Source of the DNA: Candidatus Cloacimonadota bacterium
GTDB taxonomy: Bacteria; Cloacimonadota; Cloacimonadia; JGIOTU-2
Direction of reading: 5' to 3'
DNA length: 64,000 bases
Assembly (NCBI GenBank): GCA_049903315.1
Contig: JBNGBT010000005.1
Location: forward strand, 160,001-224,000
Shown: positions 1 to 64,000 of the stretch, piece by piece
How positions within the stretch are numbered: the stretch's first letter is position 1
Layout of the letters: every line of letters begins with the position of its first letter
Translations under genes and position numbers: made by a program
The notes under the pieces: generated by a model
Database searches by the model: none
Told to the model about the DNA's origin: nothing
The model's input: only the letters and a program-made list of their open reading frames with translations

Positions 1-2
1 CT

Positions 3-1331
3 CACGAAGTTTTGAATGCCAAATATCACGAAAAAGAAGCTGAGATCGTTGCGTATGCCGGTATGCCAGGATCGGTGACTATCGCGACAAATATGGCTGG
101 TAGGGGAACTGATATCAAACTTGGTGAAGAAGTCGTACGGTGTGATACTTGTGTCATAGATTGTGTGGGAGATTGTGAAAATGCTGGCAATAATAAGCCC
201 ACATCCGAACATAACTGCAAGGAAGAAATGCCATGTGGTTTACATATTATTGGAACTGAACGGCATGAAAGCAGGCGAATAGACAGGCAGCTTCGGGGAC
301 GAAGCGGTCGGCAGGGTGATCCGGGTTCGTCAAAATTCTTCCTCTCTCTCGAAGATGACCTGATGAGGATATTCGGATCGGATAAAATTGCTGGTCTCAT
401 GTCTCGAATGGGACTCGAAGAAGGTGATGCGATCAAGCATCCATGGATGACAAGAGCAGTTGAAAATGCGCAGAAAAAAGTGGAGGGTCACAACTTCGAA
501 ATACGTAAGCAGCTCATAAAATATGACGATGTAATGAACCAGCAGAGAGAGGTGATTTACTCATATAGGAGAAAAGTACTGAGAGGATTGGATCTTCGTG
601 ACGAAATTCTGGAAATGCTTGATGATACGATAAATAGCAGAGTTTCCTCATTTATTGGTTCAAGTGAATATGAAGAGAATTGGCCCCTTGAAGACATCAT
701 AAGCTGGTTTGAAAATGAGTTGGGAGTCAAACTTAATATTTCCCTGGAACTCGGCTCGATCAGGAATCAGGAAGACCTTGTGGATATTCTTTATGAACAG
801 CTTATAAAAGCGTATGCTGATAAAGAAAAACATTTTGAAGATGAGCAGAGAAAGCTTGAGCGTTATGCTCTTTTAAAAGTTGTTGATGAGCAGTGGAAAG
901 ATCACTTATACGAGATGGATCGTTTGAAAGAAGGTATCGGATTGCGAGCCTATGGACAAAAGGATCCACTGATAGAATACAAAAAAGAAAGTTATCAACT
1001 CTTTCTTAACTTGATAGATTCAATAAAAGAAAAAGTAATAAAAAATGTTTTCACACTCTATCCCGCATTATATTATCAGGTGCAGGACAGGGTGAAGGAT
1101 ATGCAACTTTCTCATAAAGAGCGAACTGCTTTTGACCACGCTACTTCACGTACCCAAGAGCAGAGAGAACAGATGCAGCACATGCAGCAAGAGCCCAGTC
1201 AAACTCAACGACAGCCTGAGGAGCGAAAGCTTCAACCCATGAGAAGAGATGCAGAAAAAGTGGGAAGAAATGATCCCTGTCCATGCGGAAGTGGTAAAAA
1301 ATATAAGCATTGCTGCGGACAGAAAGGATAG
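3..1331 (+). CDS. secA: Preprotein translocase SecA, C-terminal part (5' end outside window)
   Basis: Motifs [50 protein letters not shown] and C-terminal SEC-C motif [18 protein letters not shown]. The frame is open from the window edge. Confidence 0.98.
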
Positions 1332-1345
1332 ATCGGAAAATAGTT

Positions 1346-3541
1346 ATGGCAAAAAATTTACTCATTGTTGAATCTCCAACGAAATCAAAAACAATAAGCC
1401 AGTACCTTGGAAAAGATTTTCACATTCTTGCCTCAATGGGGCATATTCGCGATCTCCCTCAAAAGGAATTCGGAATTAATCTCAAAGATGATTTCAAACC
1501 GACCTATGTGTTGGATCCGAAAAAATCCAAGATTGTGAATAATATCAAACAAGCTGCAAAAGAGAGCGACAACATCTATCTTGCATCAGATAATGACAGG
1601 GAAGGTGAAGCAATTGCTTGGCATCTCAAAGAGATATTGAAAAATATCATTCCTGAAGAAGATATATATAGGATTGTGTTCAACGAAATTACACGTGATG
1701 CAATTATTGAAGCAATTGAGAAACCAACTCATGTTGATGACAATAAAGTTAATGCGCAGCAGGCACGCCGAATTCTCGATAGGATAGTCGGTTACAAAGT
1801 GAGTCCCATACTGTGGAAGATCATTACGAAAAATCTTTCTGCAGGCAGGGTTCAGACCGTTGCGTTGCGCCTTATATGCGAGCGGGAACATGAGATTAGA
1901 GATTTTGAACCTCAGGAATATTGGTCCATCGAAGCAGATCTGAAAAAGAATATCGAATTCAAAGCTCAACTGAAAAAATACGCAAATAAAGTTATCAAGC
2001 TGAACACAAAAGAAGAAGCTGAAGTAATATTTGAAAAACTCAAAAATGCAGATTTCATAGTTAAGGATGTGAAGAAAGAAGAGAGATCTGTTACTCCTTT
2101 TCCCCCTTTTATCACAAGTACTCTACAGCAGGAAGCATCAAAGTTGCTTGGATTCTCCATCAAAAAAACTATGCAGATCGCGCAGCAGCTTTACGAAGGT
2201 GTGACAGTACATGGACGAAACACCGGACTTATTTCCTATATGAGAACTGACTCTGTTCGTATATCAAATAAAGCGAATTTCCAGGTGAGAAAATATATTA
2301 AAGATTCATTTCCGGAAGAGTATTTGAATTCCTATATTCGTAAATATAAGAATAAAAGTAAAGCACAGGATGCTCATGAAGCGATACGTCCCACAAATTC
2401 ATTCACAACACCGGAATCAATCAAAGAATACCTGTCAAAAGATCAGTACAAGCTCTACAATCTTATCTGGAAACGATTTGTTGCCACGCAGGTTGCTAAT
2501 ACGCGTCTTGAGAATGTCACAGCACAGATCGAAGCGGAAAAAGGACTATTCGAATCACAAGCAGGTATGATACTATTTGATGGATTTTTAAAGGTCTATC
2601 CACATGTACAAATAAAAAATCTCAAAGAAACCTTTCCTGAGCTTGCACAAAATGATATAGTCGAGTTGCTGAAGCTTAATCAAGAGCAGCATTTCACACA
2701 ACCTCCTGCGCGCTACACAGAAGCTTCACTGGTAAGAAAGCTCGAGCAGGAAGGCATTGGACGTCCAAGTACATATGCGCCCATTATTTCCACAATCATA
2801 CAGAGAAAATACGTCACGCTTCAAAAAAAGAAATTTTTTCCGACAGAACTTGGAGAAACAGTAGAAACTTTTCTCATTGATAAATTTGAAGATTTCTTTA
2901 ACGTGAAATTTACTGCTGATATGGAGAATAAGCTCGATAATATCGAAAATGGAGATCTGGATTGGATTGAAATTCTCGCAAAATATTATGAAAAATTTAT
3001 CAGTCATTTGGATAAGATAGATATCTCCAAAGAAAAGAAGAAACACGAACAAAAAACCGATATCGTTTGTGATAAGTGTGGATCTCCGATGGTCATTAAG
3101 TATGGAAAATACGGCAAATTTCTCGCCTGTTCTGCTTTTCCCAAATGTAAAAATGTGAAATCTCTCGATGAGAACGAGAAGCCCGTTGAAGAGGAAACTG
3201 GTGAAAAGTGTCCTAAATGCGGTGGTAGAATACTTTTAAAGAACGGAAAGTTCGGCAAATTTTATGCGTGCGAGAATTATCCAAAATGTAAGTATACCAA
3301 ACCGTTTACAATAGGGATTAAATGCCCTCTCTGTGGCGGAGAGCTTATCGAGAGGAAAGGTAAGCAGAATAAGACATACTATACTTGTTCCAATTATCCT
3401 ACATGTAAATTTATGACAAATAAAAAACCCGTTGTACTCAAATGTCCTGATTGTGAAGCAGAATCCATGTTTGAGAAACCTTCACGAAAGAAAGTTAAAA
3501 CACTTGTCTGTGAAAAGTGCGGGAAAGAAATAGTATCATGA
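1346..3541 (+). CDS. topA: DNA topoisomerase I with C-terminal Zn-ribbon repeats
   Basis: TOPRIM LLIVESPTK, DNDREGEAI, SAGRVQT, catalytic ISYMRTDS, AQDAHEAIRPT and several CxxC ribbons. Start moved to the ATG at 1346. Confidence 0.97.
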   Translation: MAKNLLIVESPTKSKTISQYLGKDFHILASMGHIRDLPQKEFGINLKDDFKPTYVLDPKKSKIVNNIKQAAKESDNIYLASDNDREGEAIAWHLKEILKNIIPEEDIYRIVFNEITRDAIIEAIEKPTHVDDNKVNAQQARRILDRIVGYKVSPILWKIITKNLSAGRVQTVALRLICEREHEIRDFEPQEYWSIEADLKKNIEFKAQLKKYANKVIKLNTKEEAEVIFEKLKNADFIVKDVKKEERSVTPFPPFITSTLQQEASKLLGFSIKKTMQIAQQLYEGVTVHGRNTGLISYMRTDSVRISNKANFQVRKYIKDSFPEEYLNSYIRKYKNKSKAQDAHEAIRPTNSFTTPESIKEYLSKDQYKLYNLIWKRFVATQVANTRLENVTAQIEAEKGLFESQAGMILFDGFLKVYPHVQIKNLKETFPELAQNDIVELLKLNQEQHFTQPPARYTEASLVRKLEQEGIGRPSTYAPIISTIIQRKYVTLQKKKFFPTELGETVETFLIDKFEDFFNVKFTADMENKLDNIENGDLDWIEILAKYYEKFISHLDKIDISKEKKKHEQKTDIVCDKCGSPMVIKYGKYGKFLACSAFPKCKNVKSLDENEKPVEEETGEKCPKCGGRILLKNGKFGKFYACENYPKCKYTKPFTIGIKCPLCGGELIERKGKQNKTYYTCSNYPTCKFMTNKKPVVLKCPDCEAESMFEKPSRKKVKTLVCEKCGKEIVS

Positions 3542-4797
3542 AATATTCCGAAGTTTTTGTTTCGGGTATCAAAAGCATTTTATCGCATAAATTGCGTTCA
3601 TTCCTTACATTGGCAGGCATTATGATCGGCGTGGCTGCAGTTACTACAATGTTTTCCTCAGTCGAGGCAATGAAAAATCTTATCGAAGAGACCATCAGTT
3701 CTCTCGGTTATGATAATGTGATCGTGCTCTATTCAAAATATCCTGATACGAGTAATGATCAGTTAAAAAAATATAATTCTGTAAAACGGTTTCAGCAGAT
3801 CAATTATAGCGATTATGAAGCATTAAAGGAAAATCTTCAAAATATCGAATATATTTATCCTACTATAGATGACCAACGTAACACAATCATAAATGGCAAG
3901 AAAAGCCAGATCCGTTTAAAAGGAATACACAACACTTTTTTTACAGAAAAAAACTATTTTATAGAGGAAGGCAGGGATTTTAATACCATTGAATCACAAA
4001 ATGGTGAAAATGTCTGTGTGCTTGGTAAAACGTTGAGCACTAAGCTTTTCCCCAAAGGAAATGCAATCGGGCAGTTTATTTCGATCGGAGATATTCGGAT
4101 AAAGATCATTGGGATCATTGATTATGAATCCAGCGAGAGTAGCTTTGCACAAGGGAATGAATGGGAGAGGAGAATGGCACTTGAATCGTGCTATGTTCCA
4201 ACTAAATTTGCAGCAAAATATCTTCGACCATCAATGAACATAGATGTTATCTGGATAAAAGCAAAAGATGCTGAGGGCGTAGGTGACGTTTATAATCTAG
4301 CAATTCAGACTTTACGCTCGCGCCATAATATGGCAGATGATGTCGGTATGAGAGATATCAGTAGTACGATGCTTGAAGTCAGGCAGCAGGTGAATGAATT
4401 TTTAAAGAACTGGAATATTATTCTTCTGGCGATTTCCAGCATCTCACTTTTTACAGGGGGAATCGGGCTGTTCAGTATTTTGCTCATATCAATCACAGAA
4501 CGCATGAAAGAGATCGGCATCCGTAAAAGTATCGGTGCTAAGAATAGAGATATTTTTTCCTACTTTCTTTTTGAATCGATCATTCTTGCGCTCTTTGGCG
4601 GCATCGTTGGATCAGGTCTGGCACTTTTGCTCATAGGGGCACTCAGCCGAGCACTGAAGGTTGATGTATCATTTCCAATTATGGGTATTACTGTGGGACT
4701 GTCTTTTGCCATCATTGTGGGTTTGGTTTCAGGATTTTATCCCGCATACAAAGCATCGAAAATAGATCCGATCAAAGCAATTTTTTATACGGAGTAA
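3538..4797 (+). CDS. ABC transporter permease, MacB/FtsX family
   Basis: HKLRSFLTLAGIMIGVAAV, periplasmic domain, GGIG...ITERMKEIGIRKSIGA, SGFYPAYKASKIDPI. ATGA overlap with the topA stop. Confidence 0.9.
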   Translation: MKYSEVFVSGIKSILSHKLRSFLTLAGIMIGVAAVTTMFSSVEAMKNLIEETISSLGYDNVIVLYSKYPDTSNDQLKKYNSVKRFQQINYSDYEALKENLQNIEYIYPTIDDQRNTIINGKKSQIRLKGIHNTFFTEKNYFIEEGRDFNTIESQNGENVCVLGKTLSTKLFPKGNAIGQFISIGDIRIKIIGIIDYESSESSFAQGNEWERRMALESCYVPTKFAAKYLRPSMNIDVIWIKAKDAEGVGDVYNLAIQTLRSRHNMADDVGMRDISSTMLEVRQQVNEFLKNWNIILLAISSISLFTGGIGLFSILLISITERMKEIGIRKSIGAKNRDIFSYFLFESIILALFGGIVGSGLALLLIGALSRALKVDVSFPIMGITVGLSFAIIVGLVSGFYPAYKASKIDPIKAIFYTE

Positions 4798-4806
4798 TAC
4801 ATTATC

Positions 4807-8850
<4,044 letters not shown>

Positions 8851-8851
8851 C

Positions 8852-9301
8852 ATGTCTCGAGATTCGTATTCTTCGGAACATGTAAGCGCTTCTGAGGAGG
8901 AAACTTCCCGGATTGCAAAGGATTTTGCTGATCAGCTGAAGATCGGGGATGTCGTGGCACTCAAAGGCGAACTGGGAAGCGGTAAAACCTTTTTTGTAAA
9001 AAAAATAGCTGAAGAACTAGGTTTTGACGGATATGTTTCAAGCCCGACTTTTACCATTCTGAATATTTATGAAGCTTCTACCTATCTTTATCATTTTGAT
9101 TTCTATCGTCTGAAAAATATCGAAGAAATTGAAAAGATCGGGTTTTCCGACCTGCTCATGGAAGAAGGTATTTTTTTTATTGAATGGCCTGAAAAAGCAG
9201 AAGAATTACTTCCGGATGAATATTTTGAAGTAAGATTTGACATTGTAAATGCAACGCAAAGAAATTTAAGTATTAAGAAGATTGAAAAAAAGAGGACGTA
9301 A
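8852..9301 (+). CDS. tsaE: t6A biosynthesis ATPase TsaE
   Basis: GELGSGKT Walker A, VSSPTFT, YHFDFYRL, IEWPE. Confidence 0.95.
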   Translation: MSRDSYSSEHVSASEEETSRIAKDFADQLKIGDVVALKGELGSGKTFFVKKIAEELGFDGYVSSPTFTILNIYEASTYLYHFDFYRLKNIEEIEKIGFSDLLMEEGIFFIEWPEKAEELLPDEYFEVRFDIVNATQRNLSIKKIEKKRT

Positions 9302-9302
9302 A

Positions 9303-10649
9303 ATGTCACAATTGATGAAAAGCGTTTCAGGGATACGCGGAATTGTCGGAGACTCACTTCATGCCGAGCTTGTGTTATCCTTTGCCAAACGTTTTGGAGT
9401 ATTTTCAGGACGCGGAAAAGTGGTTGTCGGAAGAGATTCTCGTACTACTGGAAAAATGCTCCTCAGCGCTGTTTCAGCAGGTTTGATGTCAGTGGGTGCA
9501 GATGTGATCGATCTGGGGATTTGCCCAACGCCAACAGTACTTCTCGCGGTTGAAAACCTAGAAGCTGACGGAGGTATCGCGATCACTGCAAGCCATAATC
9601 CGCCTGAATGGAATGCCCTGAAACTCATAAACAATACCGGTACTTTTCTCACTCCTGAACAATCAATAAAGTTCTGGGATATTTCCAAAGATGAACTGGT
9701 TGATCTTGATTGGGCTCACACAGGTTCATTCTCTCAATATGCTTTCGCAATTGAAGATCATATCAAAGCAATAATGGAACTCAGTATCATCCCAACAGAA
9801 AAAATAATTGAGAAACACTTCAAAGTAGTGATAGATTCCACAAATGGAGCAGGCGGCTTGATGTCCCCGCAATTTCTCAGAGAACTCGGTTGTGAAGTCA
9901 TAGAGCTGTATTCAGAACCGAATGGTATGTTCTCCCGCATTGCGGAACCTACTGCTCAAAATCTTGGAGTTCTGGAATCAGAAGTCTTGAAACACAATGC
10001 TGATATCGGCTTTGCGACAGATCCCGATGTAGATAGATTATCAATAGTATCTAATAAAGGAATTGCGCTTGGTACAGAGTACACACTCCTGCTGGCAGAA
10101 AAATATGTACTGTCACAAACGAAGGGGAATATCGCAACAAACTTATCTTCATCAATGGCTTCGGATGTAATCGCACAAGAGAATAATGTTAAAATTTTTC
10201 GGTCTCCTGTGGGTGAGATAAACGTAGCAGAAGCAATGAAAGAGCATAATTGCGTGATTGGTGGTGAGGGCAATGGGGGAATTATATTTCCCGGGCTTCA
10301 TTTTACTCGTGATGCTCCTCTTGGTATGGCACTCATCCTTTCATATATGACAACTTCAGGTAAATCAATTTCTGATCTTGCAGCAGAAATTTCGAAATAT
10401 TACATCTACAAAACTAGGCTGGATATCTCAGAAGATACTGATTTTGATGAAGTGAAGAGAAACATCATTCAAGACTATTCTTATAAAAAACTTGATACGC
10501 AGGACGGTATTAAAATTATTGATCCTGAGTTTTGGATTCATATAAGGAAATCCGGAACAGAACCCATCGTGCGAATTATTGCAGAAAGCAGCTCGGAAGA
10601 TGAGTCAAAAAAACTGTGTAAGAAAATTTTTCAAAAATATTTTGGGTAA
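9303..10649 (+). CDS. Phosphoglucosamine mutase / phosphomannomutase family enzyme
   Basis: SVSGIRG, catalytic TASHNP, metal loop DPDVDR, GGEGNGG, RKSGTEP. Confidence 0.9.
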   Translation: MSQLMKSVSGIRGIVGDSLHAELVLSFAKRFGVFSGRGKVVVGRDSRTTGKMLLSAVSAGLMSVGADVIDLGICPTPTVLLAVENLEADGGIAITASHNPPEWNALKLINNTGTFLTPEQSIKFWDISKDELVDLDWAHTGSFSQYAFAIEDHIKAIMELSIIPTEKIIEKHFKVVIDSTNGAGGLMSPQFLRELGCEVIELYSEPNGMFSRIAEPTAQNLGVLESEVLKHNADIGFATDPDVDRLSIVSNKGIALGTEYTLLLAEKYVLSQTKGNIATNLSSSMASDVIAQENNVKIFRSPVGEINVAEAMKEHNCVIGGEGNGGIIFPGLHFTRDAPLGMALILSYMTTSGKSISDLAAEISKYYIYKTRLDISEDTDFDEVKRNIIQDYSYKKLDTQDGIKIIDPEFWIHIRKSGTEPIVRIIAESSSEDESKKLCKKIFQKYFG

Positions 10650-10655
10650 GCTATA

Positions 10656-11612
10656 ATGGAAAAATTTACCGGATGGTTGCATAATCTCACAAATATCGAA
10701 CAGAATATTTTGGGCAAGATCGTTGTTACAATAGCACTACTTGTTGTTCTGAAAATCATTCATCTGATAATACTCAAAGTAATGTTTAAGAACATCGAGG
10801 AGCCAAGGAAACGCTATCGCTGGAAAAAAACGCTTACGTATATTTTTGTTTTTATCGGATTCCTGGTCGTGGGTCGGGTTTGGTTCCAGGCATTTCAGTC
10901 TTTTGCAACTTTTCTCGGCTTGCTCACTGCAGGTCTTGCTATTGCTCTGAAAGATATTATTACGGATATTGCAGGATGGATATTTATTGTGTGGCGCAGA
11001 CCGTTCGAGGTCGGTGACAGAATTCAAGTTGGTCAACATGCTGGAGATGTGATAGACATTAGGCTTTTCCAGTTCAGTTTGCTGGAAATCCGCAACTGGA
11101 TTGATGCAGATCAGAGTACAGGCAGGATCATCAATGTTCCGAATAGTAAAGTGTTGAATGACGTTTTGGCAAATTTCAGTAAAGGATTTCAATATATCTG
11201 GAATGAAATTCCGGTATTGATCACTTTTGAGAGCAACTGGAAAAAAGCAAAGGTGATTTTGCAGGAAATTGGCGACAAACATGCCCAGCATCTCACACCT
11301 CATGCAGAACGCCGGGTCAAGGAAGCATCCCGCAAATTCATGATCTTTTATAATAACCTAAAACCAATTGTGTATACAAGCGTGAAAGAGAGCGGTGTAA
11401 TGCTGACTATCCGTTTTCTCTGTGAACCCAGGCGCAGACGAGCAAGCGAACATGCTATCTGGGAGGATATCCTGACAGTTTTTAATAGTACAGAAGGAAT
11501 TGATTTTGCCTATCCTACGCGAAGATTTTATAATGAGAGTCTCAAAAATTACTCAGCTTTAAATACCGGAAAATTAGAAGAAATCAATGAAAAAACCATT
11601 AAGGGAGATTAG
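10656..11612 (+). CDS. MscS-family mechanosensitive channel
   Basis: Three TM segments, AGLAIALKD, RPFEVGDRIQ, GDVIDI, FAYPT. Confidence 0.9.
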   Translation: MEKFTGWLHNLTNIEQNILGKIVVTIALLVVLKIIHLIILKVMFKNIEEPRKRYRWKKTLTYIFVFIGFLVVGRVWFQAFQSFATFLGLLTAGLAIALKDIITDIAGWIFIVWRRPFEVGDRIQVGQHAGDVIDIRLFQFSLLEIRNWIDADQSTGRIINVPNSKVLNDVLANFSKGFQYIWNEIPVLITFESNWKKAKVILQEIGDKHAQHLTPHAERRVKEASRKFMIFYNNLKPIVYTSVKESGVMLTIRFLCEPRRRRASEHAIWEDILTVFNSTEGIDFAYPTRRFYNESLKNYSALNTGKLEEINEKTIKGD

Positions 11613-11613
11613 A

Positions 11614-11895
11614 ATGACGACGTATGACAAAGATTCAGAGGAGTACAAAACAGCGAAAGTCCGTGTCGAAGAGATACGAGGATTTTGGTCGCATCTGGCT
11701 GTTTTCATCATAGTAAATATTGGATTATTTGTTATTAATATGTTAACCTCACCTCATCAACTATGGTTCTATTGGCCGCTTATTGGATGGGGGATTGGTT
11801 TGTTCGCTCACGGCTTCCATGTATTCGGTGCGCGGGGTATATTTGGCAAGGATTGGGAGGAACGCCAGATCAACAAATATATGGATAAGAAGTAA
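11614..11895 (+). CDS. 2TM domain-containing protein
   Basis: GFWSHLAVFIIVN...WFYWPLIGWGIGLFAH...WEERQI pattern. Confidence 0.85.
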   Translation: MTTYDKDSEEYKTAKVRVEEIRGFWSHLAVFIIVNIGLFVINMLTSPHQLWFYWPLIGWGIGLFAHGFHVFGARGIFGKDWEERQINKYMDKK

Positions 11896-11960
11896 TAAAA
11901 GAGAGTTAACTTAATTTATTTTTATATTGTTAGTTAGAAGCTCGCTTCTTATATTTTAGG

Positions 11961-12686
11961 TTAGATATTTCCGAGTAGTTTTTCTGCTTCAATAAGATCG
12001 TCTTCTGTATCAATTCCAAAGCCCTGATATTTAGTAATAATTACTTTAATTTTTATTCCATTTTCAAGTAAACGAAGCTGCTCCAGCTTCTCTGCTTTTT
12101 CCAAGTTTAATTGCGGGAGTTCTGCAAATTTCATCAAAGCATTTTTTCTGAATGCATACACTCCGATATGTCCCAGATAATTGAAATTTTTATCAGATCT
12201 CAGGTAGGGAATAACTGAGCGGGAAAAATAGAGTGCATTTCCTTGTCTATCACATATAACTTTTACTCGATTTGGATTTGTGATTTCTGCTTCATCGCAT
12301 AAAGGATGAGCCAAAGTCGCAATAGAAGTTGAACTTTCTTGAAAACAATTGAGAAGTTCATAGAGTTCTTCTTTTCCAAGAAAAAGCTCGTCTCCTTGTA
12401 TGTTCACAACAATATCAGCTTCGATAGAGCGAGCTATCTCTGCGACACGATCGGAACCGGACAGATGTGCTTTACTGGAAATCACCACATTTCCACCAAA
12501 AGATTCGACTTCTTTTTTGATCCTCTCGTCATCAGTCGCAACGATGACCTGTGCAAAGAGTTTCATATTTACTACATTCTCATAAATATGCTGTATCAGT
12601 GATTTCCCGGAAATTGATCTTAAGGGTTTGCCCGGAAGCCGTGTTGAAGCAAATCTACAAGGAATGACTGAAATGATTTTTAGCAT
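11961..12686 (-). CDS. kdsB: 3-deoxy-manno-octulosonate cytidylyltransferase
   Basis: IPCRFASTRLPGKPL, VATDD, VNIQGDE, ALYFSRS, HIGVYA, LEQLRLLENG. Confidence 0.95.
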   Translation of the reverse strand: MLKIISVIPCRFASTRLPGKPLRSISGKSLIQHIYENVVNMKLFAQVIVATDDERIKKEVESFGGNVVISSKAHLSGSDRVAEIARSIEADIVVNIQGDELFLGKEELYELLNCFQESSTSIATLAHPLCDEAEITNPNRVKVICDRQGNALYFSRSVIPYLRSDKNFNYLGHIGVYAFRKNALMKFAELPQLNLEKAEKLEQLRLLENGIKIKVIITKYQGFGIDTEDDLIEAEKLLGNI

Positions 12687-13459
12687 AGTTCCTTCAGATA
12701 TTCAGCAAGCTTTTGAGCAACTTCTTCGGGTTCTCCTTCGAGTATCATTGTCTTCTTTTGCATTGTAGGAGTGAACACTTTTTCTACCCATGTAGGCGAA
12801 CCATTCAATCCCACTTTTGCTTCATCAAGATGAAGGTCGTCAAATGTCCAGACAGGGATTTCCGCTTTTTTTGCTTTCATTTTTGTGCGTAATGATGGGA
12901 GTCGCGGTTCATTTATATCTTTTACCACGGTCAATACGATCGGCAGTTGAGATTCAACGACATCAAAACCATCTTCCATCATTCTGTGTGCAACTATTTT
13001 TCCGTTTTCAAGAGAATCGATATTTTTCACAAAAGCGATCTGCGGGATATCAAGATTACGGGCAACTCCTGGTCCAACTTGAGCAGTATCACCGTCTATT
13101 GCTTGCTTGCCAAAGAGAATAATATCGTAATCACCAATTTTTCGAATGGCTGCTGAAAGCGTGTAACTTGTTGCCAGTGTGTCCGATCCGGCAAATTTTC
13201 TGTCAGAAATAAGAATGGCATCATCTGCGCCAATAGCAAGAGCTTCACGAAGTGCTGATTCTACCTGAGGAGGTCCCATACTTATAACTGTGACGGTTCC
13301 ACCATGAGCTTCTTTCAGGCGCAGTGCTTCTTCCAAGGCATACGTGTCAAATGGATTTATGATACTTTCCACACCTTCACGAATGAGTGTATTATGTTCA
13401 GGATTTATTTTGATATCAGTGGTATCAGGAACCTGTTTAATGCATACAATAATATTCAT
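12680..13459 (-). CDS. etfB: Electron transfer flavoprotein beta subunit (EtfB/FixA family)
   Basis: VCIKQVPDT, INPFD, SMGPP, FAGSDTLAT, GKQAIDGDTAQVGP, NEPRLPS. Confidence 0.93.
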   Translation of the reverse strand: MNIIVCIKQVPDTTDIKINPEHNTLIREGVESIINPFDTYALEEALRLKEAHGGTVTVISMGPPQVESALREALAIGADDAILISDRKFAGSDTLATSYTLSAAIRKIGDYDIILFGKQAIDGDTAQVGPGVARNLDIPQIAFVKNIDSLENGKIVAHRMMEDGFDVVESQLPIVLTVVKDINEPRLPSLRTKMKAKKAEIPVWTFDDLHLDEAKVGLNGSPTWVEKVFTPTMQKKTMILEGEPEEVAQKLAEYLKELC

Positions 13460-13471
13460 TTCATCTCCTTA

Positions 13472-14542
13472 CTAAATACCAATAATTTTATCATCAGAGC
13501 CCAGCAGAAGTGTACAGTCACTTTTCAGATCAATAGAGCTTACTTCAATATTTTTTCCAATAATACTATCGGTGATCTTGCCCTTAACATTCCGAATAAT
13601 GGAGTTTTCTAAGATTATCGAATTTTCAATTCTTGCATTTCTTATGATAGAGCCATTACCCAGGCATGTATTAGGAAGAAGTGTTGCATTTTCAATTTCA
13701 CAGTTATCGCCGATGATCACCGGTCCGTTAATCGTGCATTGGCGCATTTTTGAACCTCTTCCAATATACAGTGCTCCATCCAGAATTGATTCTTCATCAA
13801 GATCGCTTTCACCGGCAATATGCCAACCACTCAGTTTGCTGCATAGATACATGTTTGCATCGATAATATCTTTTGGTTTACCTGTATCCAGCCATTTCCC
13901 CTGCAAAATTTCACCTTTGACTATCAATCCTTTATCGATAAGCCCCTGAATTGCGTCAGTGATCTCGTACTCATTTCTCCACGAAGGTTTCAGTGCATCT
14001 ATTGCAGAAAAAACATCTTTATCAAATATATACACTCCTGCAATTGCGAGATTTGATGGGGGATCTTTCGGTTTTTCGATCACATTGATCATCCTATCAC
14101 CATCAAGGACAGCAATACCAAAGCGTTGAGGTTCGTCCACTTCTTTTAAAATAATGATACTCGAGGGCTTTTCTTCATTATATCTTCGTACAAGGTTCGT
14201 GAGATCATCTTCAAAAATATTGTCCCCAAGAAAGACCATAAATGGGTCGTCACCAATAAAATCCTGGCCCATTTTCACTGCATGAGCAAGCCCTTTTGGC
14301 TTATCCTGGACAATATAGGATATTTTAGCACCAAGCTGTGATCCGTCACCAACTGCTGCTCTCACCTGATCCTGCATATAGCCGACAATCAAGCCAATCT
14401 CAGTGATTCCGAGATTTACAAGTTTCTTTATAATGTGGAACACAATCGGTACGTTTGCCAAAGGTAGAATATGTTTTGGCATCGAGTAAGTCAGCGGCTG
14501 CAAGCGAGTTCCTTTTCCTGCACAGAGAACCAATGCTTTCAT
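13472..14542 (-). CDS. Glucose-1-phosphate thymidylyltransferase, long form
   Basis: LCAGKGTRLQPLT, PKGLAHA, FLGDN, IEKP, WLDTGK and a C-terminal left-handed beta-helix. Confidence 0.9.
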   Translation of the reverse strand: MKALVLCAGKGTRLQPLTYSMPKHILPLANVPIVFHIIKKLVNLGITEIGLIVGYMQDQVRAAVGDGSQLGAKISYIVQDKPKGLAHAVKMGQDFIGDDPFMVFLGDNIFEDDLTNLVRRYNEEKPSSIIILKEVDEPQRFGIAVLDGDRMINVIEKPKDPPSNLAIAGVYIFDKDVFSAIDALKPSWRNEYEITDAIQGLIDKGLIVKGEILQGKWLDTGKPKDIIDANMYLCSKLSGWHIAGESDLDEESILDGALYIGRGSKMRQCTINGPVIIGDNCEIENATLLPNTCLGNGSIIRNARIENSIILENSIIRNVKGKITDSIIGKNIEVSSIDLKSDCTLLLGSDDKIIGI

Positions 14543-14671
14543 AGAAAAACCTCCATAAGAACTTTGTTTGAGACATTTGAATTATCGTGATTTTGAGTGT
14601 CAATGATTAAATAGGTTTTGAAGGTTTGAAATTAAGATGTTAATGATTTGGAAAAAGTATTCAATTTTTTT

Positions 14672-14806
14672 TCTGCCGGCTATGATATCAGGCATGCACT
14701 CATAGTACCGGGCGTTGCCGCTTCTCATGGATATGAAAGGACTCATAAAGAGGGTTTGGAGAATACTCTCAAATTGCTGGTTTTGTATTTGAAAAAAGGT
14801 GTGTGA
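14672..14806 (+). pseudogene. C-terminal remnant of an M42-family metallopeptidase
   Basis: Manual translation gives SAGYDIRHALIVPGVAASHGYERTHKEGLENTLKLLVLYLKKGV*, resembling the SHGYERTH C-terminus of YhfE-like M42 peptidases. An in-frame stop lies at 14633 and no N-terminal part is present. Confidence 0.7.
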
Positions 14807-14869
14807 ATACAGAATTCAGAAAATAGAATTCAAGAGTCAGAAGTCATCTCAGCTATTTTTTCGTGAAAG

Positions 14870-15050
14870 GATTACGCACAGAATTCCAACAAAGCGCTAA
14901 GATCGCAGAGAAAAAGATTTCAAAAAGCTTTCATCCTGAAGTTTGTGTTTAAATAAGTATGGATGAGACAAACCTCATGTACAAATAATTTTTCATAAAT
15001 ATCTCAGCACGCTCTGTGAGAGTATCTCTGTGCACTTCGTGTGATATTTC
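14870..15050. repeat. Miniature element with imperfect inverted arms around an AT-rich core, copy 1
   Basis: Left arm ...cgcacagaattcc...atcgcagagaaaa and right arm aatatctcagcacgctctgtgagagtatctctgtgcacttcgtgtgatatt. Same layout as 22091-22271. Confidence 0.6.
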
Positions 15051-15298
15051 ACGACCTTAGTTTTAAGCAGTTGAGTAGAATAAACCGAACTATTTAAAGA
15101 TTTCACAAATAAAATAAAAATATTTATTATCAGAAACCTTGACGATATTAATATGGGAATTCCTTATGCACCTTAATAAAAGTAACTTAGTAAATAAGTT
15201 ATATAAGTTCAAAGTATATAAGATTGAAAGTAGAATTTTTTATGTCTATTCTTCATGATTAGTATGAGAACAAGAAAAAAAACAGGAGAATAGAAAGC

Positions 15299-15577
15299 AT
15301 GCAAGGTAAAAAACTCTATGTGGGAAATCTTGATTATTCAGTCACAAAAGACGATCTCTCTGAAATGTTTGCAGAGTTCGGCGAAGTGGTTGAAGTGATT
15401 ATCATCGACGGAAAAGGTTTTGGATTTGTTGAAATGTCAGAACCTGCTGAAGCTGAAAAAGCAATTGCTGACTTAGATGGAAAAGACCTTAAGGGTCGCG
15501 CCATGAAAGTCAACGAAGCACGTCCGAAAAGAGACAATTCCAGAGATAATCGACGCGACTTTAGACGTTCTTACTAA
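15299..15577 (+). CDS. RRM-domain RNA-binding protein
   Basis: RNP2 LYVGNL, RNP1 KGFGFVEM, VNEARP. RBS aggag upstream. Confidence 0.95.
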   Translation: MQGKKLYVGNLDYSVTKDDLSEMFAEFGEVVEVIIIDGKGFGFVEMSEPAEAEKAIADLDGKDLKGRAMKVNEARPKRDNSRDNRRDFRRSY

Positions 15578-15604
15578 AGAATCAAGTATTGTCACTTAAT
15601 ATTT

Positions 15605-15638
15605 GGCATGATCATTAATTTGATCATGCCTTTTTTTT
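15605..15638 (+). terminator. Intrinsic terminator after the RRM gene
   Basis: Perfect 10-bp stem ggcatgatca/tgatcatgcc followed by T8. Confidence 0.88.
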
Positions 15639-15796
15639 AATATTTTTACACGAATTTTCTTATATATTGAAAGTGGAGCATCTTTTCATAAAAGCTCATT
15701 AGTTTACCATCCATTTCAACATTTTCTTGACAGTTAAATATCTAATCATTCACACAATACTGTTGATAAAAGAATAAGAAAACTTAAAAGTTCTGA

Positions 15797-16708
15797 ATGT
15801 ATGGAAAGAAAACTGATGAAAGCACAAGTAAGATGAACCATTCGAGCAAAGTGAACACAAAATATCACCAAATCGAGCTGGTCAGCTTTGGGGATTGTAT
15901 TCCGAACGGCAACTTTACGATCCATTCAAGATTTCGAAGAACTATAAATTTACATAACAACTCACTGCTGATCTCAGTTGTGAATGAAGATATCGGCAAA
16001 GGACCTCTTAAAATAATTGTGAGAGGATTGGATTTTCAAAATATTCATTCTCTTTCAGTCTATAACAATGTTCTAATGATTAATAACTTTGTCCTTGTTG
16101 TGCACAACAATTTGAAATATTGCTCAAAACTATCTCTCCAAAAAGGAGATAAAGCAGTCTTTTCAAAAAAACTGGAATTATTGCACACCACTTTGCTTGA
16201 ATTGTGTAATGAAAAGAGTCTATGCTTTCTCCTTGATGAGAAGAGGGTAAGTAACTTCATATCAAGTTTTGAAAAGGAATTCGTGAAGAGAATGAAGTTA
16301 GGTTTAAACTTGATCCTAAAAGGAACAATGAACAGTTTGAGTGAAGGAATTATGCAGCTCAAAGGATGCGGATTCGGACTTACTCCGAGCGGAGATGATT
16401 TTATAGCCGGTTTACTGTCCGGTCTCTATCTAAAGCAGGAAATATTTGGTAAGGATTTCTCAGAAACCAGGAAGATAATCTACGAAACTTCATTGGGTGA
16501 AAACCTGATATCAAATTCGTATCTCACACTTGCACAAAAAGGATTGTTTACAGAAAATTTTAAAAATTTCATACATGCTCTTGTTCATGAAGGAAAAGAA
16601 AAACTCAATATATATATCCGAAGAATGTTAAATATAGGTGAAACCTCCGGCGCAGATACACTAGTCGGTTTTTGTTTTGCATTTGAGAAAGCAGGTGAAC
16701 TTTGGTAA
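15797..16708 (+). CDS. DUF2877 / YlbF (AllH)-family protein
   Basis: GxGxGLTPSGDDFxxG motif and C-terminal IGETSGAD. Adjacent to FdrA- and YlbE-like genes. Start may be the ATG at 15833. Confidence 0.8.
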   Translation: MYGKKTDESTSKMNHSSKVNTKYHQIELVSFGDCIPNGNFTIHSRFRRTINLHNNSLLISVVNEDIGKGPLKIIVRGLDFQNIHSLSVYNNVLMINNFVLVVHNNLKYCSKLSLQKGDKAVFSKKLELLHTTLLELCNEKSLCFLLDEKRVSNFISSFEKEFVKRMKLGLNLILKGTMNSLSEGIMQLKGCGFGLTPSGDDFIAGLLSGLYLKQEIFGKDFSETRKIIYETSLGENLISNSYLTLAQKGLFTENFKNFIHALVHEGKEKLNIYIRRMLNIGETSGADTLVGFCFAFEKAGELW

Positions 16709-18291
16709 TTAAAGGAAAAATCAAAAAGGGAGAATATTTCGATTCTGTCACGCTGATGATCGTTGCGCAAAAGATAAACAAGTTAGAAGGAATTACGGAT
16801 GCAGCAGTGGTCATGAATACTGCAGAGAACAGGTCGATACTGGAATCTTCGGGACTGCTTATTCCTGAATTTGATGATGCGAAGGCTTCCGACCTTTTGA
16901 TATGCGTCAACGCAGAAAGTGGTGGTATTGCAGAAAAGGCCATGCTGCAAGTCGATGAAATACTCAGAAATGTGCGGCATGAGATCAGTGATACTGAGGA
17001 TTTTCTTCCAAAGAGCTTGGAAACTGCCCTCAGAACTTTACCTGAAGCAAATCTTGTACTCATATCTGTTGCAGGTAAATATGCAGCACAGGAAGCAATG
17101 AAAGCGCTTAAACAAGGGCTTCATGTAATGATATTTTCGGACAATGTCTCTATCGAAGATGAAATCAGATTAAAAGAATATGCACAAGAAAATAACCTTC
17201 TTGTTATGGGTCCGGATTGTGGAACTGCGATCATTAACGGTATTCCTCTTGCGTTTGCCAATGTGGTAAATAGAGGTAATATCGGGATCGTTGCAGCTTC
17301 AGGGACCGGCTTGCAGGAGATCAGCTCGATCATCTCAAACACTGGGGCGGGAATTTCTCAAGCTATTGGAACGGGCGGCAGAGATGTGAAGAAAGAGGTC
17401 GGTGGAATCATGTTCCTTACAGCTCTCGATACATTAATTCATGACAAAAATACTGAAGTTATCGTGCTTGTTTCCAAACCTCCAGCAAAAGAAGTCCTCG
17501 CAAAGATATTAAAAAATGTAGAAAATATTCATAAGCCCGTGATTGCGATATTTTTAGGTGCTAATGAGAAATTATTCGAAGGTTCAAAAGCAATTACAGC
17601 GAAAACTCTCGAAGAAGCTGCATTGATCGCTGTGATGTTAGCACAAAAAAAAGAGAAAGATTCATTTCAAGAAATATTTGAGAAAAGAAGAAAAGGGATT
17701 CAGGAAATTGCAAAAAAAGAAGCGAAAACTAAAACTATTACTCAGAAATATCTTCGCGGACTCTTCTGTGGCGGCACTCTTTGTGAGGAAGCGCAGCTCA
17801 TTCTTCATGATTTGATTGGAGATATATACAGCAATAGTACATCAGAAAAAAAATACATTCTGAATGATCCCTGGCAAAGCAAAAAGAATGTGCTCATCGA
17901 TATGGGTGCAGATGAATTTACAGTTGGCAGACCGCATCCTATGATTGATTATTCTCTGCGGAACAGAAGAATTCTAAAAGAAGCAGAAGACCCGGAAGTC
18001 GCAGTCATACTCCTTGATGTCGTGCTTGGTTTCGGATCGAATATGAATCCTGCAGAAGAGTTGGTGCCAGTAATCAAGCAAGCTGAAAAAATAGCCCGGA
18101 AAGCTGGAAGACAACTTACTTTTGTGTGTTCTATTACCGGAACTGAACTCGATCCTCAAAACAAAAAGGAAGTCGAGAGGAAATTGAAAAGTGCCGGAGT
18201 GTTTGTCATGGAATCGAATGCTGCTGCTTCTGAATTCGCTGGTTTGATCATAAAGGATCTTTCGAATAAATTTCAGGATAAGGAGAGTTAA
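16702..18291 (+). CDS. fdrA: FdrA (AllF)-family succinyl-CoA-synthetase-like protein
   Basis: YFDSVTLM, FSDNV, MGPDCGTAII, GIVAASGTGLQE, GTGGRD, GLFCGGTLCEE, GRPHPMID. Confidence 0.9.
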   Translation: MVIKGKIKKGEYFDSVTLMIVAQKINKLEGITDAAVVMNTAENRSILESSGLLIPEFDDAKASDLLICVNAESGGIAEKAMLQVDEILRNVRHEISDTEDFLPKSLETALRTLPEANLVLISVAGKYAAQEAMKALKQGLHVMIFSDNVSIEDEIRLKEYAQENNLLVMGPDCGTAIINGIPLAFANVVNRGNIGIVAASGTGLQEISSIISNTGAGISQAIGTGGRDVKKEVGGIMFLTALDTLIHDKNTEVIVLVSKPPAKEVLAKILKNVENIHKPVIAIFLGANEKLFEGSKAITAKTLEEAALIAVMLAQKKEKDSFQEIFEKRRKGIQEIAKKEAKTKTITQKYLRGLFCGGTLCEEAQLILHDLIGDIYSNSTSEKKYILNDPWQSKKNVLIDMGADEFTVGRPHPMIDYSLRNRRILKEAEDPEVAVILLDVVLGFGSNMNPAEELVPVIKQAEKIARKAGRQLTFVCSITGTELDPQNKKEVERKLKSAGVFVMESNAAASEFAGLIIKDLSNKFQDKES

Positions 18292-18292
18292 G

Positions 18293-19699
18293 ATGGCAAA
18301 AAAAGATCTTTTTAATAAAGACCTGAAAGTAATAAATATAGGACTTTCATCGTTCAAGGATTCTATTAAGGAATCTGATGCAGAGGTAGTTCAAGTTGAT
18401 TGGAAACCACCAGCAGAAATGGATGAAAAGATACTTCAAATACTCTTGAAAAATGAAGCCCATATTCAAATACAGAATAAAAAATGCCTCGAAACGATCC
18501 TGAATGGTGCACCATTTCTAATTAATCTTGATAGAGCGATAGATGTAATACCTGGAATGAAGAAAAATATGATCCTGCATGCAGGACCTCCAATCACCTG
18601 GGATAGGATGTGCGGACCAATGCGTGGTGCGATTATTGGAGCACTTATTTATGAAGGTATGGCAAAAAGTCCGGAAGAAGCAGAGAAATTAGCAGTTTCA
18701 GAAAAAATTGAATATTCTCCATGCCATGAACATAGCACAGTTGGACCGATGGCAGGAATCGTATCAGCATCTATGCCTGTTTTCGTTCTCAAGAATGAAA
18801 CCTATGGCAATCATGCTTATTGCACAATGAATGAAGGGCTTGGAAAAGTCTTACGTTACGGCGCTTTCAGCAATGAAGTCATTGAGAAACTGAAATGGAT
18901 GGAAGAAGTTCTATATCCGGCTTTAAAAAATGGAGTGAGTGAATTAGGCAAGATAGATCTGAAGAATATTATTGCTCAGGCACTTCACATGGGAGATGAA
19001 GTTCATAACAGGAATAGAGCTGCAACTTCATTATTGTATCGAACTATCGCTCCGGCTGTAATAAAAACAAACGACAACGATGTAGCAATCAAAGTGTTGG
19101 AATTTATTAATGGTAATGATCACTTTTTTTTGAACCTCTCTATGCCTGCGTGTAAAGTTACACTGGATGCTGCCAGAAATATAAAAGGAAGCAGTGTGGT
19201 TGTCGCGATGACGCGTAACGGAACGGATTTCGGTTTGCAGCTTTCGGGCACAGGAGATAAATGGTTTGTAGGACAAGCACCAGTACCTGATGCTCTTTTC
19301 TTTCCGGGATATACAAAGGATGATGCGAATCGGGATATTGGAGATAGCTCTATAACCGAAACAAACGGGCTTGGCGGATTTGCAATCGCAGCTTCACCAG
19401 CGATTGTTCAATTCATTGGGGGGGCAGCTCAGGATGCCTTGAATTATACACGGGAAATGTACGAAATCACCGCAGGTGAGAATAATATATATCAAATTCC
19501 ATCATTGAATTTTCGCGGTACTCCAACCGGGATTGATGTGATAAAAGTAAATGAGAAAAGGATCTTACCCTTTATCGACACAGGTGTCGCCCATAAAAAT
19601 GCAGGAGTCGGACAGGTCGGCGCAGGTGTTCTGAGTGCGCCAATGGAACCGTTCATTAAAGCGCTGCAAGGATTTGTCAAATCAATAGAAAAGAAATAA
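18293..19699 (+). CDS. DUF1116 / YlbE (AllG)-family protein
   Basis: LHAGPPITW, PCHEH, VGPMAG, NEGLGKVLRYGA, MGDEVHNRN, NDHFFLN, DIGDS. Confidence 0.87.
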   Translation: MAKKDLFNKDLKVINIGLSSFKDSIKESDAEVVQVDWKPPAEMDEKILQILLKNEAHIQIQNKKCLETILNGAPFLINLDRAIDVIPGMKKNMILHAGPPITWDRMCGPMRGAIIGALIYEGMAKSPEEAEKLAVSEKIEYSPCHEHSTVGPMAGIVSASMPVFVLKNETYGNHAYCTMNEGLGKVLRYGAFSNEVIEKLKWMEEVLYPALKNGVSELGKIDLKNIIAQALHMGDEVHNRNRAATSLLYRTIAPAVIKTNDNDVAIKVLEFINGNDHFFLNLSMPACKVTLDAARNIKGSSVVVAMTRNGTDFGLQLSGTGDKWFVGQAPVPDALFFPGYTKDDANRDIGDSSITETNGLGGFAIAASPAIVQFIGGAAQDALNYTREMYEITAGENNIYQIPSLNFRGTPTGIDVIKVNEKRILPFIDTGVAHKNAGVGQVGAGVLSAPMEPFIKALQGFVKSIEKK

Positions 19700-19728
19700 A
19701 ACATAGATAAATATTATAAGGAGTTATC

Positions 19729-20547
19729 ATGAACAATAACGAATTTCTGGAATTTATGGATAAGGTACGCGTCTATGACCTGACGCAGCCTTTGAGCATT
19801 CATACTCCACCTTGGCCCAGTTATATGCCATTGCAAATCCAATATTTCAAACGGCTTGCCGGAGCTCATATGGGGCAGGGAGCGAACGGACAGATCATCA
19901 AAACAAGCAACCATGTAGGAACGCATATCGATGGACAGATCCACTTCTTTGGAAGCGGAAAAACAATCGGGCAAGTTCCAATTCGGGATTGGATCGGACA
20001 GGGAGTGGTAGTCGATATCTCAGATGAAGTCGAAGATTATTCTCTCTATTCTCCTGACATGCTGATGAGTAAAGCTGAGATCAAGAAGGGTGATATCCTC
20101 ATAATTAATACAGGCTATCACCGCTATAGTTGGGATCAGCCGGAATCAGATGAAGTGCGCTATTTTGTAAAGCATCCAGGTCCCGATCCTGAATTCCATA
20201 AATGGGCTCTCGAGATGAAGTTCAAATGGATCGGTGTGGATTGTGGAAGCGCGGACCATCCCATGAATACAATCATCAGAGATTGGCATCCAAAAAAATT
20301 CATCGAAGCAGATACAAAGCTGCAAGAAAAATACAATAAAACCTGGGACGAAATGTTCCCACTTGATATATACTACCAAGTTATGCATCTGAATCTTTTC
20401 CCCAAGGGATTGCTCCATGCGGAAAATCTTGGTGGAGAAATTAACAAGGTGAATAATAAGCGTGTCTGGATTGGACTGTTCCCTTTACGTGGAATTGAAA
20501 TGGAATCCTCAATGTGCCGTATTGTCGCGCTTGAACCTCCTAAATAG
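19729..20547 (+). CDS. Cyclase-family (kynurenine formamidase-like) metallohydrolase
   Basis: HxGTHxD motif (NHVGTHIDG), INTG, HPG, GVDCGSADH, ENL. Confidence 0.88.
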   Translation: MNNNEFLEFMDKVRVYDLTQPLSIHTPPWPSYMPLQIQYFKRLAGAHMGQGANGQIIKTSNHVGTHIDGQIHFFGSGKTIGQVPIRDWIGQGVVVDISDEVEDYSLYSPDMLMSKAEIKKGDILIINTGYHRYSWDQPESDEVRYFVKHPGPDPEFHKWALEMKFKWIGVDCGSADHPMNTIIRDWHPKKFIEADTKLQEKYNKTWDEMFPLDIYYQVMHLNLFPKGLLHAENLGGEINKVNNKRVWIGLFPLRGIEMESSMCRIVALEPPK

Positions 20548-20558
20548 GAATGCATCTC

Positions 20559-20620
20559 AACCACGAAAAACGCCCGCTGTCGTTACACTTTGGCGCGGCA
20601 GGCGAAAGGCACAAAAAATA
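20559..20620 (+). repeat. Nested short repeat: aaccacgaaa...cacaaaaa host carrying a ~30-nt cc...ggcagg insert
   Basis: Aligns with 34341-34402 and with the reverse complement of 50928-50988. Confidence 0.65.
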
Positions 20621-20770
20621 GAAAATATATGATGAATTGTTTTTATCCATGGATTGCATCAAATCATCAGAGTATTTACACTGAAATTTGAATTTTGCCA
20701 TTATTTTTGTCATAAGAAATTAGGATTTAGAAATTATTGCGCTTTGAAAAATTTAAAGCGAAAGGATTAT

Positions 20771-21643
20771 ATGTCTATACTTCATGATTTCGAATATTTT
20801 AAACCAGCTGATTTAAAGACAGCAGTCGAGTTCCTTGATCAGTTCGGAAACAGAGCTAAAATCCTTGCAGGTGGTACCGATCTTGTCGTACAGATGAAAG
20901 AGAATATCCATGCTCCTGACGCGGTGATAGATATCAAAGGGCTTGCGGAACTCCATGAAATATTATTTGAAGATAATACGCTCTTCATTGGTGCGTGTGT
21001 GACCTTTTCCGAATTGATCGAATCGGAGATCATAAAACAGTTTTTTCCTTTGATGAAGGAGATGTCCCTGACAGTTGCTTCTGTTACTATTCGCAATAGA
21101 GCCACAATAGTTGGAAACATATGCTCTGCGATTCCTTCTGCAGATTCAGCTCCGATCCTGCTTGTTTATGATGCTGACGTAATTTTAAAAAGTGTATCAG
21201 GAGAAAGGATTATCCCAATCCGAGATTGGTTTACAGGTCCCAAAAAGACAATTTTGCGATCTGATGAACTTGTGACCGGTATTGCAATTCCACTCCCACA
21301 AAAGAAAAATGCAGGATGTTATGAAAAACTCGGAAGATATTCCGGTGAGGATCTTGCACAAGCAGGAGTGAGTATTCTGGTATTTGAAGACCTTCAATAC
21401 AAGGTCGCATTTTGTGCCGTAGGACCAGTTCCGAAAAGGGCGAATCATGTGGAAAAATTTCTTAATGGAAAAAAAATCTCTGATGATATTATCGAAGAAG
21501 CCAAGCAGCTTCTCAAGAAAGAAATATCTTCGATCTCAGATATCAGAGCAACTGAAGAATATCGCACGCATATGATGAGCGTGATGTTTGAAAGAGGATT
21601 GAAAAAAGTAATTGCTCAACTGCAGGGAGGTGGAGATGTCTAA
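20771..21643 (+). CDS. Xanthine-dehydrogenase-family FAD-binding (medium) subunit
   Basis: ILAGGTDL, IRNRATIVGN, ISDIRATEEYR. Start moved to the ATG at 20771. Confidence 0.92.
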   Translation: MSILHDFEYFKPADLKTAVEFLDQFGNRAKILAGGTDLVVQMKENIHAPDAVIDIKGLAELHEILFEDNTLFIGACVTFSELIESEIIKQFFPLMKEMSLTVASVTIRNRATIVGNICSAIPSADSAPILLVYDADVILKSVSGERIIPIRDWFTGPKKTILRSDELVTGIAIPLPQKKNAGCYEKLGRYSGEDLAQAGVSILVFEDLQYKVAFCAVGPVPKRANHVEKFLNGKKISDDIIEEAKQLLKKEISSISDIRATEEYRTHMMSVMFERGLKKVIAQLQGGGDV

Positions 21644-22091
21644 GATTCAGTTTATTCTCAATCATGAAAAAAGAGTTGTCGATGTCGCACCTCATGAAAC
21701 GCTCCTTGAAGTGCTTCGTGAAAAGCTTGGTGTGAAAAGTCCCAAGTGTGGTTGTGACAAGGGTGATTGCGGTGCATGTAATGTGCTTTTAAACGGGAAA
21801 AGTGTGCGCAGTTGCTTGATCCTCGCTATCGAGGTTGATGGACAGGAAGTGGTCTCAGTCGAAGGTATTTCAAAAGATGGCTTGAGTAAAGTTCAGAAAG
21901 CAATGATAGACAAGAATGCATTCCAGTGCGGATTCTGTGCACCTGGTGTGATCATTTCTGCGACAGAGCTTCTCAATGCAAATGAACATCCAAGCAGGGC
22001 AGAGATACAAGAAGCACTTTCAGGAAATCTATGCCGTTGTACAGGATATTTGCCGATCCTTGAAGCAGTTGAAAATGCAACGAAAGAGTAG
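21636..22091 (+). CDS. Xanthine-dehydrogenase-family [2Fe-2S] (small) subunit
   Basis: GCDKGDCGAC, QCGFCAPG, GNLCRCTGY. Confidence 0.95.
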   Translation: MSKIQFILNHEKRVVDVAPHETLLEVLREKLGVKSPKCGCDKGDCGACNVLLNGKSVRSCLILAIEVDGQEVVSVEGISKDGLSKVQKAMIDKNAFQCGFCAPGVIISATELLNANEHPSRAEIQEALSGNLCRCTGYLPILEAVENATKE

Positions 22092-22271
22092 AATTGCACG
22101 CAGAGAACGCCAAGAACCGCGGAGACCGCAGAGAAAAGAATAAAAATAATTAGATTTATTGAATTTTCAAATTCGATAAATAATGAAGATAGACTTTTTT
22201 ATAAATATGAAATATTACAAAATATCTCAGCGTCCTTTGCGTTTTTCTCTGCGAGCTTTGCGTGAGATATT
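22091..22271. repeat. Miniature element with imperfect inverted arms, copy 2, inside the XDH-family operon
   Basis: cacgcagagaacgccaagaaccgcggagaccgcagagaaaa, then an AT core, then aatatctcagcgtcctttgcg...ctctgcgagctttgcgtgagatatt. Confidence 0.65.
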
Positions 22272-22283
22272 AGGAGTTTTTAT

Positions 22284-24641
22284 ATGGATGATTTAAAATA
22301 TGTTGGAAAACCTATTGTTAGGATAGATGGGAAAGATAAAGTAAGCGGTGCAACTCTTTATACAGATGATCTTGAGTACGGACAGAATATGCTCTACGCT
22401 GCACTTGTGGAAAGCACAGAAGCTCATGCGCTTATCAAGAAAATAGATACTTCCGAAGCTGAAAAATATCCACGAGTGATCGCAGTATTCACCGGCCAAG
22501 ATTTTCCCTATAAATTTGGACTCTACATGAAGGACAGATATATTTTTGCAATGGATCGGGTACGCTTTGTAGGAGAGCAAATCGCAGCAGTGGTTTCCCG
22601 AGATAAAAGAATTGCCGAACGAGCAGCAAAACTGGTAAAAGTAGAATATGAGTCATTACCAGCAATACTTGATCAGATGGAATCATTAAAAAAGGATGCT
22701 ACACTCATCCATCCTGATCTTGGAGAATACGTACATGTTCCGTGGTTTTTTCCTCAAGCAAAAACAAATATTGCTCACTGGCGTAAAACGAGACGTGGTG
22801 ATGTTGAAAAAGGTTTCGCAGAAGCAGATTATATCCTCGAAGATACATATCGTGTTCCAAGATATGCGCATTGTCCGATCGAAACGCATGCGGCGGTCGG
22901 TTTGTGTGATCTCTCAGGCAGGTTGACTGTCTGGGCATCATCGCAGTCCCCGCATACGCAAAGAAATCTCTTTGCTGAAGCACTTGCTCCATTAGGTTTT
23001 ACCCATAAAGACATACGTGTGATTGCTCCTCCAATCGGTGGGGGATTTGGCGGAAAAGCAGGTGTCTCAATGGAGATACTTGCAGCAGCAATGGCAACAA
23101 AACTGCGTGGAAATCCCGTGCAGGTCATCTGGTCGCGTGAAAGGGAATTTTATAATACCTCACAACGACTTGGAGTGATCGCAAAACTCAAAATCGGTGT
23201 AAAAAATGATGGCACATTTACTGCAATAGATCACAGACTGTATTGGGATGCAGGTGCATCAGCAGAATATGGCGCAAATGTCGTGAATGCGATCGGACTT
23301 TCAGCAACCGGACCCTATCGCTTCCCAAATATCTTAATTGATTCAGTGTGCTTGTACACGAACCTTCCTCCATGCGGTGCATATCGTGGATTTGGCTATT
23401 CTGAGTTCATGTTCGGACTGGAATCCCATGTGGACAGAATTGCAGCACATCTCAAACTCGATCCTGTCGCACTCAGGAGAAAAAATGCTATTAAAGAAGG
23501 TGATATTCTTGCATATGGTGTTCCCATGAATCCCAGCGGATTACATCAAGCGATAGATGCAGTTGCTAAAGAGATCGAGTGGGGAAAGAAAGAAGAAACC
23601 AAAGATCCTCATAAAGCGATTGGAAAGGGTTTCTCGCTTATATGGAAAGCACCTGCAATGCCTCCCAATGCTTCATCAGCAGCTTTTGTAAAATTCAGTG
23701 AAGACGGAAGTTTGAATATTCTTGTTTCAGGTATGGATATGGGACAGGGATTTCTTACGGTCATGGCTCAAATTGCTGCAGAAATTCTTACTGTTCCTGT
23801 CTCCAAGATACGAACGGAAAATCCCGATACTGACAGAAATCCGTATGAATGGCAGACCGTTGCTTCACACGTTACATGGTCATGCGGAAACGCAGTGCGG
23901 AATGCAGCGATTAATGCACGAGATCAGATATTTGAGGTGATTGAAAGGGCATGTGTGCTTCCCAAAAATGAATTATATCTTGAAGATGAAAAAGTAAAGT
24001 GCAGAACAAAACCTGATTTTGCGCTCCCGCTCAAAGATTTTGTAATAAACGGCATTCAAGCTGAAGACGGGACTTTCAGAGGAGGTCCTATTCTCGGAAA
24101 AGGTATTTTCATGCCTGAGTTCACTTCTGCGTACAGTGATCCCGAAACAAGTCAGGGCGGTCATCCAAATGTGCATTATACAGTCGGTGCAGCAGCAATA
24201 ATCCTGGAAGTGGATAAAGATACAGGTAAGATGCACATCAAAAAAGCAGTGGAAGCGATCGATGCAGGTAAAGCGATAAATCCCGATCTGGTGAAAGGTC
24301 AAATTACAGGCGGATTGCTTCAGGGACTTTCCACGGTGCTCTATGAAGATATGAGATATGATGACAAAGGAAAATTACTCAATCCGAATTTTACTGATTA
24401 TAAAATTCCAACTGCAAAAGATATTCCTGACGAAATAGTGCCGATCATTATCGAAGTTCCTCAACCGGATGGACCTTTTGGTGCGCGTGGTGTGGGTGAG
24501 CATACGATGATCCCGGCAGCTCCAATGGTGGCAAATGCAGTGCAGGATGCCCTCGGTATCAGGATAAAAACCATGCCGATCACTGCGGAAAAAGTTGCAC
24601 TCGCTGTACTCAAAAATAAAAATAAGAAAAATCAGAAATAA
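22284..24641 (+). CDS. Xanthine-dehydrogenase-family molybdopterin-binding (large) subunit
   Basis: IGGGFGGK, AYRGFG, DMGQG, GQITGG and catalytic RGVGE. Confidence 0.95.
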   Translation: MDDLKYVGKPIVRIDGKDKVSGATLYTDDLEYGQNMLYAALVESTEAHALIKKIDTSEAEKYPRVIAVFTGQDFPYKFGLYMKDRYIFAMDRVRFVGEQIAAVVSRDKRIAERAAKLVKVEYESLPAILDQMESLKKDATLIHPDLGEYVHVPWFFPQAKTNIAHWRKTRRGDVEKGFAEADYILEDTYRVPRYAHCPIETHAAVGLCDLSGRLTVWASSQSPHTQRNLFAEALAPLGFTHKDIRVIAPPIGGGFGGKAGVSMEILAAAMATKLRGNPVQVIWSREREFYNTSQRLGVIAKLKIGVKNDGTFTAIDHRLYWDAGASAEYGANVVNAIGLSATGPYRFPNILIDSVCLYTNLPPCGAYRGFGYSEFMFGLESHVDRIAAHLKLDPVALRRKNAIKEGDILAYGVPMNPSGLHQAIDAVAKEIEWGKKEETKDPHKAIGKGFSLIWKAPAMPPNASSAAFVKFSEDGSLNILVSGMDMGQGFLTVMAQIAAEILTVPVSKIRTENPDTDRNPYEWQTVASHVTWSCGNAVRNAAINARDQIFEVIERACVLPKNELYLEDEKVKCRTKPDFALPLKDFVINGIQAEDGTFRGGPILGKGIFMPEFTSAYSDPETSQGGHPNVHYTVGAAAIILEVDKDTGKMHIKKAVEAIDAGKAINPDLVKGQITGGLLQGLSTVLYEDMRYDDKGKLLNPNFTDYKIPTAKDIPDEIVPIIIEVPQPDGPFGARGVGEHTMIPAAPMVANAVQDALGIRIKTMPITAEKVALAVLKNKNKKNQK

Positions 24642-24677
24642 ATATTCATTATAAATAATAAATACGGAGGATACAAG

Positions 24678-25373
24678 ATGGATGTAGAATTGGAAAAAAT
24701 GTTGCGACCTGTGGAGATTGATATGCCGGAATATCCGGCAAAAGTAATTACTTTGGCAACAGGCGGACAGATGGTTGTCCGTCCGGCAACACGAAGGGAT
24801 GTGCCAACGATCTTGAAGGCAGTTAAATCTACAATAAAGATCGAGCGAGATTTCTATGATGTGGTCGGCTCACGTGTGTATGCCGAGCTCCTTGCCTGGT
24901 ATAAATATCGCTACAGAAATTGCTATGTGCTTATCGGACAGATCAATAATATTCTTGTGGGTATGGTGAATGGACGCATGCTCACAGACAAGATCGGCAT
25001 CAGTCTGCATACACTGGCAATTGAGCGTGGGCTACGCATCGGCGCTCATCTTTTTGCGGCAAAAATGGAACATCATATTGAATTTCTTAACCAGGACGAG
25101 GTATGGATCACTGCGGAATCTCCTATCGGTTTTAGGCGTTGGATGATAGAGTATGATCTGATAAAACAGCCGGGTGTACAGCACGAGCTTGGCGGTGCGG
25201 ATTCTTTTATGCTGACAAGAGACCTGTATTTCAAGAGTAAGGATCGGCTTGTCGCAGGAACCCGACCCTGTCCGGAAGATCTTCTTGAAAAAGCAAAGAG
25301 CAAGATCATTATTGCTGATGATGAATCAATTGTCACACAGATCTGTGGTGCGAAAGGAGCGTGGTCAAAATGA
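24678..25373 (+). CDS. Conserved hypothetical protein, probably GNAT-fold
   Basis: VVRPATRRDV strand/helix and an acyl-CoA-loop-like segment (ERGLRIGAHL). Strong RBS ggagg. Coupled to the thiolase gene. Confidence 0.55.
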   Translation: MDVELEKMLRPVEIDMPEYPAKVITLATGGQMVVRPATRRDVPTILKAVKSTIKIERDFYDVVGSRVYAELLAWYKYRYRNCYVLIGQINNILVGMVNGRMLTDKIGISLHTLAIERGLRIGAHLFAAKMEHHIEFLNQDEVWITAESPIGFRRWMIEYDLIKQPGVQHELGGADSFMLTRDLYFKSKDRLVAGTRPCPEDLLEKAKSKIIIADDESIVTQICGAKGAWSK

Positions 25374-26554
25374 GAAATGTCGCAATATTAGGTGTCGGAA
25401 TGACCGATTTCGGAAGGTTGGAAGATGATACTCTTATGGATATTCTATCATCGGCTTCCATCCATGCAATTGATGACGCAGGTATCGATCCTAAATTGAT
25501 CGATCTGGTATATGTCGCAAATATGGGGGGAGGTATCCTGAATCATAGAACAGCTATTGCTAGTGGTCTGGTTGATAATATTGGATTGATCCCTGCTGCT
25601 GCCGACACGATTGAGAACGGACCTGCTTCCGGTGGTTCTGCTATCAAGGACGGTGTGATGGCTGTTGCTTCCGGCTATTATGATTTTGTTCTCGTAGTTG
25701 GCGGAGAAAAGATGAGAGATGTAACCGGTTGGAGAGCAACGGATTTCGTGGCTACTTTGACCCATCCCGATGCGGAATATATTTATGGGATTACTTTGCC
25801 CGGTATGGCTGGGATGTTCGCAAATCTCTATATGGAAAAATATGGATATACCCGTCGTCATCTCGCTGAAGTTGCAATAAAAAATCATAAAAATGCACTG
25901 ATGAATCCTTATGCACATGTTCAAATGGACATTGCCATGAAGGGTATTATTGATTCTCCTGATGCAGTTGTGAATAACTCTCCACTTGCGGAACCCTTGC
26001 ATTTGTTTGACTCCTGTCCTGTAAGCGACGGAGGTGCCGCAATTATTCTTTGCCCTGAAGATCGGGTGAAGGAATTCAATAAACCTGTGATACGAGTCGC
26101 AGGATTCGGACAAGCAACAGATACACTCACTCTTGCAGAAAGGGATGATCCTACTGACCTGAAAGCTGTTACTCTTGCATGTGAGCAGGCATACAAAAGA
26201 GCAGGTATCACTGCAAAGGATATTGATTTTGCTGAACTGCACGACGCATTCACCATTTTGGAGATCGCTGAAGCAGAACATGCAGGACTGTATAAAAAGG
26301 GGGGATATAAAAAAGCAATCGAGTCGGGGGATAACAAGATCACAGGCAGTCTGCCGATCAATCCTTCAGGCGGATTAAAATCCAGAGGTCATCCTGTGGG
26401 TGCTACGGGTGTGGCACAAGCAGTGGAAGTGACGTGGCAGTTGCGTGGAGAAGCAGGCGGAAGACAGGTGAAGAACGCCAAAACAGCTTTAACAGTGAAT
26501 TTTGGCGGATTCGGAAACAATGTCGTTGCTCTTGTGCTCAGAAGGGAGAAATAA
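25370..26554 (+). CDS. SCP2-type thiolase-fold protein lacking the catalytic cysteines
   Basis: GVGMTDFG, KNHKNALMNP, PVSDGGAA, ELHDAF, NPSGGL..GHPVGATG. The usual ExACASG reads ENGPASG. Confidence 0.9.
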   Translation: MRNVAILGVGMTDFGRLEDDTLMDILSSASIHAIDDAGIDPKLIDLVYVANMGGGILNHRTAIASGLVDNIGLIPAAADTIENGPASGGSAIKDGVMAVASGYYDFVLVVGGEKMRDVTGWRATDFVATLTHPDAEYIYGITLPGMAGMFANLYMEKYGYTRRHLAEVAIKNHKNALMNPYAHVQMDIAMKGIIDSPDAVVNNSPLAEPLHLFDSCPVSDGGAAIILCPEDRVKEFNKPVIRVAGFGQATDTLTLAERDDPTDLKAVTLACEQAYKRAGITAKDIDFAELHDAFTILEIAEAEHAGLYKKGGYKKAIESGDNKITGSLPINPSGGLKSRGHPVGATGVAQAVEVTWQLRGEAGGRQVKNAKTALTVNFGGFGNNVVALVLRREK

Positions 26555-26898
26555 TGAAAAGAAAAAATGACAAAGCATATAAATGTAAGAAGTGCGGGAG
26601 AGTCACCTATCCGGAGCGCGTTGTGTGTCTGAATTGCGGAAGTCGAGAATTTGATATTATCCCTTTTACAGATGAATGCACTTTACTCACCTTCTCACAG
26701 ATCTTCCAGTTGCCATGGGGTATCAATGACAGGTATCTTACTCTTGGAGTGTGCAAATTTGATAACGGCATAAAAGCAATGGGACGAATCACAACTCCGA
26801 AAGTAAAAAATGGTATGAGAATGAAAGCAAATTGGAAGTTATTCCGGGAAATTGCTGGCGAAGACGTTTGGGGATGGGAGTTTGAACCGATAAAATAG
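26554..26898 (+). CDS. DUF35 (Zn-ribbon + OB-fold) thiolase partner
   Basis: CKKCG...YPERVVCLNCG. TAATG overlap with the thiolase stop. Confidence 0.88.
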   Translation: MKRKNDKAYKCKKCGRVTYPERVVCLNCGSREFDIIPFTDECTLLTFSQIFQLPWGINDRYLTLGVCKFDNGIKAMGRITTPKVKNGMRMKANWKLFREIAGEDVWGWEFEPIK

Positions 26899-27031
26899 AA
26901 GATATTAGACTTGTAGTTTCTACATGCCCTGAAAAGAAATATGATTGAGAAAGGTCTTTGATGAGCTTAATCGAGCATATCACAGTGTAATATATAGAGC
27001 AGTGATTTAAATGTATAAATGAGGAGAAAAA

Positions 27032-27469
27032 GTGAAAATCGGTATATTTATTTGTGACAGATTCAGCACCTGTGCCGGCGGGAAATGCCTGAGAGCAATG
27101 CGGAACCGCGAGGGTGCCTTTAATGTTTATGATAAGAGTGAACCTCTTGAAGTGGTGGGCTACACCTCTTGCGGCGGATGTCCCGGCGGAAACATAGAAT
27201 ATGCACCTGTCGAGATGATTAAAAATGGCGCAGAAGCGATTCATCTGGCTACCGGATTTGTCGTCGGTTATCCTCCATGCCCACATATTATACAATTTAA
27301 AAAATTCATTGAAGAAAAGTACGATATTCCCGTCGTGATCGGGACACATCCGATTCCGCAGAATTATTACATTACACATACAAATCTCGGAACATGGGAA
27401 TCACCCGAGTGGGACGAGATCATCAAGCCGACACTTGCAGATGAGGTTATGCGCAAATCGTATGATTGA
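27032..27469 (+). CDS. CGGC domain-containing protein
   Basis: CAGGKC, SCGGCPG, IHLATG, PPCP, VIGTH. Confidence 0.9.
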   Translation: MKIGIFICDRFSTCAGGKCLRAMRNREGAFNVYDKSEPLEVVGYTSCGGCPGGNIEYAPVEMIKNGAEAIHLATGFVVGYPPCPHIIQFKKFIEEKYDIPVVIGTHPIPQNYYITHTNLGTWESPEWDEIIKPTLADEVMRKSYD

Positions 27470-27574
27470 GAAATGGTACTTAGGAAGAATACATTTATTG
27501 AGATTTTTCCGAATTTTAATTGTATTGATGTACTCAAATAAATGAATGTGGTATGATAAAAATGAGGTGTTAAT

Positions 27575-28828
27575 GTGAAAGACTTAAACGGCAAAAATTT
27601 TGTTATTGGTTTTCAACAGATGTTCGTGATGTTTGGTGCCACTGTTCTTGTGCCGCTGCTCACCGGTTTGGATGTGGGTGTAACACTCTTCTCTGCAGGT
27701 ATTGGCACACTTTTATTTCATGTGATCACCAAGTTTAAGGTGCCTGTTTTTTTAGGTTCATCTTTTGCCTTTATTCCGGGTATCATTGCAGTATCCACCG
27801 CAAAAGGCGGCTCATTGCCGGAAGCCCTGGGCGGCGTTGTGATCGCAGGTTTGGTCTATATTGTCGTTGCCATTATCTTTAAATTTATCAGCGTAAAAAC
27901 ATTACATAAGATACTGCCCCCATTTGTCACAGGACCAATGATAATCCTCATCGGTTTGATACTGGCACCGGTCGCGATCAGCAATGCAAACGGAACGAAT
28001 TCAGCAGCGGTAGTTGAGATGATCGGTGTGAATGGCTGCTGGTTTATTGCTTTGTGTACATTTGCAGTGGCAGTTTTTGTAAAAATCTTCTTCGCAAAAG
28101 TGGGGCAGAAATTCTTATCAATGCTTCCTGTCCTTTTTGCGCTTGTTATCGGCTACCTGCTGTCAATCTTGTTAGGAATAGTTGATTTTACCACAGTTAA
28201 TGAAGCTGCCTGGATCGGTTTGCCGAAGTTTTCGCTTCCGGTTTTTTCAGTGCGTTCAATATCAATAATCGCACCAATTGCAATAGTGACCATTGTAGAA
28301 CACTTCGGTGATATTCTTGCAATCGGAAATGTAGTGGGAAAGGATTTTTTCAAAGATCCGGGCATACATAGAACATTGATGGGTGACGGACTCGCGACGT
28401 CACTTTCTGCGATGATCGGTGGACCTGCAAATACCACGTATAGTGAAAATACAGGCGCCGTAGCTCTAACAGGAAATTATAATCCGATTATTATGAGAAT
28501 TGCTGCAGTGTGCGCAATTGTGCTTTCTTTGGTCCCGAAATTTACCGCAGTTATCTCTACAATTCCAGTGCCGGTCATCGGTGGAATATCGATCTTGCTC
28601 TTTGGAATGATCTCTGCAATTGGTATCAAGAACATGGTTGATAACAAAGTTGATCTTACAGACCCCAAGATCCTCATGACATGCGCTGCAATGCTTGTTT
28701 TGGGATTGGGTGGAGCAAAATTTACTATCGGAAATTTCGAACTCGAAGGTTTGGGGCTTGCTGCAATTGTGGGAGTCCTTCTCAATATCATTTTGAATTT
28801 TAAGGAGATAGCATCAAAGCAAGAATAG
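27575..28828 (+). CDS. NCS2 nucleobase:cation symporter, UraA/PyrP (uracil) type
   Basis: MFGATVLVP, FLGSSFAFI, VEHFGD, signature NTTYSENTG with Glu as in uracil carriers. Confidence 0.9.
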   Translation: MKDLNGKNFVIGFQQMFVMFGATVLVPLLTGLDVGVTLFSAGIGTLLFHVITKFKVPVFLGSSFAFIPGIIAVSTAKGGSLPEALGGVVIAGLVYIVVAIIFKFISVKTLHKILPPFVTGPMIILIGLILAPVAISNANGTNSAAVVEMIGVNGCWFIALCTFAVAVFVKIFFAKVGQKFLSMLPVLFALVIGYLLSILLGIVDFTTVNEAAWIGLPKFSLPVFSVRSISIIAPIAIVTIVEHFGDILAIGNVVGKDFFKDPGIHRTLMGDGLATSLSAMIGGPANTTYSENTGAVALTGNYNPIIMRIAAVCAIVLSLVPKFTAVISTIPVPVIGGISILLFGMISAIGIKNMVDNKVDLTDPKILMTCAAMLVLGLGGAKFTIGNFELEGLGLAAIVGVLLNIILNFKEIASKQE

Positions 28829-28996
28829 CATTATTCATTAGGAAGTGCATACAGTTCATCGATTAAATTCATGAAGTAAGGTTGGGGGTATCTATACTAT
28901 AGAAATTTTAAACTTGACGTGATAAATTTATTTTTTAAAAGAATAAATAGTGTTTTAAGTACTTTGAATTTTCTTTAAAATTTATTAGGACATCAT

Positions 28997-31165
28997 GTGA
29001 AAAAAAGAATAATTTCGATCATTTTTTTTCTAGTACTGCTACTTTCTACTTCTGAATTATATTCACAACAACAAAGGACATTTCGTGTTGGAGTATATAA
29101 CAACTATCCCAAAGTATATATCACTGATCAGGGAGATGTGCTGGGAATATATCCTGAGTTGCTTGATTATATTGCATTACAAGAAAACTGGAATATTGAA
29201 TATATTGAAGGAACATGGAATGAGGGACTGCAACGGCTTGAAAATGCTGAAATCGATATGATGGTGGATGTAGCTTTTTCTGAAGAAAGAGAAAAAAAAT
29301 ATGATTTTAACAATGAGACAATTTTAATAAACTGGGGTTGTATTTATACAAAATCCAAACTAAATATTAACTCCGTTGTTGATTTGAACGGAAAAACTGT
29401 CGCAGTAATGAAGGAGAGCATTCATACTACAGGTGAAGACGGCATATATAAACTTGTTGATCAGTTTAGGGTGAAGTGTTCATTTATCGAAGTGAATGAT
29501 TATTATGAAGTATTTGATCTGATAAAAAAGGGGGAGGTTGATGCAGGAGTGGTCAACCGGATATTTGGTGCAGATTTCGAAGATAAGTATGGTGTAAAGA
29601 AAACCAATTTTATCTTCAATCCAATTCAGCTTAGATTTGCGTTTCCTAAAAATTCTCTCCTCTCAGAATATTTAATAACAGAGATCGATGAAAATCTGAA
29701 AGTACTGCAAAAAAATACAAATTCAATATATTACACTACCTTAGCAAGATACAACCTTTATCCTAAGAAAGGAGTTCCTGAGTGGTTGATCCCTCTTATT
29801 ACTGCTTTGATTATAATTACTATATTTTTTATTTTGATGTATCTCCTCATGAAGTGGAATATAAAGCAGCAAACGCGAGTTCTTAAAATTACAAATCTTG
29901 AACTAAAGAAGGAGATCGCAGAACATCAGCAAACCCTAAAGGAATTGGAGATCAGCAGAGAGAACTATAGAAATTTTGTAGAAAATATTCCAGGTTTGGT
30001 CTATATGTACGACCAGGATGAGTACGGTACAAGAACGCCGGTTCTGAGCACAAATAGGAATGAGGAATTTCTCGGTAAAGATGTGGCAGAGGAGATTGAG
30101 AAAAATTATAGCAGTTTCTTCGATTATATTCTTCCTGAAGATAAAAAAAGAATACAGAGACTATCCAAAGAGGTGGAAAATTCAGGAAAAGCTTTTAATT
30201 ATGAATACAGAGTCCATATCCCTGATAATCAGATAAAATGGTTCAGATCGATTGGGCGTGTGAAAATACTCCCTGATGGAAAGCGAAGATGGCAGGGTGT
30301 AATACTGGATATTAATGAGCGGAAAAAAGCGGAACAGGAACTTGAACTGTATCGTGGACAGCTAGAAAAACTAGTGAAAACCAGAACAGAGGATCTTGAA
30401 CAAAAGACTAAAGAACTGGAAAAAGCAAACATAGAACTGACAGAAGCAGATAAACTCAAATCAATATTCCTCGCTAGTATGAGTCATGAACTCAGAACTC
30501 CACTTAACTCAATTATCGGATTTACCGGCATACTTCTTATGGGCATGGTGGGAGAACTCTCGACTGAACAGAAGACTCAGTTGAAGATCGTTAAAAATAG
30601 TGCAAATCATTTATTAGAACTCATTAATGACATACTCGATATTTCTAAGATTGAAGCAGGGAAAGTGGATCTTCATAAAGAAACATTTATGATGAATGAT
30701 ATAATCACAGAGGTATTGGAGACATTCAAACACAGCGCAGATGAAAAAGGATTAGAACTCATTATACAATTTGATGAGAACATCGAAGTCTATACGGACC
30801 TGAGAAGATTCAAGCAGGTGATCATCAATCTTGTTGGGAATGCGGTCAAATTTACGGATCAAGGCAGTGTGAATGTTATTACTGAACTCAAAGATGGCGG
30901 AGAAGTAGACATTACTGTGAAAGATACAGGTGTCGGGATTAAAAAAGAAGATATGGGGAAACTGTTTGAGCCGTTCCAGCAGGTCGATTCCGAGCTTACA
31001 AAAAAACGTGAAGGTACAGGTTTGGGTCTTCATCTGACACAGAAGATCATGGATCTATTGAATGGGAAAATACATGTAGAAAGTATACCTGGAGAAGGTA
31101 CAATTTTTATAATGACCTTCCTACACATTATAAAGGATAATAATGAAGAAAGTATTAGTAATTGA
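28997..31165 (+). CDS. Sensor histidine kinase (periplasmic solute-binding domain, PAS, HisKA, HATPase)
   Basis: Signal peptide, SBP-like domain, TM helix, PAS, MSHELRTPL, NAVKFT, DTGVG, GTGLGL. Confidence 0.92.
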   Translation: MKKRIISIIFFLVLLLSTSELYSQQQRTFRVGVYNNYPKVYITDQGDVLGIYPELLDYIALQENWNIEYIEGTWNEGLQRLENAEIDMMVDVAFSEEREKKYDFNNETILINWGCIYTKSKLNINSVVDLNGKTVAVMKESIHTTGEDGIYKLVDQFRVKCSFIEVNDYYEVFDLIKKGEVDAGVVNRIFGADFEDKYGVKKTNFIFNPIQLRFAFPKNSLLSEYLITEIDENLKVLQKNTNSIYYTTLARYNLYPKKGVPEWLIPLITALIIITIFFILMYLLMKWNIKQQTRVLKITNLELKKEIAEHQQTLKELEISRENYRNFVENIPGLVYMYDQDEYGTRTPVLSTNRNEEFLGKDVAEEIEKNYSSFFDYILPEDKKRIQRLSKEVENSGKAFNYEYRVHIPDNQIKWFRSIGRVKILPDGKRRWQGVILDINERKKAEQELELYRGQLEKLVKTRTEDLEQKTKELEKANIELTEADKLKSIFLASMSHELRTPLNSIIGFTGILLMGMVGELSTEQKTQLKIVKNSANHLLELINDILDISKIEAGKVDLHKETFMMNDIITEVLETFKHSADEKGLELIIQFDENIEVYTDLRRFKQVIINLVGNAVKFTDQGSVNVITELKDGGEVDITVKDTGVGIKKEDMGKLFEPFQQVDSELTKKREGTGLGLHLTQKIMDLLNGKIHVESIPGEGTIFIMTFLHIIKDNNEESISN

Positions 31166-31502
31166 AGACAACGAAGCAAATCTCTATCTGATAAGCTTTA
31201 TCCTCAAACAGAATGATCTGGAAGTGATCAGTACAAAAAAAGGAATAAAGGGTGTTGAACTTGCACTCACAGAACAACCCAATCTTATCATCATGGATAT
31301 TCAACTGCCCGATATCAATGGACTTGAAGCAACCAAGCGAATCAGGAAAGATGAAAAAGGAAAAGACCTAACAATCGTTGCATTAACGTCTTATGCTATG
31401 GCAGGAGACCGTGAAAAGGCATTACAAGCCGGGTGCACGGGCTATATGGAAAAACCAATAAATCCGGAATTTTTTATAAAGGAGCTAAATAAATATCTTT
31501 AG
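31143..31502 (+). CDS. Single-domain response regulator (DivK-like)
   Basis: VIEDN, MDIQLP, ALTSYAM, EKP. Confidence 0.92.
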   Translation: MKKVLVIEDNEANLYLISFILKQNDLEVISTKKGIKGVELALTEQPNLIIMDIQLPDINGLEATKRIRKDEKGKDLTIVALTSYAMAGDREKALQAGCTGYMEKPINPEFFIKELNKYL

Positions 31503-31520
31503 CTTCGAAAGGATGTAATA

Positions 31521-32684
31521 ATGAAAATTTTAGTAATTGATGACAAAGACGATGCCAGGTATTTTCTGAAAGTATTATTTGAGGGAAAAGGTCATAAGGT
31601 TTCAAGCGCTACGAATGGGAATGAAGCACTGGACATTCTGAAAGAAAATAAAATTGATCTTATTATCAGTGATATTCTTATGCCGGATATGGATGGGTTT
31701 GAGTTTTGTAAAATCGTGAAAACTGATAATGAAATGAAGCATACACCCTTTGTTTTCTATACTGCCACCTATGTTGATAAAAAAGATGAAGAATTTTCAC
31801 TCGAACTTGGCGCTGACTTGTTCCTTCGAAAGCCAATGGATCCTGATACACTTATGAAGGAACTCAGCGGTCTCATGAAACAAATTGAAGATAAGACCTA
31901 CAAATACCAGGAAATGAAACTCAAGACTGAAAAAGATATTTATAAACTCTATAATCGCAGATTAATCAAAAAATTGGAAGATAAAATTGTACAACTCGAA
32001 TCAGAAATAGAACGACGTTCAAAAGCCGAGATGAAACTTCATAAAACAATACAGGAAAAGGAAATCCTTCTCAAAGAGTTATATCATCGAACAAGAAACA
32101 ATATGCAGGTCATTATTTCGATGCTCAGATTATATTCAACAAAACTATTGAATGAACGCTGGAACGAAGAAGCTATAGAAAATATCATCAGCAAGATAAG
32201 AACCATGGCACTGGTACATCAAAAGCTCTATGAATCTCAGGATCTGTCGCATGTGAATCTTCGAGAATATTTCGAGAGTATGCTGAAGATGTTGAAAGAG
32301 AGTTATTTTGATGTACTAGATGAATGCGAGATCAAAATAGACCTCGAAGATGTGAAGGTTCTTTTAGACACAGCGATCCCGCTTGGATTCATCCTGAATG
32401 AACTCCTTACAAATGCATGCAAACATGCATTTACTGATGAACAAAAGAAAATGATACATATTAAACTTCATCAAAATGATATGAAGCAGATGGTTTTATG
32501 TGTTGAAGATAACGGAATTGGGCTCCCTGATAATTTTAATATACAGTCAGATGATAATATAGGACTTATACTCATTTCCAGTTTGGTTGATAATCAGTTA
32601 GGTGGAAAGATCGAGCACAAATATGAAAATGGTTTGAAATGGAAGGTAACCATTGATAAAGAAGTTTATTCAGAAAGGGTGTGA
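31521..32684 (+). CDS. Response regulator fused to a HisKA_2-type histidine kinase
   Basis: REC (IDD, SDILMP), ELYHRTRNNMQ, NELLTNACKHAF, DNGIG. Confidence 0.9.
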   Translation: MKILVIDDKDDARYFLKVLFEGKGHKVSSATNGNEALDILKENKIDLIISDILMPDMDGFEFCKIVKTDNEMKHTPFVFYTATYVDKKDEEFSLELGADLFLRKPMDPDTLMKELSGLMKQIEDKTYKYQEMKLKTEKDIYKLYNRRLIKKLEDKIVQLESEIERRSKAEMKLHKTIQEKEILLKELYHRTRNNMQVIISMLRLYSTKLLNERWNEEAIENIISKIRTMALVHQKLYESQDLSHVNLREYFESMLKMLKESYFDVLDECEIKIDLEDVKVLLDTAIPLGFILNELLTNACKHAFTDEQKKMIHIKLHQNDMKQMVLCVEDNGIGLPDNFNIQSDDNIGLILISSLVDNQLGGKIEHKYENGLKWKVTIDKEVYSERV

Positions 32685-33051
32685 TGAGATCAAAACACAA
32701 AAAATTCTTATTGTAGAGGATGAAACACTTATTGCTCTAAACCTAAAGCGCTATCTTGAGAAACAAGGTTACTGTGTCCTTGAACCTGTTGCATCAGGGG
32801 AGGATGCACTCATAGTGATCAAAACAGATTGTCCGACGATCATTCTTCTTGATATACGCTTATCTGGAGAAATGACGGGGCTGGATGTTGCACGAAATAT
32901 TGGGTGTCCATCAACACCGATCTTAATAATTTTTATGACTGGCTATATTACTCCCGAAATTAAAGCAGAAGCAATGGAATTAAATCCAGTTGCTTTTTTA
33001 GAGAAACCCGTGGATGTCTATGAAATTATGAAAGTACTTGGAAATTTATGA
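32653..33051 (+). CDS. Single-domain response regulator (start uncertain)
   Basis: ILIVEDE, LLDIRL, FMTGY, EKP. No ATG at the expected start (ATC at about 32689). Confidence 0.82.
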   Translation: MIKKFIQKGCDEIKTQKILIVEDETLIALNLKRYLEKQGYCVLEPVASGEDALIVIKTDCPTIILLDIRLSGEMTGLDVARNIGCPSTPILIIFMTGYITPEIKAEAMELNPVAFLEKPVDVYEIMKVLGNL

Positions 33052-33109
33052 GGTATTATTACAAACTATTGAGAATAATTGTAGTTGAAAAAATTTTAAT
33101 TTCCGGATA

Positions 33110-34195
33110 TTAACTCCCAATATTCTTTAACAATTCTTCGTTATTCTTGGTCTTATCAATCAACTCTTTCAGTTTTACGATTGCATCTATTTTATCATAA
33201 CGCAGAAGTTCTTTCCGCAAACGGTTTATCTTCATAAGCTGATCTTCGGGAATGAGCAGTTCTTCCTTCCTCGTGCCGCTTTCCAGGATATTGATGGCAG
33301 GATACACACGCTGGTCTGCGATATCTCTATCCAGAATTATCTCACAATTGCCTGTGCCTTTGAATTCCTGGAAGATCATCTGATCCATACGCGATCCCGT
33401 ATCCGTGAGAATGGTTGCAAGTATCGTGCACGAGCCGCCATGCTGAATATTTCGCGCCAGCCCGAACAGTTTACGGGGCAGTTCCAGTGCGGACGAGCCC
33501 AAGCCGCCGGACATCGTTCTACTCTGAGGATTTCTTTCGCTGCTGTTATATGCTCTTCCCATACGGGTCAAGCTGTCCAGCAGGATGACCGTATCATGTC
33601 CGCATTCCAGTTCCACTTTGATATGGCTGATAAGAAAATTGGAGAGTGTCACATGCGAGCGCAGTCCCTGGTCAAAAGAACTGAAAAAAACCTGCACATT
33701 TGTATTTTGTTTGAAAGAAGTCACTTCTTCAGGGCGCTCATCTATGAGAAGAATGATCACGCGTACTTTGTGGTCGATATGGATAAGTGAATTTGCCATT
33801 TGCTCGAGAAGTACTGTCTTGCCTGCTCTCGGCGGGGAAACGATCAGTCCTCGTGTGCCTTTGCCAAGCGGAATCATCAGGTCGATAATGCGAAGGGAAT
33901 CATACTCGGAAGCGCCGAGTTCAAATTTTTCATCAGGATTTTCAGGCACAAGTTCCGCAAAGGGTGTACGGTTGCGGAACTCATCCGGCTCCATGTCACA
34001 AATAGAAACGATCTTCCCGATCCTTCTTCCATTGATCTCACACGTGATGCGTGCGCCGCTCACCAGCTTATACTGAGAAATGAGCCGATGGGGGAAGTCG
34101 TAATTCGGCCTGTTCCGGTCAAAAGGACTTTCCCATAAAATGGGCGTCTGATTGCCGGAGATGTCGAGTAATCCATGAAAGGTCTTAGATGTCAT
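33110..34195 (-). CDS. rho: Transcription termination factor Rho, short form
   Basis: PPRAGKT, LIDERPEEV, LLDSLTR, FQEFKGTGN, SGTRKEELL. Lacks the N-terminal helical domain. Confidence 0.88.
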   Translation of the reverse strand: MTSKTFHGLLDISGNQTPILWESPFDRNRPNYDFPHRLISQYKLVSGARITCEINGRRIGKIVSICDMEPDEFRNRTPFAELVPENPDEKFELGASEYDSLRIIDLMIPLGKGTRGLIVSPPRAGKTVLLEQMANSLIHIDHKVRVIILLIDERPEEVTSFKQNTNVQVFFSSFDQGLRSHVTLSNFLISHIKVELECGHDTVILLDSLTRMGRAYNSSERNPQSRTMSGGLGSSALELPRKLFGLARNIQHGGSCTILATILTDTGSRMDQMIFQEFKGTGNCEIILDRDIADQRVYPAINILESGTRKEELLIPEDQLMKINRLRKELLRYDKIDAIVKLKELIDKTKNNEELLKNIGS

Positions 34196-34254
34196 TGAAC
34201 CGACTTTGGTTGAGCTGAAATTGATGTCAAGAAAGGGAAGAGAAATAAACAATT

Positions 34255-34402
34255 CACCACAGAGAGCACAGAGACCACAGAGAAAAATATTTTGAGCAAG
34301 GAAAGAGAAAGGAGAATGGAGGACGGAGAACGGAGGAGTGAACCACGAAATGCACCCGGCTTCATTACATTACGCCGTGGCAGGCGAAAGAACACGAAAA
34401 AT
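34255..34402 (+). repeat. Cluster of short repeats (cacagag array, ggagaac/ggaggac heptamers, nested aaccacgaaa element)
   Basis: ccacagagagcacagagaccacagagaaaa; ggagaatggaggacggagaacggagg; aaccacgaaatgcac[ccggcttc...ggcagg]cgaaagaacacgaaaa. Confidence 0.65.
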
Positions 34403-34502
34403 AATTTCAGACTGATTTTGTTAGTTTAAATATACCAAAGAGTGTATGAGAGTAACGCAAGATTCCAATCTTGCGCAAAGGCAGTTTGACGTCACATGGT
34501 CG

Positions 34503-34706
34503 ATTGAATTCGACTCCTAAGGATTCCCGAGATACAGGGATGAAGAGGAGACCGCATAAATTTCTTCTAAAATCAAAAATCAGTGTTCATCATTCTTCAA
34601 TTAAAAAATATAGTGTAGGTGCGGGTTTATCCCGCACAAACTTCGTAGTCCAAATTGAATTCGACTCCTAAGGAGTCCCTGATTTTCGGGACGAGGAGGA
34701 GTCGAG
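34503..34706. repeat. Two copies of a hairpin element flanking a GTAG-type REP palindrome
   Basis: Exact 21-nt repeat attgaattcgactcctaagga at 34503 and 34654. Copy 2 forms tcgactcct...aggagtcga with inner gtccc...gggac. gtaggtgcgggtttatcccgcac at 34615-34637. Confidence 0.75.
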
Positions 34707-35040
34707 ACATTACTTGATACACGTTTTGGAATCCACGTTCCTTAGGATTCCACACCACATTTTTCCTCGCCCTCCGGGAGAGGTGAGTCTGCCCTGTGAA
34801 ATATAACTTGTTATTTATTTCATTTAGGGGTGAGGGCAATCCACCAATTTCTTGACAGCTTTGGAAGTAGAATTAACAAAACGAATACGATATTGAATTC
34901 ATACTGTTTTTGTGAGGAAGCTGAGCGGAGAAAAATTTTGGAAGTATCATTATGAAAAAAATTTTAAATAATTCGATAATTATTTTTGTTACGATTGTGA
35001 TTGGATATATATTTTTTATTTACTAGAGAAAAGAAAATTT

Positions 35041-35454
35041 GTGGATAATCTTACAAAAGAACAAAGAAAAAAAACAATGAGTTTAATAAGAAGTGAAGAT
35101 ACTAAGGCTGAAATAATATTACGAAAAGAACTATGGAAGAGGGGATATAGATTTAGAAAAAACTATAAAAAATTAATAGGTAAACCGGATATAGCAATAG
35201 TAAAATACAAGACAGTTATATTCTGCGACGGTGAATTTTGGCATGGAAAACATTGGGAAGAAAACAAAAAAAAAATTAACACAAATAGAGAATATTGGAT
35301 ACCAAAAATTGAGAGAAATATAAAAAGAGATAAGGAAATAAACGAAAAATTAATAAATGAAGGATGGAAGGTTTTGAGATTCTGGTCAAAGGATATAAAA
35401 AAAGAACTTGAAATGATTGCAGATGAAATAGAAAAAAAAATGAAAGAAGATTAA
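35041..35454 (+). CDS. vsr: Very-short-patch repair endonuclease
   Basis: MDNLTKEQRKKTMS, GKPDI, FCDGEFWHG, YWIPKIERNIKRD, GWKVLRFW. Confidence 0.95.
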   Translation: MDNLTKEQRKKTMSLIRSEDTKAEIILRKELWKRGYRFRKNYKKLIGKPDIAIVKYKTVIFCDGEFWHGKHWEENKKKINTNREYWIPKIERNIKRDKEINEKLINEGWKVLRFWSKDIKKELEMIADEIEKKMKED

Positions 35455-35462
35455 AGTAGCAA

Positions 35463-36518
35463 ATGAAATATACAGTAGGAAGCTTATTCGCAGGAATTGG
35501 GGGAATCTGCAAAGGATTTGAGAATGCAGGAGCTAAAATTGTTTGGGCTAATGAAATTGATAAAAATGCATGTATAACTTACAGATTAAACTTTAATCAT
35601 AAATTATATGAAGAAGATATAAATAGATTAACAAGAAAAGATAAAATAAAAAATCTACCTGAAGTAGATATAATTACATCAGGATTTCCATGCCAGGCAT
35701 TTTCAATAGCCGGATATCAAAATGGATTTGATGATCCAAGAGGAAATCTTTTTTTTGAGACAGCAAAAGTAATAGATTATTTAAGACCAAAAGCTTTTCT
35801 ATTAGAAAATGTAAAACATTTTGTAGGACACGACAAAGGTAAAACGTTTAAAGTAATTAAAAATGTAATTACAGAGGATTTAAAATATTCATTTATACCT
35901 TTTATATTGAATTCTAAGGATTTTGGAAACATACCACAAAATAGAGAAAGAATTTATATTGTTGGTTTCAAGGGGGAATCATATATAGATTATTTTTCAG
36001 ACAAATTTGATCATTATACTATAAAAGAAGAAGATAAATATAGAGAAATATTAAAGAAGAGAAAAGGTAAGAAAAGCTACACATTAAATTATTTAATACC
36101 GAAACCAATAAAACTTACAAAAAGTATAAGAGAAATAATTGATAATAAGAAAGCTGAAGATAGATTTTATTATAAAGAGAATCATAAATATTATAAAAAG
36201 CTTACAAAAGAAGTGATTTCAGAAAAAACCATCTATCAATGGAGAAGAGTTTATATAAGGGAGAATAAAAGCAATTTATGCCCAACACTAACAGCAAATA
36301 TGGGAACAGGGGGGCATAATGTGCCAATTATAAAGGATAAATGGGGTATAAGAAAACTAACGCCAGAAGAGTGTTTAAAGTTTCAAGGATTTGATAACTA
36401 CATTTTACCAAATACAGCACCATCCCATCTGTATAAACAAATAGGAAATTCAGTTACGGTACCCGTAATTGAGAGAATAGCAAAAGAGATATTACGTGTA
36501 TTAAATTTACGCGAGTGA
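35463..36518 (+). CDS. DNA (cytosine-5) methyltransferase
   Basis: Motif I LFAGIGG, IV GFPCQ, VI LENV, VIII QNRERIY, IX RKLTPEE, X GNSV. Confidence 0.97.
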   Translation: MKYTVGSLFAGIGGICKGFENAGAKIVWANEIDKNACITYRLNFNHKLYEEDINRLTRKDKIKNLPEVDIITSGFPCQAFSIAGYQNGFDDPRGNLFFETAKVIDYLRPKAFLLENVKHFVGHDKGKTFKVIKNVITEDLKYSFIPFILNSKDFGNIPQNRERIYIVGFKGESYIDYFSDKFDHYTIKEEDKYREILKKRKGKKSYTLNYLIPKPIKLTKSIREIIDNKKAEDRFYYKENHKYYKKLTKEVISEKTIYQWRRVYIRENKSNLCPTLTANMGTGGHNVPIIKDKWGIRKLTPEECLKFQGFDNYILPNTAPSHLYKQIGNSVTVPVIERIAKEILRVLNLRE

Positions 36519-36526
36519 GGTAAATT

Positions 36527-37693
36527 ATGTTCATAGATTTAATAGGCCAACAGGAAAAACAAATATACATCAAATTTCTTAAGACATTAGGAGCGCTTTC
36601 AAAGCTGTTTTCAGAAAACACTATACCATACTTAAATTATAGAGTGGCTGAAAATATATTCTGCAAAGCATTTAATGCTCATAATATATCAAGAACCGAC
36701 TGCGCATTTGATGCAAAAAAAGAAGAAATGGGGATTGGGATAAAGACCTTTTTAAACAAAAATGGAAGAACCATGCAGAAAATTGCTGAATTTAATAAGG
36801 ACAGAGCAGAATACAAAGATCTTATCGATAATCCAAAGAAGTTTATTAAATATATATCGAAATTAAGAAACGATAGAATAGAAGCAGCGAATGGTATATT
36901 ACAAACAAGCAATCATATATATCACTGTATTGCAAGGAATGAAAACAAGTTCTTAATATTTGAAGAGCAGATGAGTTATATAGATATTGATGGAATCAGA
37001 AATGTTAAAAAGACAAGATCTTCAATAGCATTTGATGATAGTGAGAATGATTATAATTTCAATTTAAGCAAAAGTACTTTATTTAAAAGATTTATTACAA
37101 ATAATCCTTTGGAAATTGATGTTTCAATAATTGATGATCCGTATGAAGAGATACTTAGATTTTTTGAGCAACAAGATATACATTTTGAAGAACCACAAGA
37201 AGAATACGAAAAGGTAATACTACCATTGTATTCAATGAAAACAAGAAAAGTGGAGGAAAGAAGCGGATTAAACCAATGGAATGCTAGAGGTAGACCAAGA
37301 GATAATAGAGAAGTTTATATACCTATACCGGTTTGGATACACAAAAAATTTCCCCTATTTTTTCCAACTATTGAAAATAGTTTCAAGCTAAAACTGCCAA
37401 ATGGAAAAGTATTAGATGCTAAAACATGCCAAACACAGTATGTAGAAATAAATGGTGAAAGATTGAATAAGGGAAAAGGATTAATGAGCAAGCCAAACAA
37501 AGATCTTGGGAAATGGATATTAGACGATGTTTTGAGAGTACCTGAAAGGAAATTGGTTACCAGGGAGATGCTTGAAAATATTGGAATTGATTCAGTAGAA
37601 ATAAGAAAAATTGATAATGAAAACTATGATCTAAATTTCAAGAAAACAAATAGTTTTGAGGATTTCTATCAGGATATGAATAATAATTTCTAA
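36527..37693 (+). CDS. Type II restriction endonuclease, NgoFVII-like
   Basis: PYLNYRVAENIFC, DA...GIGIKTF (PD-D/ExK-like), QKIAEFN, SGLNQWNARGRPR..EVYIPIP. Directly follows the C5 MTase. Confidence 0.8.
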   Translation: MFIDLIGQQEKQIYIKFLKTLGALSKLFSENTIPYLNYRVAENIFCKAFNAHNISRTDCAFDAKKEEMGIGIKTFLNKNGRTMQKIAEFNKDRAEYKDLIDNPKKFIKYISKLRNDRIEAANGILQTSNHIYHCIARNENKFLIFEEQMSYIDIDGIRNVKKTRSSIAFDDSENDYNFNLSKSTLFKRFITNNPLEIDVSIIDDPYEEILRFFEQQDIHFEEPQEEYEKVILPLYSMKTRKVEERSGLNQWNARGRPRDNREVYIPIPVWIHKKFPLFFPTIENSFKLKLPNGKVLDAKTCQTQYVEINGERLNKGKGLMSKPNKDLGKWILDDVLRVPERKLVTREMLENIGIDSVEIRKIDNENYDLNFKKTNSFEDFYQDMNNNF

Positions 37694-37812
37694 GGTTAAA
37701 CAAAACTTTATGAATTTAAATATCTGTTTAATTTATAAGAAATTTGACAAATATTGAATGTTTTAAAAAAAACCAATCTGAATTTTTTAAAAAGAATGTT
37801 AGGGGTAGAAAC

Positions 37813-38742
37813 GTGGATGTGATAAAGAAATTGATTGAAACAGATCAGGAAAAAAGAAAACTCTTTGAAGAGATAATGGAACAAAACAGAATAAAATGGA
37901 ATAATGTTTTAGAACCAGAAACAATATTTAAATGGTTAAAAAACTTTAACGGAGAAAATGAAAAAGAGTACCTATACGCGTTAAAAATTGCAAATGAGAT
38001 ATATTACTGCGACAAAAAAGGTATTGAGCAATTATGGGGATATGTTGTAAATAATAGAATGAGAGAATATATTCACGAAAAAAAATTCGCAGAATGTAAA
38101 ACTAACGAATTTATTAAAAATTATATTGAATATGTAAACAAAAGTTGTGTATTTGTTGGTTATGGAGAAGCTGGGAAAAGTGGAAATGCAATGATTTATT
38201 CGCTTAGAAATGCAATTGAAAATTCTGATTTTAATTTCTTAACATTAGATGAATTATATAGAGAGAATTTGGAAACATTTAGTTATGTAGTTCTGGTAGA
38301 TGATTTTATAGGTACTGGAAACCAAGCTACAAAAAATTGGGAAAAAAAGAGGGAAATAGATGGGGAAAAAATCAGCCTAGAGGATATTAAAAAAAAATAT
38401 AAAAATATTGAGTTTCTTTATATTGCATTAATTGCGACTAGAGAAGGAAAAAAGAAAATAGAAAAAAATACTTCAATAAAAGTATTTTGGGGAGATGTAA
38501 TTGATGAAACATATAAATGTTTTTCAGAAGTATCAAGAATATTTACTGATAGTGAAGAAAGAGAGGAAGCAAAAGAAATTATTGAAAGAAAGGGAAAATT
38601 ATTATATGAACATCCTCTTGGATATGAGAATGGGCAGTTAACAATAGCCTTTGAGCATAATACACCCAATAACTCTTTGCCGGTAATTTGGAAAAAAATT
38701 AGAAACGGTGGCTGGTTCCCACTTTTTGAGAGGAAAAAATGA
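37813..38742 (+). CDS. Phosphoribosyltransferase-like protein
   Basis: PRPP-loop VVLVDDFIGTGNQ, GKSG, C-terminal PLGY...FEHNTPNNSLPVIW...WFPLFER. GTG at 37813 follows aggggt; the ORF extends upstream to 37744. Confidence 0.8.
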   Translation: MDVIKKLIETDQEKRKLFEEIMEQNRIKWNNVLEPETIFKWLKNFNGENEKEYLYALKIANEIYYCDKKGIEQLWGYVVNNRMREYIHEKKFAECKTNEFIKNYIEYVNKSCVFVGYGEAGKSGNAMIYSLRNAIENSDFNFLTLDELYRENLETFSYVVLVDDFIGTGNQATKNWEKKREIDGEKISLEDIKKKYKNIEFLYIALIATREGKKKIEKNTSIKVFWGDVIDETYKCFSEVSRIFTDSEEREEAKEIIERKGKLLYEHPLGYENGQLTIAFEHNTPNNSLPVIWKKIRNGGWFPLFERKK

Positions 38743-40736
38743 ATTTTATATCAAACAAATTTGAAGAAAAACATCCTTTTGATGCAGTAAGAGCTGAGGA
38801 TTTTGGAGAAGATTTATTTGAGTTTTATGAACCTTTGGAGCAAATAGTTAGGAATGTTTCTGGAGTAAATATTGAAGGTAATAGACATATAATAATTGAA
38901 GGAGGCAGGGGAACTGGAAAAACAATGGTACTAAAGCATTTAGAGTTTAACATGCAATTAAAAGAATTTTTATATAAAAATGGAAATAAAAAACAAATTG
39001 AAAATATTAATAAGGAGCATATTGAAAACTTTTTAAAAAATAAAAAATTTATTGGTACTTACATACATATTAAATCAGGAGATTTTGATAATTTATGTAA
39101 TGAATTAGAGAGTCTCTTTAAACCAATATTAGTACTAAAAATTACTTATGAATTATTAAAAATACTTATTTTCTTAAAATGGAAAAATTTAATTGAATCT
39201 AAAACAGAAAAGATGATAGTTGAAAAATTTGTACAGCAGATAAAGAAGCCTTTAATTGAAAACGTTGATAATTTTGAAGATATTGAGAAGTTAATAAACG
39301 ATAAATTATTAGATTCATATAACACGATTACTAATGCATATTCAACATACAGGTTAAATGAAATAAAAAAAATGTTTGAAATGCCAATTGTATTACATAG
39401 AAATATTATTTTTAAATTATTTGATTTTATAATATCTAATGTTAAATGTTTAAATAATAAAAGAATATTTATAATTATAGATGAAGTTGAATACCTAACT
39501 GAATTTCAAACAAGATATATTACTCAACTTATAAAAGATTCTGACGATACTTCAATTACATTTAAAGTAGGCACAAGATGCCTTCCAAAAACATTAAAAG
39601 TTGGAAATACAGATGAGATTTTGAAAGAATTTGATGACTACAGAAAAATTGTAATAACAGATGCGTTGAACGCTGCACATAGCGGAACTAAAAGTCATTA
39701 TAGTAATTTAATTAAAAATATACTTAATAAAAGATTACAAAAAAGTTCATATTTTAAAGGGAAGAGAATATGTGATATTGAACAATTGATTCCAAATATT
39801 AGTATTGAAAAAGAAGCAAGAGATATTGTGAGTGGAGGAACTAAGCATTGGATAAAATTTAAAAATGAAATGACGAAATCGAAAACAAAGAGGGAGATAA
39901 ATAGTATAATTGATCATATAAAATATGATAAAAACCCATTAATTGAAAAATTAAATATGCTTTTAATATATAGAGGTTATAGCCCTAAAAAAATAAAAAA
40001 ATTGTATAAAGATTTTTTAGAAGATAAAAATAAAGAATATAAAAATTTGTATAATAAAAACGCTTTTAATCTTTTAATACAACTCTATCATGATTATAGG
40101 AAAGATAAAAGATATGCTGGAATTGACACATACATATATTTATCTTCAGGAATAACGAGGATAGCTTTAGAATTGTGTGGTGAAGCGCTAAACACTGCTT
40201 ATGTATATGGATATAAAACAGAACATGAAAAATCTATTGACATACAACAACAAAGTTATAGTGCAAAAAAAATATCTTTAAAGCAATATGATGGAATAAC
40301 AAAGATACCAAAATGGGGAATTAAAGTACAAAGCTTTATTAATCAGATAGGAACAATTTTTGATGAGATGCATAGAGATATATATTTAGTTGAACCTGAG
40401 CCAACACATTTTGAAACTGATATATCAGATTTATCTGATAAAGCATGCAATATTTTTAATGCTGCATTAAGTTACGAATATATACAAAAAAAACCATCAA
40501 TGAAACCTAAGGAAAAAGGAAAAACAAAAAGAGAAGATTTTATTATAAATAGAATATTTGCCCCGCATTTTAATATATCTTATAAAATAAGAGGAAGAAC
40601 TGTAATACCATCAGGGGAACTGGAAAAATTATTAATAGGCAATGAAGAAGAAAAAAATAAATCAAGAAAAAATATTATAAAAATGAATACTAGAAGAGAA
40701 AGAGTTTTAGAAGATCAAAGCATATTAGAGATTTAA
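38739..40736 (+). CDS. P-loop ATPase, probably ORC/Cdc6- or STAND-like
   Basis: N-terminal HPF, Walker A GGRGTGKT, Walker B IFIIIDEVE, later SSGITR motif. ATGA overlap with the PRTase gene. Confidence 0.78.
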   Translation: MNFISNKFEEKHPFDAVRAEDFGEDLFEFYEPLEQIVRNVSGVNIEGNRHIIIEGGRGTGKTMVLKHLEFNMQLKEFLYKNGNKKQIENINKEHIENFLKNKKFIGTYIHIKSGDFDNLCNELESLFKPILVLKITYELLKILIFLKWKNLIESKTEKMIVEKFVQQIKKPLIENVDNFEDIEKLINDKLLDSYNTITNAYSTYRLNEIKKMFEMPIVLHRNIIFKLFDFIISNVKCLNNKRIFIIIDEVEYLTEFQTRYITQLIKDSDDTSITFKVGTRCLPKTLKVGNTDEILKEFDDYRKIVITDALNAAHSGTKSHYSNLIKNILNKRLQKSSYFKGKRICDIEQLIPNISIEKEARDIVSGGTKHWIKFKNEMTKSKTKREINSIIDHIKYDKNPLIEKLNMLLIYRGYSPKKIKKLYKDFLEDKNKEYKNLYNKNAFNLLIQLYHDYRKDKRYAGIDTYIYLSSGITRIALELCGEALNTAYVYGYKTEHEKSIDIQQQSYSAKKISLKQYDGITKIPKWGIKVQSFINQIGTIFDEMHRDIYLVEPEPTHFETDISDLSDKACNIFNAALSYEYIQKKPSMKPKEKGKTKREDFIINRIFAPHFNISYKIRGRTVIPSGELEKLLIGNEEEKNKSRKNIIKMNTRRERVLEDQSILEI

Positions 40737-40749
40737 TAGTGGTGGAAAA

Positions 40750-41763
40750 ATGAAACTATACGAGAATTTTTCAATAAAAAGATTTGATAAATACTTGGCA
40801 GATAAAAGAAATTGGGATTTTTTTATTACTTGTACTAGTTTTGAAGATAGAAGTATCTCAGTTTCAAAGCAGTTAAAATCTTATAGTAGCAAAATTGAGA
40901 ATACAATAATTGTAAATTATCCTGAGCACGATAATAAAAATAAAAAAAAAAATAATACAAAAAAGATAATTAAAAATCTCAATGAAGTATCAAGAAACTT
41001 AATAATTTATGATACTAAGAGTGTGCTTGAACCATCGCTCGGCATCAAAGATTTTAAAGAATATATAAAAAAAAGATCAATAGAATTTAAAGAAAAAAAA
41101 ATACTTTTAGATATAAGTGTATTTACTAAACCATATTTCTTTTTATTATTAAAAATATTAAAAGAAGACTATAATGTAAATGTTGTGGATATCGTTTATA
41201 CTGAAGTATTAAATTATAATACAAACGATCAAAGAAAAGATTTATTTTCCATTGGCATAAACAGAATTGAACCTATACCGGGTTTCAATGGATCATATCA
41301 AAACGCAGAAGAAGCTTTGATTACTTTTATTGGATTTGAAGGAAATAGGTCATTACAAATATATCAACAAATTAGTCCTAAAATAATAGTAGTGGTTAAC
41401 GGAATGCCTTCTTTCCAGCCAAGCTGGCATATTATGAGTATGAAAAGGAATATAGAATTTTTAAAAGAATCAAAAGGTTATAAAAATCTATTCTATACAC
41501 CAACATATGATCCATTTGAAACAATTCGTGTATTAAAAAAAATTATAGATTTAATAATAATAGAAAATCCAAAATTAAATATTACTATTGCACCACTTAG
41601 CACAAAACCAATTTCCTTGGGAATAGCATTATATTCATTGTATCATAAAAATATAAAAGTTATCTATCCCTACCCTATTAAATATAATACAGATTCATCA
41701 AAAGGAGAGAATAAATCATGGATATATCGAATTAATTTTAATACATTACAAGAAATTTATTAA
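40750..41763 (+). CDS. Uncharacterised protein with two apparent Rossmann-like alpha/beta repeats
   Basis: Intact 337-aa ORF with RBS ggtgg. Repeated motifs SFEDRS / GFEGNRS and LLDISVFTK / IAPLSTK. Confidence 0.7.
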   Translation: MKLYENFSIKRFDKYLADKRNWDFFITCTSFEDRSISVSKQLKSYSSKIENTIIVNYPEHDNKNKKKNNTKKIIKNLNEVSRNLIIYDTKSVLEPSLGIKDFKEYIKKRSIEFKEKKILLDISVFTKPYFFLLLKILKEDYNVNVVDIVYTEVLNYNTNDQRKDLFSIGINRIEPIPGFNGSYQNAEEALITFIGFEGNRSLQIYQQISPKIIVVVNGMPSFQPSWHIMSMKRNIEFLKESKGYKNLFYTPTYDPFETIRVLKKIIDLIIIENPKLNITIAPLSTKPISLGIALYSLYHKNIKVIYPYPIKYNTDSSKGENKSWIYRINFNTLQEIY

Positions 41764-41995
41764 TAACTTAATAATTATTTATAATGAAATAAATTTTCAA
41801 TATTTATATAAAAAATAAATAAGTTAATAGTTATGAGGATAAGTTTATTATGCTTATTTAATTTATTGATAATGCTGTCTGCTGAAGTTATAACTTTGTA
41901 TAATTGACATTATCAAGATTGAAATAGATAAATGTACAATATCATTGTATATTGCTTAAACCTTATCCTAACTTATGAGAGAGGTAAGGTGACGG

Positions 41996-43231
41996 TTACT
42001 CTTCCAATCCACCCTTCACAATATCCAAGATCCTCTGTGCGAGTGTGTGCTTTGAGTCCCTGCCTTTGAATTGTACTTCGCCTTTAGCATTTATCACAAA
42101 TATCTTATTATCATCGCTCTGGAAGCCGGAATCCGATTCTTTCACATCATTGGCAACGATATAGTCTGCCTGCACCTGTTTCAGGCGTTCATAACTCTTT
42201 GCAATGAGCTGTTTCTCGTTCAATCCGTGCTCTGCCTTAAATGCAACAAGAATGGTGGCTGGTGAGAGTTTTTTCACCTTTTCAATAATTTTCTCGGTGG
42301 GGGAAAGCTCAATGCTGAATTTTTTGGATGAGGGAAGTTTGCCTTGTGCTTTTTTCTCCAATTTCCAGTCTGCAACCGCAGCAGCGCTGATGAACACATC
42401 CACATTTTTCTCTTTGAGCTTAGAGGTAACGGCATCCAGCATTTCTTCGGTAGTTTCAACCGGAATATACTCACAACCTGCAGGAGGAGTGAGTTTTGTG
42501 GGACCGCTTACCAAAATGCAGTGAGCTCCTCTGCGAACTGCATCCTTTGCCAGTGCAAAGCCCATTTTCCCGGAGCTCTTATTCGTAATGTAGCGAATGT
42601 CATCAATGTATTCAATCGTTGGTCCGGCAGTTACCAGCATAGTCATATCCTGCAAGTCCTTTTTGTAGAGTTTCTGAATGACCATTTCTACCATAGTGTC
42701 CACGCTGGCGATCTTTGCCTTGCCCTCTTCTCGTACCGGTTCGATTACATCGATGTTCGCTTTTTTCAGCTTCTCAATATTTTCCAAAATGAAGGGATTC
42801 TTATACATGCTCTCGTGCATGGCAGGCACGATCATCACAGGAATGCCAGAGCCGATGGCAGAGGTCACTGTAGAAAGCACAGGCGTATCGTCGATACCGC
42901 ATGCGATTTTGCTGAGAGAATTGCCTGTTGCCGGAGCAATGAGCATAAGATCACAACTTTCTTCGTGTTCACCAGCCAGCCAGATGTGCTCGATTTTTCC
43001 GGTTAACTCGGTTGTTACTGGATTTCCAGTAGCCCACTCGAACATTGCAGGAGTCACGAGCTTCGTTGCTTCCTGGCTCATTACCACAAATACTTCTGCG
43101 CCGTGACGCATGATTTCACGTGCTAGGTCAACACTGCGCAGGCAGCCCACGCTTCCGGTTATGCCGAGGGCAATGCGTTTGTCCTGCAGTTCCTGTTCTT
43201 TTGTACCTATTATATCTTTGCTTGGATGCAT
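41996..43231 (-). CDS. coaBC: Bifunctional phosphopantothenoylcysteine decarboxylase/synthetase, archaeal-like N-terminus
   Basis: LGITGSVG, IAPATGN, VPAMHESMY, TAGPTIE...RYITNKSSGKMG, AAAVAD, VAND. Starts MHPSKDI. Confidence 0.95.
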   Translation of the reverse strand: MHPSKDIIGTKEQELQDKRIALGITGSVGCLRSVDLAREIMRHGAEVFVVMSQEATKLVTPAMFEWATGNPVTTELTGKIEHIWLAGEHEESCDLMLIAPATGNSLSKIACGIDDTPVLSTVTSAIGSGIPVMIVPAMHESMYKNPFILENIEKLKKANIDVIEPVREEGKAKIASVDTMVEMVIQKLYKKDLQDMTMLVTAGPTIEYIDDIRYITNKSSGKMGFALAKDAVRRGAHCILVSGPTKLTPPAGCEYIPVETTEEMLDAVTSKLKEKNVDVFISAAAVADWKLEKKAQGKLPSSKKFSIELSPTEKIIEKVKKLSPATILVAFKAEHGLNEKQLIAKSYERLKQVQADYIVANDVKESDSGFQSDDNKIFVINAKGEVQFKGRDSKHTLAQRILDIVKGGLEE

Positions 43232-44379
43232 GATAACACCTCTTTTATGTCATGGATAAATTCGTTTATTACTTTTTTTGTCACTGACGGACGGAGCACG
43301 ATGCGCATGTGCTCGGTAAATAGCGAGATCGCCCAACCCTTGTCGCGCAGCGCTTCTGCAATGAGTACAATATTATATTTCGTCGAGGTCACGCCCACGA
43401 TGTTCATGGTCGGGGATTGGATCGGGCAGAGTTCATTGATCTTTGTAAGCTCGGAAATCAGGTGTTCGCGTACATGCAGACATCGTTTGATGATGTCGTT
43501 GTAGCCCTCGTAACCGAGGTAGTTCAGCATTCCCCAGACCGCAACGACCGATGCGCCGGATCGGGAACTCACAAACGTGGTTTGCGCAGTGTGTCCGCCG
43601 GAGAGATAGCTGACACACCATTCAATTTTCTTGGTCAGGTCCTTGTTTCTGAAAAGGATCCCGCCTGCAGGAATAGGGCACATGCCCATTTTATGAGGAT
43701 CGATAGTGATAGAGCTCACACCCGGGAGTGCGAAATCGAAATCCGCAACATCATAATTTAAATCCTTCATAAAGGGAATCACAAATCCGCCGAATGCCGC
43801 ATCGATATGGAGGTAGAGTTTGTGCTTAATACACAGATCTGACATTTTGGAAATCGGGTCGATCACGCCAAGTTCGGTCGTGCCTGCGATGCCAACTATG
43901 CAGAATGTGTCGTCATCGATAGCTTTCTCTGTTTCTGTGATGTCCATCTGGCGTTGCTTGGTAACTCGAACTGTTTTTACAGTAAGATTTAAAATATTTG
44001 CACTTTTATACAATGAAAAATGTGCGGTTTCGGGCACGATTATAGTATGTTTGCCGGAAAGCTCGCGGTAAGCCCAGAGTGCAAGGAAATTGGCTTCTGT
44101 ACCGCCTGTGACGATATTTCCGTAGGCATCTGGATTATGCAGCATTTTTCCCAGCATGCGAATGGATTCCTTTTCAAGTTTAACAACACCCGGGAAAAGA
44201 TTGGAATCACCAATATTTCTATCAATAAAAGTAGAAAAAAGCTCTTGAGCGAATGTGTCGGGGTAGGTGCACATGGTGCTGATCACATTGCCTTTTTTAT
44301 ATGATTTGTCGTGTTTGAGTGCGGAACGGATCAGTTCGAGCACTTCGTTTTTCGGAAGAGAAGATCTATTCATATACAT
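43210..44379 (-). CDS. mfnA: MfnA-type group II PLP decarboxylase (probably aspartate 1-decarboxylase here)
   Basis: STMCT, NIGD..LFPG, TGGTEAN, AHFS, AGTTELG..DPI, HIDAAFGG, PLP lysine in SITIDPHKMG. Located between panB and coaBC. Confidence 0.85.
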   Translation of the reverse strand: MYMNRSSLPKNEVLELIRSALKHDKSYKKGNVISTMCTYPDTFAQELFSTFIDRNIGDSNLFPGVVKLEKESIRMLGKMLHNPDAYGNIVTGGTEANFLALWAYRELSGKHTIIVPETAHFSLYKSANILNLTVKTVRVTKQRQMDITETEKAIDDDTFCIVGIAGTTELGVIDPISKMSDLCIKHKLYLHIDAAFGGFVIPFMKDLNYDVADFDFALPGVSSITIDPHKMGMCPIPAGGILFRNKDLTKKIEWCVSYLSGGHTAQTTFVSSRSGASVVAVWGMLNYLGYEGYNDIIKRCLHVREHLISELTKINELCPIQSPTMNIVGVTSTKYNIVLIAEALRDKGWAISLFTEHMRIVLRPSVTKKVINEFIHDIKEVLSCIQAKI

Positions 44380-45124
44380 GTTCCTTATCCGGATAGGTTC
44401 CGTCTTTCACTTCTTTTTTGAATGCGCTCACGCTTTGGGAAATGATCTCAAAAAGATTTGCATAACTTTTTACAAATTTAGGATGAAAATCCGGATTCAT
44501 GCCCAGCAGGTCGTTGATCACGAGCACCTGTCCATCGCAGTATCTGCCTGCGCCGATGCCGATTGTCGGGATATCTATACTTTCTGTAATCTCTTTGCCG
44601 AGAATTTCCGGAATTGATTCCAGAACCAGTGTGAATGCGCCAGCCTGCTCGATCTCCTTGGCTTCTCTCAGTAAGCGGTCGTGATCTTTCTGTTTTCTGC
44701 CCACTACTTTAAAAGATTCGTAGGTTTGCGGCAGCAGCCCGATATGTCCCTGAACTGGTATGCTGTGTTCAAACAGATAGGAGATTGTTTTCGGAAAATA
44801 TCCTTCCAACTTGATCGCATCTGCTCCTGCATCGATAAATCGTTGAGCATTTTCCAGTGCAATTTCTTTGTCAGCGTAGGAATGGATCGGCATATCTCCA
44901 ACAATAGGGAGTGAACCTGCCCCCTTTGATACTGCTTCCACATGATAGAGCATCTGTTCCATAGTAACATTTTTCGTGGTCGAATCACCTTGGAAAACCA
45001 TACCGAGACTATCTCCAACGAGAATAAGGTCAATACCTACAGATGAAAATATCTTCGCCATCTGGAAATCATAGCAGGTAAGCATGACCAATTTTTCGGT
45101 TTTCTTAAATTTTTGAATATTCAT
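44366..45124 (-). CDS. panB: 3-methyl-2-oxobutanoate hydroxymethyltransferase
   Basis: MLTCYD, ILVGDSLG, IKLEG, GHIGLLPQ, TIGIGAG, DGQVLV. Confidence 0.96.
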   Translation of the reverse strand: MNIQKFKKTEKLVMLTCYDFQMAKIFSSVGIDLILVGDSLGMVFQGDSTTKNVTMEQMLYHVEAVSKGAGSLPIVGDMPIHSYADKEIALENAQRFIDAGADAIKLEGYFPKTISYLFEHSIPVQGHIGLLPQTYESFKVVGRKQKDHDRLLREAKEIEQAGAFTLVLESIPEILGKEITESIDIPTIGIGAGRYCDGQVLVINDLLGMNPDFHPKFVKSYANLFEIISQSVSAFKKEVKDGTYPDKEHVYE

Positions 45125-45184
45125 AATTTTAGAATTACTAAACCCTAATTTCTAATGACTAATAAAATTTCAAAATCCGAATGT

Positions 45185-45409
45185 CTAATGATCATTCTTA
45201 CAGATGCCTATTTTATGCTCAAAATCTTTCTTAGATTCAGCACAATCAGCTTCAGAATAGTTAGCACCAACACTTGTTCCAGCTTTCACTAGCTGAGTAA
45301 TGAGAGGTAGTGTTATCGGATTCTGAGGAATTCTCTTTGCAAATTCGATGATATCTTCTCCGAATTTAGCTGTTCTCTCTAACAGATCATATCTCTTTTT
45401 ATCAGTCAT
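45185..45409 (-). pseudogene. Truncated four-helix-bundle (23S-rRNA-IVP/Avd-like) protein with heptamer-repeat flanks
   Basis: YDLLERT..F...QLVKAGTSVGANYSEA..AESKKDFEHKIGIC, then an early stop at 74 aa. Flanks carry ttagaaattagaaatttgtaatttgg-type repeats. Confidence 0.8.
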
Positions 45410-45460
45410 TTGTAATTTGGATTTTTATTAGAAATTAGAAATTTGTAATTTGGCATTGTT

Positions 45461-46354
45461 TTAGTATCCATATTTCTCTAAAAATTTAATCGCATCATAG
45501 AGAAATTCATTATAGGGAACAGGAATATTATGTTTTTTTGCCAGCCGTATGATCGCACCGGTAATGTAGTCCAGCTCTGTCCTTTTGCCCTTTTTCACAT
45601 CTTGATACATGGAAGAGTAATTCTTATATTGATGGAGTCGGTCTATAGTTTTGATGACCTTTTCTCTTTGAACAGGGTAGCCTTCTTTTTCTGCAACTGC
45701 AAGCACCTCATCTATCACTTTTACTACAAGAGTTCTTATTTCCGGTTTTGAGAGCATTCTTGAGCGGATCTGCAGCAGTGTGGTAAGAGGATTCACAAAC
45801 GCGTTGATCGAAAGTTTGAGCCATTCTTCCTGTTTGATATCATCAGAAATACTCGTGTCGAAGGTGCTTTTAGAAAATATTGCATACACTTTTTCTGCAG
45901 ATTTTGAATTCTCGAGCACAACTTTTCCCCATGAAGTGCGCACCTCGCCGGGACGTATGATCTCTGCGCCAATACCTGTCACTGCGCGGATGATCTCATT
46001 GGGAAGGATGTCCGTTACTTCCTCTTTTATACCGATACCATTTTGTATGAGCATGAAAACAGTGTCGTTTTTCACAATATTTTTGAGGTCTTCGAATACG
46101 GTTTTGACATCATATGCTTTCGTAGTAACGATCACAAGGGAATTCGCGGGAATCTTTTTTAATTCCCTTGTAGTGAGGACCTTACTCATAACTGTCTGGA
46201 AGCCGGACAAGAGAATTCCATTTTTTTGTATGACTTTAAAGTGATCTTTGTGGTGATGTTCCTTTTTCCCGACAAGCGTGACATCATACTCGCGTGAGAT
46301 CACAGCTGCCAGGTAGGTGCCGATTGCACCGGCTCCGATTATAATGATATTCAT
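45461..46354 (-). CDS. panE: 2-dehydropantoate 2-reductase
   Basis: GAGAIG, TTKAYD, IQNGIG, WLKLSINAFVNPLT, SSMYQD, TELDYITG. Confidence 0.93.
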   Translation of the reverse strand: MNIIIIGAGAIGTYLAAVISREYDVTLVGKKEHHHKDHFKVIQKNGILLSGFQTVMSKVLTTRELKKIPANSLVIVTTKAYDVKTVFEDLKNIVKNDTVFMLIQNGIGIKEEVTDILPNEIIRAVTGIGAEIIRPGEVRTSWGKVVLENSKSAEKVYAIFSKSTFDTSISDDIKQEEWLKLSINAFVNPLTTLLQIRSRMLSKPEIRTLVVKVIDEVLAVAEKEGYPVQREKVIKTIDRLHQYKNYSSMYQDVKKGKRTELDYITGAIIRLAKKHNIPVPYNEFLYDAIKFLEKYGY

Positions 46355-47109
46355 GATAGCTCCCTCAAGCGCTGCAAAATGAACTGCAACGCTGATTTCA
46401 GATTTTGCTGATTATCAAAATTATCGCAGATTTTCTGTAATTTTTCAGTAGAATAATTCTTCATTCCTTTGATCTTTTCAGTCATAAGCGGAACTGTGCG
46501 CACAATATTATCCACAATTGTTATCTGCGCTTTCTGTGCAGTGCGGGAGAGGGGATTGAGGTCAACAGTGATGACTTTCTTACCTGATGCCACCAGCGCT
46601 TCGGTACGGTCTCCGTCTTCAAGCGGCACGAATACAACATCCGCAATAAAAATACCTTTCTTTGAAACGATCCTGCGTTTACTTTGCAGTTCTTCGATCT
46701 GAACAGTCTCATCGTCTCCCACTCCAAGGATTTCATGAGCGCCATGCTCCTTCATGTGTTTTAAAAGTTCGTTCTCGCGTTCTTTTGTTCTGTAAAAAAG
46801 ATTTATTTCAAGCGGTGTGTTTGCAGCTTTACCCAACTCGACGATCTCGTCAGGACAGAGCGAAGCTACATTTCCATTGAGAGAAAGTACCGGATGTTTT
46901 GCAAGGAGAAGCATTGCACAGGCAGCTTCAGTAGCTCGTTCCGCAAAGGATTGGGTTTTTTCTCCAATAAGATAATCAAAGCACTCACCTCTGCCGTGAG
47001 CGATCAGACCGGCTTTTGCAACGAGCCCTTTATCAAAGCCATCAATGAGTTTTTCACGAATGTGCAGGGACTGTGCTCTGGGATGGGAATCGGGTACTTC
47101 AATTAACAT
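46351..47109 (-). CDS. Archaeal-type 4-phosphopantoate--beta-alanine ligase (phosphopantothenate synthetase, PPS)
   Basis: SHPRAQSL..RE, GLIAHGRGECFDYLIGE, SLNGN, EINLFYRT, VPLEDGDR, DLNPLSRTA, VDNIVR. Confidence 0.92.
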   Translation of the reverse strand: MLIEVPDSHPRAQSLHIREKLIDGFDKGLVAKAGLIAHGRGECFDYLIGEKTQSFAERATEAACAMLLLAKHPVLSLNGNVASLCPDEIVELGKAANTPLEINLFYRTKERENELLKHMKEHGAHEILGVGDDETVQIEELQSKRRIVSKKGIFIADVVFVPLEDGDRTEALVASGKKVITVDLNPLSRTAQKAQITIVDNIVRTVPLMTEKIKGMKNYSTEKLQKICDNFDNQQNLKSALQFILQRLRELS

Positions 47110-48001
47110 GGGGACCTCCTGTGCTGATGTCCGAAATATAGACCTTGCCGTATTCCTGAAGAATATTTCTCAATTCGTGGGCTTTTTTTGTCGGCTGAAT
47201 ACTGAAAACACTTTCGCCAAACAAAGGCATACTGCAGAGAAATCCATTTCGTTCCATTTTTTTTATAATGTCTGAGACTTGTCCGGTTGCGACTTCGATC
47301 TTCTTCACAAACCACTGTGAGAGTTCAAGAAAGCGTTCTACTGAGGGATCTTTGAGCAAAGTATCTACGCAGTTTTTTCCGAATGTATGCACCTTATCCA
47401 TCAAATTTTTATCAGAGAGGGCTTCCTTCGTTTGATAGGGACCGAAGTATAAGACAATCACTTTATAATCTTCATCGAGCGGAATGGTTTCCACTTTTCC
47501 GATGCCTGGACCACCAAATGCAACCCTAATCTCCAATCCGCCAGCAATCTCTGCCATGACTGTGCCCAATCCGCCTTTGTTTTCTACATCAGCTATATGA
47601 GCAAGCTGAAAGCACTTTTCGTCAGAAATGTCTATATTGAAAATTTTTCTTAGAGCAAGTGCCAAACTTAATGCACCGCTTCCGCTTGTTCCAAATCCCG
47701 CATTGAGAGGCATTTCCATTGTATGTTGAATGTTAATTATGTAGTTGTCTTTTATGTATTTATCAAAAAATTTATCCAAAAGCCAGTGTGTCAGTTCTGC
47801 ATCCGATCTTTCGCCATTAATGAAAACAGAAACTTCATTTTGAGATGAAGGATGCGCTTCGACTTGTGTGGTTGTTCCCCGCATCAAGTTCACGCCAGCG
47901 CCAAGAGAGCTGCTCTGCATCGGATCACTATCTATTTTTGAATAGAAAAATCCCGTAATATGATTCGGAGCCCATGCAGAAGCGGTTTTTGTATTATGCA
48001 T
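47099..48001 (-). CDS. Archaeal-type pantoate kinase (PoK, GHMP kinase family)
   Basis: APNHITGFF, LGAG, GHMP loop PLNAGFGTSGSGALS, AHIADVENKGGLG, GGLEIR...GGPG. Overlaps the PPS gene. Confidence 0.88.
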   Translation of the reverse strand: MHNTKTASAWAPNHITGFFYSKIDSDPMQSSSLGAGVNLMRGTTTQVEAHPSSQNEVSVFINGERSDAELTHWLLDKFFDKYIKDNYIINIQHTMEMPLNAGFGTSGSGALSLALALRKIFNIDISDEKCFQLAHIADVENKGGLGTVMAEIAGGLEIRVAFGGPGIGKVETIPLDEDYKVIVLYFGPYQTKEALSDKNLMDKVHTFGKNCVDTLLKDPSVERFLELSQWFVKKIEVATGQVSDIIKKMERNGFLCSMPLFGESVFSIQPTKKAHELRNILQEYGKVYISDISTGGPHVN

Positions 48002-48398
48002 CAGAATTTTCTTTTGTTTCTTTTACAAAATTTGAAGTAATATTTTTCAATTCTGTGAGTTTGTTCTTCAGGCGTTTCAATGCTCTTTTGCTTTCATAAC
48101 TTTCCATGTCGATCTGCACATTTTCCTTAGTAGAAATATCCTCGACATTTCTCAGCGCTTTTTTCGCTCCCTTGATCTTGAATTTCTTTTCGTAGAGCAG
48201 GTATTGGATCTTTTTCAGAAGTTCGATATCCTTTTGTGTGTAGCGTCTGTTCGAGCCTTCCTTGCGTTTTGGATTGAGCTGCGGGAATTGAGTTTCCCAG
48301 AACCTGAGCACATGGGGTTTGACATCCAGAATATTACATACCTCGCTCATTGTGTAGTAATATTTTGTTTTTTGTAGAGTGATGCTTTTAATGGTCAT
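47994..48398 (-). CDS. MerR-family HTH regulator
   Basis: YYTMSEV...VKPHVLRFWETQFPQLNP...RRYTQKDI...LLYEKKFKIKGAK. Confidence 0.9.
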   Translation of the reverse strand: MTIKSITLQKTKYYYTMSEVCNILDVKPHVLRFWETQFPQLNPKRKEGSNRRYTQKDIELLKKIQYLLYEKKFKIKGAKKALRNVEDISTKENVQIDMESYESKRALKRLKNKLTELKNITSNFVKETKENSDA

Positions 48399-49888
48399 TT
48401 TGCTCTTTTCATTACAAATAATGGTAAAATTATCGAAATTATTATGATCACAAAGCTGAACCAGAAACAGAGTGGTGCGAAGAGGTAGCCGATATTCACA
48501 AAAAAAGTTTTTCTATCTGATTCCTTCACGGTCAGTGTACTTGTGATATTTATTTTTTCATAGACATCCGTTTTGATAACAGTTTTTCCTTTGGGATTTA
48601 CAATGTAGGAGATGCCTGTATTTGCTGCGCGGATAAGAGGAAGTCTGGTCTCTACTGCACGGATCATTGTGTTATTTGCATGTTCATGGGGGAGCACAGT
48701 CTGTTTGAACCATGCATCGTTCGTGATGACCACAAGGACTTCCGCACCGATCTTGGCATATTTACGAGAAAGTTCAGGAAACACACCCTCAAAGCAGATC
48801 AAGAGAGAAAAATTCAGATTATCGATCTTGTATAGAGGATACTCTGTTCCAAACTCAAAATTCGCCTGTCCGAACTGTAATTTCTCAAGAATAGGAAAGG
48901 TGCTGAGGAGAGGGATCCTCTCACCAAAAGGCACAAGCCGTATTTTATTATATTTCTCGTGAAAAACACCAGCAGTGTCTATCATGGTGGCACTGTTGTA
49001 AAATTTATATTTTGGATGATTTTTTACCATTTCAACTGCATAATCAGGGAAACCAGTGAGTACAGATATCTTGTTATCCAATGCATAATTTTGAAGACGC
49101 TTCCTGTATTTGGGCTCATGCAGAATATAGGTGGGAATTGCAGATTCAGGCAGGATCACGACATCTACATCATTTACCTGCGCCAGGATACGCACCTGGT
49201 TTTCATATTCATCGATCGTAGGAATGAGATTCTCTGGTTTCCACTTGTCTTCCTGCATAACATTAAGCTGTACGATCCCGATCTTCAGATCAGAACTTTT
49301 TAGTTGTATTGTCTTATCGCGATAAATTCCGTAGCCAAACCAGAGCACAAAAATTATGAGAATAACAAGTAAATTCCTGGATTTGCCAGAAAGCACTTTA
49401 TAAAGCAGGACATTGATAAACAAAACAAGAAGAGATAATCCGTAAATACCGAGGAGATCGGCAGCTTGTATGAGAAGATAGTATTTTGAAAGAGAATATC
49501 CCACATTCAACCAGGGGAAGTTCAGAGAACCCAGCGTCATTACATATTCGAAGCCGACCAATATAATCGGGAACACCCACAAAAATATCTTAGGGAAGCT
49601 TTCATGCACTTTACGCAGGAAAACAGAGAGTATGGCAAAATACAAAGGAAGTGCAATGATGAGTCCGATGAAGGCGATCAACTTCACATTAAACACACCA
49701 TATAATGTGATCAGTGTGACGAAAAGTCCAAAGAGAAATCCAAAAAGAAATGCTTGTTTCGGAGTTGATTTGATGATAAAATAGAGGTAGGGTATAAATG
49801 CAAAAAAACAGAGGAATCCCACTCCAATATCAATGAAGGAAAGTCCAAATAACAGACCAGCCAAAAGAACAAGAATTAAATTTTTCAT
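48395..49888 (-). CDS. lnt: Apolipoprotein N-acyltransferase
   Basis: Multiple TM helices, nitrilase triad LPES / KIRLVPFGE / ICFE, TNDAWF, RAANTGIS. Confidence 0.95.
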   Translation of the reverse strand: MKNLILVLLAGLLFGLSFIDIGVGFLCFFAFIPYLYFIIKSTPKQAFLFGFLFGLFVTLITLYGVFNVKLIAFIGLIIALPLYFAILSVFLRKVHESFPKIFLWVFPIILVGFEYVMTLGSLNFPWLNVGYSLSKYYLLIQAADLLGIYGLSLLVLFINVLLYKVLSGKSRNLLVILIIFVLWFGYGIYRDKTIQLKSSDLKIGIVQLNVMQEDKWKPENLIPTIDEYENQVRILAQVNDVDVVILPESAIPTYILHEPKYRKRLQNYALDNKISVLTGFPDYAVEMVKNHPKYKFYNSATMIDTAGVFHEKYNKIRLVPFGERIPLLSTFPILEKLQFGQANFEFGTEYPLYKIDNLNFSLLICFEGVFPELSRKYAKIGAEVLVVITNDAWFKQTVLPHEHANNTMIRAVETRLPLIRAANTGISYIVNPKGKTVIKTDVYEKINITSTLTVKESDRKTFFVNIGYLFAPLCFWFSFVIIIISIILPLFVMKRAK

Positions 49889-49980
49889 ACGCTCTTTTTA
49901 TAAGATAAAATATTTTTTACAATTCGTGTTGTGCAATAGAATATTTGTAAAGTAATTCTTAAGAAAAAAAGTTTATATGG

Positions 49981-50904
49981 CTAATTAGCAATCAGTTGGA
50001 GCACATGAAGCTTATTGCCTTCGAGTACGCCGATCGATGAACCAAAAGCGATGATTGCGGTCGGCTTGATGATGTTTGCTGCATCAGAAACCTTCCCTAT
50101 AGGGCGAGGTTCAAAGGACATTCTCCGCGCAACATAGATAGTGGTTTTATCATCCAAATAATAATAAAAGTTTTTGGTCGAAGTGATATCGACAAGGGTG
50201 TTGGGAGGAATGATCTCATGAAGTAATCCGCCGAAACTATCAAAACAAAAGATAGTATTTTCACCGAGATCAGCAATATAGTTCACTTCGAGTGCAGTGC
50301 AGATCTTGTGTGGATGATCGAGATAGAATTTCCCGAATTTGAAGCGTATATCGTTCTTTTTGGTAAAGCAAAAAACCTGGTTTGCAAAGCTGTCGTAAAT
50401 CAGGAGTTCGCCTGTATCCTGAACTGCAATAAGTTCTGGTTCGGTCATTTCCATTGGAGTAAACGAATTCACATATTGCCCGAAATCATCAAACTGAACG
50501 ACCACATTCGCGACATCATCGACCACGAAGACATTTCCAAAACTATCTACAGCAAAATCTGATATATGCACGAATTGGCCTTTATCAAATCCAAACTCCC
50601 CGATACGCTGAAGGATTTTACCCTTTTCGTCAATGCGGTAGAGCACATTTTTAAGTTTATCCAGCGCGATGAAGGAGTTCGTGTAGTTGCAGTAGCGAAT
50701 TTTTCTCGCTTGAACAGGAAGAAGAATCTGTGATTTATGTACAAATCCACCGGGAAGGGGTTTTGTGTCGGAAATCGTCATGCTTGAGCAGGAAATAATG
50801 CCAAAGATCAGTAACAAGATAAATGTTTTTTGTATATAAAGATTTAAAAAAGCATTATTCTTAATCTTAACCAGTTTATGTTTTTGAGTTATTATATTAT
50901 GCAT
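49981..50904 (-). CDS. NHL-repeat beta-propeller protein, probable lipoprotein
   Basis: Lipobox-like IISC after a hydrophobic stretch. NHL-like GEFGFDKGQF...AVDSFGNVFVVD. Start uncertain. Confidence 0.7.
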   Translation of the reverse strand: MHNIITQKHKLVKIKNNAFLNLYIQKTFILLLIFGIISCSSMTISDTKPLPGGFVHKSQILLPVQARKIRYCNYTNSFIALDKLKNVLYRIDEKGKILQRIGEFGFDKGQFVHISDFAVDSFGNVFVVDDVANVVVQFDDFGQYVNSFTPMEMTEPELIAVQDTGELLIYDSFANQVFCFTKKNDIRFKFGKFYLDHPHKICTALEVNYIADLGENTIFCFDSFGGLLHEIIPPNTLVDITSTKNFYYYLDDKTTIYVARRMSFEPRPIGKVSDAANIIKPTAIIAFGSSIGVLEGNKLHVLQLIAN

Positions 50905-50927
50905 CTTACGATTTTATTTACTGTTCA

Positions 50928-50988
50928 TTTCTCTGAGTTCTCTGCTTGCCTGGGCGAAGTGCCACGAAGACCGGTGTGCTCTGTGGTT
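50928..50988 (-). repeat. Nested short repeat, third copy, inverted orientation
   Basis: Reverse complement reads aaccacagagcaca[ccggtcttcgtggcacttcgcccaggcaag]cagagaactcagagaaa. Confidence 0.65.
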
Positions 50989-51020
50989 TCATATTCACTG
51001 ATTTCATTTATTAAGACGTA

Positions 51021-52733
51021 TTATTGTGATGGACGAATGTCCTTTAATTTGCCCTGTATTTTTGAAATATTCTGCCAGTTATTTTCCTCGAGAGAGTATG
51101 CAATATCAATGCGGGAACCCTTTTTCAGGAAGGGTACGAGATCGCCCATATTGAATCCGATGAGATCGAGTGTTTTTTCATTCTGCAGCGCTTTTATTTT
51201 GAGATGATTCATGCCGACGGTGTAGGGATAGCCTACGACCATCACATTCGAGCTCATAAAGATGGGATTCATATTTTTCGGTCCGAAAGGTGCGAACATT
51301 TTGAGCCATTTTATAAGTTCATCATCTATTTGCTGGAGATTAAGTTCGTCAACCACGCTTACTTGCGGCTGTATTTCCTGTTCAGAAAGAATTTCTCTAG
51401 CATATTCATTGAGTTTCTCATCGAGTATATCAATATATTCGGGCAGGATTGTGAGTCCGGCAGCGTATTTATGACCACCAAAACTGATGAGGTAATCCTC
51501 GAAATGGGTAAGACATTCAAAGATATTGAAATTATGAATACTCCGCCCGGAGCCGCTTCCTTCACCTTCTGAGAGAGTTATCAGGATGGTTGGCCGGTTA
51601 TATTTTTCCACAATTTTTGAAGCGACAATGCCGATAACACCCGGATGCCAGTCTTCTGCAGCAAGAGTAATGAAATAGGTGTTATTCATGTCCGGATATT
51701 TTGATTCTATCATATCACAGGCAGTTTTGAATGTATCCTGATCGATCTTCTGGCGTTTGAAATTCTCTGAATCAATAGAGAGTGCGAGGTTCTTTGCAGT
51801 TTCGGGGGTTGTGGCAGTCATGAGTTCCACAGCTCTGTCCGCACTTCCCATTCTGCCTGCTGCATTGATACGCGGGGCAAGTTTGAATACGATATCACTG
51901 GACTTGAGCACCACTTTTTTCAAACCGGATAGATTGAGCAGGTAATTGATGCCCATATTTTTTCTTTTCTCAAGGCGGTCTATACCAAGCCGTGCAATGA
52001 TCCGGTTCTCGCCTGTGAGAGGAACTATGTCTGCAATCGTGCCCAATCCTGCAAGGTCGCAATATCCTTCAACTGCTTCATGACCATCTCTCCCTGCTTT
52101 GATAAATATCGCAGTGAGTACTTTGAGTGCGATGCCTGCACCGGAAAGCTCGGAATAGGGATAGGTTGAATCCTTCAATTTTGGGTCGATTATCGCGTAT
52201 GCTTCCGGTATCACTTCTTTTGGAGTATGATGGTCCGTCACGATCACATCAATGCCATAAGTATTCAAATCAGCGATTTCATCCACTGCATTAATGCCGC
52301 AGTCCACAGTAATAATGATCTGTGCCTGCATGGATTCTATTGCTTTGTTGCCTGTAAGAGATAGCCCGTAACCCTCGATCATTCTATTCGGTATGTAGAA
52401 ATCCACATTTGCACCGAGTTCACGCAGACCCATCAGGAGGATCGATGTCGCGGTGGTGCCATCCACGTCATAATCCCCATAAATGATTATCTTTTCTTTG
52501 TTCTCGACTGCGCGGATAATGCGTTCTACTGCTTTATCCATATCTTTGAAAAGAAATGGATTATGCAGATCTTGACTGGAGGGGCTAAAAAATATCTCAG
52601 CTTTTTCCGGGGTGTCTATTCCATGCAGGGCAAGTAATTTCGCAATAACTGGAGGGCAGCTAAGCTTTGTTGAAAGCTCATCCAGCACCTGTTGATCAAC
52701 GAAGATTTCCTCTTTGATCCATTTTTTTCTCAT
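51021..52733 (-). CDS. recJ: ssDNA exonuclease RecJ
   Basis: YGDYDVDG, ITVDCG, TDHH, GTIADIVPL, PRINAAGR, GSGR, GGHKYAAG. Start at 52733 because the upstream extension overlaps rnpB. Confidence 0.97.
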   Translation of the reverse strand: MRKKWIKEEIFVDQQVLDELSTKLSCPPVIAKLLALHGIDTPEKAEIFFSPSSQDLHNPFLFKDMDKAVERIIRAVENKEKIIIYGDYDVDGTTATSILLMGLRELGANVDFYIPNRMIEGYGLSLTGNKAIESMQAQIIITVDCGINAVDEIADLNTYGIDVIVTDHHTPKEVIPEAYAIIDPKLKDSTYPYSELSGAGIALKVLTAIFIKAGRDGHEAVEGYCDLAGLGTIADIVPLTGENRIIARLGIDRLEKRKNMGINYLLNLSGLKKVVLKSSDIVFKLAPRINAAGRMGSADRAVELMTATTPETAKNLALSIDSENFKRQKIDQDTFKTACDMIESKYPDMNNTYFITLAAEDWHPGVIGIVASKIVEKYNRPTILITLSEGEGSGSGRSIHNFNIFECLTHFEDYLISFGGHKYAAGLTILPEYIDILDEKLNEYAREILSEQEIQPQVSVVDELNLQQIDDELIKWLKMFAPFGPKNMNPIFMSSNVMVVGYPYTVGMNHLKIKALQNEKTLDLIGFNMGDLVPFLKKGSRIDIAYSLEENNWQNISKIQGKLKDIRPSQ

Positions 52734-52756
52734 CGATTCTCCAAACCAAATATGCA

Positions 52757-53166
52757 GAAGATAATAATAAGCCGAATTCTGTTTCCCGAAGTACAAGTTC
52801 GGGACGACGATCATTTATCTATCTCAGACTTCACAGCACTTTTCTGAAGAAAAGCTCACAGTCCTTTCTGTGACTGAGTTCGGCGGTCTACCCGAGAGTA
52901 TGACGAATGGAGCATTTCGTATCCGTCCACTGACGGATTCCTCTTCTATTTGACCTTGCACCAATAAGGTTTTCCAAGCTGCCAATGTCACCACCGGCAC
53001 TGGTGGTCTCTTTCACCACCTTTTCACCCTTACCCCGACAAGTCGGGACGGTTTATTTTCTGTGGCACTCTCTTTCCATCACTGGAACTACGTGTTACGT
53101 AGTATTGTGCTCCTGGTGTTCGGACTTTCCTTCTCCCAAAAGGGAGGCGATCGTCTAATTATCTTC
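52757..53166 (-). ncRNA. rnpB: RNase P RNA, class A
   Basis: Minus strand has GAAGGAAAGUCCG (P4 5'), AGUGCCACAGAAAA, GGUAAGGGUGAAAAGGUGGUG..AAGAG, AGAUAAAUGAUCG and AAACAGAAUUCGGCUUA (P4 3'). P1 pairs gaagataat with attatcttc. Confidence 0.96.
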
Positions 53167-53170
53167 AGCA

Positions 53171-53875
53171 CTATTTAGGTGCAATTAATATTCTTGAACA
53201 ATTTTCGCATGTTATGATCTTGTCATTATTAGAAACTTCAACCATAATCTGCGGGCGGACACGAAAATGACAGCCGGTGCACGTGCCTTTGCTTAAGGTC
53301 ACTACTGCTTTTCCCTGTCCATGCTTGATAAGTCGCTGATACCTGCGGAAGAGAAGGTCGGGGATTTCTTTTGATAATTTTAATTTTTCAGCTTCCAGTG
53401 CATCGACCTTTTTTTGAAGTTCAGCAACCTGCTTATCGATCTTTGCTTTTTCCACTTCAAAGATCTTTTGATCCTTTTGAAAAAGTTCTTCAAATTTCTT
53501 TTTTTCTTCTCTGAGAACAGACTCTTCTTCCATGAATTCAATAAGCTGTTCTTCGATGTCTGCATTTTTTTCTTTTCGATGAGTGATCTCTGCGTTAAGG
53601 GCTTTGTATTCCTTGTTCGTTTTGACAGAAAGCAACTGATTCTCGTACTTATTAATATCCTGATTATTGGATGTGATGTCAAGCTCCAGTTTTTTCTGCT
53701 GCATAAGGTTTTGCTCGAGCCGCTGCGTGATATTCTTCACAGACTCCTGTTCGGAACTGTATTTTTCTTCCAGCTCTTGCACGACCTTTGGCAAACGCTT
53801 GATCTCTTTCGTATTTCGCAGGATCTTATCATCAAGCTCCTGCAGATTTTGTAAAATCTTGATCTCTTTAAGCAT
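53171..53875 (-). CDS. Coiled-coil protein with C4-type zinc ribbon (DUF164 family)
   Basis: LQNLQELD, long coiled coil, NKEYKAL..EI, CTGCH...CENCSRIL. Sits immediately upstream of rnpB. Confidence 0.9.
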   Translation of the reverse strand: MLKEIKILQNLQELDDKILRNTKEIKRLPKVVQELEEKYSSEQESVKNITQRLEQNLMQQKKLELDITSNNQDINKYENQLLSVKTNKEYKALNAEITHRKEKNADIEEQLIEFMEEESVLREEKKKFEELFQKDQKIFEVEKAKIDKQVAELQKKVDALEAEKLKLSKEIPDLLFRRYQRLIKHGQGKAVVTLSKGTCTGCHFRVRPQIMVEVSNNDKIITCENCSRILIAPK

Positions 53876-53912
53876 GTCTGACTCCAAAAGAATTGTGAAA
53901 ATATATGATAAC

Positions 53913-53945
53913 AAAAAAGGCACTTATGTTTTCCATAAATGCCTT
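53913..53945 (-). terminator. Intrinsic terminator-like hairpin in the DUF164 leader
   Basis: Minus strand aaggcatttatg-gaaaa-cataagtgcctt followed by a U-run. Confidence 0.7.
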
Positions 53946-54114
53946 GTAATATATGTTTTGTGGTGCTATTGTTTTACACAATCTTGTAAAGCCCATTTTC
54001 GTTGGACTCTCATGTTTTTTTCCCGCTGCACATATAATATATTTTTCCATAAACGTAGGAGTAAGAATGCTGGCTTGTGTAAATTATTGTCAAATTTTTA
54101 AGGATTCATAGGCA

Positions 54115-54170
54115 ATCCTCTCCCTTTTATTCCCTCTTCCCGACTTGTCGGGGAGAGGGCTAGGGTGAGG
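54115..54170. repeat. ccctctccc/gggagaggg-type palindromic repeat with inner cccgacttgtcggg hairpin
   Basis: ccctcttcccgacttgtcggggagagggctagggtgagg. Related fragments at about 34765-34837. Confidence 0.7.
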
Positions 54171-55572
54171 TTATCTTCACAACCTTCCCAACATATGTAT
54201 TTTCGCCTTTAATCTTGATCAAATAAACACCCGCTCCAACTTCTTTCCCATGCATATCTTTCCCATCCCATTCAACTTTATTCATTTGTAATTTTAAATT
54301 TTGAATTTTTAATTCTCTTATGAGCTGCCCTTTGATATTAAAAATATCTAATGTCACTCTAGAAGATTTATCTAAATTAAATGATATTTTAGTTCCTTGA
54401 TCAAAGGGATTTGGTGAGTTATGAATATTTATAATGTCGGTTGGAATAATTTGATTATTTTCATCAACTGCAACCTGCCCAGTGCAATCTGTTTTTGTAA
54501 GCATGATATAATCATCCCAATTCATTTCATACTCCCCAGCACAAATAAAATGATTATTATTAATTCCCAAACATTTATCTCCTCTTCCACTATTGCCATT
54601 TAAGTTAGACACCCACAAACTGTCACCATTGCAACTATAAGCATATAAGTTTCCTCTACCGTATCCAATAATATATAGTGAATCGCAAACCATACTTCTA
54701 AAACCATAATCATAAGATGAACCAAATTCACTTAATATAAAAATAACATCCCCATAATTTGTAAGCTTTATGAGTACGCCATATATTGTTTTATTATCAG
54801 GTCTAAAATATCCAGAAACAAAAATTTCTTCATATATATTTTCTATTACACAAAAACCTTCATCAAAATTTCCATACCCATCAAAGGTACGTGACCATAA
54901 AGAATCCCCAATTGAGTTAACTTTTAAAGCAAAAATATCAGATCCATTACCGCTAGTATAACCTGTGGCAGCATAACCTCCGTCAGAGGTTTTAGTTATT
55001 GATTGGACACTGCCATTTCCACTGCCACTTAAATAATAAGTATATTCCCAAAGGATTTCAGCATTTTGAGTAATTTTTCTCATTGCAGGTAAACCATTCA
55101 TTCTTCCTGCAAGGATTATATTTCCATCATGAGTCAAATCCATAGAATGAATATACAAATCCTGTCCATCAACCACCCATTCCCGATTCCCTTCAGAATC
55201 CCTTTTTATCAATGCAGTACCTCCCCACAAAGAATACACAGCAGATAAAAAACCACCGTCCTCTGTTTGCACAAAAGCAGAGGATTCCGATTCCTCGATC
55301 CAGCTTATCGTGTCCTTTTTTGCCCAGAGGAAGTTGCCGAGACTATCTGTTTTCATCAAATAACCCCATTGGACTTCTGTCCAGTCATCAAAGTAATAGT
55401 AGAAGCCATTTACTGCAAAACCACCATCATTGCAAACGACAACATCTTCTACATAGTAATCTCCATCACCAAAAGGTTCATAGGTCTTTGCCCATGTATC
55501 TGTGGCTGAGAGCTGAATGGAGAATGTGAACAATAAAATGATAAAAAAAATGATATAATTTTTATAATTCAT
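54160..55572 (-). CDS. Secreted repeat protein with C-terminal FlgD-Ig / T9SS-type-A-like sorting domain
   Basis: Signal peptide, repeats of the type QTxDGGY/F...K.DS.G..LW, C-terminal NSPNPF...IFNIKGQLIR...WDGKD..G..VGAGVY. Confidence 0.85.
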   Translation of the reverse strand: MNYKNYIIFFIILLFTFSIQLSATDTWAKTYEPFGDGDYYVEDVVVCNDGGFAVNGFYYYFDDWTEVQWGYLMKTDSLGNFLWAKKDTISWIEESESSAFVQTEDGGFLSAVYSLWGGTALIKRDSEGNREWVVDGQDLYIHSMDLTHDGNIILAGRMNGLPAMRKITQNAEILWEYTYYLSGSGNGSVQSITKTSDGGYAATGYTSGNGSDIFALKVNSIGDSLWSRTFDGYGNFDEGFCVIENIYEEIFVSGYFRPDNKTIYGVLIKLTNYGDVIFILSEFGSSYDYGFRSMVCDSLYIIGYGRGNLYAYSCNGDSLWVSNLNGNSGRGDKCLGINNNHFICAGEYEMNWDDYIMLTKTDCTGQVAVDENNQIIPTDIINIHNSPNPFDQGTKISFNLDKSSRVTLDIFNIKGQLIRELKIQNLKLQMNKVEWDGKDMHGKEVGAGVYLIKIKGENTYVGKVVKITSP

Positions 55573-55609
55573 GGTTACCTCCTTAACTAAATAGGTTTTT
55601 CATAATTCT

Positions 55610-56761
55610 TTATGATTTTGATGGATCATGTTCCTGGATAAGCATTTTGCCGAGGAAACTTTTCTTGAGGGAAACTGCATGTTCGGGGCAAATTTCTATA
55701 CAGCACATGCAGAGGATACATTTTTGCGGATCAAGTTTTGGCGCAAGATCATTTTCTTCGAGAGTAAGAGCTTTGCCGGGGCAGAATTTCACACATGCCT
55801 TACACTGCACACATTTCACGGGTTCGAAGTAGGGGATCGTCCAGAAGAAATGTTTGAAAAATCCCTTTAAAGGTACTGAAAGGAGGTTGAGTATCCTGTT
55901 TTTTCTTTTACTTGCCTGGATGTTGCAATGGGGGAGTTTATAATTTTCTTCAAAATCCCCGGCGAATTCAAATTCATTATAATGTAATCCTTCTCTCTCA
56001 GCAGCTATTCGAGTAGTCGGTATTTTTTCTGGTTTATATCCCATGACTTTGCTCGCAAAAAAGTCGAGTGCTATTGCATTTTTGCTGCCGAGTACAATAT
56101 CAAATTTTTTCACATCACCTGTCGAAGGTCCGTCTCCATCCATGCCGATTATACCATCTATCAGATTGAAGGCAACCTTGTCCTTTATGATTTCATAAAT
56201 ATCAGCGACGAATTCTGCGAATTTCTTAGGATTCGGTGCAAGCCGGTGCAAGTTGGATTTTGCCAGCCCGGGGATAATACCGTAGAAATTCTTAATCGCT
56301 CCCGTAAAAAGTGTGTACATGTGAGTCTTGAGTTTTGCGAGGTTGATTATCGCTTCTGCATCGATAAATGCCTTATTCACCGTGTATTTTGCGTTCATGT
56401 TATAGGTATAAATTCCATTTTTGACTGGATTTATTAGCGTAATTCCATAGAGTTTTGCAAGACTCTCCATACCGGTCAATTGATATGCCCTCATTGCATT
56501 TACTGTACCTCCGGGATTGTCCATAAGAGCTATCTTTATTTTGTGATCTTTGAGTATTTCAATCACTCCTGCAACAAGATTCGGATGGGTTGTGATTGCT
56601 CTATCCGGCGGGTACGCACCGAGCAGATTGGGTTTCAGAAGTACTGTTGAAAGTGATTTCAAGGTTGGATAGAATTCGGTTTCAGTAAAGATGGTATCAA
56701 GAGCATTTTTGATCATTGTGATGTCATAAGTTGAACATTTTTTTGCAATTACTTTGTACAT
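55610..56761 (-). CDS. DUF362 protein with C-terminal 2x[4Fe-4S] ferredoxin
   Basis: VLLKPNLL, TTHP, LAKLKTH...TGAIKNFYG, GMDGDGP, two CxxCxxCxxxCP motifs. Confidence 0.88.
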   Translation of the reverse strand: MYKVIAKKCSTYDITMIKNALDTIFTETEFYPTLKSLSTVLLKPNLLGAYPPDRAITTHPNLVAGVIEILKDHKIKIALMDNPGGTVNAMRAYQLTGMESLAKLYGITLINPVKNGIYTYNMNAKYTVNKAFIDAEAIINLAKLKTHMYTLFTGAIKNFYGIIPGLAKSNLHRLAPNPKKFAEFVADIYEIIKDKVAFNLIDGIIGMDGDGPSTGDVKKFDIVLGSKNAIALDFFASKVMGYKPEKIPTTRIAAEREGLHYNEFEFAGDFEENYKLPHCNIQASKRKNRILNLLSVPLKGFFKHFFWTIPYFEPVKCVQCKACVKFCPGKALTLEENDLAPKLDPQKCILCMCCIEICPEHAVSLKKSFLGKMLIQEHDPSKS

Positions 56762-56769
56762 ATGAGTCC

Positions 56770-58035
56770 TTAGCTTTTTATAAAATTCGGGTAGAAAATT
56801 CCACCGCTTGGTACAATGTAGCAGGAGAATTCCTCACCTTCTTTGTTTCTCACAAATTCGAGAGCTTCTTCCACAGATTCAGCAGGAATAAAATGCACTG
56901 CTTTTACGAGTTCGGGATCCATAGAGCTGATAACAAGAATATCAGCCTGCTTCAATAATCTGCCTGTGGCGAAAGCGCGATGTCCTCCGATCTGAATATC
57001 TTTTTGATCAACTTTGAAGAGATCATCGACTGTATTGGCTTTTCGCAGTTGTTTTTCCATTTCATCCTGTCCCATATTTTCCCTGCTTTCCGTAACTAAT
57101 ATAACGGTACCCCCCTCTTTAACGAGGTCTATTGTGCTGTTTAATGCCTTCTGCGATTGATAAAAATTTATATCCTTGGGATAACCGCCTACTGATACTA
57201 TCACTGCATCAGCCTTTTCCGAGAATTTTACAGAATTGTTTTCATTGAAGAATTTTACTCCTTCATAAAAGGCATCATTGAGTGAACCTGCAAAGCATTG
57301 AACGAGTTTTTTTTCATGATTAAGAATAGACTGTACAGTAAAATCGATTCCTACCTTTGCTGCTGCTTCAGTCATTTCAAGGTGTATTTTATTGCCTTCC
57401 AGATTTCCAAGAGCAGCGTAATGATGAATAATGTTTGAGTGATTGTGACGTACGGTTTCATACCCGGAAATTCCCGGCAGAACTGATTTTCTTCCTCCGC
57501 CGAAACCTGCAAAGTAATGGGGACTTATCACACCTATTGTGATAATAAAATCAGCTTCTGCGACACGTTTATTTACATACAACTCATTCCCGGAAGCCAA
57601 CGCGCCGAGATGAACAAGGTCGACAGCCCTGCAATCATGATTTGCTATGGAGAAGTTATCGACAACCCAATTTCCGTAATGATAGCGCATTTCCGATTCC
57701 GTCATTTTTCTGTGTGTGCCGTTTGCGACCTGGATGTGAATCGCGCTTTGAGGAATTCCATAGGAGATGAGTTCCTGAAGTATTGTTTTCAGGAGAATCG
57801 CAAAAGGAGCAGGACGGGTAATATCACTAACTATAATAACAATGTTTTGAGGTTGCTTGCTTTTTATCAGCTCGCGTAGAGAAGGAGAAGCAATAGGGGA
57901 TTCAATTTTTTCGCGAATGAGTTCTGCAGGATTATTGTGCGCATCAACATGCTTCATCTCAAGAATTCCCAGTACATTCCTGTCTGGTATTTCGAATGTT
58001 TTATAGCCTTTGCCGTATTTCAGTTTAATTTCCAT
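56770..58035 (-). CDS. Nickel-pincer-dependent lactate racemase (LarA) family protein
   Basis: SDITRP, ANGTHR, NHD, PHYFAGFGGGRKSVLPG, GGYPKDINFYQSQK. Substrate cannot be determined from sequence. Confidence 0.88.
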   Translation of the reverse strand: MEIKLKYGKGYKTFEIPDRNVLGILEMKHVDAHNNPAELIREKIESPIASPSLRELIKSKQPQNIVIIVSDITRPAPFAILLKTILQELISYGIPQSAIHIQVANGTHRKMTESEMRYHYGNWVVDNFSIANHDCRAVDLVHLGALASGNELYVNKRVAEADFIITIGVISPHYFAGFGGGRKSVLPGISGYETVRHNHSNIIHHYAALGNLEGNKIHLEMTEAAAKVGIDFTVQSILNHEKKLVQCFAGSLNDAFYEGVKFFNENNSVKFSEKADAVIVSVGGYPKDINFYQSQKALNSTIDLVKEGGTVILVTESRENMGQDEMEKQLRKANTVDDLFKVDQKDIQIGGHRAFATGRLLKQADILVISSMDPELVKAVHFIPAESVEEALEFVRNKEGEEFSCYIVPSGGIFYPNFIKS

Positions 58036-58041
58036 ATTTTA

Positions 58042-60726
58042 TTAATGTGCATCAAACCAGCTCTTACCATAACCGATATCTACCTTGATTGGTACAATAC
58101 CTACATATTCGTCGGGGAGCACATTCTCCATCTCTTTTTTGATTAAATTTTTATAAAAATCAATCTTGTCTTTTTTTATCTCAAATACCAATTCATCATG
58201 TACCTGGATGATCATCATAATCTCATCTGTTTTATGAGAAATCTTATCATAAAGTGCATTCATTGCGATTTTTATCATGTCTGCTGCAGTGCCTTGAATT
58301 GGCATATTTATTGCCATGCGTTCTTCGTTTGACTGCACATTTCTGTTCCGGCTGTTAATGCCCGGCAGGTATCTGCGTCTGTTAAAAATGGTCTTAACAT
58401 ATCCTTTATCATGAGCGAATTTTTTTGTGGATTCAAGGTAGTTATATACTCCTCTGTAAAAGGAAAAGTAATTATCAATAAATTCCTGAGCTTCTGATCG
58501 TGAAATACGGAGATCTTCTGATAATGAGAAAGCTCCCATGCCGTAAATGATTCCGAAATTTATCACTTTTGCCTGTCTTCTTTGGTCCGGCGTAACTGCT
58601 TTTTCATTAATTCCGAAAATAGTTGCAGCAGTTTGTGAATGAATATCTCCACCCTTTTTAAAATTCTCGATCATCTGTTCATCTTTTGAGAGCATGGCAA
58701 CAATCCGGAGTTCTATTTGTGAATAGTCTGCAGATAGGATGAGATGGTCATCTTTTTGAGCGATAAATCCTTTTCTCATTTCTCTGCCAATCTCAGTACG
58801 GATCGGTATATTCTGTAGATTTGGATTTGAACTTGAGAGTCGTCCTGTTGCAGTCACAGTCTGATTAAATGAAGAATGAATGCGGTGCGTTCTTGAATTT
58901 ATGAGTTTGGGAAACGCATCGATATATGTGGACTGCAATTTTTTCAACTGCCTGTAATCAATGATATCCTGTGCGATTTCATATGTTCTGCTAAGTTTCG
59001 TAAGCACCTCAATATCAGTGGAATAGCCTGTTTTTGTTTTCTTGATTATTGGCAGATCCATTTTGTCAAACAGTACTTCGGCAAGTTGTGAAGGGGAATC
59101 AATATTGAACTGTTCACCTGTTTTGAAATAGATTGTATCTTTCAGTTCCTCGGTTTTATGCTGAAGTTCATTTGATATCTTTCTGAAAAGCGGAAGGTCG
59201 ATGTAAATACCGTTTCTTTCCATTTGTGCAAGAGCTTTGACCAAAGGCATTTCTATCTCGTAGAATAGTTTTGAGAGTTCAGCTTTATCGATTTGGGATT
59301 TAAGTTTTTCCCAGAGCAGGAAGGTGATGTATGCATCCTCTGCAGCATATTCAGCAGCTTTCTCTATTTCAGCTTCTCCAAACTGGATTTGATTTTTTCC
59401 TTTCCCGATTATATCTGTAATGGGTATCATTTTGTGTTGGAGAAATTTCATGCTTACTTCATTGAGGTTGTGGCGGTGCTCTTCCGGCGCAAGCACATAC
59501 GAACCGATCAACGTATCAAAATAAAGATTATTTACCTCAATCCCTTCATTCTGGAAAACCATATAATCATATTTAACATTGTGCCCTATAAATTTCTTTA
59601 AAGGATCTTCCAAAATTGGTTTTAATTCATATAAAACTTTCTCTTTATTGAGTTGTTTTCCAAAAATATGTTCTACAGGAATGTAAAACGATTTTTCATC
59701 ACTCGCACAAAATGAGATGCCCACGATACGGGCTTCAATTGGATTGCGCGAGTCGGTTTCGAGATCAACAGCAATATAGGATGAACTCTTCAACAAGGTT
59801 AATAATGCCGAGAAAGATTTCTCATTATCCACGATCTCGTAAGAAAATTCTTTTTTCTCAGGCTGCTCGATATCACCCTCAAAATATTTCATAAAGGCAT
59901 ACATTTCGTAGTGTACACAGAAATCCCTCAAGGACTCAGTAAATATATCAGGTACTTTCATAGAATCTATAGAAAGTTCGATGGGAACATGTTTATCAAG
60001 AATGACGAGTTCTTTTGAAAGCCGTCCCTGATCAGCAAATTCTGTGAGTGTAGTTTTTATTTTTTCAGAAGTTATCTCGCCTGCATGGCTGAGTATACTT
60101 TCCAGATCGCCATAATCTTTGATGAGCTTTGCGGCGGTTTTCGGTCCTACTTTTGGAATTCCCGGAACATTATCTGAAGAATCTCCGGCAAGTGCAAGAA
60201 GGTCAGTAATTTTTTCGGGAGGAACATCAAATTTCTCTTCAACCTCTTTTATGCCGATAAATTTGTCTTTTGCAGGTTCGTATAATTTCACATGTTCATT
60301 CACAAGCTGGTACAGATCTTTATCAGAAGACACAATAACAATATCGTGTTCATCCTCATAACGATTTGTCAGAGTGGCAATTATGTCGTCTGCTTCATAA
60401 CCTGGTTTGGAGAGCTTCGCAATATGTGAAAGTGTGACCATGTCAATGATGGGTTCAAGCTGTTCGACAAGGTCTTCAGGCATTTTATCCCGTGTTGCTT
60501 TGTATTCTTTGTATACTTTATGACGGAAAGTGGGTTCCTTTTCATCAAAAGTAATTGCAAAATACTCAGGTTCAAATCGCTCAAAAAGGGAGATGATCGT
60601 TCGCAGAAAACCGAAGATCGCACTTGTGTTTTCTCCCCTGGAATTGATGAGCGGACGGTTCTTGAATGCAAAATAAGAACGATATATTATAGCTGAGCCG
60701 TCAATGACATATATTGATTTTTTCAT
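58042..60726 (-). CDS. polA: DNA polymerase I
   Basis: 5'-3' exonuclease (IDGS, YEADD, GDSSDNVPG), 3'-5' exonuclease (DLET), TGRLSSSNPNLQNIP, DYSQIELR, INFGIIYG, QVHDEL. Confidence 0.98.
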   Translation of the reverse strand: MKKSIYVIDGSAIIYRSYFAFKNRPLINSRGENTSAIFGFLRTIISLFERFEPEYFAITFDEKEPTFRHKVYKEYKATRDKMPEDLVEQLEPIIDMVTLSHIAKLSKPGYEADDIIATLTNRYEDEHDIVIVSSDKDLYQLVNEHVKLYEPAKDKFIGIKEVEEKFDVPPEKITDLLALAGDSSDNVPGIPKVGPKTAAKLIKDYGDLESILSHAGEITSEKIKTTLTEFADQGRLSKELVILDKHVPIELSIDSMKVPDIFTESLRDFCVHYEMYAFMKYFEGDIEQPEKKEFSYEIVDNEKSFSALLTLLKSSSYIAVDLETDSRNPIEARIVGISFCASDEKSFYIPVEHIFGKQLNKEKVLYELKPILEDPLKKFIGHNVKYDYMVFQNEGIEVNNLYFDTLIGSYVLAPEEHRHNLNEVSMKFLQHKMIPITDIIGKGKNQIQFGEAEIEKAAEYAAEDAYITFLLWEKLKSQIDKAELSKLFYEIEMPLVKALAQMERNGIYIDLPLFRKISNELQHKTEELKDTIYFKTGEQFNIDSPSQLAEVLFDKMDLPIIKKTKTGYSTDIEVLTKLSRTYEIAQDIIDYRQLKKLQSTYIDAFPKLINSRTHRIHSSFNQTVTATGRLSSSNPNLQNIPIRTEIGREMRKGFIAQKDDHLILSADYSQIELRIVAMLSKDEQMIENFKKGGDIHSQTAATIFGINEKAVTPDQRRQAKVINFGIIYGMGAFSLSEDLRISRSEAQEFIDNYFSFYRGVYNYLESTKKFAHDKGYVKTIFNRRRYLPGINSRNRNVQSNEERMAINMPIQGTAADMIKIAMNALYDKISHKTDEIMMIIQVHDELVFEIKKDKIDFYKNLIKKEMENVLPDEYVGIVPIKVDIGYGKSWFDAH

Positions 60727-60813
60727 ACGAACATTTCCAGTATCCGCTGTGTAAGTGTCAATAATAATATTGACAAAAATTGATCAAATGAAAAGACATC
60801 ATATTAATATATT

Positions 60814-61935
60814 ATGTTAATAAAAAAATATTTATTTATAATTTTACTGATTTTATTCAGCGCTTCACTTTGTGCAAAAGAGTATGGCGTTTCATATCTG
60901 AACTCCTCTCGCAGAGACCATTTACCGATCATGGTAATAGAGGGAAGGGATTATCTGAACCTGTATGATCTCGAACGTATCTTTGACGGATCTATCAAGG
61001 TAGATCAGAAATCACAAACAATAAGCTCTGTCATTTTTGATAAAAAGTGTGAGTTTTCTTTTTTTAATAACTGGGTGCATTTTGGAAACCACAGCTACAA
61101 CCTGCATAATGACATTCAGGTCGTGAATGGTTTCTTTTATGTGCCGGTATATTTTTTACATCTTTGTGCTGATAAGTTTTTTCCTGATGAAGTCATTTTG
61201 GACGATGGAAATGTGATTATAAATTTTGCTTCGATGGAAAAATATCTGATAAAAACTATTGTACTCGATCCGGGACATGGAGGAAAAGATCCCGGTGCAG
61301 TGGGAAGAATACTTGGCCTTCAGGAAAAAGATATTGTGCTTAATATTGCAAAAAAAGTTAAGGCATTGCTCGAGAAAGATCTTGATGTGAAAGTACTTCT
61401 CACTCGGCATGATGACAGGTTTGTTTCGCTTGGCGATAGAACGGATTTTGCCAATGACAATCAAGCTGATATTTTTGTAAGCATTCACTGCAACGCAGCA
61501 TATAATACTAAAGCAAATGGTTCTGAAGTATATTATCTGTCTACAGCTCAAACCCATGAGGCGCGTGCAGTCGAGGCAATGGAGAATGAGGTGATCAAAT
61601 TTGAAGATCAGGAAAGTATCTCCCGTTACACAGATCTTGATTTCATTCTTTATGATATGCGTCAAACTGAGTATCTCAACGAGAGCAGTGAACTTTCTGA
61701 TATGTGCCAGAAGCAGCTGGTAAATACTCTTTCAACAAAAAATAATGGAGTTCGTCAGGCAAATTTCTATGTGCTTCGCGGTGCTTTCATGCCTGCGGTA
61801 CTTGTCGAAGTTGCATATCTTTCTAATAAATATGAAGAAAAAAAACTTCTTTCCAAAGATTTTCAGGAAAAAGCTGCAAAAGCAATATATACGAGCATAA
61901 AGCAGTTTAAAGATAAATACGATAAGATGAATTAA
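60814..61935 (+). CDS. N-acetylmuramoyl-L-alanine amidase (Amidase_3)
   Basis: Signal peptide, LDPGHGGKDPGA, EKDI, FVSIHCN, MPAVLVEVAYLSN. Confidence 0.93.
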   Translation: MLIKKYLFIILLILFSASLCAKEYGVSYLNSSRRDHLPIMVIEGRDYLNLYDLERIFDGSIKVDQKSQTISSVIFDKKCEFSFFNNWVHFGNHSYNLHNDIQVVNGFFYVPVYFLHLCADKFFPDEVILDDGNVIINFASMEKYLIKTIVLDPGHGGKDPGAVGRILGLQEKDIVLNIAKKVKALLEKDLDVKVLLTRHDDRFVSLGDRTDFANDNQADIFVSIHCNAAYNTKANGSEVYYLSTAQTHEARAVEAMENEVIKFEDQESISRYTDLDFILYDMRQTEYLNESSELSDMCQKQLVNTLSTKNNGVRQANFYVLRGAFMPAVLVEVAYLSNKYEEKKLLSKDFQEKAAKAIYTSIKQFKDKYDKMN

Positions 61936-61944
61936 ATTTTTGAG

Positions 61945-63546
61945 GTGAATAAAATGAAAAAGATAATTCTGATTGTTATAATAAGTTTTTTTATTCTCAC
62001 CTGTAATGTTTCTGCCAAGTCGATGTTCGCCATCGGCAATATGTACGGAGCACCCACTACAGTCATTCTCTCTTATGATATGCAACTCGAAGGAATTCAA
62101 AAACAAGAGATCTTGAACATTCCCAATCACGGCACCGGTGCATATGATATGTCTATAGAACCATATAATGAACTCTTGTTTATCTCCTATAGGAATAGTA
62201 ATGTTGTAGAAGTGGTATATGCGCCATTACTTACAAGTTGGGGATTTGCAGAGCTCGGAGAAATCACAAATCCTGCAAGTATTAAATACAATTATGGAAC
62301 AAATACTCTGTTTGCTCTTGAAAGGAATACAAACAAGCTTTATCCATATACTTGGTATTATCAGGATACAACTTTTACTTATGCGAATCATTTTGCTCCT
62401 CATTATACTGAGCTTGAAAACATAGTAAGTGCGCAGGACATGGCTTTTGATGAAGATAATAATTTGCTCTATGTGGCTGACAGCACACAAAAATTAATCC
62501 ATTATTATGCAGTTTATGATATGTACGATATCAAGAACGAAATATTATATTCCGATAGTATTGAAGTCGATCAGAAACCAACCTCCATTGCAGTCGAAGA
62601 CGGGAAATATCTCTACATTGCAAATAATTCATATGGTTCCAAAATTCTTCAATATGATCTCAAATCCTTAACACTACGCTCTTATGAGCTTTCTGCTGAT
62701 AGTTATGTTATGAAATTAGCTGTTGATCAATTCACAGGAAATGTCTTTGCATCATTGAGTACTACATCAGGTATAAATAAAATCCTTGTGCTTGATGACA
62801 TTCTTGAAGAACTCTACATTCTTGAAGATGAGGAGATAGTGTGGCCATCTGGAATATGTGTTCCTGATCAGGATATTGGGTATAATCCCTTCGATGTTCA
62901 GAAGGATGATGGAGTTTTCACATGGATTTCTCCAAATAAAATAATGAGGTATACTATTTCATATCAAAATTTACTTAATTACCAGTTAGATGATGTGCTC
63001 ATCACAGACTGGCTTCCTTCAGATCAGCATGTGTCGATGCACGATGTGAGCACTGGCGGTGTATATGATCAGCAGGAGCATCTTATTACCTGGGAGGTTG
63101 GGTCTTTGCCTGCTGGCGGAGATGAAGAAGAAGTCTGGGTAGAAGTACGTGTAAGTTCCGGCATCCAAACTCCTGATACATTGACCAATTACTGTACAAT
63201 TGGGAATGATGAGGTGACCACAACCACGTACGTGCAAACTCTTGTACGAAGTAAAACTCCGATCACTCAATCCTATTTTGATCCGAATCCCTTTTGTCCC
63301 AGTATACCTACCGATGCAGGTTTCGCACATTTGAATTTTACGCACAAAGATTCTCCAATAACGCTCGTTAAAATTTTTGATATGTCTGGTGAATTAGTAC
63401 TTGAGACAAAGAATTGGAACTCCACAGAAGTATTTTGGGGCGGGAGGAATCAATCCGGAAAATACGTAGCAAACGGCGTTTATTTTATGATAGTTATGAA
63501 TGAAGCCAAAGAGAAAGCACTTATTAAAATTGCAGTGCTCAGGTAA
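61945..63546 (+). CDS. Secreted protein: beta-propeller, DUF11-like Ig domain and FlgD-like C-terminal domain
   Basis: Signal peptide, YTISYQN...VLITDWLP...ITWEVGSL, PNPF...KIFDMSGELV...WGGRN..G.YVANGVY. Start is 61945 (GTG) or 61954 (ATG). Confidence 0.75.
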   Translation: MNKMKKIILIVIISFFILTCNVSAKSMFAIGNMYGAPTTVILSYDMQLEGIQKQEILNIPNHGTGAYDMSIEPYNELLFISYRNSNVVEVVYAPLLTSWGFAELGEITNPASIKYNYGTNTLFALERNTNKLYPYTWYYQDTTFTYANHFAPHYTELENIVSAQDMAFDEDNNLLYVADSTQKLIHYYAVYDMYDIKNEILYSDSIEVDQKPTSIAVEDGKYLYIANNSYGSKILQYDLKSLTLRSYELSADSYVMKLAVDQFTGNVFASLSTTSGINKILVLDDILEELYILEDEEIVWPSGICVPDQDIGYNPFDVQKDDGVFTWISPNKIMRYTISYQNLLNYQLDDVLITDWLPSDQHVSMHDVSTGGVYDQQEHLITWEVGSLPAGGDEEEVWVEVRVSSGIQTPDTLTNYCTIGNDEVTTTTYVQTLVRSKTPITQSYFDPNPFCPSIPTDAGFAHLNFTHKDSPITLVKIFDMSGELVLETKNWNSTEVFWGGRNQSGKYVANGVYFMIVMNEAKEKALIKIAVLR

Positions 63547-63602
63547 TATTATGATAAATTTGACAGAATTATTGAAATAGAAAAGGTCATTAAGAGGTTT
63601 AT

Positions 63603-64000
63603 ATGAAATTTTTTAAAATAATTATGGTGGGATTGCTCTTAACAATGTTATCAATATCATTGTATGCACAAGCATCTGATTCACTTCTTATGAAACTTGA
63701 TGAAAACAACTATAAGATTGATATCATCAACATTGATGTTGCAAATAAAGAGATCACTTTTCCTGCAGAGTTCAATATGAATAGAGGAGTGATCGAAACA
63801 ATCCTTGTTGGTCCTCAAGGAAGATTACACGAAACGATATTAAAAACTGATGCTCTTCCATCATACATCCAGACCTCACTTCTTCTGTTGGGTTTGGAAT
63901 GTGGGCAAAACATGGAACTCGGCAACTATGACACAATGCCGGAAGGTGACTCTCTCTTTGTATATGCGATCTGGACTGATACCTTGGGCATCTCACATGA
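63603..64000 (+). CDS. Exported protein, YdjY-like domain (3' end outside window; absent from the ORF track)
   Basis: Manual translation MKFFKIIMVGLLLTMLSISLYAQ...IETILVGPQGRLHETILKTDALPSYIQTSLLLLGL..., open to the window end. RBS gagg upstream. Confidence 0.7.
   Translation, partial: MKFFKIIMVGLLLTMLSISLYAQASDSLLMKLDENNYKIDIINIDVANKEITFPAEFNMNRGVIETILVGPQGRLHETILKTDALPSYIQTSLLLLGLECGQNMELGNYDTMPEGDSLFVYAIWTDTLGISH

Follow-up and report, generated by a model that had tools for sequence, protein, structure and literature searches.

Ten of twelve co-oriented genes in the window (the whole analysed stretch of 64,000 nucleotides from a Candidatus Cloacimonadota genome) form a module that is kept together, often in reshuffled order, in many uncultured bacteria, and the operon probably serves to break down uracil and/or thymine oxidatively without the use of oxygen. 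Following predicted uptake of the base by the permease, hydroxylation by the molybdenum enzyme would give (5-methyl)barbiturate, whose ring the cyclase would open to form (methyl)ureidomalonate, and the AllFGH-like enzyme would split the latter with phosphate into (methyl)malonamate and carbamoyl phosphate; the GNAT protein would convert (methyl)malonamate to (methyl)malonyl-CoA, which the cysteine-less thiolase/DUF35 pair would decarboxylate to acetyl-CoA or propionyl-CoA, while carbamoyl phosphate would pass to an unlinked carbamate kinase (giving ATP) or to biosynthesis. All these reactions are predictions drawn from the observed identities and folds of the gene products, from the missing cysteines of the thiolase, and from patterns of co-conservation and replacement. 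More tentative is the proposal that the genes make up an entire pathway, hitherto undescribed and independent of oxygen, by which uracil/thymine would yield acetyl/propionyl-CoA and ATP. It would involve four new predicted activities (a barbiturase of cyclase fold; a carbamoyltransferase acting on ureidomalonate; an ATP-free GNAT forming malonyl-CoA from malonamate; and a cysteine-less thiolase/DUF35 malonyl-CoA decarboxylase interchangeable with biotin/Na+ decarboxylases), and the energy of the ureido bond and that of the amide plus decarboxylation would both be conserved.

If this is true, the oxidative pyrimidine route is far more widespread, extending to Anaerolineae and Cloacimonadota, which are lineages of anaerobic sediments and digesters; energy is conserved at steps that are only hydrolysed in the textbook version; functions are gained for a Pfam-less GNAT family, a cysteine-less thiolase clade and a clade of molybdenum enzymes; and AllFGH/YahEFG are recast as a general acylurea-splitting family. 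Every proposed step is accessible with soluble enzymes and simple substrates. Passages of PMC3758960 call the oxidative breakdown of pyrimidines rare and tie it to the AtzD/barbiturase family; no paper on the present cluster was found in the literature search.

The conserved module and its boundaries

Twelve plus-strand open reading frames fill positions 15797 to 28828, as the preliminary description had claimed, with intergenic gaps of -8 to 223 bp (Table 1), and the gene families named there, GNAT apart, are borne out by Pfam/NCBIfam profile matches. The promoter- and terminator-like counts overall were not above those of shuffled sequence. The claimed lack of allantoinase, ureidoglycolate and carbamate kinase genes holds for the window, where none was found among the 35 other large ORFs by a Pfam scan, but not for the genome, which has a carbamate kinase (on C11) and an allantoinase-like gene (on C3, 347 vs the cut-off of 358 bits), both unlinked to the cluster.

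Table 1. Features of the cluster and its left boundary, in window coordinates
Feature	Position	Strand	Basis or remark
Terminator-like hairpin and T-run	15605..15630	+	Ends upstream RRM gene; left boundary of cluster; consensus match only
AllH/DUF2877 subunit	15797..16708	+	PF11392, E 7.8e-24
AllF/FdrA subunit, YahF-type architecture	16702..18291	+	NF004760, 535 bits, cut-off 433
AllG/DUF1116 subunit, long YahG type	18293..19699	+	PF06545, E 2e-98
Metal amidohydrolase of the cyclase family; predicted to open the ring in place of a barbiturase	19729..20547	+	PF04199
XDH-family FAD subunit	20771..21643	+	ATG with ribosome-binding site at 20771; frame open from 20654
XDH-family 2Fe-2S subunit	21636..22091	+	Profile matches
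XDH-family molybdenum subunit, cluster-specific clade; predicted uracil/thymine hydroxylase	22284..24641	+	
Pfam-less GNAT-fold protein; predicted to convert an amide to (methyl)malonyl-CoA	24678..25373	+	
Thiolase-fold protein without both catalytic cysteines; predicted (methyl)malonyl-CoA decarboxylase	25370..26554	+	NF004720, just over cut-off
DUF35 zinc-ribbon/OB partner of thiolase	26554..26898	+	PF12172
CGGC-domain protein; accessory, outside conserved module	27032..27469	+	PF08821
NCS2 permease, UraA/RutG branch	27575..28828	+	TIGR00801, over cut-off

Co-occurrence of the sub-modules elsewhere, on which the earlier reading had been made to depend, was found to be wide. Among the best 80 of 581 GTDB loci retrieved with the GNAT protein, a sample dominated by related Anaerolineae, the thiolase is present in 79, DUF35 in 74, the cyclase in 70, the molybdenum subunit in 53, AllF in 51 and AllG in 49; among the 29 GTDB loci that span 20 kb or more, the respective counts are 29, 28, 27, 26, 25 and 23, and the thiolase, cyclase, molybdenum subunit, AllF and AllG stand together in 22 of these 29, in several gene orders. 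The CGGC gene, found in one of the 80 related loci, is a passenger and no member of the conserved unit.

Transport, gene neighbours and ring chemistry

The uracil-type ENxG signature ascribed to the permease was recovered (ENTGAVALTG). UraA/RutG permeases of the NCS2 family are its best structural-sequence match (256 bits against UraA, 52 against the UapA type), with scores below the curated cut-offs of both the uracil-permease model (351 bits, cut-off 477) and the xanthine model (205 bits). The equivalents of UraA Ser72, Phe73, Glu241 and Glu290 are kept, and His245 is replaced by Asp, Gly289 by Ser and the TM1 His by Gln; passages of PMC5539350 report that Glu241 and Glu290 bind uracil and that His245 is functionally essential. 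In 14 of the 16 scanned cluster permeases, the uracil/RutG models score above the xanthine model. Gene neighbours over curated cut-offs include UraA between GNAT and AllH (L136), uridine phosphorylase immediately 5' of GNAT (L007), PreA within the cluster (L148, with the same pair in L150) and, between DUF35 and the permease, pyrC and pyrD accompanied by a pyrF/pyrE-like gene (L043); the pyrimidine neighbours of L136, L007, L148 and L043 belong to separate lineages. Counting against a pyrimidine, the sister-set loci L134, L146 and L155 carry xanthine-type or allantoin-type permeases (this set has a tandem cyclase, a short AllG and molybdenum subunits 65-73% identical to that of the window), and L118 abuts a purine ygfK/ygeY cluster. 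The substrate of the cluster is nonetheless quite likely to be a pyrimidine.

In Embleya, a locus of ~31 kb encodes a barbiturase together with cytosine deaminase, a RutG-like permease, AllHFG, arcC and an XDH-family trimer, as well as an AccD/AccA carboxyltransferase, a CoA transferase and an amidase of the nitrilase family. This barbiturase scores 563 bits against R. erythropolis 5HWE and 299 against the best cyanuric acid hydrolase. In Nonomuraea, an XDH-permease-AllHFG block lies ~30 kb from the barbiturase, so that both barbiturase regions share AllHFG with the cluster. Three Anaerolineae loci contain a full-length nitrilase 50-52% identical to that of Embleya, and a fourth a cut-off fragment 50% identical to it. 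The aerobic actinobacterial oxidative pathway comprises, in passages of PMC3758960, uracil/thymine dehydrogenase, barbiturase EC 3.5.2.1 and ureidomalonase. The cluster resembles it in the predicted sequence of base, barbiturate and ureidomalonate, in the XDH-family trimer and in the uracil-type permease, but has a cyclase-family hydrolase instead of an AtzD-family barbiturase and a molybdenum subunit from another clade, would release the ureido group as carbamoyl phosphate rather than urea, and ends with GNAT and the cysteine-less thiolase/DUF35 or MmdA.

The molybdenum subunit does not reach the cut-off of any NCBIfam model (highest score 499 bits; best model matches 4-hydroxybenzoyl-CoA reductase and XdhA) and forms its own clade (SH-aLRT 99), apart from E. 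coli XdhA/XdhD. It groups with no characterised hydroxylase that could be placed in the tree, and its substrate is therefore assigned provisionally. The outline drawn earlier (a uracil-like base, molybdenum-dependent hydroxylation, ring opening and liberation of carbamoyl phosphate by an AllFGH-like enzyme) is upheld by the co-occurrence and gains from gene context, above all from the Embleya locus. A xanthine dehydrogenase of XdhA/XdhB/PucD type was rejected, all models being below cut-off and the clade separate, as was orthology to the barbiturase-linked actinobacterial dehydrogenase (~28% identity of the molybdenum subunits, another clade), the comparison covering enzymes other than the characterised Rhodococcus one.

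The metal motif of the cyclase is conserved in 98 relatives, and the protein scores only 38 bits against kynurenine formamidase; its identification as KynB was discarded (48 bits vs the cut-off of 223). In favour of a pyrimidine, haloarchaeal relatives of the cyclase (43-45%) adjoin XDH trimers and NCS2 permeases, one of them also cytosine deaminase and CodB. No AtzD/barbiturase-family ring opener is present among the 12 cluster genes, the Embleya barbiturase query gave no match in the genome at E 1e-8, and PF09663 matched none of five other GNAT-bearing genomes in a scan whose control was without a match too.

The AllFGH-like complex and carbamoyl phosphate

All three oxamic transcarbamylase subunit families are present in the cluster. 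Over 122 aa, AllH shares 33% identity with its E. coli counterpart; AllF, which keeps the GRPHPMID motif and contains CoA-ligase domains (Pfam), is 44% identical to YahF and 40% to AllF; AllG is 46% identical to YahG and 43% to AllG, and carries a segment of ~50 aa that E. coli has at the FdrA end (residues 7-51 match FdrA model positions 507-551). Orthology with E. coli AllF/AllG was rejected, the window proteins being closer to YahF/G and of YahFG architecture; in a 27-row tree with weak deep forks and E. coli AllG as a long branch, the window AllG groups with cluster-linked proteins in a clade that lies apart from E. coli AllG. The cluster is therefore like E. coli AllFGH, as described in passages of PMC11326118, and the uncharacterised paralogue YahEFG in subunit families, identity (33-46%) and the AllF motif, and unlike AllFGH in the YahFG-type domain split, the AllG clade of its own, the lack of allB/C/D/E or carbamate kinase beside it and a predicted substrate one carbon longer; the window has no allantoin-to-oxalurate genes beside AllFGH.

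Elsewhere, AllFG(H) pair with AtzD-family ring openers or with a biuret-hydrolase-like gene and arcC (also in passages of PMC12625717), so that the family extends beyond oxalurate. Ureidomalonate is the probable substrate here. As a point against the proposed route, carbamate kinase lies within only one of 143 GNAT-anchored loci (L122); genome-wide it does not discriminate, being present in 5/5 cluster genomes and in 5/5 relatives without GNAT.

It is unlikely that the substrate is purine- or hydantoin-derived, with the molybdenum enzyme and cyclase yielding oxalurate (e.g., from hydantoin via parabanate, or from a urate product), AllFGH performing the E. coli reaction and GNAT/thiolase acting on oxamate. 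Oxalurate is the only AllFGH substrate demonstrated in passages of PMC11326118, and the purine-type sister-set permeases, the neighbourhood of L118 and the Asp at UraA position 245 agree with such a substrate, as do the allantoinase-like gene and the separate purine genes of the genome (XanQ-like (48%), guanine deaminase, ssnA-XDH and ygfK); however, the window AllF/G are nearer to YahF/G and outside the E. coli AllG branch, and the transporter and neighbour evidence is mostly pyrimidine-type. Neither AllC, which that route would lead one to expect, nor PreA was found over cut-off in the genome (96% complete), where the allantoicase search gave no control match. The existence of separate purine genes, with AllC and PreA not found over cut-off, is also a point for the pyrimidine reading. 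The MmdA-type carboxyltransferase described below likewise fits malonyl-type and not oxalyl thioesters, since MmdA-type carboxyltransferases use the former and oxalyl-CoA decarboxylation requires thiamine diphosphate.

The GNAT protein and the cysteine-less thiolase

The orphan product next to the molybdenum subunit, without a Pfam or NCBIfam match, has a GNAT fold according to its AlphaFold model (pLDDT 93.2, pTM 0.90), whose top Foldseek matches are all GNATs (best E 2.8e-8, TM-score ~0.5-0.6), in agreement with its earlier GNAT-like label; the family has 2559 matches at 90% clustering. Its conversion of a malonamate-type amide to (methyl)malonyl-CoA is possible rather than probable. A nitrilase and CoA transferase pair, which could make malonyl-CoA without GNAT, is present in L030 and L067 alongside GNAT, thiolase and AllFG; gene replacement therefore does not settle the GNAT step.

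The thiolase reads ENGPASG vs EAACASG of 7YVY and 6ESQ, and ELHDAF at the second site, and both catalytic cysteines are absent in 81/81 full-length relatives (nucleophile to Pro, HDCF Cys to Ala); canonical thiolysis is thus impossible, and the acyl-CoA processing by thiolase supposed at first gives way to (methyl)malonyl-CoA decarboxylation, to which gene replacement points. Like the archaeal acetoacetyl-CoA thiolase (6ESQ, 7YVY), BbsAB, PhlBC, the steroid aldolases Ltp2/Sal and the trypanosomal SLP, the protein has the SCP2/archaeal thiolase fold (282 bits to 7YVY), a DUF35 partner (four Cys invariant in 30 aligned sequences) and the His of HDxF and GHP; unlike them, it lacks the catalytic Cys and the aldolase Tyr motif, and has a GNAT neighbour instead of an HMG-CoA synthase partner.

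Four single-contig cluster genomes (97-99% complete) have no thiolase orthologue. MmdA was predicted beforehand where the thiolase is missing, and in 3/3 tested genomes the only MmdA-like gene stands directly upstream of the FAD subunit, in the same direction. Among 63 metagenome loci, MmdA/OadB occur in 6 and the thiolase in 8 with an overlap of 0, and MmdA/OadB are in none of the best 80 of 581 GTDB loci; the MmdA links represent four lineages, not nine independent cases. Methylmalonyl-CoA mutase and epimerase lie upstream in L015. The presence of MmdA/OadB-type genes beside the module where the thiolase is absent argues for a malonyl-CoA decarboxylase, and the balance leans slightly to this function for the thiolase/DUF35 pair. 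The locus sequence examined for L110-112/L138 contains no AllFG or cyclase, and G029 has kept mmdA and the permease and lost the rest, so that mmdA may be a resident gene. The sole precedent for decarboxylation by a cysteine-less thiolase in passages of PMC12329534 has a kcat of 0.005 per s, a related aldolase being without this activity.

The same pyrimidine route might proceed with other lower chemistry, in which GNAT moves malonyl from ureidomalonate to CoA with release of urea or merely N-acylates an intermediate, AllF is a CoA ligase, and thiolase/DUF35 is a retro-Claisen/aldolase-type lyase on malonamoyl-CoA. This is improbable: the mutual exclusion with MmdA/OadB best fits decarboxylation, AllFGH-family genes are consistently beside acylurea-producing enzymes, and the thiolase reads HDAF where the aldolases carry the Tyr-containing motif YDHF/YDCY, even though AllF has its CoA-ligase domains, linkage of arcC is very rare, many loci have GNAT alone or as a pair of paralogues, the nitrilase and CoA transferase coexist with it, and the characterised cysteine-less thiolase/DUF35 pairs are retro-aldolases in passages of PMC12329534.

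Another N-heterocycle (a triazine- or pterin-like ring, or a pyrimidine that is modified or carboxylated) served by recruited uracil-type permeases is very improbable, as ordinary pyrimidines are indicated by the neighbouring genes for UraA, PreA and uridine phosphorylase and the duplicate paralogous sets within L080 and L158, which imply at least two substrates, could serve uracil and thymine, although the molybdenum subunit belongs to an uncharacterised clade with the best models named above and the closest plasmid relatives of it and of the cyclase adjoin UbiD decarboxylases, which also accompany its closest relative outside the cluster, in Natrinema.

The operon and its relatives

The region 15797-28828 is a real, conserved and uncharacterised catabolic operon, and it most likely represents a novel form of oxidative uracil/thymine degradation. 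The twelve co-oriented genes of the preliminary description are borne out as twelve ORFs, all on the + strand, that fill the region with successive intergenic gaps of -7, 1, 29, 223, -8, 192, 36, -4, -1, 133 and 105 bp. The upstream RRM gene ends at a terminator-like hairpin (15605-15630), and a promoter scan of the region gave no signal above the shuffled-sequence level. Pfam and NCBIfam confirm AllH, FdrA (AllF), AllG, the cyclase, the three XDH-family subunits, the thiolase, DUF35, CGGC and the NCS2 permease, while the orphan ORF at 24678 has a GNAT fold by structure model and structure search, with concordant ESM Atlas clusters and the closest named records in Cloacimonadota (91-96% identity).

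A GNAT alignment search of GTDB found at least 581 stretches encoding a relative, and the best 80 of these, chiefly from Anaerolineae, contain the thiolase (79/80), DUF35 (74), cyclase (70), Mo subunit (53), AllF (51), AllG (49), AllH (29, divergent and under-detected), NCS2 (19) and CGGC (1), the last being ruled out by this count as a pathway member. Many GTDB loci are short contigs; in those of at least 20 kb the thiolase, cyclase, Mo subunit, AllF and AllG stand together in 22 of 29, so that the sub-modules, whose co-occurrence across genomes had been proposed as a check, do travel together, the loci counted sharing ancestry and not being independent trials. The gene order varies among lineages, and the linkage has therefore outlasted rearrangement. 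The occurrence is patchy (9 of 41 relatives, the genome holding the window, 96% complete, counted), with 3 of 301 genomes matching in a random sample of the Chloroflexota-centred phylum, too few for statistics, and zero matches to GNAT among the plasmid records. A second GNAT subfamily is found in 63 metagenome loci with AllHFG, the cyclase and XDH, mostly without the thiolase. Some loci carry two paralogous sets. One set, in which two cyclases are fused in tandem (~545 aa) and AllG is short, occurs in L100, L134, L137, L146, L152, L155 and L158, sometimes shares one locus with the window-type set, and may serve a second substrate. A solitary GNAT-family gene, with the module genes absent from the fetched flanks, occurs in L119, L128, L132 and L139.

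The window AllF and AllG are 44% and 46% identical to E. coli YahF and YahG, whose domain split they share, versus 40% and 43% to E. coli AllF and AllG. In the AllG tree (27 rows, de-duplicated at 74% identity; deep forks unresolved) the window protein groups with cluster-linked proteins, away from E. coli AllG, YahG and the actinobacterial pair. The Mo subunit lies under every curated cut-off, and its proposed placement among characterised hydroxylases yielded a clade of its own: ten cluster-linked rows group with an SH-aLRT of 99 (20 rows, de-duplicated at 68%), leaving out E. coli XdhA and XdhD, the two other XDHs of the same genome and the barbiturase-linked actinobacterial enzyme. Orthology with the barbiturase-linked enzymes was sought by tree and identity comparison and not found. 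The cyclase is distant from kynurenine formamidase. In the thiolase, Pro replaces the nucleophilic Cys of archaeal thiolases and Ala occupies the HDCF loop, and neither motif varies in any of the 81 relatives whose alignment spans at least 340 residues, a set that leaves out frameshifted and truncated copies.

Compared with AllFGH, as presented in the consulted part of PMC11326118, the cluster would work alike, yet it is not its orthologue; compared with the actinobacterial oxidative pyrimidine pathway, as presented in the corresponding part of PMC3758960, it would again work alike but differs in the ring opener and the dehydrogenase clade. A literature search, with most subscription journals and supplements outside its reach, found no description of this gene set, nor of AllFGH with barbiturase or ureidomalonate.

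Substrate class and ring opening

The proposed route would lead from uracil or thymine through barbiturate, ureidomalonate, and malonamate with carbamoyl phosphate to malonyl-CoA and acetyl-CoA, with methyl forms for thymine. Uracil/thymine is probably the substrate class, and the outline of the oxidative route is judged correct with somewhat less confidence, while it is rather doubtful that every step proceeds as written.

The uracil-type assignment of the permease stands in that it is closest to UraA (256 bits versus 52) and retains Glu241 and Glu290, which bind uracil in UraA according to the consulted part of PMC5539350, but Asp takes the place of His245. The uracil/RutG models outscore the xanthine models in 14 of the 16 scanned cluster-linked permeases, which fall into several subgroups, with the UraA cut-off passed by one (L136); those of L134 and L146 are xanthine-type. 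Pyrimidine genes over the cut-off adjoin several loci, such as uridine phosphorylase immediately 5' of GNAT (L007), PreA (L148) and pyrC with pyrD (L043) inside the cluster, and an upstream dihydropyrimidinase (L122). The haloarchaeal relatives of the cyclase (43-45%) are adjoined by XDH trimers in three of the five annotated loci opened, one of which adds cytosine deaminase and CodB; the haloarchaeal Mo subunits reach only 26-28% identity to that of the window. The closest plasmid relative of the cyclase (47%; L107, a Natrinema gelatinilyticum plasmid) neighbours two UbiD decarboxylases, two XDH-family enzymes and a cytosine-permease-like gene.

The genome holding the window has separate purine genes, namely a XanQ-like permease (48%), guanine deaminase, ssnA-XDH and ygfK, as well as an allantoinase-like gene; PreA and AllC were not found in it over the cut-off. 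In the barbiturase-family search of five GNAT genomes and the allantoicase search of this genome the controls gave no match, and neither search is informative.

The AllG search of plasmid records gave three contexts among the records opened. AllG is accompanied by arcC (carbamate kinase) and a biuret-hydrolase-like gene in Peptoclostridium, and by arcC and an AtzD-family ring opener on the Aminobacter and Klebsiella plasmids; allFGH adjoining biuret genes is described for nitrifiers in the consulted part of PMC12625717. The third context, a 31-kb region of Embleya broken by a few unrelated genes, combines AllG with cytosine deaminase, a CoA transferase, an AccD/AccA carboxyltransferase, arcC, a ring-opening amidohydrolase, a nitrilase-family amidase, an XDH-family trimer and a RutG-like permease. 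The NCBIfam AtzD model cannot tell barbiturase from cyanuric acid hydrolase; the Embleya amidohydrolase scores 563 bits to Rhodococcus barbiturase 5HWE versus 299 to the best cyanuric acid hydrolase. The XDH-permease-AllHFG block recurs in Nonomuraea, ~30 kb from its barbiturase. These loci of two related actinobacteria place AllHFG and arcC with an enzyme making ureidomalonate, the analogue of oxalurate one carbon longer.

The Mo enzyme beside barbiturase/AllHFG on the Embleya plasmid NZ_CP108785.1 (L197) passes NF040766, 'aerobic carbon-monoxide dehydrogenase large subunit', and has a ~70% identical counterpart in Nonomuraea (L199); this family may really be a uracil/thymine dehydrogenase. 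A cassette of an AtzD-family ring opener, AllFG(H) and carbamate kinase is carried by conjugative plasmids (L105, L106, many enterobacterial plasmids), which suggests energy-conserving breakdown of cyanuric acid or biuret.

The Anaerolineae loci L014, L015 and L067 encode a full-length nitrilase with 50-52% identity to that of Embleya, L030 has a cut-off fragment (50%), and three of these four contain a CoA transferase with 40-43% identity to the Embleya one. A replacement of AllG by the nitrilase was considered and dropped for L030 and L067, both of which have AllG immediately beyond the fetched stretch; AllG was not found in the L015 genome.

Lower steps and carbamoyl phosphate

The preliminary description assigned acyl-CoA processing to thiolase/DUF35/GNAT; the thiolase lacks both catalytic Cys, and the gene context points to decarboxylation of a CoA thioester. 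Four single-contig genomes of another family have XDH-NCS2-AllHFG-cyclase-GNAT with the thiolase orthologue absent, except for one weak partial match in G025, and MmdA was therefore looked for in three of them (G023, G027, G031), each having a single, co-directional MmdA-like gene that ends ~15-35 bp 5' of the FAD-subunit gene. Among the thiolase-less metagenome loci, L110-112/L138 (counted as a single lineage), L154 and L170 have MmdA and Na+-decarboxylase subunits next to GNAT; MmdA/OadB occurs in 6 of 63 metagenome loci, against 8 with the thiolase and zero overlap, and in none of the best 80 of at least 581 GTDB loci. Since this exchange and the methylmalonyl-CoA mutase and epimerase upstream in L015 point there, (methyl)malonyl-CoA would be the last intermediate, decarboxylated by thiolase/DUF35. 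However, G029 retains mmdA and the permease with the rest of the cluster gone, and the trypanosomal SLP, the precedent for such decarboxylation, is very slow, a Cys-less aldolase lacking that activity (consulted part of PMC12329534).

GNAT would join the amide to the CoA thioester, because no other conserved member remains for this step, which is the least secure of the route; caution comes from L030 and L067, where a nitrilase and a CoA transferase accompany the GNAT, thiolase and AllFG genes. The conversion of an amide to a CoA thioester alone is uphill and would need a pull from decarboxylation; this would account for the close overlap of GNAT and thiolase (-4 bp).

Carbamoyl phosphate could yield ATP via the unlinked carbamate kinase on contig C11 of the genome holding the window, or possibly enter biosynthesis. 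Linked arcC is found in only 1 of 143 GNAT-anchored loci (L122), and its co-occurrence was rejected as evidence, five of five cluster genomes and five of five relatives without GNAT having it; therefore, the context gives ATP recovery no support. The locus L094 (G000, C11, 191460-200425) is purine-type: it combines a 2Fe-2S subunit, YgfK (over the cut-off) and carbamate kinase with a tandem pair of unusual carbamoyltransferases that fall into no assigned subfamily.

Other genes of the window

Further features of the window
Feature	Position	Strand	Remarks
Lone ETF beta-subunit gene	12680-13459		Flanked by cytidylyltransferase and nucleotidyltransferase; alpha subunit not adjacent
Short Rho-like ATPase, 380 aa	33110-34252	-	PF00006 match; Rho likeness judged from sequence
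Low-GC island	35463-41763		~24-29% GC vs ~40%
Coenzyme A biosynthesis operon, archaeal type, six genes	41996-48001	-	Pfam scan

The coenzyme A operon, archaeal in type although its host is a bacterium, encodes a GHMP kinase (pantoate-kinase-like), phosphopantothenate synthetase (PF02006), PanE, PanB, a PLP-dependent decarboxylase and CoaBC, the PoK/PPS route being archaeal. The low-GC island resembles a defence island; it encodes a C5 DNA methylase, PRTase-CE, an ORC/CDC6-like protein and two products that match no Pfam family. A gene similar to that of the Rho-like ATPase comes after the cluster in L002, L003 and L005.

Follow-up and report, generated by a model that had tools for sequence, protein, structure and literature searches.

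A conserved PRTase, ATPase and CARF trio behind a type II restriction-modification unit as the possible core of a methylase-dependent immune cassette in a Candidatus Cloacimonadota bacterium

What is the function of three tightly packed genes that directly follow a type II restriction-modification (R-M) unit, and is that unit more than a neighbour? The window analysed here, a 64,000-nucleotide stretch of a Candidatus Cloacimonadota contig, carries such a trio, which an initial annotation, made from the letters alone, had read as a candidate three-gene anti-phage system composed of a PRTase, a P-loop ATPase and a tandem Rossmann-like protein. The three plus-strand open reading frames are intact (332, 665 and 337 aa; Table 1), and their tight coupling is evident in the sequence as a 4-nt ATGA overlap followed by a 13-nt gap. 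The AT-rich island described at the outset is likewise borne out, with a GC content of 22-29% in 35001-42000 versus 33-48% elsewhere in the window. Comparison with congeners is consistent with an insertion: in G003 coaBC and rho lie about 100 bp apart, in G008 the same site holds other cargo, and a search of 40 related genomes did not turn up the ATPase. Promoter and terminator scans performed no better than chance (43 vs 50).

Table 1. Features of the inserted stretch and its six-gene operon (window coordinates).
Position	Strand	Feature	Evidence
34253..41995		Insertion flanked by a rho-family gene and coaBC; contains a low-GC operon of six genes	Congener comparison
35041..35454	+	T:G mismatch endonuclease Vsr; opens the operon	TIGR00632 E 9e-44; PF03852
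35463..36518	+	C5-cytosine DNA methyltransferase, NgoFVII-type R-M	PF00145 E 3e-83; intact FAGIGG, PCQ and ENV motifs
36527..37693	+	Type II restriction endonuclease (REase), NgoFVII family	PADLOC REase_II E 1e-92
37813..38742	+	PRTase-CE, predicted effector (gene 1)	PF24390 E 5e-55; ORF reaches back to TTG 37744
38739..40736	+	P-loop ATPase of the ORC-CDC6-like family; predicted to act as switch and as scaffold for CARF (gene 2)	PF24389 E 8e-77
40750..41763	+	Tandem CARF protein, CARF6 class, without effector domain; predicted nucleotide sensor (gene 3)	PADLOC CARF6--CARF_CARF_CARF E 1e-55

The family guesses of the initial annotation for the first two genes proved correct. Gene 1 matches PF24390 at 187.6 bits against a cut-off of 27, over profile positions 3-253 of 253, and carries the PRPP-binding loop VLVDDFIGTG, whose DD pair is shared by all 70 aligned PRTases; it also matches the PADLOC retron model PRTase_III-A (E 5e-47), and its structure model (pLDDT 94.5) adopts a type I PRTase fold. 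Translation probably starts at the in-frame GTG (309 aa) rather than at the upstream TTG (332 aa), as AGGGGT lies 6 nt upstream of the former and the resulting length fits close relatives (mostly 300-320 aa). Gene 2 reaches 259.7 bits against PF24389 (cut-off 27) and contains both the Walker A (GGRGTGKT) and Walker B (IIIDEVE) motifs, in which all 57 ATPases compared share G56-R57-G58-T59-G60 and D248-E249. The two Pfam names reportedly originate with Nicastro et al. 2023 in NAR, and the CARF6 class is said to stem from Makarova et al. 2020 in the same journal.

For gene 3, a unit repeated twice and a possibly CARF-like fold had been proposed, and both are recovered. The repeat emerges from profile comparison only: hhalign pairs the N- and C-terminal halves (probability 91%, E 1.1e-6, 129 columns), placing FEDRS on FEGNRS and LDISVFTKP on IAPLSTKP exactly, versus E 0.37 for a control PRTase segment, and it is not visible by BLASTP of the halves (E 0.41) or by MAFFT. 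The protein matches 12 CARF6 models in PADLOC, the best of them spanning residues 19-328, and its structure model (pLDDT 95.3) features a tandem CARF fold closest to Can1 (6sce; Z 13.8, rmsd 3.6, 237 residues), with a likewise two-lobed pocket. All top fold matches are small-ligand-binding CARF lobes, and SAVED structures score Z 8.0-8.5. Foldseek against the PDB finds Cam1, Csm6 and Can1 at probability 1.00; KCC transporters, USP and KaiC, which topped that ranking, were discarded as weak (rmsd 17-22).

On complex formation, which the initial annotation had raised, an ATPase-CARF pairing is predicted with a score of 0.73 (best control, 0.01), in a calibration where 116 of 157 solved complexes and 2 of 215 mismatched pairs came up to the mark. 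The overlap in contacts between runs is at least 78%, the partners have a pLDDT of at least 82, and neither the ATPase nor the CARF chain has a solved sequence relative. Binding of the CARF protein to the ATPase is supported by modelling. The more likely division of roles is that CARF acts as sensor, the ATPase as switch or scaffold and the PRTase as effector.

The organization of the trio is conserved well beyond this genome. Among 79 ATPase clusters built at 90% identity and spread over bacteria and archaea, the order is fixed, with the PRTase directly upstream in 68 of 70 and the CARF gene downstream in 63 of 63. Neither a stand-alone three-gene system nor R-M genes as mere neighbours fits these relatives: a DNA methylase lies within 4 kb in 32 of the 34 well-flanked clusters (the exceptions being L027 and L049), and because of this linkage the methylase is probably a fourth cassette component. 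A homologue of the window REase was found near none of the 34. Plasmids gave 17 matches, and the gene order is repeated in all six loci inspected, five of which have an adjacent methylase bearing its catalytic motif and one a partial methylase-like ORF. No relative was seen in viral contigs by a single-protein search, and phage records gave two weak matches (22.5%). The three genes thus co-occur. Enrichment near defence genes is modest, which counts against the reading favoured below: 40 of 132 neighbours match PADLOC at 1e-5 versus 7 of 41 host control genes, a rate slightly raised by the omission of 5 of 137 neighbours for size (three being housekeeping genes), and 18 of 132 versus 1 of 41 match at 1e-30, a threshold picked post hoc.

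The window locus lacks the orphan methylase and ThyX that are usual in the cassette, and a complete Vsr/5mC-methylase/NgoFVII-family REase unit precedes the trio instead. The C5 methylase stands one gene away, beyond the REase, preserving both the gene order and an adjacent methylase. It is not an orphan of cassette lineage: with its own REase beside it, it clusters with three R-M methylases from plasmids (47-53% identity; support, 100/100), while 27 cassette methylases fall outside that group, and the REase is 43-44% identical to plasmid proteins annotated as NgoFVII family or restriction endonuclease. This methylase, the likely source of a methyl mark for the trio, is the sole full-length PF00145 match in the genome; a truncated one sits on a contig of 521 bp. 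NgoFVII enzymes presumably have a GCSGC-like specificity; GCNGC words are not under-represented in the genome (0.93 of expected), which is uninformative if the insertion is recent. The window CARF falls in a clade of 15 entries, 13 with a C5 methylase and two with none seen nearby. The 13 methylases belong to six lineages, all 5mC, whose representatives are 22-51% identical while their CARFs are 40-75% identical, and the R-M lineage is 22-28% identical to the others serving the same clade. This suggests that the methyl mark, and not the protein or the site, is important, and partner swaps seem to preserve the mark rather than the methylase protein. On the CARF tree, methylase class needs 3 changes versus a shuffled mean of 24.1, although relatives share labels and 3 class changes amount to almost no independent contrasts. 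Homologous recombination among C5 methylases, or a resident MIG or Vsr gene, could also confine swaps to the class.

Very probably, the trio is some defence or conflict system. The reading we favour, at somewhat less than an even chance, is that it forms the conserved core of an immune cassette that depends on a methylase and lacks a nuclease, plugged here behind a type II R-M unit whose 5mC methylase substitutes for the usual one. More tentatively, and with some doubt, the CARF pseudo-dimer may read a 5mC nucleotide from the cell's own degraded DNA and relay it through the ORC/Cdc6-like ATPase to a PRPP-consuming effector, pairing with any 5mC methylase; the same would hold for m4C and m6A in sister clades. 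In the favoured reading, host DNA would receive 5mC from the methylase, as its intact motifs imply; chromosome breakdown by a phage would release free 5mC mono- or short oligonucleotides, by analogy with Metis and PUA-Cal-HAD; the ligand would be held by the two lobes of the predicted CARF fold; CARF, docked on the ATPase as modelled, would alter its nucleotide or oligomer state; and the ATPase would license the PRTase to consume PRPP or disturb pyrimidine pools, bringing phage replication and the cell itself to a halt, as for retron Eco11. The cassette might so serve as an abortive-infection fail-safe once restriction fails. Less secure is the trigger by a methylated nucleotide. In favour of this reading count the two-lobed CARF pocket and a host genome (96% complete) in which no oligoadenylate or CBASS cyclase was found (RAMP 0/1, SMODS 0/1), nor any in the locus; a lone Cas10-palm match in the host is a response regulator-GGEEF protein. 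Against the reading count the two well-flanked clusters in which no methylase lies within 4 kb, the PUA rather than CARF domains of known methyl-nucleotide sensors and the unexplained thymidylate synthase and dUTPase neighbours considered below.

An unlikely alternative is that ATPase and CARF together read self from non-self at the DNA level, or guard the R-M unit, scanning for absent methylation or detecting an inhibitor that a phage deploys against the methylase or nuclease, before firing the PRTase in a BREX-like or PARIS-like manner. Many invariant residues of the ATPase lie in its C-terminal part, outside the modelled CARF interface. A C-terminal winged-helix DNA-binding domain is typical of the ORC/Cdc6 clade. 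ATPases of this clade have been proposed to sense DNA or to serve as scaffolds in BREX and HINPO, and the methylase linkage would suit such a mechanism. Reading a site or a protein would nonetheless require co-evolution with each methylase, yet six lineages serve one CARF clade, and the ligand-binding lobes among the fold matches also argue against it.

There is a slim chance that CARF instead monitors the pyrimidine pool, sensing dUMP or another uracil nucleotide raised by phage thymidine remodelling, with ThyX and dUTPase setting a threshold or offsetting effector leak and the methylase doing a separate job. A thymidylate synthase lies within 4 kb in 18 of the 34 well-flanked clusters, the ThyX motif is intact in 29 of 30, L078 and L125 have a dUTPase neighbour, and a comparison of the PRTase profile with PDB sequences gave a single match, to a uracil PRTase (E 4.5e-4). 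The synthase is missing, however, from the other 16 clusters and from the window locus, versus two clusters for the methylase; the fold search ties uracil PRTases (Z 10.8, 10.2) with a purine PRTase (Z 9.8); and the tracking of the CARF tree by methylase class would stay unexplained. A rule confining thymidylate genes to cytosine methylases fits the ATPase-anchored set, where ThyX accompanies 10 of 23 methylases with the SPP motif and 0 of 10 with the NPPF motif. It was set aside, since all NPPF methylases of that set form a single clade and a dUTPase occurs together with an NPPF methylase in L125.

Rather improbable, too, is a chance neighbourhood, in which the window copy has lost its own methylase and is decaying or dormant, and the R-M unit is independent at a site where defence genes gather. 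A congener has a different restriction-modification-like gene at this site, 119 nt separate the REase from the likelier PRTase start, and the methylase is not of cassette origin. Of the CARF6 pocket motifs checked (R34, D121, YTEP, GF, NGFP, APLGTK), the window copy keeps R34, D121, Y150, G195-F196, P220, P282 and K286 and is changed at P153, F219, A252 and G284. At 6 of the 33 conserved columns it differs from the consensus (P153V, I194, F219M, A252T, G284S, A289S), compared with 0-2 columns in the other members linked to C5 methylases, and its end branch is the longest of the clade; these deviations suggest that it may be drifting, which weighs against the favoured reading as well. Decay is countered by three intact, coupled frames, by deviations at only 2 of 34 PRTase and 4 of 71 ATPase conserved columns, and by the occurrence of Ser284 in 21 of 139 wider CARF relatives; furthermore, a 5mC methylase and a T:G repair gene adjoin as the clade predicts, MIG or Vsr being present in 14 of 16 C5 loci. 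Finally, a pure addiction module, in which island loss dilutes methylation and the trio kills segregants, would suit the patchy, mobile distribution (plasmids included) and a toxic-type effector but is highly improbable, given that related PRTase effectors work in phage defence and that a three-protein sensor chain is elaborate for addiction alone.

The initial view that no named system has this trio stands, as none matched, though the domain families, and the methylase + PRTase-CE + ORC-CDC6-like ATPase + CARF6 cassette itself, are already catalogued. With this unnamed cassette the window locus shares the three families, their order, and an adjacent 5mC methylase and T:G repair gene; it differs in having a Vsr-methylase-NgoFVII REase unit for the orphan methylase, ThyX and MIG glycosylase, and in its altered CARF pocket motifs. 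A literature search that did not extend to Nicastro 2023, Makarova 2020 or an article of Burroughs and Aravind (J Bacteriol, 2020) found no paper describing or testing the trio, and the available text of Makarova 2014 (PMC4012209) and of the BREX and ParA papers does not describe it; an earlier computational description likely exists. A like logic is that of Metis (10.1101/2025.11.05.686725) and PUA-Cal-HAD (10.64898/2026.01.15.699771), in which m6dAMP from host DNA breakdown is sensed by PUA-like domains, triggering nucleotide-depleting effectors, with homologues beside methylases; their effectors are calcineurin-like or HAD, whereas the six window genes all belong to other families. The words CARF, ATPase and phosphoribosyl do not occur in the Metis main text, whose Discussion foresees methyl-cytosine sensing and self-encoded methylases (10.1101/2025.11.05.686725). 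The putative action of gene 1 on PRPP or nucleotides draws on its likeness to the type III-A Retron-Eco11 PRTase, described as lowering PRPP by about 50% (PMC12746101), with which it shares the PRPP loop and a G-x14-PNN motif (G-x14-PNNSLP in the window). Unlike such retrons, the six genes include no reverse transcriptase, and regulation is predicted to run through ATPase and CARF rather than msDNA; Rfam gave no match in the island, although a divergent msr-msd RNA could escape it. Can1 and type III CRISPR CARF effectors likewise have two CARF lobes per chain, whereas the trio CARF lacks a nuclease or effector domain and, in contrast to type III CRISPR and CBASS, is not accompanied by a detectable cyclase. 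A PRTase partnered with NADAR is described in the tested anti-phage system DS-32 (10.1101/2025.01.08.631726); the window PRTase reaches 15.9 bits against NF053875 (cut-off 250), and none of the six genes is a NADAR. ShosTA and Ophion are also described as tested anti-phage systems with a PRTase. The ShosTA partner is a DprA-like antitoxin. Radical SAM and PHP proteins are given as the Ophion partners.

If the favoured reading is true, a cyclase-free CARF class would gain a ligand and a job, and genome-degradation sensing would be widened from adenine to cytosine marks, in a cytosine counterpart of Metis that its authors foresaw. R-M methylation would double as a danger signal, with an ordinary type II R-M unit supplying the signal for an abortive back-up. 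The window locus is a natural swap experiment, in which an R-M-derived methylase separates the need for a methyl mark from the need for the cassette's own methylase, and CARF clades whose partner methylases are of the 5mC, probably m4C or probably m6A type provide specificity controls at hand.

The three open reading frames of the trio, their motifs and their low-GC setting are as the initial annotation described them, as is their tight coupling through a 4-nt ATGA overlap and then a 13-nt gap; judging from the sequence, GTG 37813 is the likelier start of gene 1 (309 aa), having AGGGGT 6 nt upstream. The families suggested for genes 1 and 2 are those now matched, PRTase-CE (PF24390, E 5e-55) and ORC-CDC6-like (PF24389, E 8e-77). 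For gene 3 no family was found in Pfam or NCBIfam; 12 PADLOC CARF6 models match it (best E 1e-55) and its AlphaFold2 model (pLDDT 95.3) is predicted to adopt a tandem CARF fold, in line with the earlier suggestion of CARF likeness. The best fold match is the tandem-CARF nuclease Can1 (Z 13.8, rmsd 3.6, 237 residues), followed by the CARF domains of Cam1, Csm6, Can2 and Card1, and the protein carries no effector domain. Its proposed internal repeat was not detected by BLASTP of the two halves (E 0.41) and is recovered when the halves of a 140-row alignment are compared as profiles (probability 91%, E 1.1e-6), a comparison that pairs exactly the motifs originally noticed. A search of 50%-identity representatives gives 1551 relatives of gene 3 at E 0.001.

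Structure prediction supports binding of the ATPase to the CARF protein: the ESMFold2 score of the pair is 0.73 versus 0.01 for the best control, with contact agreement of at least 78% and partner pLDDT of at least 82 across model runs. Of 157 solved complexes 116 reached the mark used, as did 2 of 215 mismatched pairs; these counts are only a rough guide for the alignments used here. In the model, ATPase helices 130-138 and 187-205 together with P-loop R57 would pack against the CARF inter-lobe linker (172-185). As no solved sequence relative of either chain was found, the model is unlikely to recall a known complex.

An ATPase-alignment search retrieved 15 genome and 80 metagenome loci, forming 79 clusters at 90% identity. 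The PRTase lies directly upstream of the ATPase in 68 of the 70 clusters with enough sequence, and the CARF gene downstream in 63/63. Neighbours were counted within 4 kb in 34 well-flanked clusters, in which the trio is complete and both flanks reach at least 2 kb. A DNA methylase is present in 32 of these (C5 in 16, beta-class in 9, gamma-class in 9; two with both beta and gamma), thymidylate synthase in 18, an HhH-GPD glycosylase in 12, Vsr in 3, and a homologue of the window's REase in none. Of the 16 C5 loci, 14 also have a glycosylase or Vsr, and no locus of another class does, the pattern expected for repair of 5mC deamination. When 132 of the 137 unlabelled neighbours (35 loci) were run against PADLOC, no cognate nuclease of REase_II type came up; many of these neighbours have no match and may include divergent nucleases. 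Matches of other kinds did turn up: a methyl-directed enzyme in locus L063, a convergent type III Res in L096, HNH and PLD genes in L087, a weakly matching IIG in L089, and specificity subunits of type I systems in L069 and L085. Plasmid loci reached via the CARF protein repeat the gene order in six of six; the methylase bears its motif in five and is partial in the sixth. In one of these loci (L127) the ATPase is annotated as two pieces. Defence-gene enrichment around the relatives is modest. Two cassette C5 methylases (L022, L029) measure about 600 aa, some 220 aa above the usual length, and are perhaps fused to a glycosylase or another domain. Three loci (L067, L068, L072) have no separate PRTase gene and longer ATPases (728-767 aa), which perhaps contain a fused effector.

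The motif SPP(Y/F), linked to N4-cytosine methylation, occurs in 23/23 beta-class methylases with a readable motif, and NPPF, linked to N6-adenine methylation, in 10/10 gamma-class enzymes. On the CARF tree methylase class changes 3 times versus 24 for shuffles; since kin share labels, this reflects clustering, not co-evolution, and the informative signal is the repeated partner swap inside one methylase class. The window CARF falls in a clade (quick tree, SH-aLRT 95) whose methylase-bearing members all (13/13) have a C5 enzyme, yet these enzymes form six lineages, with 22-51% identity between representatives versus 40-75% among the CARFs. The window methylase forms a group with three methylases of NgoFVII-type R-M systems (47-53% identity, support 100/100), and none of the 27 cassette C5 enzymes falls in this group. 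A fragment of a second C5 methylase of the host lies on a 521-bp contig.

Upstream of the trio stand Vsr, the C5 methylase and the NgoFVII-family restriction enzyme, in that order. A search of 40 related genomes, of which 10 are congeners and some are incomplete, did not recover the trio ATPase. In congener G003 about 100 bp separate coaBC from the rho-family gene, and in congener G008 the site holds other cargo, two small membrane proteins and a 919-aa NPPF-motif protein that we take to be an MmeI-like restriction-methylase; in three others a peptidase gene adjoins coaBC. The six-gene block is thus an acquisition at a variable site, a variable defence site judging by the cargo of G008. A short imperfect palindrome occurs twice in the leader 5' of vsr, one copy scoring terminator-like, and a congener's filled site also has part of this leader. 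On the other side lies a coenzyme A pathway cluster of archaeal type in surroundings that look bacterial; the sequences suggest genus-level transfer from archaea, as CoaBC is found in 10/10 congeners (85-90% identity) and in just 1/10 other genomes of the family.

Positions of the trio, its surroundings and two features outside the window
Feature	Position	Strand	Remarks
Short Rho-family protein	33110-34252		380 aa; lacks the N-terminal part usual for Rho; Rho and 'short form' models match
Leader palindrome, copy 1	34490-34560		
Leader palindrome, copy 2	34650-34700		
vsr	35041-35454	+	
C5 methylase	35463-36518	+	
NgoFVII-family REase	36527-37693	+	
Gene 1, PRTase (from the likelier start)	37813-38742	+	
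Gene 2, ATPase	38739-40736	+	
Gene 3, CARF	40750-41763	+	
Coenzyme A cluster	41996-48001	-	pantoate kinase-like, 4-phosphopantoate--beta-alanine ligase (above cut-off), panE, panB, MfnA-like decarboxylase (above cut-off), coaBC
Cargo of G008 at coaBC-rho site	L112:1769-5242		
Host ThyX (L119)	G000:C55:48730-49998		

Ligand, switch action, effector chemistry and anti-phage role of the cassette are matters on which we infer. The most economical reading of the trio, to which we give somewhat less than an even chance, may be a Metis-like trigger in which the sensor would read a methylated nucleotide; such a sensor needs the mark, not a given methylase or site, which fits the swaps seen. For m6dAMP, Metis (10.1101/2025.11.05.686725) and PUA-Cal-HAD (10.64898/2026.01.15.699771) show the same kind of trigger; cytosine versions carrying their own methylase are foreseen in the discussion of the Metis paper (10.1101/2025.11.05.686725). 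The PRTase has a PRPP loop and a G-x14-PNN motif, both described for the effector of retron Eco11, activation of which cuts PRPP by half (PMC12746101). The locus has no cyclase, and none was found in the host genome.

That the trio acts as a DNA-level reader or R-M guard is unlikely. Somewhat less probable still is a monitor of the pyrimidine pool: a uracil PRTase is the sole PDB sequence match of the PRTase profile, but in the fold search with the PRTase model (pLDDT 94.5, predicted type I PRTase fold) the top-ranking uracil PRTases are tied with a purine PRTase. We consider it equally improbable that the trio here is a decaying passenger, for which the window CARF speaks: of 33 conserved columns it breaks the consensus at 6, P153 and G284 among them, versus 0-2 in every other C5-linked member. 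P153 and G284 are invariant in the 56 locus-derived relatives, though 21 of 139 wider relatives also have Ser284, and the departures represent either retuning or decay. An addiction module is very improbable.

The Metis-like trigger leaves the frequent intact ThyX unexplained (motif intact in 29 of 30 examined). About half of the loci have a thymidine-metabolism gene beside the cassette: intact ThyX in L012, L018-L023, L027, L044, L069, L124 and others, ThyA in L024 and L054, dUTPase in L078 and L125, and thymidylate kinase in L010. The host's own ThyX, about 150 kb from the cassette, has two tandem domains in a single 468-aa frame; in L079 a 473-aa ThyX-like protein adjoins the cassette of that locus.

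No named system in PADLOC 2.0 or NCBIfam 20.0 matches the trio, and a literature search found no paper on it, but its three families are already catalogued. The locus, which has lost its own methylase and ThyX, is an R-M-coupled variant of a catalogued cassette and as such offers a sharp, cheap test of the cassette.

What the first reader, a model, noticed from the sequence alone, without database searches (positions are those of the whole stretch)
41996..48001. Archaeal-type CoA-precursor pathway (PoK/PPS/MfnA-type decarboxylase) as one operon in a bacterium
Seen: pok-pps-panE-(remnant)-panB-mfnA-coaBC on one strand with overlapping start/stop codons. pok overlaps the bacterial merR gene by 8 nt, and merR overlaps lnt. 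No panC, panD or pantothenate kinase is in the window. Known: most archaea make 4'-phosphopantothenate through pantoate kinase and phosphopantothenate synthetase, whereas bacteria use PanC and PanK. An MfnA/GAD-type enzyme supplies beta-alanine in Thermococcus. Bacterial PoK/PPS is rare (I recall a report for Poribacteria, unverified here). Inference: a ketoisovalerate-to-phosphopantetheine module was transferred between domains and now sits in a host transcription unit.
Basis: partly seen in the sequence, partly recalled or inferred. Interest (0 to 1): 0.85.

Follow-up and report, generated by a model that had tools for sequence, protein, structure and literature searches.

The report
Archaeal coenzyme A operon in bacterium
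One genus of uncultured marine bacteria lacks the usual bacterial genes for the early steps of coenzyme A synthesis and instead carries a six-gene block in the same order as in a group of archaea, so it likely makes this essential cofactor by a route borrowed whole from archaea, a fuller version of a swap already published for one other bacterial group.

Summary
All 10 other genomes of the genus (Cloacimonadota, probably Ca. Celaenobacter) have the same merR-pok junction, so it is no chimera. PPS occurs in 11 of 11 genus genomes and 0 of 221 other phylum genomes. PanC and CoaX are in 0 of 11 and PanD in none over its cut-off, and their native sites are empty; bacterial CoaD and CoaE remain. 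The identical six-gene order occurs in 5 of 20 Bathyarchaeia regions fetched. A closer partial copy lies on a contig labelled TA06. Trees place the proteins beside, not inside, sampled Bathyarchaeia, so the donor and the direction for panE/panB are not settled. Nine sister genomes lack the upper pathway, but fresh coaX remnants in two argue for separate losses rather than rescue of a shared auxotrophy. No activity or transcript was tested. Bacterial PoK/PPS is published (Poribacteria). This scan earlier noted the same operon in another Cloacimonadota genome and the gene pair in other phyla. Verdict: a real, well-traceable, whole-block variant of a known swap.

The parts
48395..49888 (-). lnt, apolipoprotein N-acyltransferase (host gene; lnt-merR is conserved across the order)
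   Evidence: TIGR00546 above cut-off
47994..48398 (-). merR-family HTH gene (host gene); its last 8 nt overlap the pok start. Insertion site of the block
   Evidence: PF13411; overlap; pok follows it in 10 of 10 other genus genomes and unrelated genes follow it in 9 relatives
47099..48001 (-). pok, predicted pantoate kinase (GHMP family), 300 aa
   Evidence: dN/dS 0.07-0.12
46351..47109 (-). pps, 4-phosphopantoate--beta-alanine ligase, 252 aa
   Evidence: PF02006, NF041123 above cut-off; PDB 3wdk E 1e-81
45461..46354 (-). panE, ketopantoate reductase, 297 aa
   Evidence: TIGR00745 above cut-off; trees
45185..45409 (-). truncated four-helix-bundle gene (74 aa), a passenger insertion present in only some genus members
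   Evidence: TIGR02436
44366..45124 (-). panB, ketopantoate hydroxymethyltransferase, 252 aa
   Evidence: TIGR00222
43210..44379 (-). mfnA-type PLP decarboxylase, predicted aspartate 1-decarboxylase (beta-alanine supply), 389 aa (387 from the second ATG)
   Evidence: TIGR03812 above cut-off; PDB 3f9t/6jy1 E 1e-71; DPHK lysine kept
41996..43231 (-). coaBC of archaeal type, 411 aa; last gene of the block
   Evidence: TIGR00521; trees

Best explanation
The locus is a six-gene block, fixed behind lnt-merR in one Cloacimonadota genus that has no detectable panC, coaX or panD, and it likely makes 4'-phosphopantetheine by the archaeal order of reactions after being acquired, likely in one old transfer, from a Bathyarchaeia-related source. 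Inferred mechanism: PanB and PanE turn 2-ketoisovalerate into pantoate; PoK phosphorylates pantoate; the MfnA-type enzyme decarboxylates aspartate to beta-alanine; PPS joins the two to give 4'-phosphopantothenate; CoaBC adds and decarboxylates cysteine; the host's own bacterial CoaD and CoaE finish CoA. Shown: genes, order, distribution, empty native sites, purifying selection. Inferred: activities, co-transcription by read-through from the host unit, a single-block transfer, and that the block replaced native genes that were still present or were lost only in this lineage.
For: PPS in 11 of 232 phylum genomes, all 11 in this genus. CoaX in 197 of 232 and PanC in 195 of 232, both 0 of 11 in the genus. 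PanD over cut-off in 0 of 10 other genus genomes and 30 of 31 genomes outside the genus and the nine sister genomes; the weak own-genome panD and coaA hits are HdrA and uridine kinase. Bacterial CoaD and CoaE present. Native coaX site (dtd-coaX-sprA in G223) empty in 5 of 5 genus genomes checked; native coaBC and panD-panC sites empty in G000. Same six-gene order in 5 of 20 Bathyarchaeia regions fetched, plus one cut by a contig end (class label of L203 proteins); in L203 the next gene is archaeal PPAT. Nearest named non-genus hits of PoK are Bathyarchaeia; MfnA and PanB hits are mostly Bathyarchaeia, with one Zixibacteria and two WOR-3 labels. PanB grouping with native Cloacimonadota PanB rejected, p-AU 0.0001. 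CoaBC sits inside archaeal sequences behind branches of 94/99 and 96/99. dN/dS 0.04-0.12 for all six genes, dS similar to host genes. TK1814/MfnA is the aspartate decarboxylase of T. kodakarensis (passages of PMC10102598, and PMC6650551). A separate Enterococcus-type tyrosine decarboxylase with antiporter exists elsewhere in G000.
Against: In no gene tree do the genus sequences nest inside the six-gene Bathyarchaeia; such a clade is merely not rejected (p-AU PPS 0.07, CoaBC 0.06, PoK 0.21, MfnA 0.30). PPS is most similar to Desulfurococcales (63% vs 51-59% for Bathyarchaeia) and its tree is unresolved. A CoaBC clade of genus + TA06-labelled + native Cloacimonadota sequences is not rejected (p-AU 0.14; 0.047 without the TA06 row). 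The PanB clade includes WOR-3 and Hydrothermota-labelled bacterial proteins, and the PanE subfamily holds many unnamed proteins. PoK differs from the T. kodakarensis enzyme at positions 134 (Glu to Asp) and 143 (Asp to Thr), recalled as important (paper not held). Only 28 of 201 Bathyarchaeia genomes searched had a strong MfnA match, so the six-gene order is a minority arrangement there.
Confidence: 0.8

Rival explanations
1. Rescue rather than replacement: a family-level ancestor lost the whole upper pathway and lived on scavenged phosphopantetheine, and this genus later regained prototrophy by taking the archaeal block.
For: Nine genomes of four sister genera lack PanB, PanC, PanD, CoaBC and PPS (0 of 9 each); 5 of 5 tested keep CoaD and CoaE. 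The 12-marker tree nests the genus among them (support 65/94); its sister group was all pathway-less in 836 of 1000 bootstraps, and monophyly of the pathway-less genera without it is rejected, p-AU 0.003.
Against: Recognisable coaX remnants survive in G229 and G225 at 35-51% identity to intact orthologues, which are 48-55% alike among themselves. That points to recent, separate losses after the split from this genus. The family backbone is weakly supported and differs from the RpoB-only tree.
Confidence: 0.25
2. The route was not archaeon to this genus directly: the block passed through another bacterium (the TA06-labelled lineage or an unsampled one), or panE-panB are of bacterial origin and joined the archaeal genes before the move.
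For: L222 carries panB-mfnA-coaBC in the same order at 59-64% identity, closer than any Bathyarchaeia copy, and NCBI labels its proteins TA06. It or its cluster-mates are sister to the genus in CoaBC, MfnA, PoK and PanB trees (96-100). Cluster members for PoK, PanB, MfnA and CoaBC all list a 22,976-base contig. PanE and PanB of the six-gene Bathyarchaeia do not group with other archaeal PanE/PanB.
Against: The TA06 label rests on one 4.2 kb binned contig; its host could not be checked, so it could equally be an archaeal contig close to the true donor. This rival changes the path, not the function.
Confidence: 0.45
3. The enzymes have drifted in function: PoK works mainly as a pantothenate-salvage kinase, or MfnA as a tyrosine or glutamate decarboxylase.
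For: Two changed PoK positions; TIGR03812 is named tyrosine decarboxylase.
Against: Thr at 143 is shared with 7 of 8 Bathyarchaeia loci, 11 other archaeal loci and 97 of 97 further database hits. No other route to phosphopantothenate or PanD was found. All six genes are kept together under purifying selection. A dedicated tyrosine decarboxylase exists elsewhere.
Confidence: 0.08
4. Assembly or binning chimera joining an archaeal contig to a bacterial one.
For: None found.
Against: Same merR-pok junction in 10 of 10 other genus genomes at 62-92% PoK identity; single contigs in three of four runs span it and no joints were listed (these runs may be the source of the DNA).
Confidence: 0.01

Closest known systems
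Archaeal CoA pathway of Thermococcus kodakarensis: PoK (PDB 6jbc), PPS (PDB 3wdk), aspartate decarboxylase TK1814/MfnA
   Same: Same enzyme families for pantoate to 4'-phosphopantothenate and for beta-alanine (pathway from passages of PMC6650551).
   Different: Here in a bacterium, as one block; the last two steps use bacterial CoaD and CoaE. PoK has Asp and Thr where the Thermococcus enzyme has Glu134 and Asp143.
PoK/PPS of sponge-associated Poribacteria (Thomes and Lescure 2020, PMC7883664; parts 1-2 of 3 of the text read)
   Same: A bacterial subgroup uses PoK and PPS, lacks PanK and PS, keeps bacterial DPCK, while relatives use the bacterial route.
   Different: That paper reports only PoK and PPS as archaeal, closer to Euryarchaeota, with no KPR found and 0 uses of 'operon', 'Cloacimon' or 'Bathy'. 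Here six genes, including MfnA, PanE and an archaeal-type CoaBC, come in the gene order of a Bathyarchaeia subgroup.
Six-gene CoA operon of a Bathyarchaeia subgroup (L203-L206, L208)
   Same: Identical order pok-pps-panE-panB-mfnA-coaBC; 37-40%, 52-59%, 33-37%, 53-58%, 48-52% and 51-53% identity.
   Different: L203 continues with archaeal PPAT, which the bacterium lacks at this place; the genus sequences branch beside, not within, these archaea.
PLP-dependent aspartate decarboxylases in bacteria (PanP; DVU0867, passages of PMC10102598)
   Same: Bacteria without PanD can use a group II PLP decarboxylase for beta-alanine.
   Different: The window protein passes the archaeal MfnA model and scores far below PanP (100 vs cut-off 606).

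Membership tests
Archaeal PoK/PPS route | PPS family protein above curated cut-off | tested here: met
   PF02006 248 bits; NF041123 312 vs 300; PDB 3wdk
Archaeal PoK/PPS route | GHMP kinase orthologous to pantoate kinase, adjacent to pps | tested here: met
   Only PDB match 6jbc over residues 9-298; groups with named pantoate kinases; below the two lineage-specific NCBIfam cut-offs
Archaeal PoK/PPS route | PoK active-site residues as in T. kodakarensis (Ser104, His131, Glu134, Asp143, Arg155; list recalled) | tested here: inconclusive
   Ser, His, Arg kept; Glu134 is Asp, Asp143 is Thr; Thr is shared with Bathyarchaeia and some other archaea; source paper not held
Archaeal PoK/PPS route | No PanC and no PanK in the genome | tested here: met
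   the type II search lacked a positive control
Archaeal PoK/PPS route | Measured pantoate kinase and PPS activity | not testable with these tools
   needs enzyme assay or complementation
MfnA/ADC archaeal aspartate decarboxylase | TIGR03812 above cut-off, PLP lysine kept, no PanD | tested here: met
MfnA/ADC archaeal aspartate decarboxylase | Preference for aspartate over tyrosine or glutamate | not testable with these tools
   inferred from operon context only
Fully archaeal CoA pathway | Archaeal PPAT and archaeal DPCK for the last two steps | tested here: not met
   bacterial CoaD (TIGR01510) and CoaE (PF01121) present; no PPAT after coaBC in the window; archaeal DPCK was not searched
Transfer from the six-gene Bathyarchaeia subgroup | Shared gene order | tested here: met
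   5 of 20 regions fetched
Transfer from the six-gene Bathyarchaeia subgroup | Gene trees nest the bacterial copies within that subgroup | tested here: inconclusive
   not nested in any best tree, not rejected by AU tests
Single transcription unit with lnt-merR | One transcript across merR-pok | not testable with these tools
   overlaps only; promoter and terminator scans at chance level

The most novel reading that the evidence does not exclude
The whole upper CoA pathway, from ketoisovalerate and aspartate to phosphopantetheine, moved as one self-contained six-gene block from Bathyarchaeia-related archaea into bacteria and then between two bacterial phyla, fully displacing the native pathway in a family whose other members keep only CoaD and CoaE and must scavenge phosphopantetheine.
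Probability: 0.35. Interest if true: 0.68.

Novelty: new variant of a known kind. Interest (0 to 1): 0.5.

Why it matters
It further weakens PoK/PPS as an archaeal marker. It also gives an unusually clean case of whole-pathway replacement across domains for an essential cofactor, with a matching archaeal gene order, empty native sites and a defined insertion point. The six genes should be portable, so the archaeal route, including the Thr-type PoK of Bathyarchaeia and the MfnA beta-alanine step, can be tested in E. coli with genes already adapted to a bacterium. The pathway-less sister genera point to an open question of how free-living bacteria obtain phosphopantetheine.

Tried and rejected
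Chimera: rejected. Native panD or coaA elsewhere in the genome: weak hits were HdrA and uridine kinase. One shared ancestral loss followed by rescue: attractive, then weakened by coaX remnants. Recent acquisition: not supported; GC3 of pok to panB (0.39-0.44) resembles the flanking host genes (0.41-0.45), though mfnA and coaBC are at the 98-99th percentile of the genome. Promoter and terminator scans gave chance-level counts (38 vs 30.7 +/- 5.8; 10 vs 9.7). Expression: no RNA holder listed. Context of the TA06-like PoK: metagenome scan empty; the MfnA scan gave one 4.2 kb contig, whose genome is not held; its HAD neighbour was uninformative (best 35%). PPS on plasmids: no match. Source of ketoisovalerate: IlvD in 0 of 5 genomes; a recalled IlvE motif found no credible protein, which is not sensitive enough to show absence. 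Papers on PoK residues and on TK1814 were not held (search found nothing relevant). Trees used hand-picked subsets of the loci held (for example 42 of 101 CoaBC rows, 45 of 92 PPS rows, PanB 36 of 100 plus 13 database hits), mostly with LG+G4; one listed CoaBC row (L271) was not in the set used.
Full report
Observation. PPS, PanE, PanB, MfnA and CoaBC pass curated family cut-offs. The kinase is a GHMP protein whose only solved relative is T. kodakarensis pantoate kinase. Neighbouring genes overlap by 4 to 22 nt at every junction from lnt to coaBC except panE-panB, where 336 nt hold a truncated four-helix-bundle gene. That gene is intact in two relatives and missing in others, so it is a passenger.

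Host and distribution. The nine closest genome loci are Cloacimonadota, one titled Ca. Celaenobacter antarcticus, so the window's genus is probably that one (inference). PPS is in 11 of 232 phylum genomes, all 11 members of this genus. CoaX (197 of 232) and PanC (195 of 232) are the phylum norm and are in 0 of 11 genus genomes. PanD passes its cut-off in 0 of 10 other genus genomes and in 30 of 31 genomes outside the genus and its nine pathway-less sisters (50 genomes chosen by me). In the own genome (96.4% complete) PanC, CoaX and type II kinase gave no match, the last without a positive control; weak PanD and CoaA hits are HdrA and uridine kinase. Bacterial CoaD and CoaE are present. The places where relatives keep coaX, coaBC and panD-panC are closed up in G000, and the coaX site is empty in 5 of 5 genus genomes checked.

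Not an artefact. pok follows merR in 10 of 10 other genus genomes. In nine relatives lnt-merR is present but followed by unrelated genes (judged by eye), so the 3' side of merR is a variable insertion site. Single contigs of three of four sequencing runs span the junction; the fourth is broken by a small bubble inside merR. These runs may be the source of the DNA, so the cross-species synteny is the real test. All six genes show dN/dS of 0.04-0.12 with synonymous distances like those of recJ and lnt: the block is old and under selection.

Origin. Of 201 genomes drawn from the Bathyarchaeia class, 28 have a strong MfnA match. I fetched 20 regions around the best matches; five hold the exact order pok-pps-panE-panB-mfnA-coaBC and one more is cut by a contig end. 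L203 proteins carry Bathyarchaeia labels and the block there continues with archaeal PPAT. None of the 71 archaeal loci shows this order. A 4.2 kb contig whose proteins NCBI labels TA06 has panB-mfnA-coaBC at 59-64% identity, closer than any archaeon. In trees the genus and this lineage form one clade for CoaBC, MfnA, PoK and PanB. Descent from native Cloacimonadota PanB is rejected (p-AU 0.0001). For CoaBC the best tree puts the clade inside archaea, but a bacterial clade is not formally rejected (p-AU 0.14). Against a simple story, no tree nests the genus inside the six-gene Bathyarchaeia (not rejected either: p-AU 0.06-0.30). PPS is unresolved and most alike to Desulfurococcales. The PanB and PanE subfamilies include bacterial-labelled or unnamed proteins. 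Gene order is therefore the strongest link to Bathyarchaeia; the exact donor, and the direction for panE and panB, remain open.

Order of events. Nine genomes of four sister genera (six of them over 90% complete) lack PanB, PanC, PanD, CoaBC and PPS, while 5 of 5 tested keep CoaD and CoaE. A 12-marker tree of 20 genomes nests the genus among them with weak support (65/94) and rejects their monophyly without it. That suggested loss followed by rescue. But G229 and G225 keep coaX remnants that are about as similar to intact orthologues as those are to each other, which implies recent separate losses. I therefore favour replacement, or a loss private to this lineage, over rescue of a shared auxotrophy.

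Mechanism. From established roles of these families (passages of PMC6650551; PMC10102598): PanB and PanE make pantoate, PoK phosphorylates it, MfnA supplies beta-alanine from aspartate, PPS joins them, CoaBC gives 4'-phosphopantetheine, and host CoaD and CoaE finish CoA. None of this was assayed. PoK keeps Ser104, His131 and Arg155 of the Thermococcus enzyme but has Asp for Glu134 and Thr for Asp143 (the roles of these residues are recalled, paper not held). Thr is common to Bathyarchaeia and some other archaea, so it marks a subfamily rather than decay. A separate tyrosine decarboxylase with its antiporter lies elsewhere, which fits MfnA serving the CoA pathway. IlvD was not found, so ketoisovalerate probably comes from valine (inference). 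Read-through from lnt-merR is inferred from overlaps; consensus scans were at chance level.

Prior art. Thomes and Lescure 2020 (PMC7883664; parts 1-2 of 3 read, plus a term search; supplements not seen) reported PoK and PPS in sponge Poribacteria, without an operon, MfnA or a Bathyarchaeia link. Two papers on Ca. Celaenobacter have no mention of pantothenate or pantoate in the main text (term searches only; their supplementary tables were not read and may list these genes). Searches (listings seen) found no report of this operon, but the library lacks most subscription papers. Earlier notes of this scan, unchecked AI notes, describe the same operon in another Cloacimonadota genome and the pok-pps pair in spirochaetes, Bdellovibrionota and Latescibacterota-like genomes.

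Verdict. Real, old and well integrated. It works like the archaeal upper CoA pathway, and passes the sequence and gene-content tests for it; it is not a fully archaeal pathway. New relative to what I found in print are the completeness of the block, its gene-order match in Bathyarchaeia, a probable second bacterial carrier and the pathway-less sister genera. New variant of a known kind; interest 0.5.

Noticed in passing
G222, G224-G231 (genera g2, g4, g5, g6): Nine genomes lack PanB, PanC, PanD, CoaBC and PPS and have no intact CoaX, yet 5 of 5 tested keep CoaD and CoaE: candidate free-living phosphopantetheine scavengers with no known uptake route.
   Followed up: partly
L310:1388-1740 (G229) and L324:3625-3759 (G225): Decayed coaX remnants just upstream of sprA, at the site where G223, G211 and G210 have intact coaX.
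   Followed up: yes
window 35463-41763 (+): AT-rich island (24-30% GC) facing coaBC: cytosine methyltransferase, type II restriction enzyme, PRTase-CE, ORC-CDC6-like ATPase and a CARF-like protein. Not found beside coaBC in relatives; contig depth drops there in two of four runs.
   Followed up: partly
window 45185-45409 (-); L015:9711-10070; L018:7758-8117: Four-helix-bundle (TIGR02436) gene between panE and panB, truncated here, intact in two relatives, absent in others; at least four more copies in G000.
   Followed up: partly
L222 (whole, 4227 bases): panB-mfnA-coaBC on a 31% GC contig labelled TA06, the closest outside relative of the block; host not verified.
   Followed up: partly
L303:2076-5391 (G000:C66): Enterococcus-type tyrosine decarboxylase beside a TyrP/GadC-like antiporter.
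   Followed up: no
L103-L107, 3' of merR: In sister genera the same site holds changing cargo that looks by eye like Cas6 or nucleotidyltransferase/HEPN pairs (labels recalled, not scanned).
   Followed up: no
L020:8810-11806: panB, mfnA and coaBC are synonymously closer to the window than recJ, lnt, pok, pps and panE of the same locus, a hint of recombination of the 3' half within the genus.
   Followed up: no
window 33110-34252 (-) and 56770-58035 (-): A short Rho paralogue and a LarA-family nickel-pincer racemase homologue, both below their NCBIfam equivalog cut-offs except a general Rho model.
   Followed up: no
P0227: An MfnA labelled Zixibacteria nests inside the Bathyarchaeia operon-type MfnA clade: a further transfer or a misbinned contig.
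   Followed up: no
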